From: Escherichia phage EcS1
Direction: 5' to 3' (one strand)
Length of the DNA: 64,000 bases
Sequence record: NC_055721.1
Below, one piece after another: positions 1 through 64,000 of the stretch. Positions within the stretch are counted from its first letter, which is position 1; each line of letters opens with the position of its first letter. Position numbers and translations under genes: made by a program. Below the pieces are notes generated by a model that made no database searches, was not told the origin of the DNA, and saw only the letters and a program-made list of their open reading frames with translations.

Positions 1-1608
1 GAACTGATTGCTAACGTTAATAATATTAACGAAGCTCTTGAAATGGGATCAGATACTGAGATCATTAAACAAGTAGGCATTAACAAAGACAATATCGAAA
101 TTCTTCAAGAGCATATGCAATTTGCAGAAAATGATATTGGTAATCTTATTACTGGACTAACTCAAGTAGCTGATGATGTTGGTCCTTATGACCAAGATGT
201 TGACCCGTATTACCGTACAGTGCGTGATAACCTTGTATGGGTTAAAAAAGAAATGGGTCAATACCCAGGACAAGATTTTAATGGTCAATCTGTAGTTGGA
301 AATGTCTCGACAGGTATGAAACGTCGTATCATTGAAAACAGTTCAGAAATAGCTAGTCAAGGTTCTCGTATTACCGAGTTAGAAGACAATTACGAAAACT
401 CAGATATCGGTGCATTAACAATTGAAGTAAACAAACTTCGTAAAGAAGTAGGTCCTTCAACTGCGGCTAAAGCTGATACTTTGTATAAACGTACTGATAC
501 ATTAGAAACAAAATCAGCTTCAATGGATCGTAATATCGATGAGATCGAAATAGCAATTGGTTTTGGTGGAACTCCTATTGATACTCGTGTTACTACAAAC
601 ACTAATAGCATCTCTACACTTACTACTCAAATCACTGCACCTATTACAGGTCTTTCGCCACGTGTTGTTGTAATTGAAAATGCTATTGGAACAACCACAC
701 AACCTGCTACTATTAACGGTAAAATCTTTGTTTTACGTCGTGATTTAGATGCACTATCTCTTGTAGTCGGAAGCGATACTTCATCTGGTCTTCGCGGTGA
801 TGTTGCATGGCTGAACCAGCGCGTAGGTATTGTCCCACAAGGACAACAACCTGGTCCTACTACAGCATTTGGTCAGATTGCTACTTTATCTTCATTGGCT
901 AACTCTAATGCTTCAGCTATTCAGGATATCCAAGCTGAAATTGGTAACAACACAACTGGTCTTAAAGGACAAGTAATTAGCCTGACAAGTATCATTAATG
1001 GTACTAACCCTAATGGTGTTACTGTCGAAGAACGTGGTCTTTTAAGAACTGTTAAGGCTCATGATGTAACAATTAAGACATTAATTCCAGAAGCCCCAAT
1101 TAATGGTAAATCTTATGTGCGTAAAGATGCCGCTTGGAGTGAGTCTAATGCAATTGATACGAGTACTTTAGTTGCTGAAGCTCCTAACGACGGTAAAGAA
1201 TACGTCCGTAAGAGTAAAGCCTGGGAAGAACTTGTTTTAACATCTTATTTGACTGATGCTGCTTCTGATAGCAAATTATATGGAAGACAAGATGGAGCTT
1301 GGACTGAAGTTGTTATTCCAAGTGTAACCGGATTTATCACAGATGCTCCTAAAGAAGTTAAAAACTTCGTACGTAATAATGGCGCTTGGGTTGCTATTAC
1401 TATTCCTACTGTGCCGGATGTTTCAGATTTTATTACTGATGCACCTAACGATACCAAATTATATGGTCGTAAGGCTGAAGCATGGGAAGAAGTTGTTATT
1501 CCTGCAGCTCCAGATATCACTAATTTGATTCCTGAAGCGCCTAAAGATGGTAAGGCTTATGTTCGTAAAGATGGGGCTTGGGTAGATATTACCACATTGA
1601 CTCCATAA
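1..1608 (+). CDS. wac: Fibritin (neck whisker), 5-prime partial; reading frame open from position 1
   Basis: Frame continuous from base 1 to stop at 1606-1608; C-terminus ends in foldon-like motif PEAPKDGKAYVRKDGAWVDI resembling T4 foldon [21 protein letters not shown]; lies immediately upstream of gene 13 as in T4. Confidence 0.8.
   Translation, partial: ELIANVNNINEALEMGSDTEIIKQVGINKDNIEILQEHMQFAENDIGNLITGLTQVADDVGPYDQDVDPYYRTVRDNLVWVKKEMGQYPGQDFNGQSVVGNVSTGMKRRIIENSSEIASQGSRITELEDNYENSDIGALTIEVNKLRKEVGPSTAAKADTLYKRTDTLETKSASMDRNIDEIEIAIGFGGTPIDTRVTTNTNSISTLTTQITAPITGLSPRVVVIENAIGTTTQPATINGKIFVLRRDLDALSLVVGSDTSSGLRGDVAWLNQRVGIVPQGQQPGPTTAFGQIATLSSLANSNASAIQDIQAEIGNNTTGLKGQVISLTSIINGTNPNGVTVEERGLLRTVKAHDVTIKTLIPEAPINGKSYVRKDAAWSESNAIDTSTLVAEAPNDGKEYVRKSKAWEELVLTSYLTDAASDSKLYGRQDGAWTEVVIPSVTGFITDAPKEVKNFVRNNGAWVAITIPTVPDVSDFITDAPNDTKLYGRKAEAWEEVVIPAAPDITNLIPEAPKDGKAYVRKDGAWVDITTLTP
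1080..1605 (+). repeat. Six tandem foldon-like peptide repeats (about 30 aa period) at fibritin C-terminus
   Basis: Repeats LIPEAPINGKSYVRKDAAWSE / VAEAPNDGKEYVRKSKAWEE / TDAASDSKLYGRQDGAWTEV / ITDAPKEVKNFVRNNGAWVA / ITDAPNDTKLYGRKAEAWEEV / LIPEAPKDGKAYVRKDGAWVD. Confidence 0.85.
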
Positions 1609-1615
1609 AAATTAT

Positions 1616-1640
1616 GGGAGACTTCGGTCTCCCTTTCTTG
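1616..1640 (+). terminator. Rho-independent terminator after wac (GGGAGAC-TTCG-GTCTCCC + T-run)
   Basis: 7-bp GC stem, tetraloop, TTTCTT. Confidence 0.7.
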
Positions 1641-1672
1641 CATAAATACAGTTATTAATACAAGGACATCCT

Positions 1673-2614
1673 ATGGCCGGCTATAACGCATATAACCCAA
1701 AAGAGCTCAAGGACGTAATCCTACGTCGCCTGGGAGCTCCAATAGTAAACGTTGAAGTAACAACAGAACAAGTATATGATTGCATCCAGCGCTCCCTGGA
1801 GCTATTTGGCGAGTATCATTTCGATGGCCTTAATAAAGGCTATCAAGTATTCACAATAGGTGAAGATGACGAAGAACTTTATCGTACAGGTGTATTTGAC
1901 CTTTCAGGTAAAAACATTTATGCAATAACCCAAATTGTTCGTACTAATGTAGGCTCAATTACCTCAATGGATGGTAATGCTACTTATCCATGGTTCACTG
2001 ACTTTATGCTAGGCATGGCTGGTATTAATGGTGGTATGGGTTCAAGCTGTAATAAGTTTTATGGACCTAATGCCTTCGGTGCAGACCTTGGTTATTTCAC
2101 CCAATTGATGCAATACCGCACAATGATGCAAGACATGCTTTCGCCATTACCTGATTATTGGTATAATGATGCTACAGGCCAATTAAAGATTATGGGTAAC
2201 TTCAAAAAGAATGATATCATCATTTGTGAAGTATTCGTTAAATCTTATATAGATGTAGAGAAAGCCGTAGGGAATACTGCTGGCTATGGCTTTGCAAGTA
2301 ATTGTGCTTCTGTAAATCCTTATACCGCTAGCCAAATCTACGATAACCCAGACCGTGCGTTGTCCGGTATGCGTGCAGGTGAGGACCCTGTAATTAAGCA
2401 AGGTTCTTATAATAATCGTTGGGTCAAAGATTATGCGACCACATTAGTTAAAGAACTCAATGGACAAATTCTAGCCAAGCATCAAGGTATGCAATTACCT
2501 GGTGGAATTACAGTTGATGGCACTCGTCTAATTGAAGAAGCTCGTATTGAGAAAGAAGCATTACGACAAGAGCTTGATTTACTTGATCCACCATTTGGTA
2601 TTCTGTTAGGATAA
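1673..2614 (+). CDS. 13: Neck protein gp13
   Basis: 313 aa; N-terminus [21 protein letters not shown] matches recalled T4 gp13; synteny wac-13-14. Confidence 0.85.
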
Positions 2615-2616
2615 TT

Positions 2617-3393
2617 ATGACTACTTACGATTCATCGCTTTTTGCTAAATTAGAGAATCATACTGGGTACGGTAAAACAAATGAAGAAGAGATATTAAAC
2701 CCATTTGTTAATTTCCATAAGTATGAAAACACTCAGAATTTAGCCGATGTATTAGTAGCCGAAAGTATTCAGATGCGTGGGATAGAACTATACTATGTCC
2801 CACGTGAATTTGTTAAACCAGATATGATATTTGGTGAAGACATTCAATCTAAATTTACAAAGGCCTGGAAATTTGCGGCCTATTTAGATTCATTTGATGG
2901 TTATTCAGGCGATAATACATTCTTTAGTAAATTCGGTATGTCAGTTAATGATGAAGTAAACTTTAGTATTAACCCTAGACTCTTCAAACATCAATGTAAT
3001 GGAACAGAACCTATTGCAGGTGATTTGATTTATTTCCCAATGGATAACAGCTTATTTGAAATTAACTGGGTTGAACCTTATGACCCATTCTATCAAGTAG
3101 GGCAAAATGCTATCCGCAAAGTAACAGCTCAGAAATTCGTTTATTCTGGTGAAGAACTTAAGCCTGAACTTCAACGTAATGAAGGTATCAACATTGCTGA
3201 ATTCAGTGAACTTGATTTACGTCCTATCCATAATATTGATGGATTAGCTGATATCAATGACGACCAATATGCTGAATCAAATCAGTTTAATGAAGAAGCT
3301 TCTAAGTATGTAGAACCATACACTGTTATTAATGGTAAAGGTCTTCAAGAACCGCCTAAAGCAGATTCATTTGATGATTCTTTCTTTGATTAA
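2617..3393 (+). CDS. 14: Neck protein gp14
   Basis: 258 aa, size and position match T4 gp14. Confidence 0.8.
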
Positions 3394-3411
3394 TAAATAA
3401 GCATATATCAT

Positions 3412-3425
3412 GGGGCTTCGGCCCC
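3412..3425 (+). other. Intercistronic hairpin GGGGC-TTCG-GCCCC just upstream of gene 15 RBS
   Basis: Read directly; no T-run. Confidence 0.6.
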
Positions 3426-3437
3426 TTAGGAGAAAAA

Positions 3438-4267
3438 ATGTTCGGACACTGGTATAATTCATCACTGCGTCGCTATATTGTTTTAATGGGTGATTTGTTT
3501 TCCCATGTCCAGGTAGCACGTGTCAGAGCGGATGTAGGCACTAAGTTTATTAAAGTTCCTATTACTTATGCTTCAAAAGAAAAATTTATGTCTCAACTTG
3601 GCAAATGGACTGCTATTCAAAGCGCTCAAGATAAAGCCAAGATTGAAACAGTTCTTCCACGTATGAATCTTCATTTAGTGGACTTGCAATATAACGCACA
3701 ATATAAAACAGCTACCCAAAACAGAACTGCGGCTCAATATCAAGACGGTGACCCAAGAAAATCTGTTTCACAATTCAGTCCTACTCCAGTCAAAATGATT
3801 TTTGAGTTAGGCATTTATACTCGTCACCAAGACGATATGTATCAAATCATAGAACAAATTTTGCCTTATTTCCAACCTCATTTTAATACAACAATAACAG
3901 AACTTTATACAAATGAGATTAAATTCGAGCGTGACATCAGGATTGTATTCCAATCAGCTGCAATGGACGAACAAATAGAAGGTGACCCGATGACAAGACG
4001 TCGTTTGGAATGGTCTATTATGTTCGAAGTGAATGGTTGGCTTTATCCACCAGTTGCATCAATTGAAGGCGAAATCAGAACAGTATATATTGACTTCTTT
4101 GCCAATACTAAAGAGCTTACGCCTGAAGGCATATTCGAATCAGTTGATAGTGAAGTAGTTCCTAGATATGTAGAAGAAGCCGATTGGGACGGAAAATCAG
4201 AACAAACTTATTCGCATGATATTCCTATTCCTGTTGAGCCTGCGCCACCTAGCCCGAGGACTAATAA

Positions 4268-4271
<4 letters not shown>
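3438..4271 (+). CDS. 15: Tail sheath stabilizer / tail completion protein gp15
   Basis: 277 aa, synteny between 14 and 16; AGGAG-type RBS upstream. Confidence 0.8.
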
Positions 4272-6587
<2,316 letters not shown>

Positions 6588-6619
6588 AAAGTAAAGCAAA
6601 ACAATATTGAGGATTCAAA

Positions 6620-8602
6620 ATGGCTTTATTATCCCCGGGCATTGAGCTCAAAGAAACTAGTGTACAAAGCACCGTCGTTCGTAACGCTACAGGACGTGCT
6701 GCATTGGTAGGGAAGTTCCAGTGGGGTCCTGCGTATCAGGTTACTCAAATCACTAACGAAGTAGAATTGGTTGAACGTTTCGGTGGACCTAATAATGAAA
6801 CGGCTGACTATTTTATGTCGGGTATGAACTTCCTCCAATATGGTAATGATTTACGTGTTGCACGTGTTGTTGACCGTTTGACTGCTAAGAACGCTTCGCC
6901 TATTGCAGGCAATATTAAAACAACTATCACTTCAGCCGGTGCAAACTATGCTGTAGGCGATAAAATCACAATTAAATATCTCCAAACTGTTGTTGAAACT
7001 GAAGGTGAAGTTTCACAAGTTGACGCCGATGGTAAAATTCTGAAAGTATTCATCCCTTCAGAAAAAATCATTGCATATGCTAAATCAGTAAATCAGTATC
7101 CAGCTCTTGGTTCTGCTTGGGTTGCCGAAACGGCATCAAGTTCTTCAGGTACAAACGGAACTATTGCAGTAAATTCAATAGTCACTGATTCAGGTATTTT
7201 ACTGACTGAACCAGAAAGTGCTACAGCTGAAATTACTTCAGTCAAGTATCAAGAACTGTTGGCTGAATATGCTATGCCTGGTATTGTCGCGATTTACCCA
7301 GGTGAAATTGGTTCTCAAATCGAAGTAGAAATTGTTTCTAAAACTTCTTACGATTCGACTACTATCACTGAGCTGCCTATTTACCCAAGTGGTGGTAGTC
7401 GTGCTTCTTCAGGACGTGCTGTATTCAATTACGGACCACAGAATGATAATCAATTTGGACTTATTGTTCGTCGTGATGGTGCTATTGTAGAAACTGTTAT
7501 CCTGTCTATTAAAGAAGGTGATAAAGACGTTTACGGTAATAACATCTTCATGGATGATTATTTCTCTAAAGGAACTTCTAATTACATCTTCGGTACTACT
7601 GTGGGTTGGCCAGTAAACTTCTCAGGTATTATCCAATTGTCTGGTGGTGTTTCTTCTAGCTCAACAATTACTGCCGGTGATTTGATGCAAGGTTGGGATT
7701 TGTTCGCTGACCGTGAAGCGCTTCATATCAACCTGTTAATTGCTGGTGCGTGCGCTGGTGAAGGTGATGAAATTGCAAGTACTGTTCAGAAGCATGTTGT
7801 TTCAATTGCAGATGAACGTCAAGATTGTTTAGCATTCCTTTCTCCACCTAAAGGTACCTTAGTTAATGTTCCATTGACTAATGCGATTGATAACCTTATT
7901 AATTGGCGTACAGGTAATGGGTCATTTGATACTAATAACATGAATATCAGCACGACTTATGCTGCTATTGATGGTAACTACAAATACCAATACGACAAAT
8001 ACAACGACGTAAACCGTTGGGTCCCATTATCTGCTGATATGGCAGGTTTGTGTGCTCGTACTGATGATATCTCTCAACCTTGGATGTCGCCAGCTGGTTA
8101 TAACCGTGGACAAATTCTGAATGTCATTAAATTGGCTGTAGAACCACGTCAAGCGCATCGTGACCGTATGTATCAAGAAGGTATTAACCCAGTTACTGGC
8201 TTCGCAGGTGGTGATGGATTTATTCTTTATGGCGACAAAACCGCTACTAAAGTTCCGACTCCATTTGACCATATTAACGTGCGTCGTTTGTTCAACATGT
8301 TGAAGAAAAATATCGGTGATGCATCTAAATATCGTCTGTTCGAAAATAACGATAACTTCACGCGTTCAAGCTTCCGTATGGAAACTTCACAATACCTGAG
8401 TGGTATTAAAGCCTTAGGTGGTGTATACGAATTCCGTGTAGTTTGCGATACGACTAACAACACCCCAGCTGTTATTGACCGTAATGAATTCGTAGGAAGC
8501 ATTTACGTTAAACCTGCTCGCAGCATTAACTACATCACTCTGAACTTTGTGGCTACAAGCACTGGTGCAGACTTCGATGAGCTGATTGGTCCTGCTCAAT
8601 AA
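6620..8602 (+). CDS. 18: Tail sheath protein gp18
   Basis: 660 aa vs 659 aa in T4; preceded by TATAAATA late box. Confidence 0.95.
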   Translation: MALLSPGIELKETSVQSTVVRNATGRAALVGKFQWGPAYQVTQITNEVELVERFGGPNNETADYFMSGMNFLQYGNDLRVARVVDRLTAKNASPIAGNIKTTITSAGANYAVGDKITIKYLQTVVETEGEVSQVDADGKILKVFIPSEKIIAYAKSVNQYPALGSAWVAETASSSSGTNGTIAVNSIVTDSGILLTEPESATAEITSVKYQELLAEYAMPGIVAIYPGEIGSQIEVEIVSKTSYDSTTITELPIYPSGGSRASSGRAVFNYGPQNDNQFGLIVRRDGAIVETVILSIKEGDKDVYGNNIFMDDYFSKGTSNYIFGTTVGWPVNFSGIIQLSGGVSSSSTITAGDLMQGWDLFADREALHINLLIAGACAGEGDEIASTVQKHVVSIADERQDCLAFLSPPKGTLVNVPLTNAIDNLINWRTGNGSFDTNNMNISTTYAAIDGNYKYQYDKYNDVNRWVPLSADMAGLCARTDDISQPWMSPAGYNRGQILNVIKLAVEPRQAHRDRMYQEGINPVTGFAGGDGFILYGDKTATKVPTPFDHINVRRLFNMLKKNIGDASKYRLFENNDNFTRSSFRMETSQYLSGIKALGGVYEFRVVCDTTNNTPAVIDRNEFVGSIYVKPARSINYITLNFVATSTGADFDELIGPAQ

Positions 8603-8688
8603 TAGGATGGCGCCTAGGACATCTAATCTAGGCGCCATATATTCTATTAGGTTAATAAAAATTCTTTCCCTGACGTCCACTGAGACGT

Positions 8689-8696
8689 TATAAATA
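8689..8696 (+). promoter_or_regulatory. Late promoter TATAAATA upstream of gene 19
   Basis: Perfect box 18 nt before ATG. Confidence 0.6.
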
Positions 8697-8713
8697 ATAC
8701 ATGAGAGTGCACA

Positions 8714-9205
8714 ATGGAATTAACTGATATCACACGTGCCTTCGAATCCGGTGACTTCGCTCGTCCTAACTTGTTCGAAGTCGAAATCCCATTCCTTGGT
8801 AAAAACTTCAGCTTCAAATGTAAAGCTGCTCCGATGCCTGCAGGCATTGTAGATAAAGTCCCAGTCGGTTATATGAACCGTAAAATTAACGTTGCTGGCG
8901 ACCGTACCTTTGACGATTGGACTATCACCATTTATAATGATGACGCCCATAAAACACGTCAGTCTATTGTTGATTGGCAGAATATCTGTCATGGTATGAC
9001 TAACGAAATTACTGGTGGAGCTCCAGCAGAATATAAGAAAACTGCTATTGTTCGTCAATTCCATCGTGATGGCAAAACAGTAACTAAAGAACACACTATC
9101 ACTGGTCTGTGGCCAACTACTGTTGGTGAAGTACAGATGGACTGGGATTCAAATAACGAAGTAGAAACATTTGAAACTACTTTCGCTATCGATTGGTGGG
9201 AATAA
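8714..9205 (+). CDS. 19: Tail tube protein gp19
   Basis: 163 aa identical in length to T4 gp19; late promoter upstream, terminator downstream. Confidence 0.9.
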   Translation: MELTDITRAFESGDFARPNLFEVEIPFLGKNFSFKCKAAPMPAGIVDKVPVGYMNRKINVAGDRTFDDWTITIYNDDAHKTRQSIVDWQNICHGMTNEITGGAPAEYKKTAIVRQFHRDGKTVTKEHTITGLWPTTVGEVQMDWDSNNEVETFETTFAIDWWE

Positions 9206-9211
9206 ATAAGT

Positions 9212-9237
9212 ATGGAGCTTCGGCTCCATCAATTTTT
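9212..9237 (+). terminator. Terminator after gene 19 (ATGGAGC-TTCG-GCTCCAT + AATTTTT)
   Basis: Hairpin plus T-run. Confidence 0.6.
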
Positions 9238-9273
9238 AAAAGTGTTTTAAGCAAATCACTTTTAAAAGTTCGG

Positions 9274-9281
9274 TATAAATA
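9274..9281 (+). promoter_or_regulatory. Late promoter TATAAATA upstream of gene 20
   Basis: Perfect box about 40 nt before ATG. Confidence 0.55.
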
Positions 9282-9321
9282 TTATCAGAGAGCAACGCTC
9301 TGTTAACTTTGGAGACTCTAA

Positions 9322-10890
9322 ATGGCTTTTGACATTCTAAGTATTTTTGTTCCTTGGGCAAAAGAAGACGAACAAGAATACAAACAAACAATAAATGATG
9401 GATTAGAGTCGATTACGGCACCTAAATTTGATGATGGTGCTCTTGAAATCGAAGCTAACGAGAACGATCGCCCTGGTAATGGCTTCATGCAACAAATGTT
9501 TGGTATTCAAGAACCAGGCATGAAGACTACACGAGATATCATTGATACTTATCGTAGTTTAATGAATAACTATGAAGTTGATAATGCTGTCCAAGAAATT
9601 GTTTCTGATGCTATCGTTTATGAAGATAATCATGACGTGGTTTCATTAGATTTAGATTCAACTGACTTTAGTCAGAATATCAAAGATCGAATTCATGAAG
9701 AATTTAATGACGTATTGACAAGTCTTAATTTCCAGCGTAAAGGAACAGACCATTTCCAGCGTTGGTATGTTGATTCACGTATTTTCTTCCATAAAATTAT
9801 AAATCCTAATAAGATTAAAGATGGTATCCAAGAACTTCGTAGATTAGACCCGCGTAATGTCCAATTCGTTCGTGAAGTAATCACTAAAGATGAAGCTGGA
9901 ACTAAAGTAGTTAAAGGATATCGTGATTTCTTTATTTACGATACAGGCAATGAATCATATCAAGCCGATGGCAGAATATATGCTGCTGGAACTAAAATTA
10001 AAATTCCTCGTGCAGCCATTGTGTATGCTCACTCTGGATTAGTTGATTGTTCAGGTAAAAATATAATTGGCTATTTACATCGTGCTGTAAAGCCTGCGAA
10101 CCAATTAAAACTAATGGAAGATTCATTAGTGATTTACCGTATTACGCGTGCACCTGATCGTCGTGTATTCTACATTGATACAGGTAATATGCCTTCACGT
10201 AAGGCAGCACAACACATGCAACACATCATGAACACGATGAAAAACCGTGTTGTGTATGATGCAAGTACCGGTAAAATTAAAAACCAACAACACAACATGT
10301 CAATGACCGAAGATTATTGGTTACAAAGACGTGATGGTAAAGCTGTTACAGAAGTTGACACAATGCCTGGCGCTACTGGTATGTCGGATATGGATGACGT
10401 CCGTTATTTCCGTACTAACCTTTATCGTGCTCTACGTATCCCTGAATCCCGTATCCCTAATGATCAAGGTGGTGGCGGTGTTCAATTCGAATCGGGTGTA
10501 GCAATTACTCGTGACGAACTTAAATTTTCTAAATTTATCCGTGACCTTCAACACAAATTTGAAGAAATCATGTTGGACCCACTCAAAACTAATTTAATTC
10601 TTCGTAAGGTTATTACAGAAGACGAGTGGAACAAAGAGATAAATAATATTAAAGTTGTGTTCCACCGTGATTCATACTTCACTGAAATGAAGGATGCTGA
10701 AATCATGGAACGTAGAATCAATATGCTGACTATGGCCGAACCGTTCATAGGTAAATATATTTCTCATCAAACTGCAATGAAAGATTTCTTGCAAATGTCT
10801 GAAGAGGAAATTGAACAAGAAGCTAAGCAGATTGAACTTGAGTCTAAAGAGGCTCGTTTCCAAGACCCTGAAAATGAAGAGGATTTCTAA
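9322..10890 (+). CDS. 20: Portal vertex protein gp20
   Basis: 522 aa; synteny 19-20-67-68-21. Confidence 0.95.
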
Positions 10891-11165
10891 TGGAAGATTT
10901 CGTTTCCGCAGTTAAATCCAACGACCTCATCAAAGCTAAGAAAGCGTTCAGCGCTATTATGCTTGAAAGGACCGCTGGTTTAGTCGCTGAGCAGCGTAAG
11001 CTTATTGCTCAGTCTATTGTTATCGAAGGCGAAGAAGCTGAAGATAATGATGACGAAGATAAAAAAGATAAAAAACCTCCTTTCCCACCTAAAAAAGGCG
11101 AAAAGGACGAAGATAAAGACGACAAATCTGATTCTGAAGACGACAAAGACGATAAGGAAGATTAA
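10890..11165 (+). CDS. 67: Prohead core protein gp67 (acidic C-terminus)
   Basis: 91 aa with D/E/K-rich tail as in T4 gp67. Confidence 0.7.
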   Translation: MEDFVSAVKSNDLIKAKKAFSAIMLERTAGLVAEQRKLIAQSIVIEGEEAEDNDDEDKKDKKPPFPPKKGEKDEDKDDKSDSEDDKDDKED

Positions 11166-11591
11166 ATGTTAATGCTCCCTGAAGACCACGAATTAGTAAT
11201 CGATAATGTCGAAGCTCTGATTCCTGAAGCACAGGGTCGCCTTGACATCTTGTCGAAAGCACTTGATAAAGCCGATATAAATAAAATTGTAGAGAACATG
11301 CTGAGTGATAATACCGATTTGGCTATTGCACTTGGTTCTCTCAATGAAGATATGCAATTAAATGAATTCATTGTTAAACATGTTTCTAGTCGTGGAGAAA
11401 TTACTCGTACTAAAGACCGTAAAACACGTGAACGTAATGCTTATCAGACAACTGGCTTATCTAAAGCAGCTCGTCGTCAAATTGCTCGCAAGGCGACCAA
11501 AACAAAACGCGCTAATCCGTCTATCACCACGCGTGCCCAACGTAAAAAGAAAAAAGCGATGGCCAAGCGTAAAGCATTTGGACTAAGCTAA
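11166..11591 (+). CDS. 68: Prohead core protein gp68
   Basis: 141 aa, same length as T4 gp68; basic C-terminus. Confidence 0.7.
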
Positions 11592-12235
11592 TGAATGAAC
11601 CCCAATTACTAATTGAAAATTGGGGTCAACCAGGCGAAGTGATTAATGGTATTCCGATGCTTGAATCTCACGATGGTTCAGATTCTGGTTTAAAACCAGG
11701 TCTTTATATCGAAGGTGTATTCATGCAAGCTGAAGTTGTTAACCGTAATAAACGTCTTTACCCAAAAACAATTTTGGAAAAAGCTGTTTCTAATTACATT
11801 AAAGAACAAGTTCAGACTAAACAAGCTTTAGGAGAATTAAACCATCCACCTCGTGCTAACGTTGACCCTATGCAAGCTGCCATCATCATTGAAGAAATGT
11901 GGTGGAAAGGCAATGATGTATACGGACGTGCACGTATTATCGAAGGTGACCACGGTCCTGGTGATAAATTAGCTGCAAACATCCGTGCAGGCTGGATTCC
12001 TGGTGTGTCCAGTCGCGGCCTAGGAGCTTTGAAAGCTTCAGGTAAAGGTTATAACATCGTTCAGGAAGGTTTTCGCCTGACGGTTGGTGTGGACGCTGTA
12101 TGGGGACCTAGTGCTCCTGATGCGTGGGTCCAGCCGAAACAAATTTCTGAAAGTACAGAAGAAAAGGCGCAAGTCGCCAATACAAGTGCTGATGATGCTT
12201 TTAATGCACTAGCCGAGCGCTTAAAAGCGTTATAA
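11591..12235 (+). CDS. 21: Prohead core protease gp21
   Basis: 214 aa; near-identical to recalled T4 gp21 (MNEPQLLIE.. LNHPPRANVDPMQAAIIIE). Confidence 0.95.
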   Translation: MNEPQLLIENWGQPGEVINGIPMLESHDGSDSGLKPGLYIEGVFMQAEVVNRNKRLYPKTILEKAVSNYIKEQVQTKQALGELNHPPRANVDPMQAAIIIEEMWWKGNDVYGRARIIEGDHGPGDKLAANIRAGWIPGVSSRGLGALKASGKGYNIVQEGFRLTVGVDAVWGPSAPDAWVQPKQISESTEEKAQVANTSADDAFNALAERLKAL

Positions 12236-12238
12236 ATA
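12231..12238 (+). promoter_or_regulatory. Late promoter TATAAATA upstream of gene 22
   Basis: Perfect box overlapping gene 21 stop. Confidence 0.55.
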
Positions 12239-12267
12239 ATTATGTAACTTAACAACAGGACTTAAAA

Positions 12268-13074
12268 ATGCTGAAAGAACTACTGATTAGCGAAGCTAAA
12301 GAAATCGAAGCTTCCGTAGAACTTGATAGCGTTTTCGAATCAGTTAATCTGTCTGATGAAGCAAAAGCTAATTTCAGCACTGTATTCGAAGCGACCGTCA
12401 AAAAACACGCCGTACAACTGGCAGAATCTCATATTACTAAAATTGCCGAATTGGCCGAATCTCAGGTTCAAGAAGGTATCGAAGCTGCTAAAATCGAAGC
12501 AGAAGCTACTTTGACCGAATCTGCTTCTAAATTCTTCGACCACATCGCTAAAGAATGGCTGGCAGAAAATAAAATTGCAATTGATCGTGGTATTAAAGGC
12601 GACCTGTTCGAATCTATGCTGACCGGCATGAAAGAACTGTTCGTAGAACACAACGTTGTTATTCCTGCTGAATCTGTAGATGTTGTTGCAGAAATGGAAG
12701 AAGAACTTGCTGAAGCTAACGCCGAAACTACTAAATTGTTTGAGTCTAATGTTTCTCTGACTGCTGAAATTGCTTCTATGAAGCGTGATTTTGCAATCAC
12801 TGAAATGACTCGTGATTTAACTGAATCTCAGAAAGAGAGTGTAACATCTCTAACTGAAGGAATGGATTATTCAGATGCTTTTACTGGTAAGTTGACCGCT
12901 ATCGTCGAGATGGTTAAAACATCTAAAGATAAAACCATTACTGAAGGTGTAATAAATACTCCTGAAGATGATGCTGCAAAACTGAACTTTGTATCAGAAG
13001 CAGTCGATGAAAAATCAACTAAAGCACCTTCAGTCATGGATGCATACATCCGCGGTGCGACCCGTCTTTCTTAA
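12268..13074 (+). CDS. 22: Prohead core scaffold protein gp22
   Basis: 268 aa acidic helical protein between 21 and 23. Confidence 0.85.
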   Translation: MLKELLISEAKEIEASVELDSVFESVNLSDEAKANFSTVFEATVKKHAVQLAESHITKIAELAESQVQEGIEAAKIEAEATLTESASKFFDHIAKEWLAENKIAIDRGIKGDLFESMLTGMKELFVEHNVVIPAESVDVVAEMEEELAEANAETTKLFESNVSLTAEIASMKRDFAITEMTRDLTESQKESVTSLTEGMDYSDAFTGKLTAIVEMVKTSKDKTITEGVINTPEDDAAKLNFVSEAVDEKSTKAPSVMDAYIRGATRLS

Positions 13075-13095
13075 TTTAACAAGGTTATACAACAC

Positions 13096-14655
13096 ATGAA
13101 AAAGAACGCTCTCTTAGAAAAATGGCAGCCACTGCTGGAAAATGAAGAACTGCCAGAAATTGTTGGTGCTTCAAAACAAGCCATTATCGCTAAAATCCTG
13201 GAAAACCAGGAAAAAGACTTTACTACTTCCCCTGAATACAAAGATGAAAAAATCGCAGAAGCTTTTGGTTCGTTCCTGAGTGAAGCAGAAATTGGTGGTG
13301 ACCATGGTTATGATGCAACCAATATCGCTGCTGGTCAAACCTCTGGTGCTGTAACTCATATCGGTCCTGCTGTAATGGGTATGGTTCGTCGTTCAATCCC
13401 TAATCTGATTGCTTTCGATATCTGTGGTGTTCAGCCGATGAATAACCCTACTGGCCAGGTGTTCGCACTGCGTGCTGTGTATGGCAAAGATCCAATCGCA
13501 GCTGGCGCTAAAGAAGCATTCCACCCAATGTTCGCTCCAGATGCAATGTTCTCTGGTCAAGGTGCTGCTGAAGTATTCCCTAAAGCAACCGCTGGTAAAG
13601 TGTTAGCTGTTGGTGATATTGTAGTTCATGATTTCGAACAAACTGGTCGTGCTCATCTTCAAACTGTAGTTGCTTTCACTATTGATGCTGCTGCTACTGA
13701 TGCTGGTAAACTGGACGTAGAAATCACTAAGCAATTAGAAGCTGGTAAACTGGCTGAAATCGCTGAAGGTATGGCTACCTCTATCGCCGAATTGCAAGAA
13801 GGCTTTAACGGTTCTACTGATAATGCTTGGAACGAAATGGGCTTCCGTATCGATAAACAAGTTATCGAAGCTAAATCTCGTCAGCTTAAAGCTGCTTACT
13901 CTATCGAACTGGCTCAAGACTTACGTGCTGTTCACGGTATGGACGCTGATGCCGAACTGAGTGGTATTCTGGCTACAGAAATTATGCTGGAAATTAACCG
14001 TGAAGTAATCGACTGGATTAACTATTCAGCACAGGTTGGTAAAACCGGTATGACTCAAACTGTTGGTTCTAAAGCCGGTGTGTTTGACTTCCAAGACCCA
14101 ATCGATACGCGTGGTGCTCGTTGGGCTGGTGAAAGCTTTAAAGCTCTTCTGTTCCAAATCGATAAAGAATCAGCTGAAATCGCACGTCAAACCGGTCGTG
14201 GTGCAGGTAACTTCCTGATTGCTTCACGTAACGTTGTTAACGTACTGGCTGCTGTTGATACCAACGTATCTGTAGCTGCTCAAGGTCTGGGTCGTGGTTT
14301 CGAAACTGATACCACTAAAGCCGTATTTGCTGGTGTATTGGGTGGACGCTACCGTGTCTATATCGACCAGTATGCACGTCAAGACTACTTCACCATGGGT
14401 TATAAAGGTTCTAACGAAATGGATGCTGGTATCTACTACGCGCCATACGTTGCACTGACTCCGCTGCGTGGTTCCGATCCTAAGAACTTCCAACCAGTAA
14501 TGGGCTTCAAAACTCGTTATGGTATCGGTATTAACCCATTCGCTGACCCAGAAGCTCAGGCTCCTAAAGGTCGTGTCGTGTCTGGTATGCCTTCATTGGC
14601 TAACAGCATCGGTAAAAACGGTTACTTCCGTCGTGTGTTCGTTAAAGGTATCTAA
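13096..14655 (+). CDS. 23: Major capsid protein gp23
   Basis: 519 aa; long stretches identical to recalled T4 gp23 (e.g. IGGDHGY, NIAAGQTSGAVT, GPAVMGMVRR, YYAPYVALTPLRGSDPKNFQPVMGFKTRYGIGINPFA). Confidence 0.98.
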   Translation: MKKNALLEKWQPLLENEELPEIVGASKQAIIAKILENQEKDFTTSPEYKDEKIAEAFGSFLSEAEIGGDHGYDATNIAAGQTSGAVTHIGPAVMGMVRRSIPNLIAFDICGVQPMNNPTGQVFALRAVYGKDPIAAGAKEAFHPMFAPDAMFSGQGAAEVFPKATAGKVLAVGDIVVHDFEQTGRAHLQTVVAFTIDAAATDAGKLDVEITKQLEAGKLAEIAEGMATSIAELQEGFNGSTDNAWNEMGFRIDKQVIEAKSRQLKAAYSIELAQDLRAVHGMDADAELSGILATEIMLEINREVIDWINYSAQVGKTGMTQTVGSKAGVFDFQDPIDTRGARWAGESFKALLFQIDKESAEIARQTGRGAGNFLIASRNVVNVLAAVDTNVSVAAQGLGRGFETDTTKAVFAGVLGGRYRVYIDQYARQDYFTMGYKGSNEMDAGIYYAPYVALTPLRGSDPKNFQPVMGFKTRYGIGINPFADPEAQAPKGRVVSGMPSLANSIGKNGYFRRVFVKGI

Positions 14656-14671
14656 TACTTTAAAAAATTAT

Positions 14672-14697
14672 GGGAGACTTCGGTCTCCCATTTTTGT
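14672..14697 (+). terminator. Terminator after gene 23 (GGGAGAC-TTCG-GTCTCCC + ATTTTTGTTT)
   Basis: Hairpin plus T-run. Confidence 0.8.
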
Positions 14698-14708
14698 TTC
14701 TGAAGCTT

Positions 14709-14728
14709 TATAAATAAACTTATAAATA
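14709..14728 (+). promoter_or_regulatory. Tandem late promoters (two TATAAATA boxes) upstream of gene 24
   Basis: Boxes at 14709-14716 and 14721-14728. Confidence 0.6.
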
Positions 14729-14740
14729 AACTTATAAACA
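14709..14740 (+). repeat. Tandem 12-bp direct repeat (TATAAATAAACT x2.7) carrying two perfect TATAAATA boxes
   Basis: tataaataaact tataaataaact tataaaca read directly. Confidence 0.85.
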
Positions 14741-14755
14741 AAAGAGGAATGTGCA

Positions 14756-16036
14756 ATGAGCAAAATTCATACCCTGTTGCGCGAATCTACAACTACGAGC
14801 AGTTCGTCTCTTGGGCGTCCCGACCTCGTTGCATTGACTCGCGCCACGACTAAATTAATCTATAGCGATATTGTGGCAGAACAACGTACATCTCAACCAG
14901 TTGCGGCATTATATGGTATCAAATATTTGAACCCTAATGATGATATGACCTTTACTTCTGGTGCTACTTATGCTGGCCCATTCGGTACTAAAGAACGCAA
15001 AACGGTAGTTGAAATTACTGATGCAAATAAAGCAACATTTACAACAGGCAAATACTTCAAATATAAAGATATCGTTTATAAAGTATTAGGTGTTTCTGTT
15101 ACCGATGGGACTACTGAAACCGATCTTGATTTTATGATTCAAGAATCAATGGTTCTTTTGAATATTCGAAGTGTGCACGAAGCAGCTGAAACGGCTAAAT
15201 TTGAAGCCTCTGATGTAGAAGTATCTGAAGCATCATTTGAAGTGTCTAAATGGAATGCTCCAGTTAAATCACGTAAATTAAAAACAGCTTTGACTGTTGA
15301 ATTGATGCAAGACCTTGAAGCTAATGGATTCAATTCGCCTAATTTCGTAGAAGATCTTTTGGCTACCGAAATGGCTGATGAAATTAATAAAGACATTATC
15401 CAGTCATTGATTACAGTTTCTAGTCGTTATAAAGTTACTGGTGAAACAGATAAAGGCATTCTTGATTTAACTACTGTTGAAGACCCGTTAGCTGGACGTA
15501 AATTGTATCGTATGGTATGTGAAATCAATTCGCATATTCAAAGAACAACTTCTTATTCAGGAACTTATGTCGTTGCATCAACTCGTGTCGCTGCTGTATT
15601 AGCTTCTTCAGGTTGGTTAAAACATAAGCCAGAAGATGACCAATATCTGTCACCGGCTGCATATGGATTCTTGGCTAATGGTCTGCCACTTTATTGTGAT
15701 GCAAGTTCACCATTAGATTATGTTATTGTTGGTGTTAAAGAGGACTTTGGTGAACTAGAAATGGTTGGCTCATTGTTCTATGCGCCGTATACTGAAGGAT
15801 TGGATTTAGAAGACCCTGAACACGTAGGTGCGTTTAAGGTAATTGTTGACCCGGAATCTTTGCAACCATCTGTTGCATTACTGGTTAGATATGCTCTGTC
15901 AGCGAACCCTTATACAGTAGCTAAAAACGAGGCTGATGCTCGTATTATTGATGCTACTGATATGGATAAAATGGCAGGTCAAAGTGATATGTCTGTATTG
16001 CTTGGTGTTAAGTTACCGAAGTTAATTGCAGGCTAA
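14756..16036 (+). CDS. 24: Capsid vertex protein gp24
   Basis: 426 aa, gp23 paralog position and size. Confidence 0.9.
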   Translation: MSKIHTLLRESTTTSSSSLGRPDLVALTRATTKLIYSDIVAEQRTSQPVAALYGIKYLNPNDDMTFTSGATYAGPFGTKERKTVVEITDANKATFTTGKYFKYKDIVYKVLGVSVTDGTTETDLDFMIQESMVLLNIRSVHEAAETAKFEASDVEVSEASFEVSKWNAPVKSRKLKTALTVELMQDLEANGFNSPNFVEDLLATEMADEINKDIIQSLITVSSRYKVTGETDKGILDLTTVEDPLAGRKLYRMVCEINSHIQRTTSYSGTYVVASTRVAAVLASSGWLKHKPEDDQYLSPAAYGFLANGLPLYCDASSPLDYVIVGVKEDFGELEMVGSLFYAPYTEGLDLEDPEHVGAFKVIVDPESLQPSVALLVRYALSANPYTVAKNEADARIIDATDMDKMAGQSDMSVLLGVKLPKLIAG

Positions 16037-16070
16037 AAAAAAAAGGGAACCATATGGTTCCCTTTTTTTG
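16035..16070. terminator. Bidirectional terminator between convergent 24 and rnlB (A10-GGGAACCATATGGTTCCC-T7)
   Basis: Palindromic hairpin flanked by A-run and T-run. Confidence 0.8.
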
Positions 16071-16073
16071 TTT

Positions 16074-17078
16074 TTATACTACTTCATGCCATTTTTCACG
16101 AATGGTAGCCATTACTATTTGCTGAAGTTCTTTCTTAACTAAGTTCGGTTGGTCAGCATCGATAAGTACGATACCTTCACGTTCTGCTTCGACAAAAATA
16201 TCTTGCATAGTAAGACCCATTACCTTACCGAAGTCTTTAGCTGTCACTTCACCAATATGACTCAAAACGTTGGACACACGGTTCCAGGTACTATATTCAG
16301 CTAATGTAGACAGTGCAACCTTATCTTGGTCGCTTAATACCGCAGCCGGCTTAATAGGCTTATCAGATTTAGCCTTTTCACTGAACTTAGAGTTCTTACA
16401 TTTAATAGCAACACGATTACCGTTAGCTAAAATCACTGGATAACAAGGCTTCAGAACATAGCCTTCTGCGATATTCTTTTCACCATGAGGCAAGAAACCA
16501 AAGTGAGCTATGTTAGCATATTCAATACCGTTGGCCACAGCAAGTTCATTATAATGATTAACTACAGAATCAAAGTCATTAACTAACTGAGATAATTCTT
16601 CGAAAGAGCCACGAGCTATTAGTGGTGCTACTTTAAAACCAAAGGTACAGCACATACGTTCAACCATGAAATCATCAGCATAAGTGCCTTCTTGGTCGTG
16701 TTCTGACTTAATTAAGATATCGAATACGTAGAAGTCTTTCTCACCGTAATCCATACCTTTTTGAATTCCACCACCTGCGAACTCGCCGAAAATTTGATAC
16801 GAAGATGCTGTACCACAGATAGAGTCTTGAAGAAACTTAATAGACTTATCATATTTCTTCATAATAATTTCATGAGCAAAGAAACTTTCACCGGGCAGAA
16901 TAGGTCCTGTCCGCTTACACGGAGTGACTGCGTCACGACTAATAATTAGAGAGAAGTTTGTACCATGAATCTTTTCACGTGCTACCCATACGCCAGTGTC
17001 ATTACCAGAGAAACGAATCTTCTCGATGAACTTACCGTTGTAATGATTCTCTAAAGAGGAGTACTTTTCAAATGTCAT
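16074..17078 (-). CDS. rnlB: RNA ligase 2
   Basis: 334 aa; [37 protein letters not shown] match recalled T4 Rnl2. Confidence 0.92.
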
Positions 17079-17119
17079 AAATCACCATATTAAAATAATT
17101 AATCTTCTAGCCCCAGGCT

Positions 17120-17127
17120 TATAAATA
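17120..17127 (+). promoter_or_regulatory. Orphan TATAAATA box in loop of AGGC/GCCT hairpin, no adjacent + strand gene
   Basis: Perfect box; nearest + gene (hoc) is 660 nt downstream. Confidence 0.3.
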
Positions 17128-17176
17128 GGCCTCTGAACCATTATATCGAATATATCACATATATTCTTAAAGCATA

Positions 17177-17485
17177 TTAGAACTTAATTTCAACCCATTC
17201 GCCATCACGTTGACAACTACGCCATTTGGCTTCAATACCTTCATCTTCGAGCCATTTAAGGAAAACGTCTTTATATTTCGAGAATTTTGAAACATTCTTC
17301 AAAGGATAATAATGGAATTCTCTGCGTCCTTGTTTAGCAACATCAGTGATACACTTTTCAAAGTCTTTTTTAAGTTCAGTGTATTCTGAACTTGAAATAG
17401 AATCGGCAATAGCACCATAGTAAGTAGCTAATTTAGTAGTACGTGTCATTTTAGGCCTCGGTTTTGGATAAGGTAGCGTGTGCAT
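17177..17485 (-). CDS. Hypothetical protein (24.2-like position); true start may be internal (MTRTTKL)
   Basis: ORF only; synteny. Confidence 0.45.
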   Translation of the reverse strand: MHTLPYPKPRPKMTRTTKLATYYGAIADSISSSEYTELKKDFEKCITDVAKQGRREFHYYPLKNVSKFSKYKDVFLKWLEDEGIEAKWRSCQRDGEWVEIKF

Positions 17486-17726
17486 TGATATTTTTAACCA
17501 ATTTTTTGTGATGCAAAGTTGATGTAGTCATTCGCTTGCGATAAACAACTTTCTCGCGTGATTTGAATTTGATTTTAAGCTTTTCACCTTCAGCCCAATG
17601 TTTAGCAGCTTCTCGAGCTGAAATACCTAATTTTTCAGCTACATCACCAAATGTCATTTTTAAATCTTCAATCATTGTATAAATTTGAACAGCAATATTC
17701 ATAGTCACCTCATGTTTGTAGGTCAA
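17451..17726 (-). CDS. Hypothetical small protein with possible helix-turn-helix (24.3-like position)
   Basis: ORF; segment FGDVAEKLGISAREAAKHW resembles an HTH. Confidence 0.4.
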   Translation of the reverse strand: MTYKHEVTMNIAVQIYTMIEDLKMTFGDVAEKLGISAREAAKHWAEGEKLKIKFKSREKVVYRKRMTTSTLHHKKLVKNINAHATLSKTEA

Positions 17727-17786
17727 TTATACTCAATATTCTTATAGCATAAATACACTATATTTCATAATAAGAGGACACATCTT

Positions 17787-19124
17787 ATGGCTATTCCTTC
17801 AGTAACGATTACCCCAGTTAATGCCTCACCACAACTTGGTCAGACATTAACTATCAATTCAGTAGTTGAATTCGACCCAACAGATGTTTATACATCGTAT
17901 AAATGGGAACTTTCTGGCGCAGATACAGGCGTTACTACTGCAACATACACTAAAGCCAATATCACAAGTGCTGATGCTGGTTCTTACGTATTAAAAGTTA
18001 TGCATGGTGTTGATGCAGGTTCTGCAACTGAAACCGCTTCAAGTCCTGCCGTTATTACTACTTTACCGGCAACAACTGTTTCTATTGTTTCAACCACTAC
18101 TGACATTTATGTCGGTGATACATTAACTATTACTGCTACCCCAACTGGTGTTCCTTCTGGCGCAACAGTAGGCGCATATGAATGGTCTAAAGGTGGTACT
18201 GTAGTTTCGGGCCAAACTACTTCTACATTGACTAAAACAGTTGCGGCTGGCGATGCCGGTTCTTATACTGCTAAAGTATCTTATACTGTAACAGGCCAAG
18301 CACCAATTAAAACTGCTGCATCTAATGCTATCTCTGTTACTGTTGGACCTGCATTAGCATTTGCTACTAACCTTAATGCAACAGCTTCTGTATCAACAGG
18401 CCAAGCTCTTACCCTAACTGTAGCAGCATCCGGTGGTAAATCTCCATATACATATCAATGGAAGAAAGGAAGTGCTAACATAGGAACTAATTTAAATACA
18501 TTTATAGTTCCTTCTGCGGATTCAACAACTGCAGGAACTTATACTGTTGAAGTGACAGATGCTGCAAGTCATAAAATCACATCAGCTTCTTGTGTTGTTA
18601 CAGTGGTGCCTGCTTTATCTTTGAGCACCGATTTGTCTGCGACTAAATCAGTTGTTTCAGGTAAAACTCTTACTCTAACTATTGTTGCAGCTAATGGCAA
18701 AACGCCTTATACATATCAATGGAAAAGAGCTGGCGTTGAAATCCCAAGTGAAACAGCTGCTACATTTACTAAATCTGCGTCACCAGCGGACGCAGGTACG
18801 TATACATGTGAAGTGACAGATGATAATAACGATAAAATCACATCTAATACATGTGTTGTAACTGTTAGTTTATTGCCTGATTTAGAAGTTCTTTGGACTG
18901 TACATCCTATCCCATGGCGAGATACAAGTTTCACTCCGTTAGGTTATTGGGTATTAGATGAAATCTTACTTCAAAAAGCTGATGGCAAAGACTGGAAAAC
19001 TGATTACGCTACTTATCATTACACAGAAGAAGTTCAAACTATTTTAGAAGCATTTAATGCTATGGGTGAAGTTGAAATTCAAGACTCGCGTAATGGGTAT
19101 ATCCACAAAATGAGTTTAATTTAA
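17787..19124 (+). CDS. hoc: Hoc, highly immunogenic outer capsid protein (four Ig-like domains plus C-terminal capsid-binding domain)
   Basis: 445 aa; repeated Ig-like units with YxWxxxG and AGxYTCEVTD motifs; C-terminal HPIPWRDTSF...GKDWKTD...QDSRNGYIHK matches recalled T4 Hoc C-terminus. Confidence 0.85.
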   Translation: MAIPSVTITPVNASPQLGQTLTINSVVEFDPTDVYTSYKWELSGADTGVTTATYTKANITSADAGSYVLKVMHGVDAGSATETASSPAVITTLPATTVSIVSTTTDIYVGDTLTITATPTGVPSGATVGAYEWSKGGTVVSGQTTSTLTKTVAAGDAGSYTAKVSYTVTGQAPIKTAASNAISVTVGPALAFATNLNATASVSTGQALTLTVAASGGKSPYTYQWKKGSANIGTNLNTFIVPSADSTTAGTYTVEVTDAASHKITSASCVVTVVPALSLSTDLSATKSVVSGKTLTLTIVAANGKTPYTYQWKRAGVEIPSETAATFTKSASPADAGTYTCEVTDDNNDKITSNTCVVTVSLLPDLEVLWTVHPIPWRDTSFTPLGYWVLDEILLQKADGKDWKTDYATYHYTEEVQTILEAFNAMGEVEIQDSRNGYIHKMSLI

Positions 19125-19133
19125 GAAGGTTTT

Positions 19134-19631
19134 ATGGCTGATAAATGGACAACAGTTAACCCAATCCCGTGGCGAGATACAAGTTTTACGTATCTCCCTT
19201 ACTGGCTTTACGATATTATAGTTAAAGCCTTTAAAGACGGTAATGATTGGCGTGATTATTCTGAAACGAAATACAAATTAGAATTTGATACCTTGATTCA
19301 AGCATTCGAAGACTACGATGACATTTCAGTTATTGAATCACGTAATGGTAATCTACATGATTTATCTAATTTTACACCAGTAACAATCACAGCTAAATCA
19401 CCTGTGCCAGCTTTTAAAGTTGGTGACCCAGATTTAGTTATCAGCGCATTGTTCACAATTGATCCAGTTAAATTAGGGCAGCATGCAGTGTTATCTGTTG
19501 ATGCTTCTGGACATGCTGTATTAAGCAGCAGTGCTGTACCATCCGTTAAGGCTGTTTCGGCTGGGACAACTGTGGTGACATGTACTATTGGTGATGTATC
19601 AGAAACAATTAGTTTAGTTGTAACTGTATAG
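19134..19631 (+). CDS. Hoc-anchor-domain protein with C-terminal Big_2-like Ig domain (second putative capsid decoration protein)
   Basis: N-terminal 75 aa (NPIPWRDTSFTYLPYW...DGNDWRDY...ESRNGNLH) paralogous to the Hoc C-terminal domain of the preceding ORF; C-terminal VDASGHAVLSSS..VKAVSAGTTVVTCTIGDVSETISLVVTV has Big_2 pattern. Confidence 0.75.
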   Translation: MADKWTTVNPIPWRDTSFTYLPYWLYDIIVKAFKDGNDWRDYSETKYKLEFDTLIQAFEDYDDISVIESRNGNLHDLSNFTPVTITAKSPVPAFKVGDPDLVISALFTIDPVKLGQHAVLSVDASGHAVLSSSAVPSVKAVSAGTTVVTCTIGDVSETISLVVTV

Positions 19632-19632
19632 C

Positions 19633-19666
19633 AAAAAGGGAGAGCTTACGCTCTCCCTTTTTTATT
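19633..19666. terminator. Bidirectional terminator between convergent 19134..19631 and 19662..20375
   Basis: AAAAA-GGGAGAGC-TTAC-GCTCTCCC-TTTTTT. Confidence 0.8.
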
Positions 19667-20375
19667 TTATAACTTGGAAACTTGAATTACGCGTTTCACG
19701 AACGCGAACTAACCCATCACGCTTAATGTAATATAAAAGACTTAATATCGTATCAATACCGTAGTGGTGTGGGAACGAATGCGGATTCACTTTCCATTCT
19801 GGGTTCTTTGTAATCCATTCATAAATCCACCAAGGTAGAGTTACATAAGTTAATCCACGTCCAATTTGAGCTAATGTAGGACTGAAATCTTTTGGAAGCT
19901 CAAATACCTTTTCAGATTCAATAATCTGTTCAATAGCTTTTTCAAGAGCAGGGAGATCTTCTTCAGTCATAGGCTTGGTTGGGATAGTTTCAATGCCTTC
20001 GCTATGAATAACTGTAACAACTTCACCAATTGGAGCTTGAATAGAGTTAATGATTTTAGCTTCAACGGAAGGAGCTCCGATAGAATCGATCAAAAGTGTC
20101 TTGGCTTCATCTTTAGCTTCATCTTTAAAAACAGAAGTGCCAGTGAGTTCATCATCAGCTTGAATCAAATCAGAGATACTCATTCCGCCAATATCTTCAG
20201 GCATTGGTTCAGAAGCAAGTTTTTTCATTTCTTCTGACAAGTCAGCAACCATGTTATCAAATGACTTAGTTTTCTTTAAAGTTATGTTGAAAGTAAGAGC
20301 GTAGTCGGCCAGTTTTTCTTTGGCTTCTTTTTTGTCTAGCTCACGAAGTTCGTCAATATAAATTTTATCAATCAT
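19662..20375 (-). CDS. Hypothetical acidic protein in the position occupied by inh in T4 (identity not confirmed)
   Basis: 237 aa ORF; synteny between hoc and uvsW; sequence not recognised. Confidence 0.5.
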   Translation of the reverse strand: MIDKIYIDELRELDKKEAKEKLADYALTFNITLKKTKSFDNMVADLSEEMKKLASEPMPEDIGGMSISDLIQADDELTGTSVFKDEAKDEAKTLLIDSIGAPSVEAKIINSIQAPIGEVVTVIHSEGIETIPTKPMTEEDLPALEKAIEQIIESEKVFELPKDFSPTLAQIGRGLTYVTLPWWIYEWITKNPEWKVNPHSFPHHYGIDTILSLLYYIKRDGLVRVRETRNSSFQVIK

Positions 20376-20390
20376 AGTATAGCCTCAGTG

Positions 20391-20398
20391 TATAAATA
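20391..20398 (+). promoter_or_regulatory. Late promoter TATAAATA upstream of uvsW
   Basis: Perfect box 30 nt before GTG start. Confidence 0.5.
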
Positions 20399-20427
20399 TA
20401 TCTATATTTATTACTTAGGAATCTCTC

Positions 20428-21927
20428 GTGGATATCAATGTACATTTTGAAGATTATAGTCATGTTCTGATTGAATGCTCAGAGAGCATCTTCTTTGAAC
20501 TAAGAGACTACTTTTCATTTGAAGCTGATGGCTTCAAATTTAACCCACAATACAAATATGGTCATTGGGATGGACGAATTCGCCTTTTAGGTTATGACCG
20601 TCGTTTGCCATTTGGACTAGTTGGATTCATCGATAAATTTGCTTCCAATATGGATTACAAAGTAGCAATTGACCCTAAAATCAATGAGAAAGAAGATATC
20701 GCTCGTGTTGATTTTGATAATTGGTTGAATGCTCTTGAAATTTATTCTGGGTCTACCAAGATTGAGCCACATTGGTACCAGAAGGACGCCGTGTACACTG
20801 GCCTGATGAATCGTAGAAACATTCTTAATTTACCTACTTCCGCAGGTAAGTCATTGATTCAGGCGCTCCTGGCACGTTATTATGTTGAGAACTATGTTGG
20901 TAAGATTTTAATCATTGTTCCAACAACAGCTTTAGTTGATCAAATGATTGACGATTTTGTTGATTATCGTTTGTTCAATCGTAAGAATATGCTAGGCATT
21001 CGTGGTGGTACAGCTCGTGATTCTGACGCAGAGATTTATGTTGCTACTTGGCAAACTGCTGTTAAACAACCTAAAGAATGGTTCAGTCAGTTTGGTATGA
21101 TGATGAACGACGAATGTCATCTTGCTACAGGCAAAAGTATTTCATCTATTATTGCAGGCTTAAATAATTGTGCTTTCAAATATGGTCTTTCTGGTTCTTT
21201 AAAAGATGGTAAAGCCAATTTGATGCAATATGTAGGTATGTTTGGTAATGTTTTTAAGCCTGTGTCAACATCACAGCTTATGGAAGATGGTCAAGTAACT
21301 GATTTGAAAATCAACTCTATTTTCTTACGTTACCCTGATGAATTCTGTGCTCAAATGAAAGGCAAAGATTATCAGACAGAAATTAAGGTTATCCAAAAAG
21401 CTAAGAAACGAAATCTTTGGGTCTCTAAGCTTGCTGTTAAATTAGCTAAAAAAGAAGAGAACGTTTTCTTGATGTTCAAGAATGCCGAACATGGTAAAGA
21501 ACTTTTCCAAATGGTTAAAGACCTTGAGCATAAAGAAGTATTCTTCGTAAATGGTGAAGTTGATACTGATACTCGTAATGCATTGAAAGTAATGGCTGAA
21601 AATGGCAAGGGTATTATTGTTGTCGCTTCATACGGCGTATTCTCTACCGGCATCAGTGTTAAAAACTTACATCATATTATTTTTGCACACCCGGTAAAAT
21701 CAAAGATCATTGTGCTTCAGACTATTGGTCGTGTACTTCGTAAACACGTAAGTAAAACAACGGCTCAAGTCTGGGACATTATAGATGATATGGGTGTTAA
21801 ACCTAAGTCTGCTAATGCTAAAAAGAAATATGTTCATTTGAATTATGCATTAAAACATGCTCTTGAACGTATTCAACGTTATGCAGAAGAAAAATTCAAT
21901 TATGTAATGAAACAGGTAGACTTATGA
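20428..21927 (+). CDS. uvsW: UvsW recombination/repair helicase (GTG start)
   Basis: 499 aa; ILNLPTSAGKS Walker A, MMNDECHLA DExH box, GRVLRKH; near-identical to recalled T4 UvsW. Confidence 0.95.
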   Translation: MDINVHFEDYSHVLIECSESIFFELRDYFSFEADGFKFNPQYKYGHWDGRIRLLGYDRRLPFGLVGFIDKFASNMDYKVAIDPKINEKEDIARVDFDNWLNALEIYSGSTKIEPHWYQKDAVYTGLMNRRNILNLPTSAGKSLIQALLARYYVENYVGKILIIVPTTALVDQMIDDFVDYRLFNRKNMLGIRGGTARDSDAEIYVATWQTAVKQPKEWFSQFGMMMNDECHLATGKSISSIIAGLNNCAFKYGLSGSLKDGKANLMQYVGMFGNVFKPVSTSQLMEDGQVTDLKINSIFLRYPDEFCAQMKGKDYQTEIKVIQKAKKRNLWVSKLAVKLAKKEENVFLMFKNAEHGKELFQMVKDLEHKEVFFVNGEVDTDTRNALKVMAENGKGIIVVASYGVFSTGISVKNLHHIIFAHPVKSKIIVLQTIGRVLRKHVSKTTAQVWDIIDDMGVKPKSANAKKKYVHLNYALKHALERIQRYAEEKFNYVMKQVDL

Positions 21928-22151
21928 TTGACTTCAAACAATTTGTTCATGAAGCAGCAATCGAAACCTTTATGTCTAAAATAGGGTCTTGTATGACCCT
22001 TGATGGACTTAAAGAACTCGAAGGCTATTACAAGAAACGTTCAGGTGAAACTGAATTAGGTGATTCAGACGACATCAGTATTCGTGATGCATTGGCAGGC
22101 AAGCGTACAGAGCTTGAGTCGATGGATGATGAAGAAGATGAAGATTTTTAA
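21924..22151 (+). CDS. uvsW.1: UvsW.1 small acidic protein
   Basis: 75 aa directly downstream and overlapping uvsW stop, as in T4. Confidence 0.75.
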   Translation: MIDFKQFVHEAAIETFMSKIGSCMTLDGLKELEGYYKKRSGETELGDSDDISIRDALAGKRTELESMDDEEDEDF

Positions 22152-22154
22152 TAC

Positions 22155-22182
22155 AAAAAAGCCCCGACCATAAGGAAGGGGC
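22155..22182 (-). terminator. Minus-strand terminator after small Cys-rich ORF
   Basis: On minus strand GCCCC-loop-GGGGC followed by TTTTTTGT. Confidence 0.5.
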
Positions 22183-22212
22183 AAAACCAACAAAGTGGCT
22201 ATCAACACTAGA

Positions 22213-22377
22213 CTAAATTAAAAGTTGCGTTTCGTTCAATTGCTCTTGTGTGTCTTCAGTGACAGGCAATTCACACGCATAATTATAGCAAGGACCTGGA
22301 TGAACCAGACCTTTGTCTGATTGAACAACCAATGCCGAATCGATTGGTGTTTTACAGACGACACAAATCTCAGACAT
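22213..22377 (-). CDS. Small Cys-rich protein (54 aa, CVVC...CYNYAC)
   Basis: Hand-translated MSEICVVCKTPIDSALVVQSDKGLVHPGPCYNYACELPVTEDTQEQLNETQLLI; AAGGAG RBS 4 nt upstream; followed by minus-strand terminator hairpin. Confidence 0.45.
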   Translation of the reverse strand: MSEICVVCKTPIDSALVVQSDKGLVHPGPCYNYACELPVTEDTQEQLNETQLLI

Positions 22378-22409
22378 AATTGTCTCCTTGGTTGTCGTTA
22401 CATATCTAT

Positions 22410-22625
22410 TTATATTTGCTTTCTGGCTTTAGCTTTAAAGTCTCGCATATGCATGTCTATGCCCATTTGTGTTTCGTAGAAATACTCATCTATATACCCA
22501 GCAAACTTGCCTTTAATATAAAGAACATCTTCACCACACGGATGATCAGGTACAATACGGATATCTGAATCGGAAATTCCATGCTTTTTCTTTAAGAACT
22601 TTATCTCTTCTTCAAACTCTTCCAT
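22410..22625 (-). CDS. Hypothetical protein (uvsY.-1-like)
   Basis: 71 aa ORF abutting uvsY stop. Confidence 0.55.
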   Translation of the reverse strand: MEEFEEEIKFLKKKHGISDSDIRIVPDHPCGEDVLYIKGKFAGYIDEYFYETQMGIDMHMRDFKAKARKQI

Positions 22626-23059
22626 TACTTACCACCAGCTTCAAATACTCTGATATCAAGAATATGTTTAATGCTGAAACCACGAGCCTTTACAGCGTCC
22701 ATAGCACTTGAACAGAATTCAAGCAGAATAGCCCAATATTGCAATTGAGTTTCTACTTTCAACACATTGCTGTCTGCCGACAGAACCATTTTCATTTCTG
22801 ACTTCTCATATTGGTCCATACTCACAGCTTCACCTGGCTCACCACGACCGGTATAAAAATCCAATCGCTTCTTAAGCGCAGTCTTTTTCTGCGCTTCAAT
22901 TCTTAATATCTCTTTTCGACAAGTCGAATGCAGACGCAACCACTTCCCGTATAAAACAGGATTATTAGCAGCTTCATACTGTAACTTGGTTGAATCTATC
23001 TTTAAATCCTTATCTAACTCATCTTGAAACGACTCTAATTTAAACTCTAATCCACTCAT
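22625..23059 (-). CDS. uvsY: UvsY recombination mediator
   Basis: 144 aa; IDSTKLQYEAANN, LRIEAQKK, YEKSEMK, LQYW, RGF.IKHI match recalled T4 UvsY. Confidence 0.92.
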   Translation of the reverse strand: MSGLEFKLESFQDELDKDLKIDSTKLQYEAANNPVLYGKWLRLHSTCRKEILRIEAQKKTALKKRLDFYTGRGEPGEAVSMDQYEKSEMKMVLSADSNVLKVETQLQYWAILLEFCSSAMDAVKARGFSIKHILDIRVFEAGGK

Positions 23060-23116
23060 TAATGTTCCTTAGCAATAAACCCGTAACCCATTATACACAC
23101 CTTCAAAAGAAAGCGT

Positions 23117-23515
23117 TTAACGAGCTGAATTACTAAGTTGAAGCTTGATTTGTTCAACGGTATCCGGGTTGTCTATAATACTAAATTGAACTGTCACAAT
23201 AAGCGTATAACTATCATACAACGGTGTAACATCAACTAATAGTTTATCAATACGAGGTTCAAAGTTACGAATAGCAGATATGATATTACGCTGAGTTGTA
23301 TCTGCTGTAAGTGGTGTCATGTTTTCAAAAAGCTGATCAGACAACTCACATCCAAATTCTGGATTAAAGGGTCGAGACCCTTTACGAGTCGTAATAATGC
23401 CTAACAAACTGTTTTTAACTGCACGAGACCCAGTGGCTTTAGAAATATCGCGATCCCAAGCCATATTCATCTCGGGATCGATATCAGAGTATAATTGATT
23501 TATGTTTTTGATCAT
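23117..23515 (-). CDS. 25: Baseplate wedge protein gp25
   Basis: 132 aa; LYSDIDPEM, SLLGIITTRKGSRPF.PEFGC.LSDQLFENMTPLTADT match recalled T4 gp25. Confidence 0.93.
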   Translation of the reverse strand: MIKNINQLYSDIDPEMNMAWDRDISKATGSRAVKNSLLGIITTRKGSRPFNPEFGCELSDQLFENMTPLTADTTQRNIISAIRNFEPRIDKLLVDVTPLYDSYTLIVTVQFSIIDNPDTVEQIKLQLSNSAR

Positions 23516-24144
23516 TATAGTAGCTTAAAGAATTCTTTAAGTCCTTTAATTACATGAACACTGGTTTCGCCACATTCACATGAAATAGGCACTGCTAATA
23601 CTACTTGTGGTTTTAATAGCATAGCGGTAATGTCTTTTAGTGCTTCACTAGAGATAGCAGCATAAAGATCATCTAATTCTAAATCTGAAAGATCATCTAC
23701 TTTAATGACTGAACCATCAACATCAATGAACTCAATACACTTAGCAACCATCATAGCCATATTAGAGTCATCAAAAAGTTTAGGGTATTTGAACTTGACC
23801 TTAAAGTTAGTGAATTCCCACACCAGGGGCTCAGAGGGAGCATCAATTTGTGCATGTGTAAAGTTAAGTGGCACCTCTTGTTCCCGCTTACAGGCACACA
23901 CCCACGTATGCTCATGATTAACTTCACCTAATGAATGAGCCCAAAGTTTAATGACAAGCAATTCAGATTCTTGGCGATTAAGGTTATCAGCATCAGTACA
24001 GTTTTTAATCAGTTCTACGATGGCTAAGTCTAATGTTCCCTTAAGCTTTGCATGCATAAGGTCTTTATATTCTCTAAGAGTAAATGCTCGGCAATTAACC
24101 ACTTTACCTGAGACATGTACTGTAAATTTATATTCAAAGTTCAT
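23515..24144 (-). CDS. 26: Baseplate hub subunit gp26
   Basis: 209 aa, synteny 25-26 divergent from 51. Confidence 0.8.
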   Translation of the reverse strand: MNFEYKFTVHVSGKVVNCRAFTLREYKDLMHAKLKGTLDLAIVELIKNCTDADNLNRQESELLVIKLWAHSLGEVNHEHTWVCACKREQEVPLNFTHAQIDAPSEPLVWEFTNFKVKFKYPKLFDDSNMAMMVAKCIEFIDVDGSVIKVDDLSDLELDDLYAAISSEALKDITAMLLKPQVVLAVPISCECGETSVHVIKGLKEFFKLL

Positions 24145-24170
24145 AAAATAGTTCCTCTTATATGTGTATT

Positions 24171-24178
24171 TATAAATA
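24171..24178 (+). promoter_or_regulatory. Late promoter TATAAATA upstream of gene 51
   Basis: Perfect box 17 nt before ATG. Confidence 0.6.
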
Positions 24179-24194
24179 GATGAAAGGAGATACT

Positions 24195-24947
24195 ATGGCT
24201 AATATCGTACGTTGCAATTTGCCTGATGGTACTCATCGTTTCAAGCCGTTCACAGTCGCAGATTATCGAGATTTCTTGTTAGTTCGAAATGACATGAACA
24301 CTAAATCAAAAGAAGAACAAATCGAATTGCTTGACGATCTCTTAGATGATTATTTCGATGAATATCCTAAATCATGGCGCCCTTACATTTTTATTTCAGT
24401 TTTTACTTCATCTATCGGTAAAACAAAAATACCTGTAGCATATGAATGTTCTAAATGTGGTAACACAAAACGATTCATGATTAACCTGGCCCAACCGCCA
24501 TTAACAGCTCCAACCATTGAATGCTCAGGTGTCAAAATCAAATTCAAATACCCAAATGAATTCACTGATGACTTAGTCCAATTAGTCGCTGACAATATCG
24601 ATTCAGTCGAAGACAGTGAAGCTGTTTATAAGTGGGATGAACTTGATAATGAAACTAAAGTTCAAGTGATTGATTCTATTGATTACAAATCATTTGAAGC
24701 TCTTATCAAGAAAATGAAACCACTTTATATAGAAGTTAATTACGGCTGCTGTACAAAACACCAATATGTTTATGATTCATTAGTAGATGTATTTAAATTA
24801 TTATTGAACCCAGATGAAGTCTTTTCTTTTTATCAAGTGAATCATCTTTTAGTTAAAAGTCATTATGACTTAAATTCTGTTATGAGTATGATTCCAATTG
24901 AAAGAAGTATTGCTTTATCATTAGTCGAAAAGGACCTTAAGAAATGA
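24195..24947 (+). CDS. 51: Baseplate hub assembly protein gp51 (start chosen at second ATG after AAAGGAGA RBS)
   Basis: Synteny; TATAAATA box at 24171-24178; RBS aaggaga then ATG at 24195. Confidence 0.8.
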   Translation: MANIVRCNLPDGTHRFKPFTVADYRDFLLVRNDMNTKSKEEQIELLDDLLDDYFDEYPKSWRPYIFISVFTSSIGKTKIPVAYECSKCGNTKRFMINLAQPPLTAPTIECSGVKIKFKYPNEFTDDLVQLVADNIDSVEDSEAVYKWDELDNETKVQVIDSIDYKSFEALIKKMKPLYIEVNYGCCTKHQYVYDSLVDVFKLLLNPDEVFSFYQVNHLLVKSHYDLNSVMSMIPIERSIALSLVEKDLKK

Positions 24948-26152
24948 CCAAAACAGTCCAGATGGCTGGGTATCCTAATATTAGTATCAAGCTATATGAA
25001 AACTATGATGCTTGGCTTGAAAATAGATTTGTTGAACTTGCTGCTACATTCACTACACTCACAATGAGAGATGGACTTTATGGAAACAATGAAGGCCTTC
25101 TTCAGTTCTATGATAACAAGAATCTCCATACTAAAATGGATGGTGAACAAGTCATTCAGATTTCTGTAGCTAATGCTAACACTCAAAGAACATTATCTCG
25201 TATCTATGGATGTAAACACTTTGCTGTAGGTGTTGACTCTAAAAGTGATAACATCATTACGATTCAATTAGCACCAATTCATATTTTAGAAGACTTGAAA
25301 TTCTCAAGAACATTTTTTGCTAATGCCTCACAAAGTATTAACGAAATGATTAACGTCATCTATCAAGACCGACCGTTAATTGCACCACCCGTTGAATCAC
25401 TTAACATATATGTTCCTAAGGTTCCATGGTGTGGCAATGTTCCTAAATACTATGACTTCGTTCGCGATACTGGGTTAGCTGTTGATTCTGACCAATTCGT
25501 TTTTGTTTGGGAAGATATCCAAGGCATCAGGTTCATGGATTATCAACAAATGACTGCTCAAGAAGCTAAAACATTTGTTGTTGGTGAACCAAGACTAATT
25601 GGACAATATGTTAATCAATTAGAAACACCTATCGCATTTGACTTTGAATGGCTAACTAAAGCTAACCAACACACACGTAAGCCAATGACTAACGTTACGA
25701 TATATGCTCATTCATTTATGGATAAAGAGGTTACTCGTATTGTTGTTGGTGAAGGACAAAATAGTGTATTAGTTTCACGTTCAGGTGCTTATGCTGAACA
25801 GATTTATCGTAACGGTTATGAAGAAGCATTGCGATTAGGAACAATGGCTCAATACGATGGTTATGCTCACGTGAAGGTATACGGTGACTTTGAATTATGC
25901 CCAGGTCAAAAATTAAACTTTGCTGATATTAAGAACCAATTCGTATCTGATTTTTATATTGATGAAGTGATTCATGAAATAAGCAATAATCAATCAATCA
26001 CTAACATCTATGCATTTACAAATGGTAAGCCGATTACACCGGTAGAACCAATTAAGGTGAAAAATGAACTTAAAACTTATAATCCCGATGAAGACATTGA
26101 AACTGAATGGGAAGGACCTCAAGATCCCGAAACTGGGACTGAAACACCATAA
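24944..26152 (+). CDS. 27: Baseplate hub subunit gp27
   Basis: 402 aa, synteny. Confidence 0.85.
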   Translation: MTKTVQMAGYPNISIKLYENYDAWLENRFVELAATFTTLTMRDGLYGNNEGLLQFYDNKNLHTKMDGEQVIQISVANANTQRTLSRIYGCKHFAVGVDSKSDNIITIQLAPIHILEDLKFSRTFFANASQSINEMINVIYQDRPLIAPPVESLNIYVPKVPWCGNVPKYYDFVRDTGLAVDSDQFVFVWEDIQGIRFMDYQQMTAQEAKTFVVGEPRLIGQYVNQLETPIAFDFEWLTKANQHTRKPMTNVTIYAHSFMDKEVTRIVVGEGQNSVLVSRSGAYAEQIYRNGYEEALRLGTMAQYDGYAHVKVYGDFELCPGQKLNFADIKNQFVSDFYIDEVIHEISNNQSITNIYAFTNGKPITPVEPIKVKNELKTYNPDEDIETEWEGPQDPETGTETP

Positions 26153-26606
26153 ACTAGTTCGTGATGTCCGCGGCCCAGATGAGAATCTTAAAATACTAAT
26201 GGATTCTATATGTCCTGGTTTAACGGCTGCTGAAACAGATTTCGTTGCTCTTCATGTATTAGCATTTAATAATCGTTTGAAAGATGAAGTCACAATAGAT
26301 GGCTTCACTTATAAATTGAATGACATTTATATTTGTCAACGATTAGAACAACAATTTGCTGGTCATACATTCTATTTCAGGTCTAATAAGCCATTTGAAC
26401 AGTTCGGACCAGTCGATGATGTATTAGAGAAATGTTTCTTAAAAGTAGATAATTCTACCGAATGCCCTGATTTCATGGGTATGCCTGCATTTGTTTCTAA
26501 ATGGGCTGATGATATTACTTCGACTGTAGCTATTCCTGGTCCTAATGGCCCTATCAAAGGAATAATACCTATTATGGACATTTTAAATGATTCAACCAAA
26601 CAGTGA
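26064..26606 (+). CDS. 28: Baseplate hub distal subunit gp28 (start uncertain; overlaps gp27 end by 89 nt)
   Basis: 180 aa vs about 177 aa in T4; AAGGTGA RBS upstream of 26064. Confidence 0.7.
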   Translation: MNLKLIIPMKTLKLNGKDLKIPKLGLKHHKLVRDVRGPDENLKILMDSICPGLTAAETDFVALHVLAFNNRLKDEVTIDGFTYKLNDIYICQRLEQQFAGHTFYFRSNKPFEQFGPVDDVLEKCFLKVDNSTECPDFMGMPAFVSKWADDITSTVAIPGPNGPIKGIIPIMDILNDSTKQ

Positions 26607-28353
26607 TAAAACTACATTACGTCGTAAGAAAAAAATAGAAGATGGCGAACCTGAGCGTAAAGCTCAGGGGGCAGCATCAGATCAAACTGTTGTCCTTAAT
26701 GATATATCTGCTAAATTAACCGACGTACAAGCAGCAACTGAACTAATTTCAGATACGGTTGAAGCTAAAGGTAATCAAATATTAGGAAGCATTGATGGGC
26801 TTTCTAAAGGTCTAGAAAATGTAGAAGCGGCCTCAGAATTAGCGGCTGAAGCTTCAGAGAAAACAACTGAACAAGTTTCTAAACTCAATGATGTTGCTTC
26901 AGCTATTTCAGATAAATTAGCTAAGCTTTCAGAGATGTTCGAGCATAAGCTTTTTGGTGCATCTGATTTTGTTGGCCCACAACCTTCAGCATCTCCTGAT
27001 TCATCTTTACTTGAAGCAATTAAAGCTGCAATGCCTCTTGAAGTAATTCAGCCATCGTTGAATGAATTACTTGAAAAACTATTACCAGGAGGACAACCGC
27101 CAGAACCGCCAACTCCTCCACCTGAAGACCCTCCTGCAGAAGAGAAACCTTCTAAAGAAAAACCAGGTAAGAGTGAAGATTCTAAATTAGATGATTTGAT
27201 TAAAATCACTAAAGGAGGATTCAAAGCTTCAGTAGGTGTGTCTGACAAAATTGCTGGTATGTTGTTCAAATATACATTGACAGCAGCAGCCGAAGCAGCT
27301 AAATTAGCCGGGATGATGTTTGCACTTATTTTAGGTATTGATCTTATTAGAATTCATTTCAAATATTGGAGCGATTTGTTTAATAAGAGTTTTGAAGAGT
27401 TCTTTGCTAAAGCTGAAGAATGGGGACCTTTAATTCAATCAGTTGTTGAGATGGCTAAAAATATTTCTACAATGTGGGACGAAAAGAATTGGTCTGGTCT
27501 TGCAGGTGCTATTATTAAAGGCATCGGTGATATTACTATTGCATTAGCTGATTTAATGTTCTTAGGCATCACTAAAATTACGGCTGCAATGCTTCGTGCA
27601 ATGGGTATGGATGATAAAGCCTTAACTGTAGAAGGTTATGGTTTAGAACAATTCCAAAAATCAGGTGCAGTTCTTGATGAACAAGACCAAGATACTTTGG
27701 CTCGTTATCAAGATCGTAATATGCAAAAAGATACTAAGAAAAAAACTGAAACAGCTGAAAGGTACAAAAATAGCAAAGCGGCTCGTGAACAAGCAGTTAA
27801 TTATGGGTCTCTGACAAAAGAAGAAGCTGCTCAAATCGAAGCTGGTACTTATGGCAAAGAGAATGAAATTGCTAATCTTCCTGAAGATCAACGTATTAAA
27901 GCTATCAAGGCTCGTAATGAAACTCAAGCTGCATTAAAACGTACTAATGATTTAACAGCGACAACTCGAAGCAGTGATACTTCGCGCATCGAAAATCTCG
28001 ATAAATCTATTGACTCAATTGGTAAGCGTTTAGCTGATCCTGCATTAGCTAAAACACCTAAGCTTCGTAAAGACATGGAAGGCGAATTAGGTAAATTAAC
28101 GGCTGCAGTAGATAAGCTTAAAGCAGATGCTAAGGTAGCTCCAGCTCCGGTTGAAGAACAAGAAGATACTCAAAAATCTAATCGTATTGAACAACAGAAA
28201 CGAGCTAATGAAGCAGCTAAAAATGCTCCAGCATCAAATGCTCAAGTCACTAACAATACTGTTGTAAATAAGACTAGTAAAACCAATGTTACTGTGCCAC
28301 CTACAAGTTCAACTCCTGCTCCAGGCATGGGTGGCTCACGAAGGGTTAATTAA
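26587..28353 (+). CDS. 29: Baseplate hub subunit / tail length determinator gp29
   Basis: 588 aa; Pro-rich linker PPEPPTPPPEDPP; synteny. Confidence 0.85.
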   Translation: MIQPNSDKTTLRRKKKIEDGEPERKAQGAASDQTVVLNDISAKLTDVQAATELISDTVEAKGNQILGSIDGLSKGLENVEAASELAAEASEKTTEQVSKLNDVASAISDKLAKLSEMFEHKLFGASDFVGPQPSASPDSSLLEAIKAAMPLEVIQPSLNELLEKLLPGGQPPEPPTPPPEDPPAEEKPSKEKPGKSEDSKLDDLIKITKGGFKASVGVSDKIAGMLFKYTLTAAAEAAKLAGMMFALILGIDLIRIHFKYWSDLFNKSFEEFFAKAEEWGPLIQSVVEMAKNISTMWDEKNWSGLAGAIIKGIGDITIALADLMFLGITKITAAMLRAMGMDDKALTVEGYGLEQFQKSGAVLDEQDQDTLARYQDRNMQKDTKKKTETAERYKNSKAAREQAVNYGSLTKEEAAQIEAGTYGKENEIANLPEDQRIKAIKARNETQAALKRTNDLTATTRSSDTSRIENLDKSIDSIGKRLADPALAKTPKLRKDMEGELGKLTAAVDKLKADAKVAPAPVEEQEDTQKSNRIEQQKRANEAAKNAPASNAQVTNNTVVNKTSKTNVTVPPTSSTPAPGMGGSRRVN

Positions 28354-28361
28354 GGAATATT

Positions 28362-29420
28362 ATGGACATCAAAATTTTAGATGATTTCAAAGATAAGTTT
28401 GATTCACTTATTGGCGAAAAAACATCTGCCGGACAAAGTAAAGTTCAACCAATGAGAAAAACCATTAGCGCTCAATATCCGGCTGAGCGCGCCTCAGGCA
28501 ATGATGGTATAGACGATTTACGCATTAACGATCTTTATAAAAATGGGCTGTTATTTACAGCCTATGATTATAAATCAAGAACAACTCCTGATTTACGTTC
28601 AATGCGTTCATCTGTTATTGAAAGTGTTCGTAATAGTTTTGACCCTGTGAAAGGCACCACTGTTGGTGCCGGAACTCAATTCGATAAGAATCCTATTGCT
28701 AATATATTGTTACCACGTTCTAAATCTGACACCGATTCTATTTCGCATAAGTTCAATGATGTGGGTGAATCACTTATTACTCGTGGTGCAGGGACGGCCA
28801 CTGGTGTTTTAAGTAATGTCGCTTCTACCACAGTATTTGGTGCCATTGAATCAATTACTCAAGGTTGGATGTCAGACCATGGTGAACAGATTTATAACAC
28901 AGCACGTTCAATGTATGCTGGCCCTGATAATAGAAGCAAAGTATTCACGTGGGACTTAACCCCACGAAATGTTCAAGACTTAATTCAAATCATTAACATC
29001 TATGAGACCTTTAACTATTTCTCATATGGTGAAACAGGCAATAGTAATTTTGCTGCTGATTTGAAAGAACAGATTGACTCATGGTACAAAACCACATTCA
29101 TTAATAATCTGACACCAACAGGAGCTGACACTTCAAATACGATGATGGAACAAGTTACTTCGTTCTTGAGTAATGTCATTGTTGTGAGTAATCCAACAGT
29201 TTGGTTTATTCGTAACTTTGGTAAAACATCATCGTTTGACGGTCGCCCAGATGTGTTTGGGCCTTGTCAAATACAAAGTATAAGATTTGATAAGTCACCA
29301 AATGGTAATTTTAATGGATTGGCTATTGCTCCTAACTTACCAAGTTCATTCGTATTGGAAATCACTTTCCGTGAAATCTTGACATTGAACCGTGGAACTC
29401 TTTATAATGGAGCTCTATAA
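28362..29420 (+). CDS. 48: Baseplate tail-tube cap gp48
   Basis: 352 aa, synteny 29-48-54. Confidence 0.85.
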   Translation: MDIKILDDFKDKFDSLIGEKTSAGQSKVQPMRKTISAQYPAERASGNDGIDDLRINDLYKNGLLFTAYDYKSRTTPDLRSMRSSVIESVRNSFDPVKGTTVGAGTQFDKNPIANILLPRSKSDTDSISHKFNDVGESLITRGAGTATGVLSNVASTTVFGAIESITQGWMSDHGEQIYNTARSMYAGPDNRSKVFTWDLTPRNVQDLIQIINIYETFNYFSYGETGNSNFAADLKEQIDSWYKTTFINNLTPTGADTSNTMMEQVTSFLSNVIVVSNPTVWFIRNFGKTSSFDGRPDVFGPCQIQSIRFDKSPNGNFNGLAIAPNLPSSFVLEITFREILTLNRGTLYNGAL

Positions 29421-30385
29421 TGTTTACATTAGAAGAATTTAAAAACCAAGCTGGGAATATAGATTTTCAGCGTACCAACCTTTTTAGTGTAGTCTTCGCG
29501 ACTACACCATCAAGTAAATCACAACAACTGCTCGATCAATTTGGCGGCATGATATTCAACAACATTGCATTAGATTCTGATTGGTTAGGGTTAAAGCCTG
29601 GAGATATTACTCAGGCAGTAACGTCTATAGCCGTCGCTGGCGGTCAGCAATTGATTCGTAAGTCAGGTATAAGTAAATATCTGATTGGTGCGATGTCCAA
29701 CAGGGTTGTGCAGAGCTTACTAGGTGAGTTCCAAGTAGGAACTTATCTTTTGGACTTCTTCAATATGGCATTCCCTACTTCAGGTTTAATGGTATCAGCA
29801 GTCAAATTGCCTGAGAACCAATTACAACATGAAATGGATTTGAATCATAATGCGCCAAACATTAGAATCACTGGTCGTGATTATACTCCTTTGATTCTTA
29901 CATTCCGTATGGACCCTGAAGCAAGTAACTTTCGTGCAATGCATGATTGGGTGAATGCAGTCCAAGACCCAGTAACAGGTTTACGAGCTTTACCTGAAGA
30001 TGTTGAAGCTGATATTCAAGTTAACTTACACGCACGTAATGGTTTACCACATACCGTAGTAATGATGCAAGGGTGTGTGCCTGTGGGCGTAGGAGCCCCT
30101 GAATTAACTTATGATGGTGATAATCAGATAGCTATTTTCGATGTGACCTTCGCATACAGAGTGATGTCTGTTGGTGCTGTAGGACGTCAAGCCGCATACG
30201 ATTGGTTAGAAGATAAAGCCATAAACGTTATAACTGGTATCAATGGCGATATGAGTATGAATTCATTACTTCCAAGATTAAGTCGCTTAGGCGGAGCAGG
30301 AGGTGGTATAAGTCAGATAGTTACTGGCGCAGGACGAGCTACAGGAGCATGGAATACTCAGTCGAGGATTTTAGGCGGGATATAA
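29420..30385 (+). CDS. 54: Baseplate tail-tube initiator gp54
   Basis: 321 aa, synteny. Confidence 0.85.
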   Translation: MFTLEEFKNQAGNIDFQRTNLFSVVFATTPSSKSQQLLDQFGGMIFNNIALDSDWLGLKPGDITQAVTSIAVAGGQQLIRKSGISKYLIGAMSNRVVQSLLGEFQVGTYLLDFFNMAFPTSGLMVSAVKLPENQLQHEMDLNHNAPNIRITGRDYTPLILTFRMDPEASNFRAMHDWVNAVQDPVTGLRALPEDVEADIQVNLHARNGLPHTVVMMQGCVPVGVGAPELTYDGDNQIAIFDVTFAYRVMSVGAVGRQAAYDWLEDKAINVITGINGDMSMNSLLPRLSRLGGAGGGISQIVTGAGRATGAWNTQSRILGGI

Positions 30386-30409
30386 AAAAAGGGAGAGCTA
30401 AGCTCTCCC
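30386..30409. terminator. Terminator hairpin between gene 54 and minus-strand ORF 30418..30729
   Basis: AAAAAAA-GGGAGAGCT-A-AGCTCTCCC. Confidence 0.65.
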
Positions 30410-30417
30410 TTCAGGGT

Positions 30418-30729
30418 TTAGTTACGGAAACCAATGAAAGCTGGAATTTCAAGGAACAAACTTGTGAATTGCTCTTTACCTTCAAGAGATTTATGGAAGA
30501 ACTTCACTGATACTGGGAATTCACCTTCAATTTTGCCATGAAGGATACCGTCAACAATTGTTTCAGATTGTTCTTCTTTACCAAAGATTTCTTGAGGAAT
30601 CATTAGAACATCATATTGCTCAGGTGATTTAAAAATCTGAGATGAGGCTTTTAATGCAAACTCATCAGAAATAGGAGTAACATTTTCAACAACGATTTCA
30701 GTTTGGTTAATACGTAAGATAGATTTCAT
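30418..30729 (-). CDS. Hypothetical protein (alt.-x region)
   Basis: 103 aa ORF with own sigma70-like promoter and SD in hairpin. Confidence 0.5.
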   Translation of the reverse strand: MKSILRINQTEIVVENVTPISDEFALKASSQIFKSPEQYDVLMIPQEIFGKEEQSETIVDGILHGKIEGEFPVSVKFFHKSLEGKEQFTSLFLEIPAFIGFRN

Positions 30730-30757
30730 AATAAGTTCCTCATGTGATTGAGGTTCT

Positions 30758-30786
30758 ATAGTACCACATCCTTGTGGTGTTGTAAA
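30758..30786 (-). promoter_or_regulatory. Sigma70-like early promoter (TTTACA-17-TACTAT) for ORF 30418..30729; -35 overlaps alt stop
   Basis: Hexamers and 17-nt spacer read on minus strand. Confidence 0.45.
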
Positions 30787-32850
30787 CTACCCTTGAATAA
30801 AACGTTCTGGGATTTCTTGGATGTCTATTAAAGAAGCTAAAAGAGCTAGTCCTTCTTTGTTAGGATTAGGCTTTGAAGCCTTCACAAATGAGGTAAAGTT
30901 CAATGGTTCAGAAGTGTCCATAGCAACAAGTTCACCATTCTCAAACAATGCATCACCATCATACACTATAGTAGATTCTTCAATTTGTTCTGAAGTCATG
31001 ATTTCAGCTTGAATGAACTTTTGGTTACTATATTGAATACCGTCATTATAAGAAGCATCAGTTATAGAATTAATGGATACCATTGTTCCACGAGGTAAAA
31101 TGATTTCCATTTCAGAAGGCATATTACTCAAATCACCAGGGAAGATGACGTTAATTTTATGACCACCATCAATAGCCCAACCAACTGTAACTCTGATATC
31201 ATTTTCAAATTGGCCTGGCATATCTTTTGCTTCTTCGGAACCTGCATCAATGTTAAGTTCACTACGAACTTCTTCAGGAGCTAAACCAATAGCCGAATTT
31301 CCTTTCCAACCACCAAAGATGATAGGAGCTAATGAAGTAGAAACATAATTACGGAAATAGAATACACGGTTTTTAATCAATGATTCCCAAATAGGCTTAC
31401 GTATAGTTTGAGAACGCCATAACGTAATATTTTCTGGGATGCGGTCACCACGTTCAAAAGCAGCATCAATTCCATCAATAGCTTCTAAGACTTCATAGCG
31501 ATTCATTATATTGCTACTTTGCTCAGACCAACGGCCAAGCAAATAATCATTAATATCATGATAACCAGAACCAACATATTCTCTGATACCACGTTGCTCT
31601 TTTACTGGATATTGTAAAGGAGTACGAGAGCCAGCTATACCATTAATATTATCTGATACGTTTTTGGCATAGTTTTGAAGTGATTCTTTGATGAACTTAG
31701 TTCTTAACATAGTCCATTCAGCTTGAGCACGTTCTTTTGACATGCCATAATTATCATCCAATTGTTTATCTATAAAATCTTCTTTAAAATCTTCAGTCAT
31801 ATCCATGCATAATTTAGCATATTCTTGCATACTTTTAACAGAAGTTAAAGGAGCTTGACCTATATTTTTAATTAAAACTTCAGTCATTCGATCTGACATT
31901 CTAGCAATAGTATCTTCATCAATAAATCTTAAATTTTTTAATCTATAACCAATACCGTTGACGGCTCTTTCTGCTGATCTTGTTCTAGCAGCCTTAGAAG
32001 TTAGCACCAATTCTAATTCGCGTGCTTCTGGGACTAAATTAGCAGTTGCCGGCTTATTAAACTTAGAAGCTCTGGCTTCAATTTCATCCCATTTAGGGTC
32101 ACTAAATGAATCCGTAGCCATTGATTGGGATGCAGCTACTTGTCGGCGCGAAACCTTAGTACGATTAATTACTGAACGATCTGAACGATCTTTTTCAATT
32201 TCAGCAATAGAACCAGCAAAAGCTTCATCTTTAGTTACATTTTCGCCTGTTTTCTTAGAAACATACACATCGCCGACCTTAGATTCAACCTTAGTGTATA
32301 GCTCAGAATTGATTTCAGGGATGCCAGAGATATCCTCTAGACCACGAGACTTACGATAGATAAGAATATATGCGTGCTTTGAAGTAAATGTATAGAGCGC
32401 ATCCAGGACTTTAAATTGACCACCTGTACGAGCCATTACCAGACGTTGCATGATGCGTTGAACAGTTCGTTCTTGGCCTTTCATTTTCTTGGCCGGGAAA
32501 CGGAACATCACAGCATCCATACGGTTCTTTTTAACTACTGAATACACAGTGTCGAAGATAGTATTCAATGCACCTACAGGATCGGAACCTAATCCACCTT
32601 TAAGTTCAGCAGGTGTTCCTTTATCACTTAGTGACATCAGAATAACGTGTGCGTATTTGTCGCCTTGTTTAATCTGTTTAGTCGCATCACCTTGAGACAA
32701 ATATGAAACCATACGAGCAACTAGCTTATCATTACCTGGAACTTTAATAGACCAGAGTTGTGGAACTTTTGCTTTTGGGTTCAAATCAATGACTGGATAT
32801 CCATTTTCGGATTCGCTGTCAAAAACTTCAACCAATAAATTATCAGTCAT
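30787..32850 (-). CDS. alt: Alt, packaged ADP-ribosyltransferase
   Basis: 687 aa; QKRGIREYVGSGY, NRVFYFRNFVSTSL, EMEVILPRG, LIQAEVMT-like blocks match recalled T4 Alt. Confidence 0.9.
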   Translation of the reverse strand: MTDNLLVEVFDSESENGYPVIDLNPKAKVPQLWSIKVPGNDKLVARMVSYLSQGDATKQIKQGDKYAHVILMSLSDKGTPAELKGGLGSDPVGALNTIFDTVYSVVKKNRMDAVMFRFPAKKMKGQERTVQRIMQRLVMARTGGQFKVLDALYTFTSKHAYILIYRKSRGLEDISGIPEINSELYTKVESKVGDVYVSKKTGENVTKDEAFAGSIAEIEKDRSDRSVINRTKVSRRQVAASQSMATDSFSDPKWDEIEARASKFNKPATANLVPEARELELVLTSKAARTRSAERAVNGIGYRLKNLRFIDEDTIARMSDRMTEVLIKNIGQAPLTSVKSMQEYAKLCMDMTEDFKEDFIDKQLDDNYGMSKERAQAEWTMLRTKFIKESLQNYAKNVSDNINGIAGSRTPLQYPVKEQRGIREYVGSGYHDINDYLLGRWSEQSSNIMNRYEVLEAIDGIDAAFERGDRIPENITLWRSQTIRKPIWESLIKNRVFYFRNYVSTSLAPIIFGGWKGNSAIGLAPEEVRSELNIDAGSEEAKDMPGQFENDIRVTVGWAIDGGHKINVIFPGDLSNMPSEMEIILPRGTMVSINSITDASYNDGIQYSNQKFIQAEIMTSEQIEESTIVYDGDALFENGELVAMDTSEPLNFTSFVKASKPNPNKEGLALLASLIDIQEIPERFIQG

Positions 32851-32897
32851 AGTGTTACCTTTAGCAGTTTATTATATTCTAGTATTTATGCCCAAAA

Positions 32898-32913
32898 GGA
32901 GCCCGAAGGCTCC
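32898..32913 (-). other. Intercistronic hairpin GGAGCC-CGAA-GGCTCC upstream of alt
   Basis: Read directly. Confidence 0.55.
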
Positions 32914-33108
32914 TTAAGCTGCAGATATTGGCAATAACGTACGATAGACTTCAAAATACGGTGCTTTTTCATATGAGTCTAAAGTGTTATCTCTGAATTC
33001 ACGATAAGCAGTCATATCAAAAAAATCAAGAATAATTTGAGAACAAGAGGTGGAAACATCTCCACCTTCTTTACGAGCGATAACAACTGTTTCTAAGTAA
33101 GCTTTCAT
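32914..33108 (-). CDS. Hypothetical small protein
   Basis: 64 aa ORF overlapping ligase stop by 4 nt. Confidence 0.35.
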   Translation of the reverse strand: MKAYLETVVIARKEGGDVSTSCSQIILDFFDMTAYREFRDNTLDSYEKAPYFEVYRTLLPISAA

Positions 33109-34619
33109 TTTATACCTGTTGTTTCAGTGAAATTACCAAACACTTCGTCAAAGGTATCAGCTTTAGTTTTATCAAAACGGAAGCCTTTAATAATCGGTAA
33201 GAAGATACCAACAGTACCATCTTTACGACCTTCAGACGTTACCCAACCATTACATTCGCAGTCAGCAATACGTCCTACTAATTTACCTTCACGAGCCAGT
33301 TTCATTAGATATTCACGGTCCATCTCGTTACGAGCTTCGATTGGAATATCTACCCAGTCTTTTGTCTTCTTATCACGAACTCTTGTTGTGTCAGTAAAAC
33401 CAGAACCACAATCAGATGTAATACGTCCACACGCAGAACGAAGACGAACACCACCTAATTTGTTAGGCTCTTTAGAGTGCTCATAGTAATCTACTATTTC
33501 AAGAGCAATATCAATTACTTCTTTGAACTTAACTAAGTTCTTAGAGCGCTTGTTTTCCCAATAAGAACCCATGTTCTTCAGGATAATACCTTCAAGCTTC
33601 ATATCTACATAACGTTTGTAGATTTTAGCTGCTTCGTCAAGATTATTAACCCAATGGTTCTCAATCAGAATAACAGAATCAAAGCCATGTAATACTAGAG
33701 CTTCATTAATCATTAACTCAAGAGCTTTGAAACGTACGTCGTATTTGAAGCCTTTAATCTGACCTTCAGAATAAACTTCATCAAGTGGAACAAGGTCCCA
33801 AACCTGGAACTTCATGCCAGCAGCTTCATCAGAAGTAATAGAACCCTTTAGAGATTTATTTGCTAGCCCATTAGAAGTACTACGGTCGACAACGGCTTCA
33901 TCTGTTTCTTCATCACCAAATAAGAAGTCAAGAGATGTGTCAGAAGATTTTTTAGCCGGAGCATGATAAACTAACTCACCATCTACCATTACGCCATTAG
34001 GATGTTTCAGGCGTTCGTCTTTAGTCATAATCATCAGCTCACGAGCAAGCTTATTAAGACCTTGATATTCATTACCTGCACGACTAAAGAAAGTGACACC
34101 TTCATCACGAACTTCAGCGAAACAACGCGCACCATCAGCTTTTAATTGAGCATAAGCAGGGAACTTGATATGCTTTTTAATGAGCTTTTCATCATAAGCT
34201 GAAGCCAACATTTGCGGCTGTTCTGGAATTAAATTCTTCCAGACTTTATTCGCAATAGTAGGACCAGCACCACATTCAAGGTCACGCATCATTACGCGCC
34301 GCAATACTTCTTCTTCGCCTGGTTCTTTAAATTGAATATCACTAATAAGCATACCCAATTGACGGATAGCTTCATGACCACTGAATACTCGAGTAGCTAA
34401 TTTAGTTTCAATGAAATCTAATGCGTCTGCTAAACTACGCGAGCCACGACATTCAATAACGTCAGGCCACTTTTTGATACCATAGTTGAATCGTTTAGAA
34501 TAAGCCATCAAGAATACACGACGCAAGAGGTCATTATCTTTATTTGCTTCAATGATAGCTTGTTTTTCTTTAGTTGAATCAGTTGCTTTAACTTTATTGA
34601 GGATTGCTAAAATACTCAT
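33105..34619 (-). CDS. 30: ATP-dependent DNA ligase gp30
   Basis: 504 aa; VMMRDLECGA, IPEQPQMLAS, FPAYAQLKADGARCFAEVR, EGIILKN, KFKEVIDV match recalled T4 ligase. Confidence 0.95.
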   Translation of the reverse strand: MSILAILNKVKATDSTKEKQAIIEANKDNDLLRRVFLMAYSKRFNYGIKKWPDVIECRGSRSLADALDFIETKLATRVFSGHEAIRQLGMLISDIQFKEPGEEEVLRRVMMRDLECGAGPTIANKVWKNLIPEQPQMLASAYDEKLIKKHIKFPAYAQLKADGARCFAEVRDEGVTFFSRAGNEYQGLNKLARELMIMTKDERLKHPNGVMVDGELVYHAPAKKSSDTSLDFLFGDEETDEAVVDRSTSNGLANKSLKGSITSDEAAGMKFQVWDLVPLDEVYSEGQIKGFKYDVRFKALELMINEALVLHGFDSVILIENHWVNNLDEAAKIYKRYVDMKLEGIILKNMGSYWENKRSKNLVKFKEVIDIALEIVDYYEHSKEPNKLGGVRLRSACGRITSDCGSGFTDTTRVRDKKTKDWVDIPIEARNEMDREYLMKLAREGKLVGRIADCECNGWVTSEGRKDGTVGIFLPIIKGFRFDKTKADTFDEVFGNFTETTGIK

Positions 34620-34845
34620 TAAATTCGTCCATCAGTTCGTTGAAGGTTTTGTGATATCTTACCATACCATCGATACTGCAAAGCCATAATTCATTCTGAG
34701 CTACACAGTCTTTGAATATTGGATTCGCCGAATTCGAGAATACATGGCTACCTGTTGCTCTTAAAAACTTAATAGGCGTTTGATAATATTCAGTTTCAAG
34801 AGTATCTTTTTGTAGACAATAATTATGAACGTTAAACATTACCAA
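34594..34845 (-). CDS. Hypothetical protein (30.1-like)
   Basis: 83 aa ORF. Confidence 0.45.
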   Translation of the reverse strand: MVMFNVHNYCLQKDTLETEYYQTPIKFLRATGSHVFSNSANPIFKDCVAQNELWLCSIDGMVRYHKTFNELMDEFNEYFSNPQ

Positions 34846-35678
34846 CGGTCCTTATCAAAAGTATAATGACATTTAAAGGGTCCAATTAATGGTTGAGCAA
34901 AGTCATGATCAACTATTTTAGGATGATTATTCATCCATTCAGCTCGGAGTATAGAATCACCTTTACCAACATAAGACTTTCTTGCTTCTTCCATGATACC
35001 CATTCTCAACATGGCATCTTCCATAGAACTCATGATATCCTTTACGGATTTAGAATTAAGTTCTTTAGCTAGATGTTCCCAATCATTAACAGCGTCATAA
35101 GATTTAAGATTAGGAGCAGTACGTTGACCACGTGGCATGTGATACGAAACAACATCAGTTCCTTCAAATACTTTAACTGCAGATTCGATATGTGAACCAA
35201 GATCGTCTACATAGCAAACAACACGATCACCATATTTTTCTTTTACTTTTTCAAGCAGAACATCTTTTGATTCGTTGAAGTCGCAAACCATGATGTCTTT
35301 AAATGCACCTGGGAACAATGCGTTCAAATTGAATTGTCTATTCAAATGAGCGTCAACACTATTGCCTAATGCAGTCACGGCCACAAAGTCGTATTCTTTC
35401 TTAAGTTCATTAACCCATTTCACAGCATCATCATATGGCGCCAAATAACGAATGAAATCTGAGTTGTTATATTTCAAAAGAAGTTTAACGGCAAACTCTT
35501 CATCACATCCGAAGATTTCACCAGGCGGAACAAACTTATCATCCACTAAAAAGTCTAAAATACCTTCAATAGGCAATTGATACTTCTGAGCGAAATAAGG
35601 CAGACCAGATTGCCATTTAACTAAGATGCCATCAACATCTGTAGCAATTACTTTACGTTCTTTTTTCTGAGTCAGCAC
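34839..35678 (-). CDS. HAD-superfamily-like hydrolase (30.2-like position)
   Basis: 279 aa; N-terminal ATDVDGIL resembles HAD motif I (DxDG), later VCYVDDL resembles motif IV. Confidence 0.55.
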   Translation of the reverse strand: MLTQKKERKVIATDVDGILVKWQSGLPYFAQKYQLPIEGILDFLVDDKFVPPGEIFGCDEEFAVKLLLKYNNSDFIRYLAPYDDAVKWVNELKKEYDFVAVTALGNSVDAHLNRQFNLNALFPGAFKDIMVCDFNESKDVLLEKVKEKYGDRVVCYVDDLGSHIESAVKVFEGTDVVSYHMPRGQRTAPNLKSYDAVNDWEHLAKELNSKSVKDIMSSMEDAMLRMGIMEEARKSYVGKGDSILRAEWMNNHPKIVDHDFAQPLIGPFKCHYTFDKDRW

Positions 35679-35895
35679 GTTTTTGAGCCTCTAAAAAATA
35701 AATAGCGAAATTTGTTTTAGGGAAAGGATTGTTAGGAGCCGCAATCAATGATATCTCACCAAGAGCAAATCCACCTTTAATAGGCATAGTTACTTTTGGC
35801 CACACTAATGATGGCCAAGGATTAGGCATCATATTGCACCTCAAATACACCATAATTTGAAATGGCAACATTGACATGACAATACTCACCTTCAT
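35653..35895 (-). CDS. Hypothetical small protein
   Basis: ORF only. Confidence 0.3.
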   Translation of the reverse strand: MKVSIVMSMLPFQIMVYLRCNMMPNPWPSLVWPKVTMPIKGGFALGEISLIAAPNNPFPKTNFAIYFLEAQKRADSEKRT

Positions 35896-36022
35896 CAGTA
35901 AGAACTAAAGCCATAGCACCATTCGGTGAAACCTTCTCAATTTGATAAAGCTTCCCTTCAGTGAAAAGTTCATCATATGGAGGGAACACACGTTTAGCAA
36001 GCAGGTTCGTAGCAATCATCAT
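35822..36022 (-). CDS. Hypothetical small protein
   Basis: ORF only. Confidence 0.4.
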   Translation of the reverse strand: MMIATNLLAKRVFPPYDELFTEGKLYQIEKVSPNGAMALVLTDEGEYCHVNVAISNYGVFEVQYDA

Positions 36023-36218
36023 TTGCAGCCTTTAAAAGGGTTAATTCTGATTCCATGTGAACAGATTCAGTACCATCTGACCATGAAACTTCATATGCTG
36101 GTTCAACCTTGTATTTCAGGATTCCAGGTGTATACATTATAACCACACCCGGGATAAATCCTGAAATATGCTGAACTGGGGTTCCTAGTTCAAATTTCAC
36201 TTTATAACCTTGACCCAT
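35994..36218 (-). CDS. Hypothetical small protein
   Basis: ORF only. Confidence 0.45.
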   Translation of the reverse strand: MGQGYKVKFELGTPVQHISGFIPGVVIMYTPGILKYKVEPAYEVSWSDGTESVHMESELTLLKAANDDCYEPAC

Positions 36219-36364
36219 TCTGGGAATTCGATGAAATCAGGAGCGTCAATTTCACAAATCATCATACCTGCATTCACAGTAATATTACCTACTTCAATCA
36301 TAGGATTTGATTGAAGGCTTTGTGATAAGCGTTTTGCATCAGAAACTTGCACGAAAAGAATCAT
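36197..36364 (-). CDS. Small ORF (55 aa), start overlapping upstream stop (TAATG)
   Basis: Hand-translated MILFVQVSDAKRLSQSLQSNPMIEVGNITVNAGMMICEIDAPDFIEFPEWVKVIK; GGGGTGA RBS. Confidence 0.3.
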   Translation of the reverse strand: MILFVQVSDAKRLSQSLQSNPMIEVGNITVNAGMMICEIDAPDFIEFPEWVKVIK

Positions 36365-36813
36365 TATTTCACCCCATAAGAAACGAAAGCTTCGCCAGTC
36401 TTTTTGACCACAATAACTCGTACACCATCAGAAGCATTTCTGAGTTGACTTACCGCAAAGTCTTTAGCTTCTTGTTCAGTAAAAGGACCATTTGGTAGAG
36501 GCAGATTGCTTTTGCTTGTAGGAATAGTGATAGTCCAGAAATCTTGTTCAGTATCAACACGAATAAACTTCTTAGATATTTCATTCTGTAAGAACATACA
36601 CCAAACGTTGTCGAACTCGCCTTCATTTGCTTTGAAGGTGCCTTTATCAGTACGAACTGCAATGATGTTTCCATCCTTATCTAGTTCAGCAACTTCAAAC
36701 TCACCGAAACCTATTAAACGTTTCCATGCAGAAGCAAAGCCTGCACTACGGTCTTCCATGAATTGTTTACCAGCTTCAGTCCATTTGTAAACGATTTTTT
36801 CAGACGTCAACAT
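36364..36813 (-). CDS. Hypothetical protein (149 aa; start reassigned to MLTSEK after GAGGA RBS)
   Basis: ORF; the track N-terminus would run through an intercistronic hairpin, so internal ATG at 36813 preferred. Confidence 0.55.
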   Translation of the reverse strand: MLTSEKIVYKWTEAGKQFMEDRSAGFASAWKRLIGFGEFEVAELDKDGNIIAVRTDKGTFKANEGEFDNVWCMFLQNEISKKFIRVDTEQDFWTITIPTSKSNLPLPNGPFTEQEAKDFAVSQLRNASDGVRVIVVKKTGEAFVSYGVK

Positions 36814-36831
36814 AACAATTTCCTCAGAGTA

Positions 36832-36845
36832 GGGCCCGAAGGCCC
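36832..36845 (-). other. Intercistronic hairpin GGGCC-CGAA-GGCCC followed by GAGGA RBS module
   Basis: Same module as 37797-37813. Confidence 0.6.
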
Positions 36846-36853
36846 ATTTTAGA

Positions 36854-37216
36854 TTAGATAGTGAATTCAGATGAAACGATATCCCATAATGCTTCACGCT
36901 GCTCATCAGTAGTTTTCATACTTAACACATGACGCAACCATAACTTAACTAACATTTTGCGATTAGAACCGTTCCAAGATGGATGAGTACCTAAATCTCG
37001 AGTACGAACATCATCATGAAAACCAACTTTAATTACTGAACCTTTCAAAGAAACATCCAGCGTAATCCCGTTTTCGAAAGCAACATGAACATAGTTATCT
37101 TCCCAATACATGTTGATATCACACACTGTACCGTTTTCATGTTTCCATAAACATACAGTAGAAACATCCCATGCATTAGCTTTAACATATTTACGTTCGA
37201 AGTTTAAGTAGTTCAT
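36854..37216 (-). CDS. Hypothetical protein (about 120 aa; start reassigned downstream of promoter)
   Basis: ORF; promoter -10/-35 lie inside the track N-terminal extension. Confidence 0.5.
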   Translation of the reverse strand: MNYLNFERKYVKANAWDVSTVCLWKHENGTVCDINMYWEDNYVHVAFENGITLDVSLKGSVIKVGFHDDVRTRDLGTHPSWNGSNRKMLVKLWLRHVLSMKTTDEQREALWDIVSSEFTI

Positions 37217-37247
37217 TTTGTTATCCAAGTTTGCTGATTGAGTGTAC

Positions 37248-37276
37248 ATAATACCACACTCAATCAGCGTTGTAAA
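37248..37276 (-). promoter_or_regulatory. Sigma70-like early promoter (TTTACA-17-TATTAT) centred in a 13-bp perfect inverted repeat
   Basis: Hexamers on minus strand; IR arms 37233-37245 and 37256-37268. Confidence 0.45.
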
Positions 37277-37279
37277 CAC

Positions 37280-37783
37280 TTAGAACGAACTTTTTACTAC
37301 TTGTGGTTCTTTAACGAGTTTGAAACGAGAAATGCCTTTAAAAACAATAACTTCATCATAAGTATTTTCATGAAGCCATGCTGCAGCCCACTCTTCTGCT
37401 TGTTTTTCGCTCAAGTTTTTCGCACGAATCAAGAAATCGGTATCTTCTTCTCTAGCAACAAGACAACCATAGTCTAAATCTTCTAGAACTGGTTCAACTT
37501 CTTTTTCTGGCTCGTAGTCTTTAACTTCTGTGAAGTACTGGTATTCGTTTCCATAAATCCAGCAATCACCATACCCTTGTCTTGAGAACTGTCCAAGTTC
37601 ATCTAAACGATAAAGCTCTTTCTTACCATCAAAGCTGATTTTTAGAACATCAGTGTTATTAACTAGTTCAGTAATCATAAACGGTTTATTGCTGAGATAG
37701 TTTGCAACTGCAGTATTGATAGTAGGCGCTTCTTCAACAAATTCAGCCGCGTCAGCTAGTTTGTACCAGTGGTTTAATTCCAT
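37280..37783 (-). CDS. Hypothetical acidic protein
   Basis: 167 aa ORF with GAGGA RBS and upstream GC hairpin. Confidence 0.6.
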   Translation of the reverse strand: MELNHWYKLADAAEFVEEAPTINTAVANYLSNKPFMITELVNNTDVLKISFDGKKELYRLDELGQFSRQGYGDCWIYGNEYQYFTEVKDYEPEKEVEPVLEDLDYGCLVAREEDTDFLIRAKNLSEKQAEEWAAAWLHENTYDEVIVFKGISRFKLVKEPQVVKSSF

Positions 37784-37796
37784 AATTTCCTCAAAG

Positions 37797-37813
37797 TAGG
37801 GCCCGAAGGCCTA
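37797..37813 (-). other. Intercistronic hairpin (GGGCC-CGAA-GGCC) followed by GAGGA RBS module
   Basis: Same module as 36832-36845. Confidence 0.6.
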
Positions 37814-37817
37814 GTTA

Positions 37818-38171
37818 TTAAGCGATTGTGGTCCAGTTATCTAAATTGATAACACCTTTATCTTTCATTTGTTGAATCAATGCTTCAGCACGAGTACGAC
37901 CATTTTCATACCATGTGCAATCTTCATCATCATAAGTCTCAGAACGAATGCGACCTAAGATGACAGTTTTCAGAACATATTCTTCACCAGTAAACCAGTT
38001 AGTCAAACGAATTTTCCAAGAGAAATCATCTGACTGACCATCAGGAGTCATGCAATAAACCAGTTCAAATTGCTCCATAGATAATCCCCACTGAAGTTCT
38101 TTAACTGATTGAGCTTTGTAGCCATCATGATCTTTGCATTTGATGAAAGCGTTCAGATTAATAGTTTTCAT
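37818..38171 (-). CDS. Hypothetical protein (117 aa; start at MKTINL)
   Basis: ORF; GGAGA RBS; promoter TTTACT-16-TAAGAT upstream. Confidence 0.55.
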   Translation of the reverse strand: MKTINLNAFIKCKDHDGYKAQSVKELQWGLSMEQFELVYCMTPDGQSDDFSWKIRLTNWFTGEEYVLKTVILGRIRSETYDDEDCTWYENGRTRAEALIQQMKDKGVINLDNWTTIA

Positions 38172-38200
38172 TTTATTCTCCATTTGTTGATTGAGTGTAC

Positions 38201-38228
38201 ATCTTAACACAATCCTAGGAGAAGTAAA
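38201..38228 (-). promoter_or_regulatory. Sigma70-like early promoter (TTTACT-16-TAAGAT) sharing 15-bp -10 region with 37236-37250
   Basis: tgattgagtgtacat present at 37236-37250 and 38188-38202. Confidence 0.4.
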
Positions 38229-38232
38229 CACC

Positions 38233-38427
38233 TTATTTTACATGACTGAATTCTACATCAGACCAGATGCCGAAAGGCGGAAGATTAGGTTCTTCTTTAA
38301 AGGCTAACTTTTTGACATCAGTCCAAGGCCAACAGCAAACTTCGTGCTCGTATAACCAGCATGTTCCTTGCAAAGGACTCTCAGGATGCATTTCTATAAT
38401 TTTATAAACCAAAGTTTTCTTGAACAT
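38233..38427 (-). CDS. Hypothetical small protein (64 aa; start at MFKKTL)
   Basis: ORF; track N-terminal extension spans a terminator hairpin so internal start preferred. Confidence 0.45.
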   Translation of the reverse strand: MFKKTLVYKIIEMHPESPLQGTCWLYEHEVCCWPWTDVKKLAFKEEPNLPPFGIWSDVEFSHVK

Positions 38428-38439
38428 ATTCACCTCATA

Positions 38440-38470
38440 CAGATACAAAAATGGGAGACCGAAGTCTCCC
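38440..38470 (-). terminator. Minus-strand terminator (GGGAGAC-TTCG-GTCTCCC + ATTTTTGT) after small basic ORF
   Basis: Same 32-nt module as at 56268-56297. Confidence 0.75.
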
Positions 38471-38475
38471 ATAAC

Positions 38476-38655
38476 TTATGCTACAGCTCGCGGCTTTCCA
38501 AAACGAGAAGCATCGTCGCGTAACACGGCTCGTGCACGACGCATAATCTTCTCAACTGTCTGATTAATACGCTTGTTCGACCCACGCTTATATTTCGCGC
38601 GTTTAGAGGTACCAACTACTTCTTTAACTGCTTGTTTCTTAGCTTGCTTAGCCAT
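38476..38655 (-). CDS. Small highly basic protein (59 aa, 30.9-like position)
   Basis: Hand-translated MAKQAKKQAVKEVVGTSKRAKYKRGSNKRINQTVEKIMRRARAVLRDDASRFGKPRAVA; stop 5 nt before strong terminator hairpin. Confidence 0.4.
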   Translation of the reverse strand: MAKQAKKQAVKEVVGTSKRAKYKRGSNKRINQTVEKIMRRARAVLRDDASRFGKPRAVA

Positions 38656-38976
38656 TTTATTCTTCCAATCTTGGAGTAAAGTTAGCTCTATGACTTACGG
38701 TTTCCCTGCATAGAGCCGTTTTCTGTTTGGTCATTTCATGGCAGACCTACCAGAAGGTTTCGTTTATTTTACGTCTAGATAACCTACAACTACGACATCA
38801 TACTACTTCTATCTGTTGCACACCGTTAGCTGGCCATAGGCTGGGTCCGGGTCAGATTTCTCTGGGATAGAATATACATCAATGACTGTATAGGCCATGA
38901 GGTCACTCGGATTGTGAATCATTGTCCATCCGGTAACATGCCCTTGCCGTAATATGAACAAGTCCTCAAGGGGTAC

Positions 38977-39225
38977 TTATTTCAAAGTCACGATGAAGTG
39001 ACGGACTGCTTTACGAGCTGCAGAACACAATGGCTTAGCATATTTCAGTTCATCTTGAATAGCCAGTTCAGTAGCCAAAGCTTTCTGAGAAGGATTCAGA
39101 TGTTTGAAATATTCCAGGATGTCGAGAGCTTCAGCTTTAACATCAATGGAAGCACCATAGTTATCATGGCCTGCATTCCAGGATTTACGTTGGATGTCGA
39201 GAATAGATTTGATTAGTTCTTGCAT
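38977..39225 (-). CDS. rIII: rIII-like lysis-inhibition accessory protein (assigned by size and synteny only)
   Basis: 82 aa, same length as T4 rIII, immediately downstream of gene 31. Confidence 0.45.
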   Translation of the reverse strand: MQELIKSILDIQRKSWNAGHDNYGASIDVKAEALDILEYFKHLNPSQKALATELAIQDELKYAKPLCSAARKAVRHFIVTLK

Positions 39226-39338
39226 TATAGAGCCTCAATATGAGGTAAAAATTAGGAGACAATCATCGGTTAACTAAGGTCCGACTGCCATTATCTCCAC
39301 ATAGAAGTGATCCTGTTAATGGTCACCACTTCATAAAT

Positions 39339-39692
39339 TTATTTATACACTACGCCTAACGACTTATAATGCGCAGCTACAAATTTTTGTTTTACTTCTT
39401 TAGGTTGTTTAATACCTAAAGCAACAAGTGGATGAATCACGTTTTTAAACGTTGGGTTACTTGCAAGATAAGGAACCAAATCACCTACTTCAATGAAACC
39501 AGTTGGAACTTCATCGCCAATGGAATGAACTTCCATTACTTCTGGTAATTGACCTTGTGTTTCTTTGCCTAAAAAGATTCCAGATTCAGATGTTTTATCA
39601 TCACCTGCTTGGGACGGTTCAGAGACAAAAATAATGTGCTCACCTAGAGCTTTAATTGGGAGTTCCATTTTATTACCTGTTTGGTAGACCAT
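39339..39692 (-). CDS. 31: Co-chaperonin gp31 (GroES analogue)
   Basis: LPIKALGEHIIFVSEPSQAGDD..HSIGDEVPTGF.EVGDL..HPLVALGIKQPKEVKQKF..HYK matches recalled T4 gp31. Confidence 0.9.
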   Translation of the reverse strand: MVYQTGNKMELPIKALGEHIIFVSEPSQAGDDKTSESGIFLGKETQGQLPEVMEVHSIGDEVPTGFIEVGDLVPYLASNPTFKNVIHPLVALGIKQPKEVKQKFVAAHYKSLGVVYK

Positions 39693-39724
39693 GAGTAAAT
39701 AATATCACTCATGGTCTAAAGCAT

Positions 39725-40048
39725 TTAACCAACAAACTTAACCAGATGTTCCATCTTCATTCCATTAAAGGAAACCAGTTTGTCGATGCTAAAGCCACGC
39801 CATTGTTTGATTTCAGTATCAAATGCTGGAACCATATCTACAGCTTCTTTACGAGGCTTACTAGGATTCACATAGCTTTCATAGATTGCAGGGTCAACCA
39901 GTTTACCAATTACATCTTTATCACGAGAAGCTTTCATTACACGCATGGTGCCATCAGCTTTTTCAAAGACTACTTCAGAAGTACCCATTGCCAGTTTAGT
40001 TTTCAAGACTTCACGCAGAGCTACTTTTTGATCTTCAGTTAATTTCAT
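39725..40048 (-). CDS. Hypothetical protein (31.1-like)
   Basis: 107 aa ORF. Confidence 0.5.
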   Translation of the reverse strand: MKLTEDQKVALREVLKTKLAMGTSEVVFEKADGTMRVMKASRDKDVIGKLVDPAIYESYVNPSKPRKEAVDMVPAFDTEIKQWRGFSIDKLVSFNGMKMEHLVKFVG

Positions 40049-40600
40049 TTATTCGATTCCACAAAAGTTTTCAATTCGATTCCAGTCAAGAGACTTCAAA
40101 TTAGTACGAGAATATTCGATGACTTCAAGACCTGAATCACGTAAGATGTCATCCCAATTATCAGGAGAACGATCATATTTTTCAGCATAAACAACTTTCT
40201 TAATACCTGACTGAGCAATAGCTTTAGAACAATCAGGACAAGGAGAAGCTGTTACGTACATCGTGGCGCCATCAATAGACGAGCCATTACGAGCAGCAAA
40301 CAAAATAGCATTCAATTCAGCATGGATTTCATTACGAGCAGACCAAGAACTATGGGCTACTCGATGTTCTGCTTTAAGACCTACTCGATGATGGCGTTCA
40401 CCTGGAATAAGTTTACCTTTACCTAACCAACCTTGTTCTGCAGCATGGTCACAACAGTTTACACCACCAGATGGAGTGCCATTATAGCCAGTAGAAATGA
40501 TGCGACCATTCTTTTCAATGACCGCACCTACCTTCCAAGAACAACATTTAGATTCTTGAGAAATCAGATATGCAATCTGAAGATAAGTGCTAGATTTCAT
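40049..40600 (-). CDS. cd: dCMP deaminase
   Basis: 183 aa; zinc-binding HAELNAI and PCPDC motifs. Confidence 0.9.
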   Translation of the reverse strand: MKSSTYLQIAYLISQESKCCSWKVGAVIEKNGRIISTGYNGTPSGGVNCCDHAAEQGWLGKGKLIPGERHHRVGLKAEHRVAHSSWSARNEIHAELNAILFAARNGSSIDGATMYVTASPCPDCSKAIAQSGIKKVVYAEKYDRSPDNWDDILRDSGLEVIEYSRTNLKSLDWNRIENFCGIE

Positions 40601-40944
40601 TAAATCACCAAGTAAGTTGAGCGTTTAGTAGAAACCAATTTTAGTCCTTCAATTGGTTCGACAATATTCTTTACAGTACCAATTGTGATGAATTCTGCAT
40701 CTTTAAAACGATTCTTTTTATCGTTAAAGACTGTACCCATGTATTGGTAACCTAATTCTACGCCATGATTGTTTACAGCAATCAATACTGCATCATATTC
40801 TTCATCAGGGACCATTGAGACTGCGTGGTCCATACGCAGTTCGGTTAACACTTCATCGATGCCTTTTTGAGATACTTCACCACGTATACCAATCAAGTTC
40901 GCACGAAGAATTTTATCAATCTTTTCTTTTAGCATATTGATCAA
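40600..40944 (-). CDS. Hypothetical protein downstream of DAHP synthase
   Basis: 114 aa ORF; overlaps DAHP synthase 3-prime end. Confidence 0.5.
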   Translation of the reverse strand: MINMLKEKIDKILRANLIGIRGEVSQKGIDEVLTELRMDHAVSMVPDEEYDAVLIAVNNHGVELGYQYMGTVFNDKKNRFKDAEFITIGTVKNIVEPIEGLKLVSTKRSTYLVI

Positions 40945-41926
40945 TCTCTGTTAGAGTTTTAACTGTTTGTTCCCAGCCGATGCAAGCATCAGTCACTGAA
41001 ACACCATACTTCATGTCACGAGAAATTTTCTGAGAACCTTCGTTCAGATGAGATTCTATCATAAAACCTTTAACTAATTGGAAACCTGCTTTCAATACTT
41101 CTTTAGCTACGCCTGGTTGACGCGTGAAGTCTTTTTCACTGTTCGAGTGTGAGCAGTCAACCATAACTGATTGGTTCACACCTGCGTGATACAGGTCGTC
41201 TAAGACATCAACAATATCGTCTTCATGATAGTTAGGACCCTTATCACCGCCACGTAGAACGATGTGAGTGTTCTTATTGCCTACGGCATGAACGATACCT
41301 ACGTTTCCGTTGTTATCCATACCTAAGTAACGGTGTGGGAACGCAGCAGATTTCATAGCATCAATAGCTACTTGAGCAGAACCATTTGTTCCATTCTTGA
41401 AGCCAACACACATAGGCAGACCTGAAGCGATTTCACGGTGTGTCTGTGATTCAGTCGTACGAGCGCCGATAGCAACCCATGAGAAAATACCACTAAGATA
41501 CTTAATCGTGAATGGGTCAAGCACTTCAGTCGCTAATGGAAGGCCAATATCTAAAAGGTCTAAACATAAACGACGAGCACAATGAAGACCATAGTTCAAG
41601 TCAAATGTGTCGTTCAAATGTGGGTCATTTACATAACCTTTCCAACCTACAGTCGTACGAGGCTTTTCAAAATAAACACGCATAACTAACAATACGTCAG
41701 GCAATTGTTTTTGCAATTCAGCCAGACGTTGGCCATATTCTAAAGCAGCTTTAGGGTCATGAATAGAACATGGACCCACTACAACAAGCTTACGATGGTT
41801 TTCGCCACACATAATGCGATTAACTTCTTCGCGATGTTTTTCTACTTGTTCTTTATGTCCTGCATGAAATGGAAGTTCACGAGCAAGTTCATTAGGCGAA
41901 TACAACTGTTCTACAACCAAATTCAT
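40916..41926 (-). CDS. 3-deoxy-D-arabino-heptulosonate-7-phosphate (DAHP) synthase, class I AroG/AroF/AroH-like
   Basis: 336 aa; collinear with recalled E. coli AroG: LVVVGPCSIHDP, LLVMRVYFEKPRTTVGWKG, NDPH, WVAIGARTTESQTHREIASGL, VGFKNGTNG, IVLRGG, VMVDCSHSNS, GFMIESHLNEG, SVTDACIGWE. Confidence 0.9.
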   Translation of the reverse strand: MNLVVEQLYSPNELARELPFHAGHKEQVEKHREEVNRIMCGENHRKLVVVGPCSIHDPKAALEYGQRLAELQKQLPDVLLVMRVYFEKPRTTVGWKGYVNDPHLNDTFDLNYGLHCARRLCLDLLDIGLPLATEVLDPFTIKYLSGIFSWVAIGARTTESQTHREIASGLPMCVGFKNGTNGSAQVAIDAMKSAAFPHRYLGMDNNGNVGIVHAVGNKNTHIVLRGGDKGPNYHEDDIVDVLDDLYHAGVNQSVMVDCSHSNSEKDFTRQPGVAKEVLKAGFQLVKGFMIESHLNEGSQKISRDMKYGVSVTDACIGWEQTVKTLTEIDQYAKRKD

Positions 41927-42198
41927 TAAATTTCCCCAAAGATATTATGCATTTCTACAAGCCCGTCACGAGCATGTAATAATTGTGTGTGTTTAGACTT
42001 ATGACCTTGCTGAACAGAAATAATTACAGCACTAGGCACTAATGGGTCCTGGCGAAGAACTACTTCTGCACCAGGGATACGATTCGCAATTTCTTGAGCA
42101 AAGTTCTGAACTTTAGTCATGAACTCTTCACGAGTAATAGGAGTATCTGAAATCATTTTAACCCCAGTAGAACGAATAGCGTACAAAGAGCTTTTCAC
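41926..42198 (-). CDS. Hypothetical protein upstream of DAHP synthase (stop overlaps its start)
   Basis: 90 aa ORF. Confidence 0.45.
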   Translation of the reverse strand: MKSSLYAIRSTGVKMISDTPITREEFMTKVQNFAQEIANRIPGAEVVLRQDPLVPSAVIISVQQGHKSKHTQLLHARDGLVEMHNIFGEI

Positions 42199-42619
42199 TT
42201 AAATCAAGTTCAAGATCAAAGTCTACTTTAAAGGAGGAATAAGTAACATCTAATTTAAAGTTAGTATCTTTAAGCAGAATATTCAGTACACCTGCAACTT
42301 CACCATGAATTTGTGCCTGAGTTCCAGGCTCATTAATGTTTTCATAGAGATGATTAGAAATAACCTGTTTAACAACCAGTTCTAAGACTTCAGTGTAACG
42401 TGGGAACTGAGAAGACTTATCTTCATCCATAAAGCTATTAATGAATTCCAGAGCTTGGTTTAAATTCACATGACCTGAATAAAAGCGTTCACGTGTTGTA
42501 CGGTTAATAGCTACAATATAAGCTTTATCAACTGATGCTGTTTCATCAATATTAAAAGCAAATTTATTTTGCTTTTCTACAAGTGATTTAGCACCATATA
42601 AGGTTTCAAAGGTAATCAT
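42158..42619 (-). CDS. Hypothetical protein
   Basis: 153 aa ORF. Confidence 0.5.
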   Translation of the reverse strand: MITFETLYGAKSLVEKQNKFAFNIDETASVDKAYIVAINRTTRERFYSGHVNLNQALEFINSFMDEDKSSQFPRYTEVLELVVKQVISNHLYENINEPGTQAQIHGEVAGVLNILLKDTNFKLDVTYSSFKVDFDLELDLSEKLFVRYSFYWG

Positions 42620-42819
42620 AGGTAATTTTCCTCTACGTATTTGAATACGCTTTTGTGTGTAAAGTGTCCACCATCAACAGTCTCTTCAGTATCGTAATCA
42701 CGAATATCTAAAGCAACACCGTCTTCATTATGATGGACAACAAAGATGAAACATTTACGTTCTTCGATTTCTTCAATCAAATCGTAGAGCTCACTAATAT
42801 CTTCTAAATAGTCACACAT
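42616..42819 (-). CDS. Hypothetical acidic small protein
   Basis: 67 aa ORF. Confidence 0.45.
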   Translation of the reverse strand: MCDYLEDISELYDLIEEIEERKCFIFVVHHNEDGVALDIRDYDTEETVDGGHFTHKSVFKYVEENYL

Positions 42820-43718
42820 TAAAAGTCACCATGAGCCACTTGCCAACATTCAACACCGATACGACGCCACATTTCTACTACCTGTGCACGGTCATCGACA
42901 GCCAGAACTACATCATAATCTTGGACAATATCGTTCCAGAAGATTTCTTCTTTCACAACGTCATCTTTACGTGGGTCGCCTTGCTTGCGCTGGAAATGCT
43001 TTTCAGTCTGAATCATGTTTTCGTTTAGCCAATTGATAGTAGCCACACGATGTTTCAGAGGCTCATCTTTGTTACCTGATTCACGTCCAGAGACGGTAAG
43101 GATTTTAAACCCTTGTTGTTGCAGCAATTTAAGAAGCAGTACAACCATCTCACGAGGAGTATCGTCACAGAGCTTATCAAGGTCGTAAGGAGAGCGGTGT
43201 TCGTTATCGGCTAATGTTCCATCAAGGTCAAAGATAACCGCTTGAGGGCGCCCTTCAGGATAATCAGCGGATACATATTTCATTGGAACAGACATCTTAG
43301 CGTACATAGAACGTAAGACATCAATTGGAACAGCCTTTTCACCACGATACTGGTTACGTTTCAGAAGCTCGGTCCATGGAATATCAAAACGTTCGATTTC
43401 AAGCTTAGTTTCATGTTTAACAGAGAATTCTTGCCACACTTTCAGAGTAGTAGGGTTCAAGTTCGTATCGGCAATGATTACGCCTTTACATCCATCAAGA
43501 GCTAACAATGTTTGAGCTGAAGAGAATTGTACTTTAGAGACAGCTTTCTCTTTTTGCTTTGTATATTTGTATTGGTTACGATATTCGAGCCCAAACAACT
43601 TTTCACGGAAGTCATCACGTGACAGGATATAGAAGCCAGGGTTCTTAGCAACATATTCATTAGCCCAAGTAGTTTTACCTGAACCTGGAGCACCTTGAGT
43701 CAAAATAATCTTTTTCAT
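42819..43718 (-). CDS. pseT: Polynucleotide 5-prime kinase / 3-prime phosphatase
   Basis: 299 aa; MKKIILTQGAPGSGKTTWA P-loop, AVIFDLDGTLA phosphatase motif, QGDPRKDDVVKEEIFW, VVEMWRRIGVECWQVA match recalled T4 Pnk. Confidence 0.96.
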   Translation of the reverse strand: MKKIILTQGAPGSGKTTWANEYVAKNPGFYILSRDDFREKLFGLEYRNQYKYTKQKEKAVSKVQFSSAQTLLALDGCKGVIIADTNLNPTTLKVWQEFSVKHETKLEIERFDIPWTELLKRNQYRGEKAVPIDVLRSMYAKMSVPMKYVSADYPEGRPQAVIFDLDGTLADNEHRSPYDLDKLCDDTPREMVVLLLKLLQQQGFKILTVSGRESGNKDEPLKHRVATINWLNENMIQTEKHFQRKQGDPRKDDVVKEEIFWNDIVQDYDVVLAVDDRAQVVEMWRRIGVECWQVAHGDF

Positions 43719-43927
43719 TCTTTCACCAATGATTTAATAAAGTCTTGGAGTTCTTTAGAAGCACGACCCCAGTTTTCATGATATCTTAAAGTATGCGCTT
43801 CTAAAATAGAAGCCATTTTATGAGAATCACATGATTGCTGTCGTTCTAGGTGCCGGCCATAAATTGTTGCTCTGACTTCTGATTCATAAATCAGCCCACG
43901 AAGTTGCTCTAGATGTTCAAGAGTCAT
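43715..43927 (-). CDS. Hypothetical small protein
   Basis: 70 aa ORF. Confidence 0.45.
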   Translation of the reverse strand: MTLEHLEQLRGLIYESEVRATIYGRHLERQQSCDSHKMASILEAHTLRYHENWGRASKELQDFIKSLVKE

Positions 43928-44099
43928 TAGTCACCTGTAGCTCTACAAAAGTCATTAAGGCGGTTCTAGCCGAGCTTGCCATGCCGTATAGCTCTTGAAC
44001 ACGTGAGCTACGCATATGCAAACCTAAATTCAAAGCGCGTTGTGCCTGTTCATAAGCTTCAAACAGCCCTTTCCATACGTTATATTGTTCAAGAGTCAT
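43917..44099 (-). CDS. Hypothetical small protein
   Basis: 60 aa ORF. Confidence 0.4.
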   Translation of the reverse strand: MTLEQYNVWKGLFEAYEQAQRALNLGLHMRSSRVQELYGMASSARTALMTFVELQVTNDS

Positions 44100-44335
44100 A
44101 GTTTGTCAATCTCATTGAATATATTAAGCAAAGTTTTGTTAAGTTCGTATTCACTTAAATCGATTTCTTCAATTCCGTCTTTACGGCTAATAGACCCAGA
44201 CCGAATACGATTAGTGGTTATCTGATTAACCCCGCCTGTGCATTTTGCACTTTCACATAAAGAGTACATCTTTGCTTTTAATTGAGTTTTTAGGTCCGGC
44301 GAATTAATCATATGTACAAAATCAAGACCAGTCAT
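44096..44335 (-). CDS. Hypothetical small protein
   Basis: 79 aa ORF. Confidence 0.45.
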   Translation of the reverse strand: MTGLDFVHMINSPDLKTQLKAKMYSLCESAKCTGGVNQITTNRIRSGSISRKDGIEEIDLSEYELNKTLLNIFNEIDKL

Positions 44336-44497
44336 AACTTAATTCCTTATACAAAGCTTCGCGAGCAGCCTTAAGTTCTTTGGCTGATTCATATGCACAT
44401 TTATCGTCGATTAATGACATTGCAACTTGTGTCTGACGTTGACCATGTAGTTTGGCTTTGAGTTCATAAGCTGCAAACAAATCTTTCAATTTATCAT

Positions 44498-44995
44498 TCA
44501 TACGTCAAGTTCCTTATACAAGTCTTCACGAGCTTCTTTCAGAATTTTACCTGTTTCGCGTAAGAATGGTTCTACTTTTTCACCAGTAACGCGTCCAGAA
44601 TTAACTAATGATAAATGACGACCATGACGTAAAGCAGCTTGTTCAAAGGCATGAACAATACTACGCTTACGGTCTCGTTCAAGGACTTCTTCTTCGAAGA
44701 TAGGATAGTCATTAACAGAAGACATAATGGAGTACCAATCGCGTAAAGGAATCTGAGTTTCTTCGTTCAGTTCAAATGTACGATCTACTGTATCACTATT
44801 AGGCGAATAGTATTCTACACGATGGACCATATCGCCACCGTCTGTGAGATGCCAGATATAACAAAATGTTGCTTTCTTTTCAAGAGGTGTACGAATACAA
44901 GAACCAAGCTGCATAAGCTTACGAAGCTCAGCATTTTTGATTTTGGTAAGACGTTCAGGTGAAGAGACAAAACTGTTATAACGTGGAGCAGCCAT
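44498..44995 (-). CDS. Hypothetical protein
   Basis: 165 aa ORF with upstream GC hairpin and GAGGA RBS. Confidence 0.5.
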   Translation of the reverse strand: MAAPRYNSFVSSPERLTKIKNAELRKLMQLGSCIRTPLEKKATFCYIWHLTDGGDMVHRVEYYSPNSDTVDRTFELNEETQIPLRDWYSIMSSVNDYPIFEEEVLERDRKRSIVHAFEQAALRHGRHLSLVNSGRVTGEKVEPFLRETGKILKEAREDLYKELDV

Positions 44996-45024
44996 AATAA
45001 TATCCTCAAATTTAATTATCCCAT

Positions 45025-45040
45025 AGAGCCCGAAGGCTCT
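45025..45040 (-). other. Intercistronic hairpin AGAGCC-CGAA-GGCTCT upstream of ORF 44498..44995
   Basis: Read directly. Confidence 0.55.
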
Positions 45041-45197
45041 AAGATTTTAAAATCAGTTTAATAGCTTTATATGCAAAGATTAATATCATACCAAATGCTA
45101 TTAAGCCAGTCATACCACTAGCACAACCAACGCTGCAACGCATGCAAGCAGAGCAACAACCAATCCTGCACAAAACAATGTAGCGCCTAAAGTCATT

Positions 45198-45494
45198 TTA
45201 CTTTTCACACTTCACTTCCTTCAAAGGAGCTCGATAATAACAAATGACACCGTTAGCATCTTTTACATAACGATTAACGTCATTCAACCATACTCTAAAT
45301 TCCTGTGATTCATTATATGGCATTCCTACGAAAGCAACACCATCAATCACTTTAACTTGCCATTGACCTGTCCAAGGTTTAATCGGGTCAGGCCAACTTG
45401 GGTCAACACGTTGCACAGGTTGTAGCTCAGGGACACTCTGGGAGCATCCAACCAAAAAGATAGATAAACATATGGCTAGAGATTTAAGTTTCAT
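45198..45494 (-). CDS. o-spanin (Rz1-like outer-membrane lipoprotein; T4 pseT.2 equivalent)
   Basis: Signal peptide with lipobox LVGC (MKLKSLAICLSIFLVGCSQS); directly downstream of i-spanin. Confidence 0.7.
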   Translation of the reverse strand: MKLKSLAICLSIFLVGCSQSVPELQPVQRVDPSWPDPIKPWTGQWQVKVIDGVAFVGMPYNESQEFRVWLNDVNRYVKDANGVICYYRAPLKEVKCEK

Positions 45495-45847
45495 CTGGTC
45501 GCCTCCTGCATATCCTGAGCGAACTTATTGAAGCTGTCATTGATTTGTTTCTCAACCAATTTAGGCTTCTTAGCTACTGTATCACTTCTTTTTGCGTCTG
45601 TAAACATCTTAGCATCAGACGTATCTCTTGCTAGACGATTTGCCTTACGTTCATCATCTAAAGCACTAAGACGAGTGAATCCATCTTTCAAATCTGTTAT
45701 CTGCTTATCTTGTTCTTTAACAGTTTGTTCAACATGAGTTAAAGATTCTTTTAAGTTATCGATACGGGCTTCTTGAATCTTTACAAAAGCAAAGACACTA
45801 AGAACACCTAGTATCAACAACATGTATCCACCATTTATAGTAGGCAT
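45491..45847 (-). CDS. i-spanin (Rz-like; T4 pseT.3 equivalent)
   Basis: N-terminal TM helix GYMLLILGVLSVFAFV then charged coiled-coil-like region; overlaps o-spanin start. Confidence 0.65.
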   Translation of the reverse strand: MPTINGGYMLLILGVLSVFAFVKIQEARIDNLKESLTHVEQTVKEQDKQITDLKDGFTRLSALDDERKANRLARDTSDAKMFTDAKRSDTVAKKPKLVEKQINDSFNKFAQDMQEATR

Positions 45848-46341
45848 AATTTAACGATTGTCTCAAAGATATCGTCTTGAGTCATATTGTTGATAAGAAT
45901 ATGATGGGGTGAATCAGAAGCTGAAATCTTAAAGCAAGTTTCAACCATTGAAGCCATTTCGTCAGCAGTTAAACGAGAATGCTGGATTCCAAGACGATGA
46001 TTACCATAGATTGGGTCAACAATAATGTAACATTTGTTGCCACTCAGATGGACATTAGGCTGGCTGATGTTAATGAACACTTCAGCGCCATATTTACCCA
46101 ACTGGTTTTCAAGGAAGCTCTTCATTTCTTCTACTGCGTCAGGCATAGCATCACGACGAGCTTCAGTGACTTTGTTGTTGTATTCTTTTTGCTTTTTACG
46201 TTTAGAAAGATTACGTGCCATGGCAATACGAAGATCGGTGATGTAACCAATAGTCTTAGAACCTTTAAAGATACTGATTCCATCATGACGATCACCGTAT
46301 TGAGCCATAACCATTTCATTTGTAATAAGTTGCATATTCAT
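45835..46341 (-). CDS. Alc-like protein (assigned by size and synteny; start moved to ATG after GAGGA RBS)
   Basis: 168 aa from MNMQLIT; lies between rnlA and spanins where T4 has alc (167 aa); sequence itself not verified. Confidence 0.4.
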   Translation of the reverse strand: MNMQLITNEMVMAQYGDRHDGISIFKGSKTIGYITDLRIAMARNLSKRKKQKEYNNKVTEARRDAMPDAVEEMKSFLENQLGKYGAEVFINISQPNVHLSGNKCYIIVDPIYGNHRLGIQHSRLTADEMASMVETCFKISASDSPHHILINNMTQDDIFETIVKLCLL

Positions 46342-46370
46342 TTTAATATCCTCATTTTGTTGGTAGGAGA

Positions 46371-46399
46371 ATCTTATCACAACAAAATGAGGATGTAAA
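46371..46399 (-). promoter_or_regulatory. Sigma70-like early promoter (TTTACA-17-TAAGAT) inside 15-bp inverted repeat upstream of alc-like gene
   Basis: IR arms 46348-46362 and 46380-46394; downstream arm contains the GAGGA RBS. Confidence 0.5.
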
Positions 46400-47572
46400 C
46401 TACTCTTGTTCGATTACAATTTCTTTCTTATATTCGTCTGGAACGAAGAACTTGTGATTCTTGTTAAAAGCTTCGTTAAGCTGTGGAATTAACTTATCTA
46501 GGTCTAAACCACCTGTGAACGCTTTCATCAGAATTGGGAACAGATAAGAACGGTCTGCATCTTTAAAGATTGTTTGAGCAGAGATAGCGAAGTCTTTACG
46601 GTCACGACCAGCTAGTTGCTTATAAGTTGTTTGAACTAAGTCTAATGCATGACGCAAGAACTCTAAATGAATAGTTTCAAACTTATCAATCTTAGTGATA
46701 GCCCATTCATCGCCTGCGAACATAGAACGAAGGTCATCAGAACCACCAGACACGACAGATTCGAAGAGAGCTTCGTTTTTAGTGATGGAATCTTTAGTAC
46801 GATGCAAAGCAACATACCAATCAGTTTTGAGCTTAAAGTTCAAACCGTTTTCCATTACAAAAACATAACCTTCTACACCTTCTTTGGCGCGAATGCCAGG
46901 CACAAATCGTTCATCGGCAGGAACATTAAATGCTTCTACCAAATGAGGACGAAGCATTGCATCTTTAAACAATTCTTCATATGGAACATATTCACCAGTC
47001 TTATTTTCACGAACATTCAGAAGAATCAGGTCACGTTTACTATAAGCCAGAACGATACGGTTATCTGGTGCAACGTATTCCATGTTACAAGTGAAGCCAT
47101 CTTTAGTAAGTTGAGTCACACGTTTCAAGAATTTTTCATAACGTGGACCATTGATAACTTGTAGTGCTGCATAAGCTTGTTCAGAAGAAATAGAAGCCTT
47201 AGACTTCAAGAACAGTTGGTCGTTATCTACAAAGCTAGAGATTAGAGAACCATCAGCCTTATCCATCATCAATTTGATTTTAGTAAGGTCCAAGTTCATG
47301 GTAAATGGAGTTTCATCTAAGTTAAAGAATTTTTCCATCGGACGAGCTGCAATACGAGTAGGCTTACCATCGACCATTTCAAACATAATGCCGCGGCACT
47401 CTAGAGCGTCAGGCAGAAGCCAATCAGAGTAAGATGCATAGTTATAACTGAAGATACGATACTCACCACCAAACGGCGTCTGGTAGTCACGGAAATAGAA
47501 TTTAGACTGGTCTTTTGGGTCAGTCAATTTCATCAGGTTTTTGTACAAATCATGTTCTTGTTTAGTAATCAT
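46400..47572 (-). CDS. rnlA: RNA ligase 1
   Basis: 390 aa; YRIFSYNYASYSDWLLPDALECRGIMFEM, EKFFNL, KADGSL, RIVLAY, ILLNVRENKTGEY match recalled T4 Rnl1. Confidence 0.95.
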   Translation of the reverse strand: MITKQEHDLYKNLMKLTDPKDQSKFYFRDYQTPFGGEYRIFSYNYASYSDWLLPDALECRGIMFEMVDGKPTRIAARPMEKFFNLDETPFTMNLDLTKIKLMMDKADGSLISSFVDNDQLFLKSKASISSEQAYAALQVINGPRYEKFLKRVTQLTKDGFTCNMEYVAPDNRIVLAYSKRDLILLNVRENKTGEYVPYEELFKDAMLRPHLVEAFNVPADERFVPGIRAKEGVEGYVFVMENGLNFKLKTDWYVALHRTKDSITKNEALFESVVSGGSDDLRSMFAGDEWAITKIDKFETIHLEFLRHALDLVQTTYKQLAGRDRKDFAISAQTIFKDADRSYLFPILMKAFTGGLDLDKLIPQLNEAFNKNHKFFVPDEYKKEIVIEQE

Positions 47573-47982
47573 TTCTTAACCTTGTGCTGGACATTCCAGG
47601 GTGGATTGAATAGTTTAATGAACATCGGTTCTTCAAGGTCCATAGTGGCAACGGACATTGTGCCTAATTCGTTTGTCATGCTCAAATTAAAACATTGACG
47701 TGCGTAGAAGTCTACTTTCTTGTTATCCATCAAAGCTTCATGAATAAACACTGATTTAGTAGAATCACTAGTTGGATTGCTTCGATTTATAGCTGTACGA
47801 TAATAATTGATTCGTTTACGTAAGTTTTTTGTCTTACCAATATACACTAATTCATCATCTACAGCAATTGCATAGATTACGTTTGATTTATTTGGAACTG
47901 AAAGTAGTTCAATTTCTCCATTATTATTCATTTCGAGTGAAGCATATTTTATAAAAGAAAATTCATCTGCGAATGGTTTCAT
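47569..47982 (-). CDS. denA: Endonuclease II
   Basis: 137 aa; NVIYAIA.DDELVYIGKTKNLRKRINYYRTAINR, YARQCFNLSMTNELGTM, IKLFNPPWN match recalled T4 DenA. Confidence 0.95.
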   Translation of the reverse strand: MKPFADEFSFIKYASLEMNNNGEIELLSVPNKSNVIYAIAVDDELVYIGKTKNLRKRINYYRTAINRSNPTSDSTKSVFIHEALMDNKKVDFYARQCFNLSMTNELGTMSVATMDLEEPMFIKLFNPPWNVQHKVKK

Positions 47983-47991
47983 TACGATAAA

Positions 47992-48005
47992 GGGGCCGAA
48001 GCCCC
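47992..48005 (-). other. Intercistronic hairpin GGGGC-CGAA-GCCCC between nrdB and denA
   Basis: Read directly; TTT follows on minus strand. Confidence 0.6.
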
Positions 48006-48010
48006 ATCCT

Positions 48011-49189
48011 TTAGAGATATTTACGGAAGTCGGTTAGAACGCTCTCGTCTACGTCGTTATCAATCTGTGCTACAAGATAAGAAGACAAATCGACTTCTTG
48101 TGGAGCAGACTGAACCATATCACTATTTAAGTATTCGCGAATCCAAGATAATGGATGACGTACAGGAGCATCCTTAATTGGACAAGGGAGTCCACAAGAA
48201 TTCATACGTGATACTGTGAGGTAGTCAATAAAGTCGCTCAGGATTTTAACGTTTAACCCAGGCATACCACCATTACGGAACAAGTGGACGGCCCACTCTT
48301 TTTCCTGGCGGTTGACTTCCATGAAAATATCTACTGCTTCTTGTTCACACTCTTTAGCAATTTCTACCCATTCATCACCGTCAGTACCCATCTGCCATTG
48401 ACGAATAATGAATTGGGTCCCTTTAAGGTGAAGCTGTTCATCACGGGCAATGAACTTCATAATCTTACTGTTGCCTTCCATGATTTCCATATTCTTATGG
48501 AAGTTGAAAGTACAAGCGAAAGATACATAAAAACGTATTGCTTCAAGGGCATTGATAACATGCATGCACAAATAGAGCGCTTTCATCAAGTTGTGTTTAG
48601 CAATTTCTTCAGATTGTTCAGCAACACAGTATGAATCATAATCGTTACCTTGGACTTTATACCACTTTGTTTCTTCTTTAGCATTTTCCCACAAGCGGGT
48701 TTTAGTCAGAACATCATCATAATAAACACCAATAGATTCTGCACGTTTCATGATGGCTTCATCAAGAACGATTTCATCAAAAATCTTAGTTGGATCATTA
48801 AACAGGTTACGCATTATGTGTGTATATGAACGAGAGTGAATTGTTTCACTGAACGTCCAGGTCTGGTTCCAAGTATCAAGACTTGGGTCAGAAATCAGAG
48901 CAGATAATACTGCTGCTGGTGCACGACCTTGGATGGTATCAAGCAATGATTGATACTTCAGGTTGTTGATGAATATTTCTTTTTGGTGTTCTGGGAGCTT
49001 TTCATATTGAGCACGGTCCATCATCAGGTTAACTTCTTCAGGCCGCCAAAAAAACGATAACTGCTTTTCAATTAGGTCTTCAAATGTTTTATGATGCTGG
49101 ATGTCATAACGGGCAATACTTAGTCCTGAACCCAAGAACATTGGTTCATTCAAGACATCTACTTGTTCTTTATTAAAAACTGTACTCAT
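48011..49189 (-). CDS. nrdB: Ribonucleotide reductase small subunit (class Ia), uninterrupted
   Basis: 392 aa continuous ORF; di-iron motif region ETIHSRSYTHI. Confidence 0.95.
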   Translation of the reverse strand: MSTVFNKEQVDVLNEPMFLGSGLSIARYDIQHHKTFEDLIEKQLSFFWRPEEVNLMMDRAQYEKLPEHQKEIFINNLKYQSLLDTIQGRAPAAVLSALISDPSLDTWNQTWTFSETIHSRSYTHIMRNLFNDPTKIFDEIVLDEAIMKRAESIGVYYDDVLTKTRLWENAKEETKWYKVQGNDYDSYCVAEQSEEIAKHNLMKALYLCMHVINALEAIRFYVSFACTFNFHKNMEIMEGNSKIMKFIARDEQLHLKGTQFIIRQWQMGTDGDEWVEIAKECEQEAVDIFMEVNRQEKEWAVHLFRNGGMPGLNVKILSDFIDYLTVSRMNSCGLPCPIKDAPVRHPLSWIREYLNSDMVQSAPQEVDLSSYLVAQIDNDVDESVLTDFRKYL

Positions 49190-49374
49190 AAGGTGTAAGT
49201 CCTGTTTAGCATTTCAGGTGTCATTATTTGGGCTTTGCGTTCTTGTTCCATCTTTTCAGACAATTTAGCAAACGAGCGTTTTAATCGTTTAGTATATTCA
49301 GCTTTAAATTCAGGGTCTTTTAAAAGAAGATGATATGCTTCAATATCATAGTCAATCATTTTTAACTTCCTCAT
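49186..49374 (-). CDS. Hypothetical small protein
   Basis: 62 aa ORF. Confidence 0.4.
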   Translation of the reverse strand: MRKLKMIDYDIEAYHLLLKDPEFKAEYTKRLKRSFAKLSEKMEQERKAQIMTPEMLNRTYTL

Positions 49375-49555
49375 ATCTGAAATCTACGCTAGTGTATTCT
49401 TTAGGTGCAAAGGCTGTACCAATCCTGATACCTTCTAGCATATTGTATAATGCAGAATGTTCGTTACGTTTGATTGGTACAGATTTTAATTTTGCTATGG
49501 TAAATAAACGCTCATTTTGTCGTGAAAATTTGATATAGATTTTGTATTCTTTCAT
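49352..49555 (-). CDS. Hypothetical small protein
   Basis: 67 aa ORF preceded by hairpin. Confidence 0.4.
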   Translation of the reverse strand: MKEYKIYIKFSRQNERLFTIAKLKSVPIKRNEHSALYNMLEGIRIGTAFAPKEYTSVDFRYEEVKND

Positions 49556-49570
49556 TTTGTTTTTCTCAGA

Positions 49571-49586
49571 AGGACATCCGTGTCCT
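49571..49586 (-). other. Hairpin AGGACA-TCCG-TGTCCT between nrdA and downstream small ORF
   Basis: Read directly. Confidence 0.5.
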
Positions 49587-49593
49587 CATTATA

Positions 49594-51855
49594 TCAAAGT
49601 TTACAAGAAGAGCAATCTTCTTCTTTTGGAACTTCGATTTCATAATCATCAGTACCAGAACCATCACGAGTATTATGATAGTAAGCTGTCTTACCACCGA
49701 AGTACCACAGATGAAGCATATCATCCATCATGACTGACATCGGAACCTTACCTTTAGGGTAGTTCTGTGGGTCATAGTACATGTTAGTAGAAATAGACTG
49801 ACATACGAATTTCTGCATAATTGCTACTTGATTCAAGTAACCTTTATTACCAGATTTCGCTAACTTCCAAGCATAATCATAAAGATCAACATTAGTATCA
49901 ACATTAGGCACAACTTGGTTAAAGGAACCTTCTTTCGATTCTTTAACACTTACAGGCCCACGTGGCGGCTCGATACCATTAGTGCTATTTGATACCTGGC
50001 TCGAAGATTCACAAGGCATGAGCGCGGATAAGGTACTGTTACGGATACCGTAACTTCTGAGGTCTTCCCGCAACTGTTCCCAGTCACAAACGTACGATGG
50101 GGCTGCGAGTTGGTCAATCTTTTTATTGTACCAGTCGATAGGTAACTCGCCTCTAGACCAACGAGTGTCTGAATAATACTCGCAATGGCCTTTTTCTTTC
50201 GCTAATTTGACTGATGCTCTGATGAGTGCATATTGAAGTCTTTCCATCATTTCGTGAGTTAAATCGTTTGCATCATTATATGATGCAAAGTTATCAGCTA
50301 ACCAAGCAGCATAGTTCGTGATACCAACACCGAGTGCACGACGTTTTTTAGCTTTCAAAGCTTCCGGGACAGGATAACCTTGATAGTCTAATAAATTATC
50401 TAAAGCACGAACTTGTACTTCGGCTAATTCGTTAATTTCGTCTTGGTTCTGCCAATCGAAGTTACCGAGTACATAAGCAGATAAAGTGCAAAGTGCGATT
50501 TCTGGGTCTTCACCACCAACGTCTTTAGTAGGAAGCGCGATTTCACAGCACAAGTTTGATTGCTTAACCGTAGCCACATCACGAATAAAAGGACCATACT
50601 CACCGACGTTATCTACAAAGTAAGGGTAAATACGAGCCGTACCTGAACGTTCAGTAAAGAACAATTCGAAGAGCTCGCGAGCTTTAATTCGTTTCTTACG
50701 AACCGTAGGATCTTTTTCTAAAGCTTCATAGAAATTACGGAACTTCAGAGGGTCAGCAAAATACGCTTCGTAAAGTTCGCCTTTCATGATGTCAGGACTG
50801 AACAACGTGATGTAATCATTTTTAACCAAACGTTCAAACATCAGGTCATTAATCTGAACACCATAGTCTAGATGACGAATACGGTTTTCATCTACACCTT
50901 TGTTGTTCTTCAGAACTAACAGGTTTTCCACTTCAAGATGCCATATCGGATAATACAACGTTGCTGCACCACCACGTACGCCACCTTGTGAACAACTCTT
51001 CACTGCGGTTTGGAAATGTTTCCAGAATGGAATCACCCCAGTATGTTTGACTTCACCATGACCAATCTTAGAACCTTCAGCACGAATCATACCACCATTA
51101 ATACCAATACCAGCACGTTTACTGATATAACGAATAATAGCTTCTGCACCTTTGTTAATTGATGTCAGTGAATCACCACTTTCAATAACAACACAAGAAC
51201 TAAACTGACGAGTTGGAGTACGAACACCTGCCATAATAGGAGTAGGCAACGAAACCTTACGAGTTGAAACAGCATCATAAAAACGAACTACGTTCTTAAT
51301 ACGATGTTCACCATCATCTTGGTGCAAACACATACCGATAAGCATGAATGCAAATTGAGGCGTTTCATAAATCTTGCCAGTTGAACGATCTTTGACTAGG
51401 TATTTTTCGATTAACTGCATCGTACCAGCATAAGTGAATTCAAAGTCACGGTCGTGTTTGATTTGAGATTCAAACAACTGGATTTCTTCTGCAGACCATT
51501 TGCTTAGGATTTCGGTGTCATAAAGACCTGCGTTAACTACTGAAGAGATGTGGTCGATAAACCGAGGTGGTTCGAATTGATTGAAAACATCTTTACGAAG
51601 ACCAAACATAGCTAGATTACTTGCTACATATTGATAATCTGGTTCGTCAACTGTAATACGGTTAGCAGCAACTTTAATAACTGCTTTATGAATTTCTTTA
51701 GTGGTCATTCCATCACGCAGATGACTTTTAACTTCTTCATAAAGGTCATAAGGGTTAACGGCTATAGATGTACTTGCGCACGACCATTCAAGGACTTGGA
51801 TGATTTTACTTGGTGTAAAATCTTGACTAACGCCTGAACTTTTTATTACTTGCAT
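49594..51855 (-). CDS. nrdA: Ribonucleotide reductase large subunit (start reassigned to MQVIKSSGVSQDF)
   Basis: 753 aa from internal ATG matching recalled T4 NrdA N-terminus; C-terminal CxxC redox tail (CSSCKL). Confidence 0.95.
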   Translation of the reverse strand: MQVIKSSGVSQDFTPSKIIQVLEWSCASTSIAVNPYDLYEEVKSHLRDGMTTKEIHKAVIKVAANRITVDEPDYQYVASNLAMFGLRKDVFNQFEPPRFIDHISSVVNAGLYDTEILSKWSAEEIQLFESQIKHDRDFEFTYAGTMQLIEKYLVKDRSTGKIYETPQFAFMLIGMCLHQDDGEHRIKNVVRFYDAVSTRKVSLPTPIMAGVRTPTRQFSSCVVIESGDSLTSINKGAEAIIRYISKRAGIGINGGMIRAEGSKIGHGEVKHTGVIPFWKHFQTAVKSCSQGGVRGGAATLYYPIWHLEVENLLVLKNNKGVDENRIRHLDYGVQINDLMFERLVKNDYITLFSPDIMKGELYEAYFADPLKFRNFYEALEKDPTVRKKRIKARELFELFFTERSGTARIYPYFVDNVGEYGPFIRDVATVKQSNLCCEIALPTKDVGGEDPEIALCTLSAYVLGNFDWQNQDEINELAEVQVRALDNLLDYQGYPVPEALKAKKRRALGVGITNYAAWLADNFASYNDANDLTHEMMERLQYALIRASVKLAKEKGHCEYYSDTRWSRGELPIDWYNKKIDQLAAPSYVCDWEQLREDLRSYGIRNSTLSALMPCESSSQVSNSTNGIEPPRGPVSVKESKEGSFNQVVPNVDTNVDLYDYAWKLAKSGNKGYLNQVAIMQKFVCQSISTNMYYDPQNYPKGKVPMSVMMDDMLHLWYFGGKTAYYHNTRDGSGTDDYEIEVPKEEDCSSCKL

Positions 51856-51874
51856 TTTTGTCCCATATTGTGAA

Positions 51875-51882
51875 TATAAATA
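51875..51882 (+). promoter_or_regulatory. Late promoter TATAAATA upstream of I-TevI-like HEG
   Basis: Perfect box 26 nt before ATG, GAGGAG RBS between. Confidence 0.55.
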
Positions 51883-51907
51883 CCAAAATATAGAGGAGTT
51901 ACCCCAC

Positions 51908-52666
51908 ATGAAATCAGGCATTTATAGAATAATTAACATTAATAATAACAAATCTTACGTTGGCAGCACTATAGACTTCCAAGCAAGATGGAAACGACAT
52001 TTTTCGGATTTGAAGAACGGGTGTCATTCTTCAATCAAACTCCAACGTTCATACGATAAACATGGTAAAGATTCATTCGTTTGTGAAATAGTTGAGCAGA
52101 CTCCATATGATGAATCTATAATTTCATTAGAAGATTATTATATCATCTATTTTGATTCAAAACAAAACGGATATAATATTGCTAACGCAGCATTTGGCGA
52201 CACTTTATCGCACCACCCTAACAAAGAAGAAATATTTAAGAAAATAAGCATTTCTCTTAGAGAAAACAATGAAAAACTTTCTGAAGAAGAAAGGAAAAAT
52301 AAATTTGGAAGTAAAAGTTGTAAGAAAGGTAAAAGCTACGAAGAATTTTACGGAGCTAAAAAGGCTCAAGAAATAGGTCTTAAACTTTCAGAAAGCAATT
52401 ATAATAGACAAATGTCTGGAACTAATAATCCATTCTTTGGTAAGACACATAGTGACGAAGTTAGAAAGAGAATTTCTGCCACACAGAAAGGACGTAAGAA
52501 ACCTCATGTTAAATTAAGTATAGAAGGAACTATTTATCAATCAGTGGCAGAAGCAATGAAAGCCACAAATCTTTCTCGTAAAGTTATAGAAAGACGTTGT
52601 GGCTCTGAATTATTCATAGATTGGTTTAGACTTCATATAGCCATTTTACCTTTAATTGGAGGGTGA
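51908..52666 (+). CDS. Free-standing GIY-YIG homing endonuclease, I-TevI-like
   Basis: 252 aa; KSGIYRI..N.KSYVGST.DF.ARWKRHFSDLKNGCHSSIKLQRS, NGYNIANAAFGDT.SHHP.KEEI and C-terminal HTH-like IEGTIYQSVAEAMKATNLSRKVIERR align with recalled I-TevI; TATAAATA and GAGGAG upstream. Confidence 0.9.
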   Translation: MKSGIYRIININNNKSYVGSTIDFQARWKRHFSDLKNGCHSSIKLQRSYDKHGKDSFVCEIVEQTPYDESIISLEDYYIIYFDSKQNGYNIANAAFGDTLSHHPNKEEIFKKISISLRENNEKLSEEERKNKFGSKSCKKGKSYEEFYGAKKAQEIGLKLSESNYNRQMSGTNNPFFGKTHSDEVRKRISATQKGRKKPHVKLSIEGTIYQSVAEAMKATNLSRKVIERRCGSELFIDWFRLHIAILPLIGG

Positions 52667-53496
52667 CTTTCATAATTTTTCAAAACAAAGTCTTCATGCA
52701 TTGTCATTTCAGTTACCCAAGTCAATTGAGCATGAGTTGTAGACACGTCAAAGTTAGAAGGTAGACCTTTGATTTCTAACTGACACAGCTCTTTAGGTTC
52801 ACGTCGTAGAATTTCTTTACACTGTTCTACATGGTTCAAATAGATGTGTGTATTGCCGCCTGAGAACACTAAGTCACCTGGAATAAGATTACACATCTTC
52901 GCTACGATATGCACAAGAGCGGCGTATGACGCAATATTAAATGGCAATCCTAAGAACACGTCAACACTTCGTTGATACCATTGCAAGTCTAGGTGGCCTT
53001 CACGCACGTTGAACTGATAGAACATATGACAAGGTGGAAGAGCCATCTTATCAATTTCAGCTGGGTTCCATGCTGAAACAATTTGACGACGATCATTAGG
53101 CATAGCCTTGATACGCTCAATTGTTTTAATTACCTGGTCGACGCCACCGAAATCTCGCCATTGCTTCCCATAAACAGGACCAAGTTCGCCACCAGAATAG
53201 CCAAGGTCTTTTGCTTGGTTTTCATAGTTATCGTCCCAAATAGTGTTACCGTCAAGATAAGAACCATGTGTACGGAATCGAAGGTCATTGACATTTGTAG
53301 AACCAGACAAGAACCACAGAAGCTCAGAGATACAGGCTTTCCATGCTAATTTCTTAGTCGTTACAGCTGGAAAACCTTTAGTCAGGTCCCAGCGTAGTTT
53401 AGTACCGAACAATGCTATCGTACCAGTTCCAGTACGATCATCAGTTTCATAACCATTAGTCAAAATGTGTTGAATCAGATGTTGATATTGCTTCAT
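52633..53496 (-). CDS. td: Thymidylate synthase, intronless
   Basis: 287 aa continuous ORF, ThyA-like throughout. Confidence 0.95.
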   Translation of the reverse strand: MKQYQHLIQHILTNGYETDDRTGTGTIALFGTKLRWDLTKGFPAVTTKKLAWKACISELLWFLSGSTNVNDLRFRTHGSYLDGNTIWDDNYENQAKDLGYSGGELGPVYGKQWRDFGGVDQVIKTIERIKAMPNDRRQIVSAWNPAEIDKMALPPCHMFYQFNVREGHLDLQWYQRSVDVFLGLPFNIASYAALVHIVAKMCNLIPGDLVFSGGNTHIYLNHVEQCKEILRREPKELCQLEIKGLPSNFDVSTTHAQLTWVTEMTMHEDFVLKNYESHPPIKGKMAI

Positions 53497-53906
53497 TAAT
53501 AATTCTCTTGTAAAGGATAAAAGAGGATTTCACGTCCATTCTTTTCGAATCGACCAATCATGATAACAGAATCAGAAGTATACTCTATATTTCCTAAAGC
53601 AGAGGCCTTTACAAGTTGTCCGTAATGAGGACAAACTTTCATACGTCCTTGGTCGAATACACCTGGACCACCTGCATAACAATAGAAATAGTCAGAACCA
53701 CCACGAATAGCTTCTACGGCTACTTCTATTTTGTAGATTCCATGTTCAAAAATATCAGCGGCATATCGTTGTGGGTCTTTTTTATATTCAGCAATTGTTG
53801 GTGCTGAAATCAAAGGACATAATGGCCAGTTCTTTTGTTCTTCACGTTTAAGTAATGTTAGGAGCATAATGTTCTTCCAGTGGATTGATATAAACTTCTG
53901 AGCCAA
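53496..53906 (-). CDS. Hypothetical protein, paralog A of tandem pair (probable start at 53867, MLLTLL)
   Basis: Shares LTLL..K.W...HGIY.(V/I)E and GN(V/I).Y...GRF.K.G.E...PL(E/Q)E(N/H)Y with 53848..54195; stop overlaps td start. Confidence 0.5.
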   Translation of the reverse strand: MAQKFISIHWKNIMLLTLLKREEQKNWPLCPLISAPTIAEYKKDPQRYAADIFEHGIYKIEVAVEAIRGGSDYFYCYAGGPGVFDQGRMKVCPHYGQLVKASALGNIEYTSDSVIMIGRFEKNGREILFYPLQENY

Positions 53907-54195
53907 TTTTGTAGAATCGACCAGTGATAACCATCACAGGACCATTCTCTGAATCATTATAAGTCACATTACCTGCAGCATGACCTAAGAACCATGTTTT
54001 AGTAGAAGTGCCGATATAAACAGGCTCATTGCCTTTATTGTTATACATGCAGCAGTCTTTAGACCATTGGTACAATTCATTGACTGGAATTTCTACACGA
54101 TAGATTCCATGCTCGTGACGCCAATTCTTCCAGACTTTTTGTTTCTTGTCTGCTTCAAGAAGAGTTAAGTTATACCCCAGTTTTGACATATACAT
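53848..54195 (-). CDS. Hypothetical protein, paralog B of tandem pair
   Basis: Paralogous to 53496..53906 (see above). Confidence 0.5.
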   Translation of the reverse strand: MYMSKLGYNLTLLEADKKQKVWKNWRHEHGIYRVEIPVNELYQWSKDCCMYNNKGNEPVYIGTSTKTWFLGHAAGNVTYNDSENGPVMVITGRFYKIGSEVYINPLEEHYAPNIT

Positions 54196-54793
54196 CCTCG
54201 CTGATATTTGTTACTGCATCAATATGATAATAGTGAGATTCTTTAAACAAGAAACCAGAGTCTTCGCGCGCTGGAGCAACAATAAAGCTCATTGGCAATT
54301 GAGTGTCAGAGTTCACCCTGTGACGTTTACGGATAGAGGTTTGTATTACCTTATCTGAGAATGGATAAGCTTGCTGAAGTAGTCCTGCACCACCTATCAC
54401 TGAATATACACCTTCTTCACGACTAAAGATAGCATTGAAATCAGCATTAGGGCTAGAAACTTGAAGTTCATGACCGTTCAGGAATTTATCGAATTGATAG
54501 TCACTTATATAAAAGTGAGCCAATGAGCCATCTTGAGTTGTAGGATAGTCACGAGACAAATCGCAAACAACTACATGAGGGCGTCCTACTAGTGGCTTAG
54601 GGAAACTAGAAAACGTCTTAGCTCCCATAATTAAAGTAGTGCCTTCAGTACGAGCTTTAAAGTTTTTAAGGTCTTGAGGAATATGGCCCCATGGTAACCC
54701 ACCATTTATTCCAAATGCAAATTCATTTTCGCCTGAAACAGTTTTAGTCCCAGCATAAGCATAAATTAATTGAATCATTGATTTTCCCACCAT
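54170..54793 (-). CDS. frd: Dihydrofolate reductase
   Basis: ELAFG...GLPWG, DL.NFKARTEGT.MIMGAKTF, HIVVCDL.RDYP.T.DG.LAHFYI, QVSSPNA, VIGG match recalled T4 Frd. Confidence 0.92.
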   Translation of the reverse strand: MVGKSMIQLIYAYAGTKTVSGENEFAFGINGGLPWGHIPQDLKNFKARTEGTTLIMGAKTFSSFPKPLVGRPHVVVCDLSRDYPTTQDGSLAHFYISDYQFDKFLNGHELQVSSPNADFNAIFSREEGVYSVIGGAGLLQQAYPFSDKVIQTSIRKRHRVNSDTQLPMSFIVAPAREDSGFLFKESHYYHIDAVTNISEDVYVKTGV

Positions 54794-55011
54794 TCAATAG
54801 CTTTTTTAACATCACAAAAATAATCAGAATTAATGCAACCACCGAATTCATCGTATAGGCACACTTCAATGAAACTAAGGCGTAAATGACAATCTGATTC
54901 ATGCATAGCTTGTTCTGCATGCATCTCAAAAATAGATAAATCTGATGATGTGAATGCACAATGGAGAAGATAATTATGGTCTTCGCCTTTGTATGAAATT
55001 GTTGTAATCAT
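54775..55011 (-). CDS. Hypothetical small protein (frd.x-like)
   Basis: 78 aa ORF. Confidence 0.4.
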   Translation of the reverse strand: MITTISYKGEDHNYLLHCAFTSSDLSIFEMHAEQAMHESDCHLRLSFIEVCLYDEFGGCINSDYFCDVKKAIEWWENQ

Positions 55012-55211
55012 CGACGTACCTCTTCAGCCATTTCTTCGAGAGCAGGGATTAGTTTGCGGGAGAATTCAATATTAGGGCCGCGGCCTATACGAGAAAAGAA
55101 GCCTGAAGTCATTTCTTTATGAGCCTGACGCATTGCATCGCGTACCAATAAGACTCCTTCAGCACGAGCATCTTTAAGCAGTTTATCAAGTTCTTCTTTA
55201 CTAATTTCCAT
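55008..55211 (-). CDS. Hypothetical small protein
   Basis: 67 aa ORF. Confidence 0.45.
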   Translation of the reverse strand: MEISKEELDKLLKDARAEGVLLVRDAMRQAHKEMTSGFFSRIGRGPNIEFSRKLIPALEEMAEEVRR

Positions 55212-55305
55212 AGCCTTGCCTCATTCCACATTGAATACACTTGCCACCAGCGAACATAAGTCCACACCCACAATACTTACATTCCCAATCAGTCAGAATT
55301 CTCAT
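55201..55305 (-). CDS. Zinc-ribbon-like micro-protein (34 aa)
   Basis: Hand-translated MRILTDWECKYCGCGLMFAGGKCIQCGMRQGYGN; start overlaps upstream stop (ATGA), stop overlaps downstream start. Confidence 0.35.
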   Translation of the reverse strand: MRILTDWECKYCGCGLMFAGGKCIQCGMRQGYGN

Positions 55306-55580
55306 TTTGTTTTCTTAGCAATTTTCCAGGCAGCTTTGAAAGCTTCGACTTCTTCAATTTCAATCCAAAAACCAGAACCAAAGCCATCGTCATAACAAGG
55401 ACAGCCGTCGCAATAGTCTTCCCAAGTAAGATCACGACCGCCAAGAGAAGAACCAGTTTCCATTGCACGCAGACGAATTTCAGCAGCTTCAATAGCTTCA
55501 GGGTCGTTACCTTCAATAGTGAAGTACCATTTTCCACGATATTCATTACCTAAGTTGATTGAGTTACGTTTAAGTTTCAT
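55302..55580 (-). CDS. Hypothetical protein (start at MKLKRNS after AAGGAG RBS)
   Basis: ORF with strong RBS. Confidence 0.5.
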   Translation of the reverse strand: MKLKRNSINLGNEYRGKWYFTIEGNDPEAIEAAEIRLRAMETGSSLGGRDLTWEDYCDGCPCYDDGFGSGFWIEIEEVEAFKAAWKIAKKTK

Positions 55581-55635
55581 TTTATTCTCCTTGTTGGTGT
55601 AGAAGCATAATACCATACCTCTACACCGTTGTACA

Positions 55636-55974
55636 CTACTTATTGAAAGTCTTTTTGATCAATGCAATCATTTCTTCTGCATTGCCTTCGTAGACAGTCA
55701 AAGTTATCGACTCATCTTTTATTTTTTCAAAGTATTTGAATTCACCTTGTGCTAGTTCAAAGTAAGGGACAAAACCACCTGAACCTGCAACTTGCCCATT
55801 GGCAAACTCGATTTCATCTACATAAAGGTCATAATCACATTTACTAACATTTCGAACAGTGAACCAACCACCATTCTTATCGATCAAACGAACCATTTCA
55901 TTGTTACAATGAGCATTTTCCATGAAAGCTGAGGTGCACTCTTCTTTCAAGCGATATTTTTTATCAACTTGCAT
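55636..55974 (-). CDS. Hypothetical protein
   Basis: 112 aa ORF. Confidence 0.5.
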   Translation of the reverse strand: MQVDKKYRLKEECTSAFMENAHCNNEMVRLIDKNGGWFTVRNVSKCDYDLYVDEIEFANGQVAGSGGFVPYFELAQGEFKYFEKIKDESITLTVYEGNAEEMIALIKKTFNK

Positions 55975-55976
55975 TT

Positions 55977-56207
55977 TTATTCACCTGATTCAACAATTGT
56001 ATCAAAAAGTTCTTCAATCATTTCTGGGTACATGCCAACACAGTACTCACGGTTTAGATAAAGATTGATAGTACGACGGTCACCTTCAATAGTGATTTCC
56101 ATACTGTAACCATTAGTAACACATTCAACTTCTTTAAGATTGTACTTATCAAGACAAGTCTCTTTGAAATAAGCATAATCGTAGATATCAATAGTTACTT
56201 TAGCCAT
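55977..56207 (-). CDS. Hypothetical small protein
   Basis: 76 aa ORF with own promoter and leader hairpin. Confidence 0.5.
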   Translation of the reverse strand: MAKVTIDIYDYAYFKETCLDKYNLKEVECVTNGYSMEITIEGDRRTINLYLNREYCVGMYPEMIEELFDTIVESGE

Positions 56208-56237
56208 TTTGTTTTCCTCACTTGTTTGTAGGAAAAC

Positions 56238-56266
56238 ATCTTACCACATCTAAATGAGGTTGTAAA
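56238..56266 (-). promoter_or_regulatory. Sigma70-like early promoter (TTTACA-17-TAAGAT) immediately after gene 32 terminator
   Basis: Hexamers read on minus strand; homologous to 46371-46399 unit. Confidence 0.5.
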
Positions 56267-56267
56267 C

Positions 56268-56297
56268 AGATACAAAAATGGGAGACCGAAGTCTCCC
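56268..56297 (-). terminator. Gene 32 terminator (GGGAGAC-TTCG-GTCTCCC + ATTTTTGT)
   Basis: Hairpin 7 nt after gene 32 stop, T-run follows. Confidence 0.8.
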
Positions 56298-56304
56298 ATC
56301 ATTA

Positions 56305-57210
56305 TTACATACCTGCTAACAGAGCATCTAAGTCGTCTTCATCAGCACCACTTGGTGTGGTATCACGAGATTGGACATTAGTACGAGCTGTATCAGTAAA
56401 GTCTTTCATATCTTGGTCGAAGGCATCAAGTGAATCACCGATTGCATCAGCCTGAGCAGAAGCTTTAGCGGCAGCACCACCAAGTGCAGCGATACCAAAT
56501 ACTTGTTCAAATTTCTTCTGGTTTACATCCAGAGTTTTGAACTTATCTTTAGAAGTCAGTTCGCTCAAATCAGACATATTGTCATTGAGGAATGTCTGGA
56601 ACGTTTCGTCGTTGATATTAGGGATTTCAGATTGACCTAAGAATTTAGAGTCATCATAGTTCTTGAAATCACCGACTTTCTTAGTTTTCAGTACGAAGTT
56701 CGCACCATCGAAAGGACATGTCACATCGACTGGAGTTTCACCGATAGAGGTATCAACTTCAACCATTGCTGTGATTTTGTCGTATACTTTCTGACCAAAA
56801 CGGAACTTGAATACTTTACCTTCTGTTTCTGGGTTAGCTTTATCTTGAACAACCAAGATGTTAGCCCAGTATGAAGTCTTACGCTTCAGGAGTTGGTATT
56901 CAGGCTTATTCGTATTGTACGAATCATTTTTAGACAGATATTGGCAAACTGGACAGTTATCAAAGTCACCATGAGTAGAAGTACAGTTTTCGATGTACCA
57001 TTTACCATTTTTCTTGAAACCGTGATTCACCAGCTTAGCAAACGGAAGACCTTCATCACCTTTACCTGGAAGGAAACGAATAACAGCCATGCCATTACCG
57101 TTGTCGTCTTTCAATTTCCATTCATTCTTATCGTCAGAAGAGAAACCTTGACCACCTTTCAGAGAAGCCAGTTGTGCTTGAAGAGCTGCAGGATCTTTAC
57201 GCTTGAACAT
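56305..57210 (-). CDS. 32: Single-stranded DNA-binding protein gp32
   Basis: 301 aa (same as T4); [67 protein letters not shown] match recalled T4 gp32. Confidence 0.97.
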
Positions 57211-57295
57211 ATTTTATTACCTTATTTAAATTAACAGTTTATTTTATTAGTTGATGTGACATAATGCCTCACATCTGGCATACTGATATTTATAA
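57211..57295 (-). promoter_or_regulatory. Gene 32 leader with hairpin (ATGTGA-N9-TCACAT) and minus-strand TATAAATA; candidate translational operator
   Basis: Hairpin and A/U-rich leader read upstream of gene 32 ATG; T4 gp32 autoregulates on its leader (from memory). Confidence 0.4.
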
Positions 57296-57949
57296 TCAGA
57301 TTTTGCAACTCTTGATAGTTTGTATAAAGAGCGTTTTAGCTTCCAAGGGATTAATATTCAAAATCTTCTTGTAAGCTTTCAATTTAATCGAATAATTCGA
57401 CCAAACTAAATCAGTAGACAGTTCGTCATGTTTATCTATTATATCCAAAAAAGAATCAAGCAAAATAAACGTTTCAAAACTGATAACGTTTGATTGGAGA
57501 AGCTTGAAGATATAACTCGAGCTGACGTTCTTATTATACACAAATAATTCGTTAAGCGAATTGGTTTCAACTTTCTGAGCGAAGTAATACATGTTCTTAA
57601 TATCATCTTCGAACACGGTTTTAACTCGTTTCAGTTTACCAATATATTCACGATAAAATACTAACGCGTCAGCATCACTGATGTCGCCAATCCATGCATC
57701 TTGGTTAGCAACCAAGTTACTCATGAATATTAATGTTAGTTCTTTAAGAGTGTATTTGTCAGCTAGTTTTTCAAAGAAATACTTGTCACGACGTTTGTTA
57801 TAGGCTGCGTCAGAAATTCGCATGGTCCAATTATACTTTATAACGTCGTAACGACCATTAAAGTGCTGTTTGAGCATCAAATACAACATATAAACTGATT
57901 TACCATTTATATGTCGTGTATTATTAGGAGGCATGCGAATTTGAATCAT
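57296..57949 (-). CDS. 59: Helicase loader gp59
   Basis: 217 aa (same as T4); YDVIKYNW.MR.SDAAY.KRRDKYFF, VANQDAWIGDISDADALVFYREYIG, SSYIFKLLQSN.ISFETFILLDSFL.IIDKHDE. Confidence 0.95.
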   Translation of the reverse strand: MIQIRMPPNNTRHINGKSVYMLYLMLKQHFNGRYDVIKYNWTMRISDAAYNKRRDKYFFEKLADKYTLKELTLIFMSNLVANQDAWIGDISDADALVFYREYIGKLKRVKTVFEDDIKNMYYFAQKVETNSLNELFVYNKNVSSSYIFKLLQSNVISFETFILLDSFLDIIDKHDELSTDLVWSNYSIKLKAYKKILNINPLEAKTLFIQTIKSCKI

Positions 57950-58254
57950 AGCAAGAAATCCAGGGTATTTGTTCGTTGAGTACGAGCCATAGATGGACGA
58001 AGAAGATTATCGTCAATGGCTTCGCTCATAATTTTATCAATTATACCAGTCGGAATGAATCGAGCAAATTGACCTTCTGGAACAGAGTTTTCTTCAAGCC
58101 AGGCAGTCGTTACTTCAAGATAAGAAGAACCGGTTTTAGCAACCAGTTTTTCAATATCGAAGCCATTTTGTTGTTTATCTAAAGAAGTATTGATATCATC
58201 TTTAGTAATAGGGGCGCCAGCCCCATCATCATTTAGCAGGGAAAATTGAGTCAT
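57946..58254 (-). CDS. 33: Late transcription accessory protein gp33 (start at MTQFSL)
   Basis: C-terminal ENSVPEGQFARFIPTGIIDKIMSEAIDDNLLRPS...TNTLDFLL matches recalled T4 gp33. Confidence 0.85.
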   Translation of the reverse strand: MTQFSLLNDDGAGAPITKDDINTSLDKQQNGFDIEKLVAKTGSSYLEVTTAWLEENSVPEGQFARFIPTGIIDKIMSEAIDDNLLRPSMARTQRTNTLDFLL

Positions 58255-58519
58255 ACAGTTCAACAACCTCTTCTTTCTCAGATTCAAAACGATCACGTGT
58301 ACCTTTGTGATGCAGAGAGAACACTTGGCCAAACATTTTACCGTCTACACCAAGTTCTTTCTTAGCTCGAGTTTTGATTTCTTTAATTTGGTCGCCATAA
58401 GCTTCCATTTTCAATTTAATATCAGAAGCTTCTTTAACCATTTTAGCCAAGTCAGCACCATGGACAGCTTCGTCAAATTCAACTTTAAATTCTTTCTTTT
58501 CTTTAACTTCTTTAGACAT
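58229..58519 (-). CDS. dsbA: Double-stranded DNA-binding protein DsbA
   Basis: 96 aa basic protein between 33 and rnh as in T4. Confidence 0.6.
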   Translation of the reverse strand: MSKEVKEKKEFKVEFDEAVHGADLAKMVKEASDIKLKMEAYGDQIKEIKTRAKKELGVDGKMFGQVFSLHHKGTRDRFESEKEEVVELYDSIFPAK

Positions 58520-58527
58520 TATTCACC

Positions 58528-59469
58528 TCAAAAATCATTCAGATTATTCATTAATTTAGATAGACCAGATTTCACGAAGTAAGAATAAATTCGTGAACGT
58601 GGTGGGACCTTGTAGCTATTATAACGTTCCATAATTAAAGCTTTAATGTCAGGACGAATGAAATCCATATCGATAAGAATACGGTTTTCTTTAAATCGTT
58701 CGAACTGAACAGGAGTCAATAGAGATTCAATTTTTTCTAAGTCATAATAATGTTCAGCGATATCTTCAAGTTCTTTTTGCTTAGTAGGAGGAGTACGTTC
58801 ACCTTCCACTTTAGTCAACCAGAAATCACCACGAACTTTGATACTTGCGACGTTATCTTTCTTATCGCCTTTAACTACTTTAGTTACACAATCGAGTAAT
58901 GGAGAACCAGTTTTAGATTTTACCCATTTCTTGAACATTGGTGCCCATTGCTTCAGATTAGGCAATTTATGTAACTGAGTGAAGTCACCATCTGATGAAC
59001 AAACTACAACTGGATGGCCAAGGAAAGTCAAATATTGAGACAAGATAGCAATATGATCATCAGCCTCTATTGTGTCAATATTCATGACAATATAAGGCAT
59101 ATATTTTTCAAGTTCATCAACTACTATATGTAGAGCTTCAAATAAACCAGCCCAATCAAACATGGACTCTTCACGGTCCAATGCGCGGTTTTTCTTATAG
59201 TAGTGAGCTTCTTGACGGCGCCAATACCCTGATTTAGAGTTATCAACACACACAATAAGATGTTCATAGCCTTGTTTACGGAACATCATTTTATTCTTAC
59301 GCATAGATTGCAGAACTAAATGACGTAACATAGGAACAGTTACTTTTGGAAATTTATTAGCTTCACCAAATTCAGTGAATGCAGCAGCCATAATAATCTG
59401 ACTGAAGTCCATAAGGACAAAACCTTCTTTAGGACGATCTTCTTCAGGAAGTAAAAAATCTAAACTCAT
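58528..59469 (-). CDS. rnh: RNase H (5-prime to 3-prime exonuclease / flap endonuclease)
   Basis: 313 aa; SGYWRR, YYKKNR, REES, MPYIVM.ID, EADDHIA, SSDGDFTQLHK, KGDKKDNVASVKVR, RVEGERTP, LPPR..IYSYFVK.GLSKL match recalled T4 RNase H. Confidence 0.95.
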   Translation of the reverse strand: MSLDFLLPEEDRPKEGFVLMDFSQIIMAAAFTEFGEANKFPKVTVPMLRHLVLQSMRKNKMMFRKQGYEHLIVCVDNSKSGYWRRQEAHYYKKNRALDREESMFDWAGLFEALHIVVDELEKYMPYIVMNIDTIEADDHIAILSQYLTFLGHPVVVCSSDGDFTQLHKLPNLKQWAPMFKKWVKSKTGSPLLDCVTKVVKGDKKDNVASIKVRGDFWLTKVEGERTPPTKQKELEDIAEHYYDLEKIESLLTPVQFERFKENRILIDMDFIRPDIKALIMERYNSYKVPPRSRIYSYFVKSGLSKLMNNLNDF

Positions 59470-59530
59470 TTCAATGAACCCTGTTCAATTAGTCAACTCA
59501 GTTATTCTAACATGTCATATGGACAGCGTT

Positions 59531-59538
59531 TATAAATA
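59531..59538 (+). promoter_or_regulatory. Late promoter TATAAATA upstream of gene 34
   Basis: Perfect box 32 nt before ATG. Confidence 0.6.
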
Positions 59539-59569
59539 ACTCTATACTCTAGACCTAAGGAAAATTAAT

Positions 59570-62500
59570 ATGGCCGATATTTTAAAACCTGCTTTCCGTG
59601 CCACATCCGGCCTTGATGCAGGTGGCGATAAAGTTATCAACGTTGCGAAAGCTGATTTCGACGTTTTAAGTGATGGTGTTAACGTTGATTTCTTCATTGA
59701 AGAAAACACCATCCAAGAATATATTGAAACACGTGCATACCGTCAAAACTTTGCTGTTATGTTTGATGGACGTATCTGGACTGCTAAAGCTGATATTGCT
59801 TCACCTTCAGGGCCATTCCAAGAAGCACGTTGGACTGCATTACGTACTGACCCAAAATGGAAATATGTTACTTCAGGGGCGAACAATGCTCTTAATTCAG
59901 GCGATACCATTTCTGTTACTACTGAATTAGGCGATGTTGGATTCATTTTACCAAATGATCCACAAGATGGCGACACCATTGTAATTAAAGATGTCGGTGC
60001 GAAGGTTGGTTACAATTCACTTAAAGTAAAAGTATCAAACCAACAGATCGTTAATTTAGGTAACAAAGTAAATGAACTTCTGATTACCAAACCACGTTCA
60101 GAAAACGTGTTTATTTTTAGTAATCGTTTATGGTATTTTTATGCTGCTGAAGAAAGTATTCATGCAACTCAAATCACTGTAGCAAATAACGAATATCGTG
60201 CATCGGCTAGTGAACGTATCTTCCGTACTCACTCAGCGCCAGGTGCAATCATTGTTGTTCTGCCTAAATACGCAAACAATGGTGATATCATTTATTTCAC
60301 TGACCTTGATGGGTTAGCTCCGTTACAACATTTAATTGTTAAGACATTTGATAACACTTCAAGTATTGGTAAAGCTGGACAATATCAGATTGAATCACGT
60401 ACTTCGGCCGATGGCTTAGTTATCTACGATGCATCTACTAAAGTATGGAAGATTTGGGACGGCGATATCAGACAACGTCTTCGTATTATTCGTGATGACG
60501 TAAATCTGTTAGCCAATGAAAGTGTCATGGTTTTTGGTGTTAATAACTCAGTTCAAAAAACAATTAACATTAAATTACCTGCTGGCGTTGCGATCGGTGA
60601 TAAAGAACGTATCGCAATGAACTATATGCGTAAAGGTCAGAAAGTAATTATTACCGCTGCAACTGGCGATAAAATTGCTACTTCTAAAACTTTGCTTCAG
60701 TTCCCTAAACGTTCTCAGTATCCACCTGATGTTGAATGGGTTAAAGTCGATTCATTAGAATTTGATGGTACCATTGATTATGTTCCTATTATGGAATTAT
60801 CTTATGTGGAAGATGGTGCTGAAAAGTATTGGGTTGTTTCTACTAATGATCCGACAGTAGAACGTGTTGATGCAACTAGTGATGCTAATAGACAACGTTT
60901 AGGTGTTATTGCTCTGGCAAGCCAGGCGCAAGCTAATGCGAACCATGAACAGACTCCTGAAAAAGAATTAGCTATTACTCCAGAGACTTTAGCTAACAGA
61001 ACAGCTACTGAAACTCGTCGTGGTATAGCACGTGTAGCAACAACAGCTGAAGTTAATAAATTAACGACTGACACTTATGCTGATGATACTATTATTACAC
61101 CTAGAAAGTTAAATGAACGTTCAGCTACTGAAACTCGTCGTGGACTTGCTGAAATTGCAACTCAGCCTGAAACTAATGCCGGAACAGATGATACAGTCAT
61201 TATAACGCCGAAAAAACTAGAAGCACGTCGTGCAACTGAAACTATGGCTGGTATTGCGCCTTTAGTTGTTTCAGGTGGTATTCCAGGTATTGACCGTGAT
61301 ACTGTAGGAACTGGCATTTACGAACGTACTGAACATACTCGTCAAGTAACGCCTAAGACCTTGTTTGAAAATAAGGCTACTCAGACGGCGCAAGGTGGTG
61401 TTTGGATGGCAACTGGCAATGAAACTATTGCTGGGGTAGTTGATACTCCTGCGATGCCTCTAGCTGTGTCTCCTGAACAACTACATAAAAAGACTGCTAC
61501 TGAAACTCGTATTGGTTTTACCGAAATTGCTACACAACCGGAAACTGATGCTGGGACTGATGACTTCAGATTCATTACGCCTAAGAAATTAAATAACCGT
61601 AATGCTACCGAAACTTTGACAGGTATATCGCGTGTCGCGACACAAGTGGAATTTGATGCTGGTACTTTAGATAATGTTATTTCAACTCCGTTGAAAATTA
61701 AAACTAGATTTAATGATACCGCTCGTACTTCTGTTATCCCAGCCAGTGGTTTAACTGAATCAGGAACTCTCTGGAACCATTATACACTGGATATTCGAGA
61801 AGCATCTGAAACACAACGTGGTACAGCTCGTTTAGCGACTCAACTTGAAGTAAATACTGGTACAGATGATAAAACAATTGTTACTCCTTTAAAACTTCAT
61901 AGCAAAAAAGCTACTGAATCTTCTGAAGGTATTATCCAAGTAGCAACTCAGGCTGAAACAGTTACAGGCACATCTCCAACTAAAGCAATATCGCCTAAGA
62001 ACTTCAAATATGTTGTTCAACAAGAAACGACTTGGGAAGCAAGTCCAACCACTCGTGGTTTTGTTAAGATTTCTGAAAATGCTATTACTTGGGTAGGTAA
62101 TAATACAGCTGGGTCTACTAAACCATTAGACCAATATGTGAAATCTGGGTATGCTATTTCTCCATATGAGTTGAATAAAACTCTGGCTAATTATTTGCCA
62201 TTAATGGCTCAAGCTGAAGATTCACGTAATTTAGATGGACTTGATTCACTTCAATTCATCCGTCGTGATATCGACCAAACTGTGAATGGCAAATTAACTC
62301 TGACCAAAGAGTTAGTGACTTCTGCTGCTATTACTTCAACTGCCGCTGCAACATTTGATTCAGTATTAAGTATCAAAACAGTGACAATTGGTAATAATAC
62401 AGGTAATGCTATTTTCAATATGGCTGGGACCACGAACCCATGGGCTATTTCTGCATTATCATCTAAAGATACTATTGAATTCAAGTCTGGTACTTCAGCT

Positions 62501-63346
62501 AATGCTTTAGTATTGAATAAGAATGGTGATACAACAATTGCTGGACAAATTACTGCACCGAATATCAATATAACTTCAGCATATAAAATGAATGGTGTTA
62601 ACATCATTGCTGCTGAAACAATTGGTTCAACTCCAGTAGTTGCAATTGGTTCGACTACCCAAAAGATGGCTGTTAAAAGTGTTGATGCTGCTAATATCGA
62701 TGTATACGATAAAGACTCACCATCTGCGCCGTATAAGATATTAACATCTAAAAATGCTGTGGATATTGTAGGTCAAAACTTCGTTAAGAAGATTGGCGAT
62801 ACAATGTCTGGACGTTTAACTATTAATGCCGCGATGTCTGTTATCATGGACCAAGACAAAGCTATGGGTGCATTGACTGCCGAAACAATAGGTACTTGGT
62901 CAACCGAAATAACTAAACAAGCATTGTATAACACTTTGCCTGGTTATGTCGTTCCAGTATTTGTTAAAGATGACCAAGGACAAAGCACTCCTATTGTAGA
63001 AAGTTATACCGAAGTTAAGTCAATCGGTACAATGTCTCAATTTGGTGTATCGTCAGCTTACACGTATCGTATTTGGACTCCTCGTCCTCAAACGGTTCAA
63101 GCTAACCATAGTCCAGTTTCAATGTATACTCAGATTTGGGATTCAGCTCGTAACGTATGGGGTCAATGGTCTCGTATGTTCACCTCTGAAGCGCCTCCAA
63201 CGGCTGCTGACATTGGTGCTGTTTCTACTGCTGGTTCTGCATTCGATAACCTGACAATACATAAGTGGCTTCAGATTGGCAATGTTCGTATTGAGCCAGA
63301 TGATGTTACTCGTACAGTTAAATTCACTTGGATTGATACTCCATAA
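59570..63346 (+). CDS. 34: Long tail fibre proximal subunit gp34
   Basis: 1258 aa; GLDAGGDK, SNRLW, MNYMRKGQ, YWVV, PTVERVD, RLGVIALA.QAQAN, ELAITPETLANRTATETRRGIAR, SPYELN..LANYLPL, LDGLDS.QFIRRDI.QTVNG.LTLT match recalled T4 gp34; TATAAATA upstream. Confidence 0.95.
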   Translation: MADILKPAFRATSGLDAGGDKVINVAKADFDVLSDGVNVDFFIEENTIQEYIETRAYRQNFAVMFDGRIWTAKADIASPSGPFQEARWTALRTDPKWKYVTSGANNALNSGDTISVTTELGDVGFILPNDPQDGDTIVIKDVGAKVGYNSLKVKVSNQQIVNLGNKVNELLITKPRSENVFIFSNRLWYFYAAEESIHATQITVANNEYRASASERIFRTHSAPGAIIVVLPKYANNGDIIYFTDLDGLAPLQHLIVKTFDNTSSIGKAGQYQIESRTSADGLVIYDASTKVWKIWDGDIRQRLRIIRDDVNLLANESVMVFGVNNSVQKTINIKLPAGVAIGDKERIAMNYMRKGQKVIITAATGDKIATSKTLLQFPKRSQYPPDVEWVKVDSLEFDGTIDYVPIMELSYVEDGAEKYWVVSTNDPTVERVDATSDANRQRLGVIALASQAQANANHEQTPEKELAITPETLANRTATETRRGIARVATTAEVNKLTTDTYADDTIITPRKLNERSATETRRGLAEIATQPETNAGTDDTVIITPKKLEARRATETMAGIAPLVVSGGIPGIDRDTVGTGIYERTEHTRQVTPKTLFENKATQTAQGGVWMATGNETIAGVVDTPAMPLAVSPEQLHKKTATETRIGFTEIATQPETDAGTDDFRFITPKKLNNRNATETLTGISRVATQVEFDAGTLDNVISTPLKIKTRFNDTARTSVIPASGLTESGTLWNHYTLDIREASETQRGTARLATQLEVNTGTDDKTIVTPLKLHSKKATESSEGIIQVATQAETVTGTSPTKAISPKNFKYVVQQETTWEASPTTRGFVKISENAITWVGNNTAGSTKPLDQYVKSGYAISPYELNKTLANYLPLMAQAEDSRNLDGLDSLQFIRRDIDQTVNGKLTLTKELVTSAAITSTAAATFDSVLSIKTVTIGNNTGNAIFNMAGTTNPWAISALSSKDTIEFKSGTSANALVLNKNGDTTIAGQITAPNINITSAYKMNGVNIIAAETIGSTPVVAIGSTTQKMAVKSVDAANIDVYDKDSPSAPYKILTSKNAVDIVGQNFVKKIGDTMSGRLTINAAMSVIMDQDKAMGALTAETIGTWSTEITKQALYNTLPGYVVPVFVKDDQGQSTPIVESYTEVKSIGTMSQFGVSSAYTYRIWTPRPQTVQANHSPVSMYTQIWDSARNVWGQWSRMFTSEAPPTAADIGAVSTAGSAFDNLTIHKWLQIGNVRIEPDDVTRTVKFTWIDTP
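60950..62000 (+). repeat. Imperfect peptide repeats in gp34 (TP..L..R.ATE...G.A..ATQ.E.NAGTDD)
   Basis: At least six copies read in the translation. Confidence 0.7.
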
Positions 63347-63354
63347 GAGGTATT

Positions 63355-64000
63355 ATGTCTAATATTATGGCTGGTTTCGGTAATGGATTTGTCGAAACCC
63401 AAATCATATCAGAAAATAATGCTGTAAGATATAAACTGTCAATAGCGGCCGGACTTAAAAAGTCCGTGCCTGCTATAGGTTATGTTTTATTGCAAGATAA
63501 ACCGTTAGGCCCGCAAGAGAGTCCTCCTGGATTAACCGTTAGAGAATTTAATGTTGCAACAAATACAATTGCATCATCTAAATTATTTGAATTTAAAAAT
63601 GGTGAAGCAGGCGGAGCTTCTCAAGCATTTGTGGATTATATTACGGCCTTATCTTCTAAACCTAATGTAATTGTTATTCTTACATCAGGTGATAGATTAT
63701 ATTCTAATGCGGCAATTGATACATGGTTTTTAAATGCATCAGCAACAAGTTGGCCAGGCACATGGAGGTGTTCTAAATTCCCATGCTCTTACGTTGCTTT
63801 TTATTCTCCACTTTATAAAAAGATAGTTCAAGAACATGCTACTTATAGCGATGATATTTTAAGACAGGAAGATGTCAGAGCTCAATTAGAAATTGTTTAT
63901 GATAAGTTCAATGATATAGGCGCTACTGGATTTTCTAAACGTTCTATAGAAGACCCTACTGAATATTCAAGTAGCACTGAGTTTGACTTTGTACGATATC
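63355..64000 (+). CDS. 35: Long tail fibre hinge connector gp35, 3-prime partial (runs off window)
   Basis: Hand-translated MSNIMAGFGNGFVETQIISENNAVRYKLSIAAG...VIVILTSG...SYVAFYSP...DIGATGF resembles recalled T4 gp35; no stop before window end. Confidence 0.7.
   Translation, partial: MSNIMAGFGNGFVETQIISENNAVRYKLSIAAGLKKSVPAIGYVLLQDKPLGPQESPPGLTVREFNVATNTIASSKLFEFKNGEAGGASQAFVDYITALSSKPNVIVILTSGDRLYSNAAIDTWFLNASATSWPGTWRCSKFPCSYVAFYSPLYKKIVQEHATYSDDILRQEDVRAQLEIVYDKFNDIGATGFSKRSIEDPTEYSSSTEFDFVRY

What the first reader, a model, noticed from the sequence alone, without database searches (positions are those of the whole stretch)
55201..55305. Two sub-60-codon Cys-rich micro-ORFs with zinc-ribbon-like spacing
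55201..55305 (minus) encodes MRILTDWECKYCGCGLMFAGGKCIQCGMRQGYGN (CxxC...CxxC), with ATGA start overlap on the upstream gene and its stop overlapping the downstream start. 22213..22377 (minus) encodes a 54-aa protein with CVVC...CYNYAC behind an AAGGAG RBS. Both are invisible to the ORF track and are typical of small T-even zinc-finger regulators.
Basis: seen in the sequence. Interest (0 to 1): 0.4.

Follow-up and report, generated by a model that had tools for sequence, protein, structure and literature searches.

The report
Two small zinc-finger phage genes
Both tiny open reading frames are real, conserved genes of a T4-like phage: one is an often unannotated 34-residue four-cysteine zinc ribbon of an already catalogued family of unknown function, and the other is the known T4 gene uvsY.-2. 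This is solid but ordinary small-gene biology rather than a new kind of system.

Summary

**ORF-A (55201..55305, minus strand, 34 aa)**
- It exists as described, with an ATGA start overlap and an 11-nt overlap with the next gene.
- It is a real gene. tblastn finds it in 291 T4-like phage records.
- The four Cys (C9, C12, C23, C26) are invariant in 14 of 15 sampled lineages and in 20 further IMG/VR copies, with TGC/TGT synonymous changes.
- Mean pN/pS is 0.30, and it is the only frame open in all copies.
- It belongs to phrog_17317 (unknown function). Its architecture is a minimal C-x2-C-x10-C-x2-C zinc ribbon.
- 11 of the 14 relatives I inspected leave it unannotated, and its exact sequence is absent from a 15-billion-protein collection.
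- T4 itself lacks it, and one lineage (phiR1-RT) carries a decayed copy, so it is an accessory gene.

**ORF-B (22213..22377, minus strand, 54 aa)**
- It is the orthologue of T4 uvsY.-2 (Pfam DUF2685, 90 bits) in T4-identical synteny.
C35 is not conserved, while C5, C8, H26 and C30 are invariant, which points to a CCHC finger rather than a four-Cys ribbon.
- T4 uvsY.-2 is reported as "Semi-Fit" and important for infection.

Nothing supports "regulator". Function is unknown for both. The most likely role is a small zinc-stabilised binding module. Novelty and interest are low.

The parts
55201..55305 (-). ORF-A: 34-aa stand-alone C4 zinc-ribbon micro-gene (phrog_17317 member)
   Evidence: Sequence and ORF list. 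phrog_17317 E=3.5e-19, full length 1-31/31. 291 phage records by tblastn. pN/pS 0.29-0.30 and the only frame open in 13/13 copies.
55222..55287 (-). Zinc-ribbon core, residues W7..M28: W-x-C-x2-C-G-x9-C-x2-C-G-M; predicted ligands C9, C12, C23, C26
   Evidence: Invariant columns I3 L4 D6 C9 K10 C12 G13 G20 C23 C26. Cys codons alternate TGC/TGT. Gapless profile alignment to RanBP-type and DZR/Zn_Ribbon_1 repeats.
55302..55305 (-). ATGA start/stop overlap with the upstream frd.1-like gene (translational coupling, inferred)
   Evidence: The same kind of overlap is seen in X20, S16 and others.
55201..55211 (-). 11-nt overlap of ORF-A's 3' end (codons Y-G-N-stop, specific to this phage) with the start of the downstream gene
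   Evidence: Relatives end ...GGN TAA TG with stop and start overlapping. The window reads GGC TAT GG, which removes the stop and adds 3 codons.
55214..55222 (-). GAGGCAAGG inside ORF-A's tail codons (M-R-Q-G): Shine-Dalgarno-like sequence for the downstream gene
   Evidence: Conserved ATGAGGCA(A/G)GG directly before the next ATG in 11 of 15 lineages. It is absent where the tail differs (Merci, WolfER13, PM2, RB49). The SD function is inferred.
55302..55580 (-). Upstream gene: Frd.1 orthologue (DUF5417, phrog_1254), 92 aa
   Evidence: PF17438 E=2.1e-50. phrog_1254, the same PHROG as T4 frd.1 (PMC11879866 supplement).
55008..55211 (-). Downstream 67-aa gene (phrog_8520, unknown function)
54775..55011 (-). 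78-aa gene (phrog_3183, unknown function)
54170..54793 (-). frd (dihydrofolate reductase); ORF-A always lies within 0-3 genes of it in relatives
   Evidence: ORF list. Annotated synteny in 14 relatives.
22213..22377 (-). ORF-B: UvsY.-2 orthologue (DUF2685, phrog_1043), 54 aa; probable CCHC zinc finger C5, C8, H26, C30
   Evidence: PF10886 90.1 bits against a cut-off of 25. 1251 phage records. 100% identical to EcS1 KNT65_gp242. Invariant C5 C8 K9 P11 G23 H26 G28 C30.
22384..22389 (-). AAGGAG ribosome-binding site of ORF-B, 6 nt before the ATG
   Evidence: Sequence.
22155..22182 (-). GC-rich hairpin (GCCCC...GGGGC) followed by a T-run after ORF-B; likely terminator between convergent uvsY.-2 and uvsW.1
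   Evidence: Seen directly in the sequence. Not called by the consensus scan, whose loop limit is 8 nt, so this is an inference.
22410..23059 (-). uvsY (22625..23059) and uvsY.-1 (22410..22625), upstream of ORF-B as in T4
   Evidence: ORF list compared with the T4, Ac42 and other annotated loci.

Best explanation
Both ORFs are real protein-coding genes of a T4-like phage. The window is 100% identical over 2,080 bp to a 175,437-bp IMG/VR contig, the same length as the Escherichia phage EcS1 record that holds the identical ORF-B protein.

ORF-A encodes a 31-residue-core, stand-alone C4 zinc ribbon (W-x-C-x2-C-x10-C-x2-C). It sits in the gene 32 - frd.3 - frd.2 - frd.1 - frd - td cluster and is probably translated by coupling to its neighbours, through the ATGA overlap at the start and the stop/start overlap at the end. 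Its tail codons also provide the next gene's Shine-Dalgarno sequence. Most of the conserved residues look structural (the four Cys, the knuckle glycines, Trp7, Leu16). The residues at the hairpin tip (14-15, 17-19) and positions 22, 24 and 25 vary by phage lineage. I therefore infer a zinc-stabilised mini binding module that docks onto a host or phage macromolecule. It is an accessory rather than a core function, because T4 lacks it and phiR1-RT carries a decayed copy.

ORF-B is the orthologue of T4 uvsY.-2. It most likely folds as a CCHC (CxxC...HxxxC) treble-clef-like zinc finger followed by a poorly predicted acidic tail that ends in a conserved L-N-E-T-Q-L-L motif.

Shown: the genes are real, under purifying selection, and assigned to their families; the ligand positions are conserved; the synteny holds. 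Inferred: zinc binding, translational coupling, early expression, and the binding-module role. The target is unknown.
For: ORF-A:
- The ORF and its overlaps are as described.
- phrog_17317, E=3.5e-19.
- 291 phage records by tblastn, 284 of them covering at least 80% of the query.
- The four Cys are invariant in 14 of 15 lineages with TGC/TGT synonymous changes. 26 of 28 third codon positions vary against 11 of 28 second positions. Mean pN/pS is 0.29.
- It is the only frame open in 13/13 copies and has the lowest pN/pS of the six frames.
- 20 further small copies on IMG/VR T4-like contigs all keep the four Cys.
- The gene persists while its flanking genes change: it follows frd.1 in the window, X20, PM2 and PhiKpNIH-6, follows other genes in S16, Merlin and PEi26, and lies between frd and td in RB49.
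- Zinc-ribbon architecture: the profile finds RanBP-type, DZR and Zn_Ribbon_1 repeat proteins over query positions 6-30, with gapless hhalign alignments at about 97% probability. The AF2 model has pLDDT 77.8, and all its top Foldseek hits are C4 zinc ribbons.
- The junction sequences are conserved.

ORF-B:
- PF10886, 90 bits.
- T4-identical synteny uvsY / uvsY.-1 / uvsY.-2 facing uvsW.1 / uvsW.
- Invariant C5, C8, H26, C30.
- The model is nearest to LIM CCHC half-domains, rmsd 1.5-1.7 A.
- T4 uvsY.-2 knockdown is 'Semi-Fit' and was complemented (PMC11879866).
Against: - There is no direct evidence of expression, zinc binding or any partner.
- No zinc-ribbon Pfam family reaches its gathering score. 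The best is PF10005 at 15 bits against a cut-off of 23.4.
- The fold-search hits are not statistically significant (best E=0.27 and 0.29), as expected for such short chains.
- The hhalign probabilities are inflated, because the targets were pre-selected by the profile search.
- Part of ORF-A's C-terminal conservation (M-R-Q-G) may reflect the neighbour's ribosome-binding site rather than protein function.
- ORF-A is dispensable in some lineages: T4 lacks it and phiR1-RT has a decayed copy.
- The 'binding module' role is argued from size and the conservation pattern only.
Confidence: 0.7

Rival explanations
1. ORF-A is a nucleic-acid-binding regulator, in line with the first reader's 'zinc-finger regulator'. 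On this reading the ribbon binds RNA or DNA and modulates transcription or translation of early genes, for example those of the frd-td nucleotide-metabolism cluster.
For: Many C4 zinc ribbons bind nucleic acids. The nearest structural and sequence matches include ZRANB2 ZnF, archaeal Rpo12 and ribosomal proteins eL43/L40e. The peptide carries several basic residues (K/R2, K10, R/K22, K25, R29). It is tightly embedded in a conserved operon next to frd.
Against: There is no test of binding. The same fold class also mediates protein-protein contacts: the Nup153-Ran, NZF-ubiquitin and MDM2-RPL11 hits appear in the same list. No helix or second domain is present that could give sequence specificity. 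No conserved candidate operator or RNA element was found, and Rfam finds nothing in the window. The gene is absent from T4, although T4 shares the same operon.
Confidence: 0.2
2. ORF-A matters only as a translated spacer. It would be a short upstream ORF whose translation delivers ribosomes to the downstream gene, with the peptide itself having no function.
For: The start and stop overlap the neighbouring genes. The tail codons encode the next gene's SD-like GAGGCAAGG. There is no strong SD of its own in the window (gctaagaaaacaaaATG).
Against: The amino-acid sequence, and specifically the four Cys and the knuckle Gly residues, is conserved while synonymous sites are near saturation (pS about 0.70, pN about 0.20). 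Conservation persists although the downstream gene differs between lineages: a 67-aa gene, an unrelated 81-aa gene, frd itself, or RB49ORF236c. A spacer would not need a metal-binding motif.
Confidence: 0.05
3. ORF-A is a chance ORF, or a decayed fragment of a larger zinc-finger protein such as a homing endonuclease domain, and is not a functional gene.
For: The motif alone is only weakly unexpected (0.18 expected against 1 observed). Most genome annotations omit it. phiR1-RT carries a frameshifted remnant. A 176-aa IMG/VR protein shares the DWECKYCG octapeptide.
Against: There are about 290 intact copies of constant length (29-34 aa) under purifying selection. No longer homologue exists among 1.84 billion representatives, and only three small clusters form the family. 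The 176-aa protein matches only half of the motif (phrog_17317 positions 5-20, E=2e-4).
Confidence: 0.03

Closest known systems
phrog_17317 (for example Salmonella phage S16 gp156.2 AGE48209.1; Melville gp162; Citrobacter phage CF1 gp195; Pectobacterium phage PM2_260)
   Same: Full-length match, E=3.5e-19, covering 31/31 profile positions. Same four Cys and the same position in the 32-frd cluster.
   Different: The window copy has a 3-residue C-terminal extension (YGN) because the TAATG junction reads TATGG here, plus a non-conserved fifth Cys (C14). The family has no known function.
C4 zinc ribbons of the RanBP2/NZF type (Pfam Zn_ribbon_RanBP PF00641) and bacterial DZR / Zn_Ribbon_1 (PF12773, PF13240) repeats
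   Same: Identical spacing W-x-C-x2-C-x10-C-x2-C, Gly after each second Cys, and a gapless profile alignment over both knuckles. The top fold matches are ZRANB2, Nup153 and TAB2 NZF fingers.
   Different: No Pfam zinc-ribbon model reaches its threshold, and PF00641 is not reported at E<=1. From my own knowledge of the consensus, the RanBP2-type Asn at the fourth position after the second Cys is Leu here. The phage protein is a single free-standing unit rather than a repeat within a larger protein. Common ancestry is not demonstrated.
T4 UvsY.-2 / Pfam DUF2685 (PF10886), phrog_1043
   Same: ORF-B matches at 90 bits, is 79-80% identical to T4 UvsY.-2, and has the same gene order and strand arrangement.
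   Different: Nothing substantive. The window copy carries an extra, non-conserved Cys (C35). Function is still unknown, although T4 knockdown reduces fitness (PMC11879866).
LIM-domain first zinc module (C-x2-C-x16-23-H-x2-C)
   Same: ORF-B's conserved C5-x2-C8-x17-H26-x3-C30 ligand pattern and predicted fold superpose on LIM half-domains (rmsd 1.5-1.7 A over 26-28 residues, probability up to 0.93).
   Different: E-values are not significant (0.29 or worse). The His-Cys spacing is x3, not x2. There is a single module and no second zinc site. This is a structural analogy only.

Membership tests
phrog_17317 (ORF-A) | Significant full-length match to the family profile | tested here: met
   E=3.5e-19, 69.2 bits, residues 1-31 on profile positions 1-31/31.
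C4 zinc ribbon (two CxxC knuckles) - ORF-A | Four metal-ligand Cys conserved across homologues | tested here: met
   C9, C12, C23 and C26 are invariant in 14 of 15 lineages and in 20 further IMG/VR copies. The exception, phiR1-RT, is a frameshifted remnant.
C4 zinc ribbon (two CxxC knuckles) - ORF-A | Knuckle spacing and Gly pattern alignable to established zinc-ribbon repeats | tested here: met
   Gapless hhalign to PF00641-type and DZR/Zn_Ribbon_1-type repeats, probability about 97%. The targets were pre-selected by the profile search, so the statistics are optimistic.
C4 zinc ribbon (two CxxC knuckles) - ORF-A | Match to a curated Pfam zinc-ribbon model above its gathering score | tested here: not met
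   The best is PF10005 Zn_ribbon_DZR_6 at 15 bits against a cut-off of 23.4, E=0.043.
C4 zinc ribbon (two CxxC knuckles) - ORF-A | Two-beta-hairpin fold superposable on solved zinc ribbons | tested here: inconclusive
   AF2 pLDDT 77.8, with only short beta bridges. The top Foldseek hits are all zinc ribbons, but the best E is 0.27 with TM about 0.5.
C4 zinc ribbon (two CxxC knuckles) - ORF-A | Stoichiometric Zn2+ binding | not testable with these tools
   Needs ICP-MS, a PAR assay or Co2+ titration on the peptide.
Pfam Zn_ribbon_RanBP (PF00641) - ORF-A | Pfam model match, and the W-x-C-x2-C-x3-N-x6-C-x2-C consensus including the Asn | tested here: not met
   PF00641 is not reported at E<=1. 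The Trp and the Cys spacing are present, but the position of the consensus Asn (consensus from my own knowledge) is Leu16 in all phage copies but one, which has Ile. ORF-A is therefore not filed as a member, only as the same architecture.
DUF2685 / T4 UvsY.-2 (ORF-B) | Pfam PF10886 above its gathering score | tested here: met
   90.1 bits against a cut-off of 25, E=1e-25, residues 3-53 on profile positions 2-54/55.
DUF2685 / T4 UvsY.-2 (ORF-B) | Orthologous position: last gene of the uvsY operon, convergent with uvsW.1/uvsW | tested here: met
   Window order is uvsY 22625..23059, uvsY.-1 22410..22625, ORF-B 22213..22377, facing 21924..22151 and 20428..21927 on the + strand. T4, MIZ3 and Aeromonas phage 31 have the same arrangement.
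   C35 is present only in the window copy among 11 diverse sequences, and T4 has CYNYIKE. C5, C8, H26 and C30 are invariant.
   ORF-A: T4 has a 71-nt non-coding gap between frd.1 and frd, there is no profile hit in 10 kb of the T4 32-nrdA region, and no record labelled T4 or Tequatrovirus appears among the listed rows of the 291 tblastn records. ORF-B does meet this test.

The most novel reading that the evidence does not exclude
ORF-A could be a free-standing, RanBP2/NZF-like zinc ribbon used by a subset of T4-like phages as an early effector. On this reading its lineage-specific hairpin tip (residues 14-19: CGLMFA, GGLLFA, GSLWQL, GLLYSA) is tuned to a host-genus-specific target, for example a host defence or nucleotide-metabolism protein. 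That would make it one of the smallest folded phage effectors, and one systematically missed by annotation. The evidence does not exclude this, but it offers only the conservation pattern and the host-correlated variation in its favour.
Probability: 0.15. Interest if true: 0.5.

Novelty: new member of a known kind. Interest (0 to 1): 0.25.

Why it matters
The main value is practical. ORF-A is a bona fide gene that 11 of 14 inspected T4-like genome annotations omit, including the annotation of the source genome. This is a concrete example of how length cut-offs hide conserved micro-proteins.

For biology, it gives two small and cheaply testable zinc-binding candidates. One of them, uvsY.-2, already has a fitness phenotype in T4 but no mechanism. 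The corrected ligand set (C5, C8, H26, C30) says exactly which residues to mutate.

Neither gene changes how T4-like phages are understood.

Tried and rejected
- The search for homologous proteins and the search for related loci refuse queries under 40 aa. I worked around this with tblastn on phage records, a degenerate DNA pattern scan of IMG/VR and a profile search of 1.84 billion representatives.
- Sequence searches of PDB gave only weak zinc-knuckle motif hits for ORF-A (best Rpo12, E=0.0015, as two swapped half-matches) and no meaningful hits for ORF-B (best E=0.32).
- NCBIfam and PADLOC found nothing for either protein.
- Rfam found nothing anywhere in the window.
- The longer IMG/VR proteins sharing 'DW(E/D)CKYCG' (L034, L038, L040) were examined as possible multidomain relatives. 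They match only the first knuckle, with no informative Pfam domain, so I rejected them.
- The long repeat-protein hits to C2H2 fingers (P0019, P0022) are half-motif matches (query positions 6-20) and were disregarded.
- Literature searches for DUF2685 and for small zinc ribbons in T4-like phages returned nothing.
- The promoter/terminator scans are at background level and were not used as evidence.

Full report
**What is there**

The window is a T4-like phage (Straboviridae). It carries gp32, Frd.3, Frd.2, Frd.1 (DUF5417) and Frd on the minus strand around 54.1-57.2 kb. UvsY, UvsY.-1 and UvsW lie around 20.4-23.1 kb. The nearest records in the phage collection are Winklervirus-type phages (Erwinia phage Vettismorki, Serratia phage X20), at about 89% nucleotide identity over parts of the region. 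Window 53887..55966 is 100% identical to a 175,437-bp IMG/VR contig. That is the same length as the Escherichia phage EcS1 record holding a protein 100% identical to ORF-B. The window is therefore EcS1 or an identical genome.

**Checking the observation**

Its ATG overlaps the TGA of the upstream frd.1-like gene as ATGA. Its last 11 nt overlap the first 11 nt of the downstream 67-aa gene, whose ATG is at 55211.

ORF-B (22213..22377, minus strand) also translates as stated. AAGGAG lies 6 nt before its ATG, and a GC-rich hairpin with a T-run follows it.

The motif alone is not significant. Order-1 Markov simulations of the window give 0.18 ATG-ORFs of 25-59 aa with CxxC-x(5-20)-CxxC, against one observed. 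The case therefore rests on comparative evidence.

**ORF-A is a real gene under purifying selection**

- tblastn finds it in 291 phage records, and 284 of them cover at least 80% of the query. They include Klebsiella, Escherichia (RB49-like), Enterobacter, Salmonella, Citrobacter, Serratia, Erwinia, Edwardsiella, Cronobacter and Pectobacterium phages.
- I extracted the locus from 14 taxonomically spread relatives.
- In 14 of 15 lineages, counting the window, the ORF is intact, 29-34 codons long, and keeps C9, C12, C23 and C26. Each of these Cys positions uses both TGC and TGT.
- Of 28 aligned codons, 26 vary at the third position, 17 at the first and 11 at the second. Mean pairwise pS is 0.70 against pN 0.20, a ratio of 0.29.
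- Repeating the calculation in all six frames shows the claimed frame is the only one open in 13/13 sequences. It also has the lowest ratio: 0.30, against 0.43 for the antisense frame that shares wobble positions (interrupted by stops in 6/13) and 1.2-1.4 for the rest.
- A degenerate DNA pattern scan of IMG/VR yielded 20 more small copies, all with four Cys. They lie on contigs of roughly 85-178 kb, most of them T4-like genome size.
It is met in only one lineage, Yersinia phage phiR1-RT. That copy has W7C, a 7-nt deletion and a frameshift through the second knuckle, so it is a decayed remnant.

**What ORF-A is**

It is a full-length member of phrog_17317, 'unknown function' (E=3.5e-19). No Pfam, NCBIfam or PADLOC family claims it. 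The best Pfam hit is Zn_ribbon_DZR_6, below threshold.

A profile search of 1.84 billion representative proteins finds only three small clusters (30-32 aa) as the family proper. The remaining hits are repeat proteins. Those matching over the whole query length carry Pfam Zn_ribbon_RanBP, DZR or Zn_Ribbon_1 repeats. Profile-profile alignment to two such repeat sets is gapless across both knuckles. For example, phage DWECKYCGxxLMFAGGRCFKCGMRQ aligns with NWDCKACGASVYPNKANCFRCGQAR and with KYCTTCGEALNPMAEICPKCGVRQ, at about 97% probability. That statistic is optimistic because the targets were chosen by the search.

The AlphaFold model is of moderate confidence (pLDDT 77.8). Its Foldseek neighbours are all C4 zinc ribbons (ZRANB2, Nup153, TAB2/HOIL-1L NZF, DUF35, L40e, TniQ), but none is significant (best E=0.27).

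My conclusion is that ORF-A has the architecture of a minimal, free-standing C-x2-C-x10-C-x2-C zinc ribbon with a Trp two residues before the first Cys. I do not file it in PF00641. That model does not match, and the consensus Asn (recalled from my own knowledge) is Leu here.

**Anatomy and likely mode of expression**

In nearly all relatives the gene ends ...ATG AGG CA(A/G) GGN TAA TG. The stop overlaps the next ATG, and the M-R-Q-G codons contain GAGGCAAGG, a Shine-Dalgarno-like sequence for the next gene. At that junction the window reads TATGG where relatives read TAATG. This removes the stop and adds Y-G-N before the next in-frame TAG, while the downstream ATG is untouched.

The start overlaps the stop of whatever gene lies upstream. 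In the window there is no strong SD ahead of the ATG. I infer translational coupling on both sides. It also follows that part of the C-terminal conservation may be a nucleotide-level constraint from the neighbour's ribosome-binding site. In line with this, the tail differs where the junction differs (Merci, WolfER13, PM2, RB49).

The flanking genes vary:
- frd.1 lies upstream in the window, X20, PM2 and PhiKpNIH-6.
- Unrelated genes of about 70 or about 107 aa lie upstream in S16, Merlin, PEi26 and the Karamvirus phages.
- frd itself lies upstream in RB49.
- Several unrelated small genes, or frd directly, lie downstream.

The micro-gene always stays within 0-3 genes of frd on the same strand. 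It therefore behaves as an independent, selectively retained module.

**Dispensability and annotation status**

T4 has only a 71-nt gap between frd.1 and frd, and the family profile finds nothing in 10 kb around it. Together with the phiR1-RT remnant, this marks an accessory gene.

It is annotated in 3 of the 14 relatives I inspected (S16 gp156.2, PM2_260, Wolf_ER13). It is missing from the other 11, which include X20, RB49, Merlin and PEi26. The exact window sequence is absent from a 15-billion-protein collection.

**ORF-B**

This is the orthologue of T4 uvsY.-2:
- Pfam DUF2685 at 90 bits, and phrog_1043.
- 1,251 phage records by tblastn, reaching Acinetobacter, Aeromonas and Vibrio phages.
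- T4-identical synteny.

In an alignment of 11 diverse members, C5, C8, K9, P11, G23, H26, G28 and C30 are invariant. The likely metal site is therefore C-x2-C-x17-H-x3-C, a CCHC site.

The AlphaFold model has pLDDT 74.7 overall and is well predicted for residues 1-35. It shows a knuckle, a short beta-hairpin and a helix starting at residue 29, followed by a poorly predicted acidic tail. Its nearest PDB folds are LIM half-domains (CCHC), with rmsd 1.5-1.7 A and probability up to 0.93, but E is 0.29 or worse.

Functionally, CRISPRi-ART knockdown classed T4 uvsY.-2 as 'Semi-Fit'. Complementation restored plaquing, and the authors call it 'important for T4 infection' with unknown function. In the same screen frd.2 was 'Fit' and frd.1 'Not Fit' (PMC11879866).

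**Mechanism (inferred) and rivals**

A 31-residue peptide whose conserved residues are mostly structural (Cys, knuckle Gly, Trp7, Leu16, Gly20-21), and whose variable residues cluster at the hairpin tip and beside the second knuckle, is best read as a zinc-stabilised docking module for a macromolecular partner. Whether that partner is protein or nucleic acid cannot be decided here.

A pure translated-spacer role is unlikely, because the metal-ligand pattern is conserved regardless of which gene follows. Chance or a gene fragment is excluded by the selection data.

**Verdict**

In terms of novelty, ORF-A is a new, unannotated member of an already catalogued family of unknown function, and ORF-B is already known. 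Interest is low, and the value lies mainly in annotation and in offering two cheap experimental targets.

Noticed in passing
L009:1700-1790, L010:1611-1700, L013:1611-1700 (Jiaodavirus phages KPV15, Merci, Wolf_ER13): A different 29-aa micro-ORF, strongly hydrophobic (MIEAELVVLLISVTAAFISGIILGLFLYV), sits directly after frd.1 with an overlapping start. It looks like a single-pass membrane micro-protein. It is annotated only in Wolf_ER13, and there is no counterpart in the window.
   Followed up: partly
L012:2001-2099 (Yersinia phage phiR1-RT): This is a decayed copy of ORF-A with W7C, a 7-nt deletion and a frameshift through the second knuckle. Here the frd.1 promoter/RBS region (cttctacaccaacaaggagaataaaATG, identical to window 55581..55607) is fused directly to the micro-ORF start, which implies deletion of frd.1 in that lineage.
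   Followed up: partly
window 55581..55635 (-): An inverted repeat GTGTAGA...TCTACAC lies just upstream of the frd.1-like gene's AAGGAG RBS and overlaps a sigma-70-like promoter match (TGTACA-17-TATTAT with an extended TG). The segment is conserved in phiR1-RT. It could be a promoter or an RNA hairpin controlling the frd.1 / ORF-A / frd operon.
   Followed up: no
window 55302..55580 (-): The Frd.1/DUF5417 protein immediately upstream of ORF-A has its own Cys cluster (WEDYCDGCPCYDDGFG). I did not examine whether these Cys are conserved.
   Followed up: no
window 56277..56300 (-) and 56195..56302 (-): A strong intrinsic-terminator hairpin (GATGGGAGACTTCGGTCTCCCATT followed by a T-run) lies directly after gene 32. 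The 35-aa ATG-ORF listed there overlaps the hairpin and is probably spurious.
   Followed up: no
window 55636..55974 (-): The frd.2 orthologue (PF03197). T4 frd.2 was the only T4 'Fit' gene of unknown function in the CRISPRi-ART screen (PMC11879866). It also gives weak matches to a goF-like PHROG (phrog_13003, E=2.5e-4).
   Followed up: no
L002:2501-2593 (RB49) and other Krischvirus records: In RB49-like phages the ORF-A homologue lies between frd and the gene preceding td, rather than upstream of frd. No feature is annotated under the match in RB49, Phi1, JSE, ECD7, MIZ3, MIZ5 and Brandy.
   Followed up: partly
L040:1279-1809 (IMG/VR contig of 156 kb): A 176-aa protein begins with ...DWECKYCG..., identical to ORF-A's first knuckle, and has a second CxxC 21 residues later. 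It gives only a half-motif match to phrog_17317 (E=2e-4) and no informative Pfam domain.
   Followed up: yes

Follow-up and report, generated by a model that had tools for sequence, protein, structure and literature searches.

The spacer between genes 59 and 32 of a Winklervirus-related phage very probably encodes a T4-type translational operator

Introduction

Does the short spacer upstream of gene 32 in a Winklervirus-related phage carry a regulatory element of the kind found in T4, and if so, how much of that element is left after extensive sequence divergence? The gene 32 operator class has been known since the 1980s. The translational operator of T4 gene 32 was reportedly described by McPheeters, Stormo and Gold in 1988 and by Shamoo et al. 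in 1993, and the NMR work on the T2/T6 gene 32 mRNA pseudoknot is said to be that of Du, Giedroc and Hoffman (1996) and Holland et al. (1999).

The T4 operator consists of a 5' pseudoknot of ~28 nt and a tract of >40 nt with UUAAA/UAAA repeats, and repression needs both (PMC535899; PMC3014915). In the T4 model, the pseudoknot nucleates gp32, which spreads cooperatively over the unstructured tract, including the ribosome-binding site, and initiation is blocked once free gp32 exceeds the available single-stranded DNA (PMC535899; PMC3014915). According to a 2010 review of T4, the way in which gp32 controls its own synthesis across diverse T4 relatives called for further study (PMC3014915).

The initial annotation of the locus studied here listed, upstream of the gene 32 ATG, a minus-strand TATAAATA, a short hairpin and an A/T-rich unstructured tract, and likened this layout to the T4 gene 32 autoregulatory leader. 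We followed up this proposal by folding, comparison of homologous leaders and scans of the 64-kb window (the whole stretch of DNA that was analysed).

Results

Genes 59 and 32 are arranged as in T4

Gene 59, encoding the helicase loader, was identified from the open reading frame list on the minus strand at 57296..57949 (Pfam T4_Gp59_N, E=1e-47; T4_Gp59_C, E=4e-37). Its stop codon, TGA at 57298-57296 on the minus strand, is the 5' limit of the 85-nt 59-32 intergenic leader. Gene 32, from the same list, codes for a 301-aa single-stranded DNA-binding protein on the minus strand at 56305..57210 (PF08804, E=4.6e-55), with its start ATG at 57210. The gene of the coactivator gp33 (57949-58332, minus strand; PF16805, E=5e-25) adjoins gene 59, and the gene order rnh-dsbA-33-59-32-frd.3 shows the same synteny in the window and in T4. 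Directly after the gene 32 stop codon, the terminator scan found an intrinsic terminator-like hairpin of 10 bp with a UUCG loop and a U-run (56277..56300, minus strand).

Protein comparison showed 68% identity between the window gp32 and T4 gp32. The N-terminal MFKRK is the same in both proteins, and the Zn-ligand His/Cys residues align. The N-terminal basic domain of gp32 is needed for cooperative binding (PMC10484735).

Read on the minus strand, the 59-32 spacer is U-UAUAAAUA-UCAGU-AUGCC-A-GAUGUGA-GGCAU-UAUG-UCACAUC-AACUAAUAAAAUAAACUGUUAAUUUAAAUAAGGUAAUAAAAU-AUG. A Shine-Dalgarno sequence, AAGGU, is located at 57219..57223 (minus strand), and the 9 nt between its GG and the AUG match the T4 spacing. 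At the other end of the spacer, both the MFE and the centroid structures contain a small hairpin, CUGAU/AUCAG (57283..57299, minus strand; 5 bp, 7-nt loop), within which lie the stop codon of gene 59 and the greater part of TATAAATA. This small hairpin has no covariation evidence because its sequence is identical in the Winklervirus relatives.

The leader hairpin is stem 2 of a predicted H-type pseudoknot

The hairpin of the initial annotation is present as placed on the minus strand, with ATGTGA at 57274-57269, the loop ggcattatg at 57268-57260 and TCACAT at 57259-57254. One further G-C pair extends it to 7 bp, formed by GAUGUGA (57275-57269) and UCACAUC (57259-57253). The loop contains GGCAU, which is complementary to AUGCC, and AUGCC sits 5 nt after TATAAATA. 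The evidence supports a reading of this hairpin as the 7-bp stem 2 within a complete H-type pseudoknot, in which stem 1 has 5 bp, loop 1 consists of one A and loop 2 reads UAUG.

All elements of this predicted fold are on the minus strand. The 5' strand of stem 1 (AUGCC, 57277..57281) is followed by the single A of loop 1 (57276) and by the 5' strand of stem 2 (GAUGUGA, 57269..57275). The 3' strand of stem 1 (GGCAU, 57264..57268) lies inside the loop of the annotated hairpin and abuts stem 2 directly; since no nucleotide separates it from the 5' strand of stem 2, stems 1 and 2 can stack coaxially. Loop 2, which was delimited by leader comparison, has 4 nt (UAUG, 57260..57263), and folding and alignment both place the 3' strand of stem 2 at 57253..57259 (UCACAUC). 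The whole pseudoknot spans -71 to -43 relative to the gene 32 AUG.

The initial annotation would have taken the lack of a pairing partner downstream of the hairpin as refuting its proposal. This was mis-aimed for the hairpin chosen, because the stem 2 hairpin has its partner upstream; with stem 1 as the starting point, UCACAUC provides the partner on the downstream side, and the pseudoknot reading stands.

As single hairpins, the two stems have stabilities of -5.5 and -7.2 kcal/mol in the window, compared to -3.1 and -7.3 kcal/mol in T4 and -6.1 and -7.0 kcal/mol in T2. The length of loop 2 varies between leaders, with 4 nt in the window, 5 nt in the T4 type, 7 nt in the T2 type, 3 nt in Cronus and 19 nt in ZZ1. 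The window loop, for a 5-bp stem 1, is thus shorter than that of T4 or T2. That 4 nt would be enough to cross a stem 1 of 5 bp is suggested by the Cronus-type leader, in which 3 nt cross 4 bp, and by general knowledge.

Covariation across homologous leaders supports both stems

We gathered gene 32 leaders of 41 distinct sequence types, to which a second collection scan added one further pseudoknot type. The same pseudoknot geometry is present in 11 of the 41 leader types, always immediately 5' of (ACC)AACU, and is absent from the other 30 distinct T4-like leaders. Since many T4-like leaders are missing the pseudoknot, gene 32 control does not depend on it in every case. A first collection scan, with the pattern CCAGN6AGGN{3,25}ACCAACTGT, returned unrelated chance sites among the matches listed, none of them then followed by a gp32 start. 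The second scan (CAACTGTN{18,48}ATGTTYAARCG) gave mostly noise and the one new pseudoknot type (L235/L250/L278).

Alignment A4 holds 11 distinct core sequences, 10 from the 11 pseudoknot types and one from the second scan; the 11 types yield 10 cores because two T4-type leaders share one. The lineages represented are the window phage, Winklervirus, the T4 type, the T2 type, Mosigvirus/RB69-like phages, VR5, Klebsiella phage Marfa (two variants), Erwinia phage Cronus, Acinetobacter phage ZZ1 and a large group of Klebsiella phages. Both members of the pair change in 10 of the 12 pseudoknot pairs: in all five pair columns of stem 1, and in five of the seven pairs of stem 2, where the changes are compensatory and all 11 leaders are 100% paired. 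The 1-nt loop 1 and the zero-nucleotide junction are kept in the 11 leaders, and the loop 1 nucleotide is an invariant A (11/11, column A16). The A4 covariation score is 0.785, compared to 0.249 for shuffles, with 0 of 500 shuffles reaching the observed value.

In A4, 95.5% of cells are paired in the two-stem structure, as opposed to 27-43% in registers slid by 1-3 columns. This percentage is itself partly circular, because the finder demands pairing (it required stem 2 and at least 3 stem 1 pairs), and A4 is a curated, N-padded alignment with artificial flanking anchors. Independent of how A4 was built are only the covariation, the slid-register control and the result for A2, an unguided MAFFT alignment. 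It should also be noted that the register of stem 1 is fixed by the 1-nt loop 1 and the zero-nucleotide junction once stem 2 has been placed; stem 1 pairs anyway, and with varied base-pair types.

RNAalifold on A2 returned stem 2 as the sole consensus helix, in which four pairs are compensatory and no pair is broken; it gave the A/U tract no consensus structure. In A2, the window takes the same register as the T4 and T2 types, and its hairpin aligns with T4 stem 2. The likeness to the T4 autoregulatory leader claimed by the initial annotation is borne out here, as the unguided alignment with T4, T2, RB69-like and further leaders gives the hairpin the register of T4 stem 2. Among the nucleotides that do not vary in A2 are those of the CCAG...AGG context and of the stem 2 G-C and U-A pairs. 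Unguided MAFFT mis-registered the outer pairs of stem 1 because loop lengths vary, so we used the N-padded A4 instead.

Support for the pseudoknot is comparative rather than energetic

Folding energy of the 111-nt leader is not significant (z = -1.09; 26 of 200 shuffles fold as well), and the nested MFE prediction shows the stem 2 hairpin alone. Support for the pseudoknot is therefore comparative. We wrote a geometry scan because ViennaRNA cannot predict pseudoknots. The scan required a stem 1 of at least 5 bp, a loop 1 of 1 nt, a stem 2 of at least 7 bp, a junction of 0 nt, a loop 2 of 3-8 nt and at most one G-U pair. On both strands of the window (128 kb), it found three sites, one of them the pairing of AUGCC with the hairpin loop in the gene 32 leader, which is the only site without a G-U pair. 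When the 133-nt leader was dinucleotide-shuffled, 37 of 5000 sequences (0.7%) had such a fold at a stem 1 of at least 5 bp, and 2.2% at a stem 1 of at least 4 bp.

An Rfam scan of 56000-58500 at E<=10 returned chance matches only (STnc260, a microRNA and others). The best of these had E>=0.25, far under the gathering thresholds, and no gene 32 pseudoknot family was matched. The element is thus outside the curated Rfam models.

A putative late promoter adjoins the pseudoknot

T4 late promoters are gp55/gp33/gp45-dependent. Their 8-bp TATA box, TATAAATA, is numbered -13 to -6 (PMC2988020). The TATAAATA reported upstream of the gene 32 ATG is indeed on the minus strand at 57294-57287, where it matches the T4 late-promoter TATA box exactly and is oriented with gene 32. 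As the box spans -13 to -6, the predicted late-transcript start (+1) is A57281 (minus strand), 6 nt after the last A of TATAAATA. This predicted +1 coincides with the 5'-most base of the knot (-71, counted from the ATG). RNase E trims all T4 gene 32 transcripts at -71 (PMC3014915).

The position of TATAAATA relative to the pseudoknot was compared across leaders. In the Winklervirus, Marfa, Cronus, RB69-like and T2-type leaders, it precedes the knot by 3-24 nt, and Winklervirus LC53 encodes gp55, gp33 and gp45 (PMC10132071). One T4 copy is located 77 nt upstream of the knot, at -151 from the ATG and inside segG. No TATAAATA was found near the knot in the VR5, ZZ1 and Klebsiella 'Roth'-type pseudoknot leaders. 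We also considered a MotA-type middle promoter before the leader (GTTGCAAAA), and this match is too weak to claim.

For the TATAAATA 5 nt before the knot, the most likely reading, and a plausible one, is that of a late promoter dependent on gp55. We consider it rather unlikely that TATAAATA is instead a chance AT-rich octamer, or part of the context of the gene 59 stop codon and the CUGAU-AUCAG hairpin, with gene 32 transcribed only from upstream early or middle promoters as part of a polycistronic message. Such a reading draws on the AT-rich spacer region, on the three pseudoknot lineages that have no TATAAATA nearby and on the caution that promoter function has not been proven for every TATAAATA site of T4 (PMC2988020). 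However, this is an exact 8-mer in the correct orientation, and the window has about three times as many copies of TATAAATA as expected (16 compared to 5.8; 0 of 100 shuffles reach 16). Furthermore, it recurs at a short distance from the knot in five other leader types, and T4 itself has its copy at -151. The question of a chance octamer bears on the promoter sub-claim only.

An A/U-rich tract extends from the pseudoknot to the gene 32 start

Downstream of the pseudoknot, the minus strand at 57211..57252 is a 42-nt tract with 88% A+U, containing one UUAAA, four UAAA and two UUAA. The mean P(unpaired) is 0.68 for the tract as opposed to 0.36 for the pseudoknot region, in agreement with the unstructured A/T-rich tract that had been described for this position. 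The T4 tract is similar in size (39 nt, 85% A+U) and also has four copies of UAAA. The window tract, which covers the ribosome-binding site, is presumed to be the site of cooperative gp32 binding.

A separate observation concerns AACUGU, of which the window leader has one copy within the A/U tract (57234..57239, minus strand; at -28). Of 40 distinct gene 32 leaders, 38 contain the motif (71 sense and 0 antisense copies), and it is commoner across these leaders than the pseudoknot or the UUAAA repeats. In gene 32 leaders, the pentamer ACUGU is always preceded by A, and its complement ACAGT has 0 copies. The background of ACUGU in the window is ~0.9 per kb per strand, and only 1 copy was found in 6.5 kb upstream of 26 distant gp32 homologues. 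Leaders without the pseudoknot carry up to four copies of AACUGU; many of them have three copies, 13 and 10 nt apart, over the last codons of gene 59 and in three different codon contexts. We rejected ACNGT as a DNA palindrome site, given the 71 sense and 0 antisense copies, and AACTGTWAA as a general motif of the window genome (3 copies, 2.6 expected). In the literature, we found no paper linking ACUGU to gp32. AACUGU may be an unrecognised operator determinant. It is also conceivable, if somewhat improbable, that AACUGU is the ancestral sequence-specific determinant of gp32 autoregulation in T4-like phages, in which case the pseudoknot (11/41 leaders) would be a lineage-restricted add-on. 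On this reading, the late promoter of the window phage would in addition yield mRNA with the pseudoknot at its very 5' end, which would make trimming by RNase E unnecessary.

Discussion

Taken together, our data make it very probable that the 85-nt 59-32 spacer encodes a gene 32 translational operator homologous to that of T4. The function of the leader in gp32 autoregulation, for which our confidence is somewhat lower than for homology of the element, is probably also conserved. All sequence-level parts of the T4 model are present and the cooperativity motif of gp32 is conserved, so we assign the same mechanism by analogy. We infer that gp32 would saturate single-stranded DNA first. Surplus protein would then nucleate at the pseudoknot and spread cooperatively in the 3' direction over the A/U tract by means of its conserved N-terminal FKRK domain, thereby occluding the ribosome-binding site and repressing its own translation. 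A transcript from the putative late promoter would begin exactly at the first pseudoknot nucleotide, and read-through transcripts from gene 59 and further upstream would carry the same operator internally.

Other readings of the fold have to be weighed against this operator. The hairpin follows just after the gene 59 stop codon, as would be expected of an intrinsic terminator of gene 59 transcription. However, the sequence after the hairpin is A-rich with no U-run, and the terminator scan finds none here on the minus strand and a strong one after gene 32 (56300-56277), so this reading is barely credible. It is also highly improbable that stem 2 is a simple stem-loop, a general 5' stabiliser of gene 32 mRNA or a barrier to RNases that neither joins a pseudoknot nor is specifically recognised by gp32. 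The nested MFE structure does consist of the stem 2 hairpin alone, and T4 gene 32 mRNA is unusually stable, with RNase E processing at -71 (PMC3014915). A lone stem-loop does not account for a stem 1 in which all five pairs covary in a fixed register beside stem 2, while slid registers fall to 27-43% paired, nor for a 1-nt loop 1 and a zero-nucleotide junction that are conserved in 11 leaders. Furthermore, the structure solved for the T2 homologue is that of a pseudoknot (PDB 2TPK, cited in PMC3014915 and PMC5684407).

Accepting the pseudoknot still leaves the question of what it does. It could serve mainly in mRNA processing or stability at the 5' end, with autogenous repression weak or absent because of decayed UUAAA repeats. 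In this respect, the window has one UUAAA compared to three in T4, the predicted late +1 and the T4 RNase E cut are both at the 5' edge of the pseudoknot, and the RNA footprints of RB69 and T4 gp32 differ (PMC535899). We nevertheless regard such a role in place of repression as improbable. The tract is as long and as A/U-rich as that of T4 (42 nt and 88% compared to 39 nt and 85%, with UAAA four times in each), the N-terminal cooperativity motif of gp32 is conserved, and the two roles are not mutually exclusive in T4. Our preferred reading is accordingly still the translational operator.

The window leader is a T4-type operator in a Winklervirus-related phage, and since this kind of element is already well known, a specialist would not be surprised by it. 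For annotation, the 59-32 spacer should be described as a regulatory leader, with a putative late promoter, a pseudoknot operator and a ribosome-binding site, and not as junk. Gene 32 of this phage is probably autoregulated as in T4. The comparative set leaves the accepted gp32 mechanism unchanged, and it documents at least nine sequence types, from phages of Escherichia, Klebsiella, Erwinia, Serratia and Acinetobacter, in which the T4/T2 pseudoknot geometry has been retained with compensatory changes on an extensive scale.

The closest sequences in the GenBank phage collection are those of Winklervirus, with ~86% nucleotide identity over the region. This set comprises Serratia phages CHI14, X20 and LC53, Erwinia phages Vettismorki, Gravdalen and Virsaitis27, and Kosakonia phage Kc304. 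The records of these relatives have no pseudoknot annotated, and the LC53 genome paper makes no mention of one. Features common to them and the window are TATAAATA, the small CUGAU/AUCAG hairpin, stem 1, loops 1 and 2, and the 3' strand of stem 2. In contrast, position 2 of stem 2 is G·U in all relatives and A-U in the window, so that the pair is kept and tightened, and the A/U tract of the relatives is 3-8 nt shorter with the repeats arranged otherwise.

RB69 has a diverged operator, consisting of a pseudoknot and an unstructured tract, that is experimentally supported and bound by its cognate gp32 (Borjac-Natour, Petrov and Karam 2004, PMC535899). A Mosigvirus-type leader (L047, ATACC-A-GCTACGA-GGTAT-AAGTG-TCGTAGC) fits the window geometry. 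Compared to the window, the RB69 operator has stems of another sequence and its tract is longer. It has also been footprinted, whereas the operator of the window is predicted from sequence.

The T2-type leader, UGACC-A-GCUAUGA-GGUCA-UACAUCG-UCAUAGC, is H-type like that of the window: stem 1 has 5 bp, one A forms loop 1 and crosses a stem 2 of 7 bp, and the stems can stack coaxially. As in the window, TATAAATA lies shortly upstream of the knot and there is no segG. The two leaders differ in loop 2 (7 nt in T2, 4 nt in the window) and in their stems, which in T2 are UGACC/GGUCA and GCUAUGA/UCAUAGC. In T2, 17 nt separate the TATA box from the knot.

Compared to T4 late promoters in general, the window site has the exact 8-bp consensus, an AT-rich downstream segment and the correct orientation, in a genome that encodes gp33. 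It differs in that its predicted start is the first base of a structured RNA element. Relative to the T4 gene 32 leader itself, the TATA box is 5 nt from the knot in the window and 77 nt upstream of it, inside segG, in T4.

The T4 leader (NC_000866) reads AUGCC-A-GCUAUGA-GGUA-AAGUG-UCAUAGC-ACCAACUGUUAAUUAAAUU...AAGGAAAUAAAAAUG. Stem 2 differs from that of the window at three of seven pairs, all of them compensatory, and stem 1 has 4 bp (UGCC/GGUA) in T4 but 5 bp (AUGCC/GGCAU) in the window. The window is without the ACC linker after stem 2, which is present in the other lineages; its AACUGUUAA is 13 nt further from the knot, and it has a single UUAAA where T4 has three. These differences are set in a common plan. 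The 5' edge of the pseudoknot is at -71 in the window and at -67/-68 in T4, and the order of stem 1, single A, 7-bp stem 2, stem 1 3' strand, loop 2 and stem 2 3' strand is common to both leaders. The AUGCCAG and AGG nucleotides are identical, both leaders have an A/U tract of ~40 nt with UAAA/UUAAA and AACUGUUAA, and the flanking genes are the same, except for the segG inserted in T4.

A sense-strand motif in gene 32 leaders

The gene 32 leader of EcS1 contains a single AACUGU site (57239-57234, minus strand), a motif that is invariant, confined to the sense strand and shared by 38 of the 40 distinct gene 32 leaders from T4-like phages. It is more widespread than either UUAAA (28/40) or the pseudoknot (11/41). 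Across the collected leader loci L026-L069 and L085, the 80 nt preceding the ATG of gene 32 contained 71 sense copies of AACUGU, compared to none of the complement, ACAGT. The motif is not enriched across the 64-kb window, nor was it found upstream of 26 distant gp32 homologues, apart from one ACUGU copy in 6.5 kb. We found no paper in the literature linking AACUGU to gp32.

In phages lacking the pseudoknot (L028, L032, L034, L036, L043 and others), gene 59 extends to the gene 32 SD, and three AACUGU copies, with spacings of 13 and 10 nt, lie within the last codons (~45 nt) of gene 59. Since these copies fall in three different codon contexts (CAA CTG TTC, AAA ACT GTC and AAC TGT AAA), the pattern suggests RNA-level selection overlapping the gene 59 coding sequence. 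The homologous gene 59 codons of EcS1 (ACG CTC TTT, CAA ACT ATC and AGT TGC AAA) do not contain AACUGU.

Predicted transcription signals and other elements in and beyond the gene 32 region

Nine of the 16 copies of the late-promoter octamer TATAAATA in the window are clustered on the plus strand at 6580-20398. These are presumably late promoters of a structural-gene block that would be transcribed opposite to gene 32. Directly 3' of the gene 32 stop codon lies a strong intrinsic terminator-like hairpin (56300-56277, minus strand; 10 bp, UUCG tetraloop, U-run), a predicted structure that would fit a late gene 32 mRNA being monocistronic.

The gene 59 stop codon and TATAAATA are enclosed by a 5-bp hairpin, CUGAU-UAUAAAU-AUCAG (57299-57283, minus strand). 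Because all the Winklervirus relatives have exactly this sequence, the hairpin offers no covariation information; it could have a role on read-through transcripts, or else be due to chance.

The AUG that opens stem 1 of the pseudoknot also begins a 16-codon ORF (57281-57231, minus strand; product MPDVRHYVTSTNKINC*) ending at a UAA within AACUGUUAA. Were 57281 the start of late transcripts, this would be a leaderless AUG. Although a 14-codon version is kept in Winklervirus relatives, most other pseudoknot lineages lack an AUG at this position, so the ORF is probably incidental.

Pseudoknot variants in other leaders

A candidate looser pseudoknot (CAAUGAA...GGUGUAG..UUCAUUG...CUACAUC) lies upstream of gene 32 in L045 and L046, with a non-zero junction and longer loops; the strict pseudoknot finder did not pick it up. 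ACUGU is likewise lacking from these two leaders. The leader of the Acinetobacter phage ZZ1 type (L054) has the same predicted pseudoknot geometry as that of EcS1, followed by the usual ACCAACUGUUA, showing at the sequence level that the putative element extends to Acinetobacter T4-like phages. In this type, stem 1 is 7 bp (GAAGCUU/AAGCUUU) and loop 2 is 19 nt.
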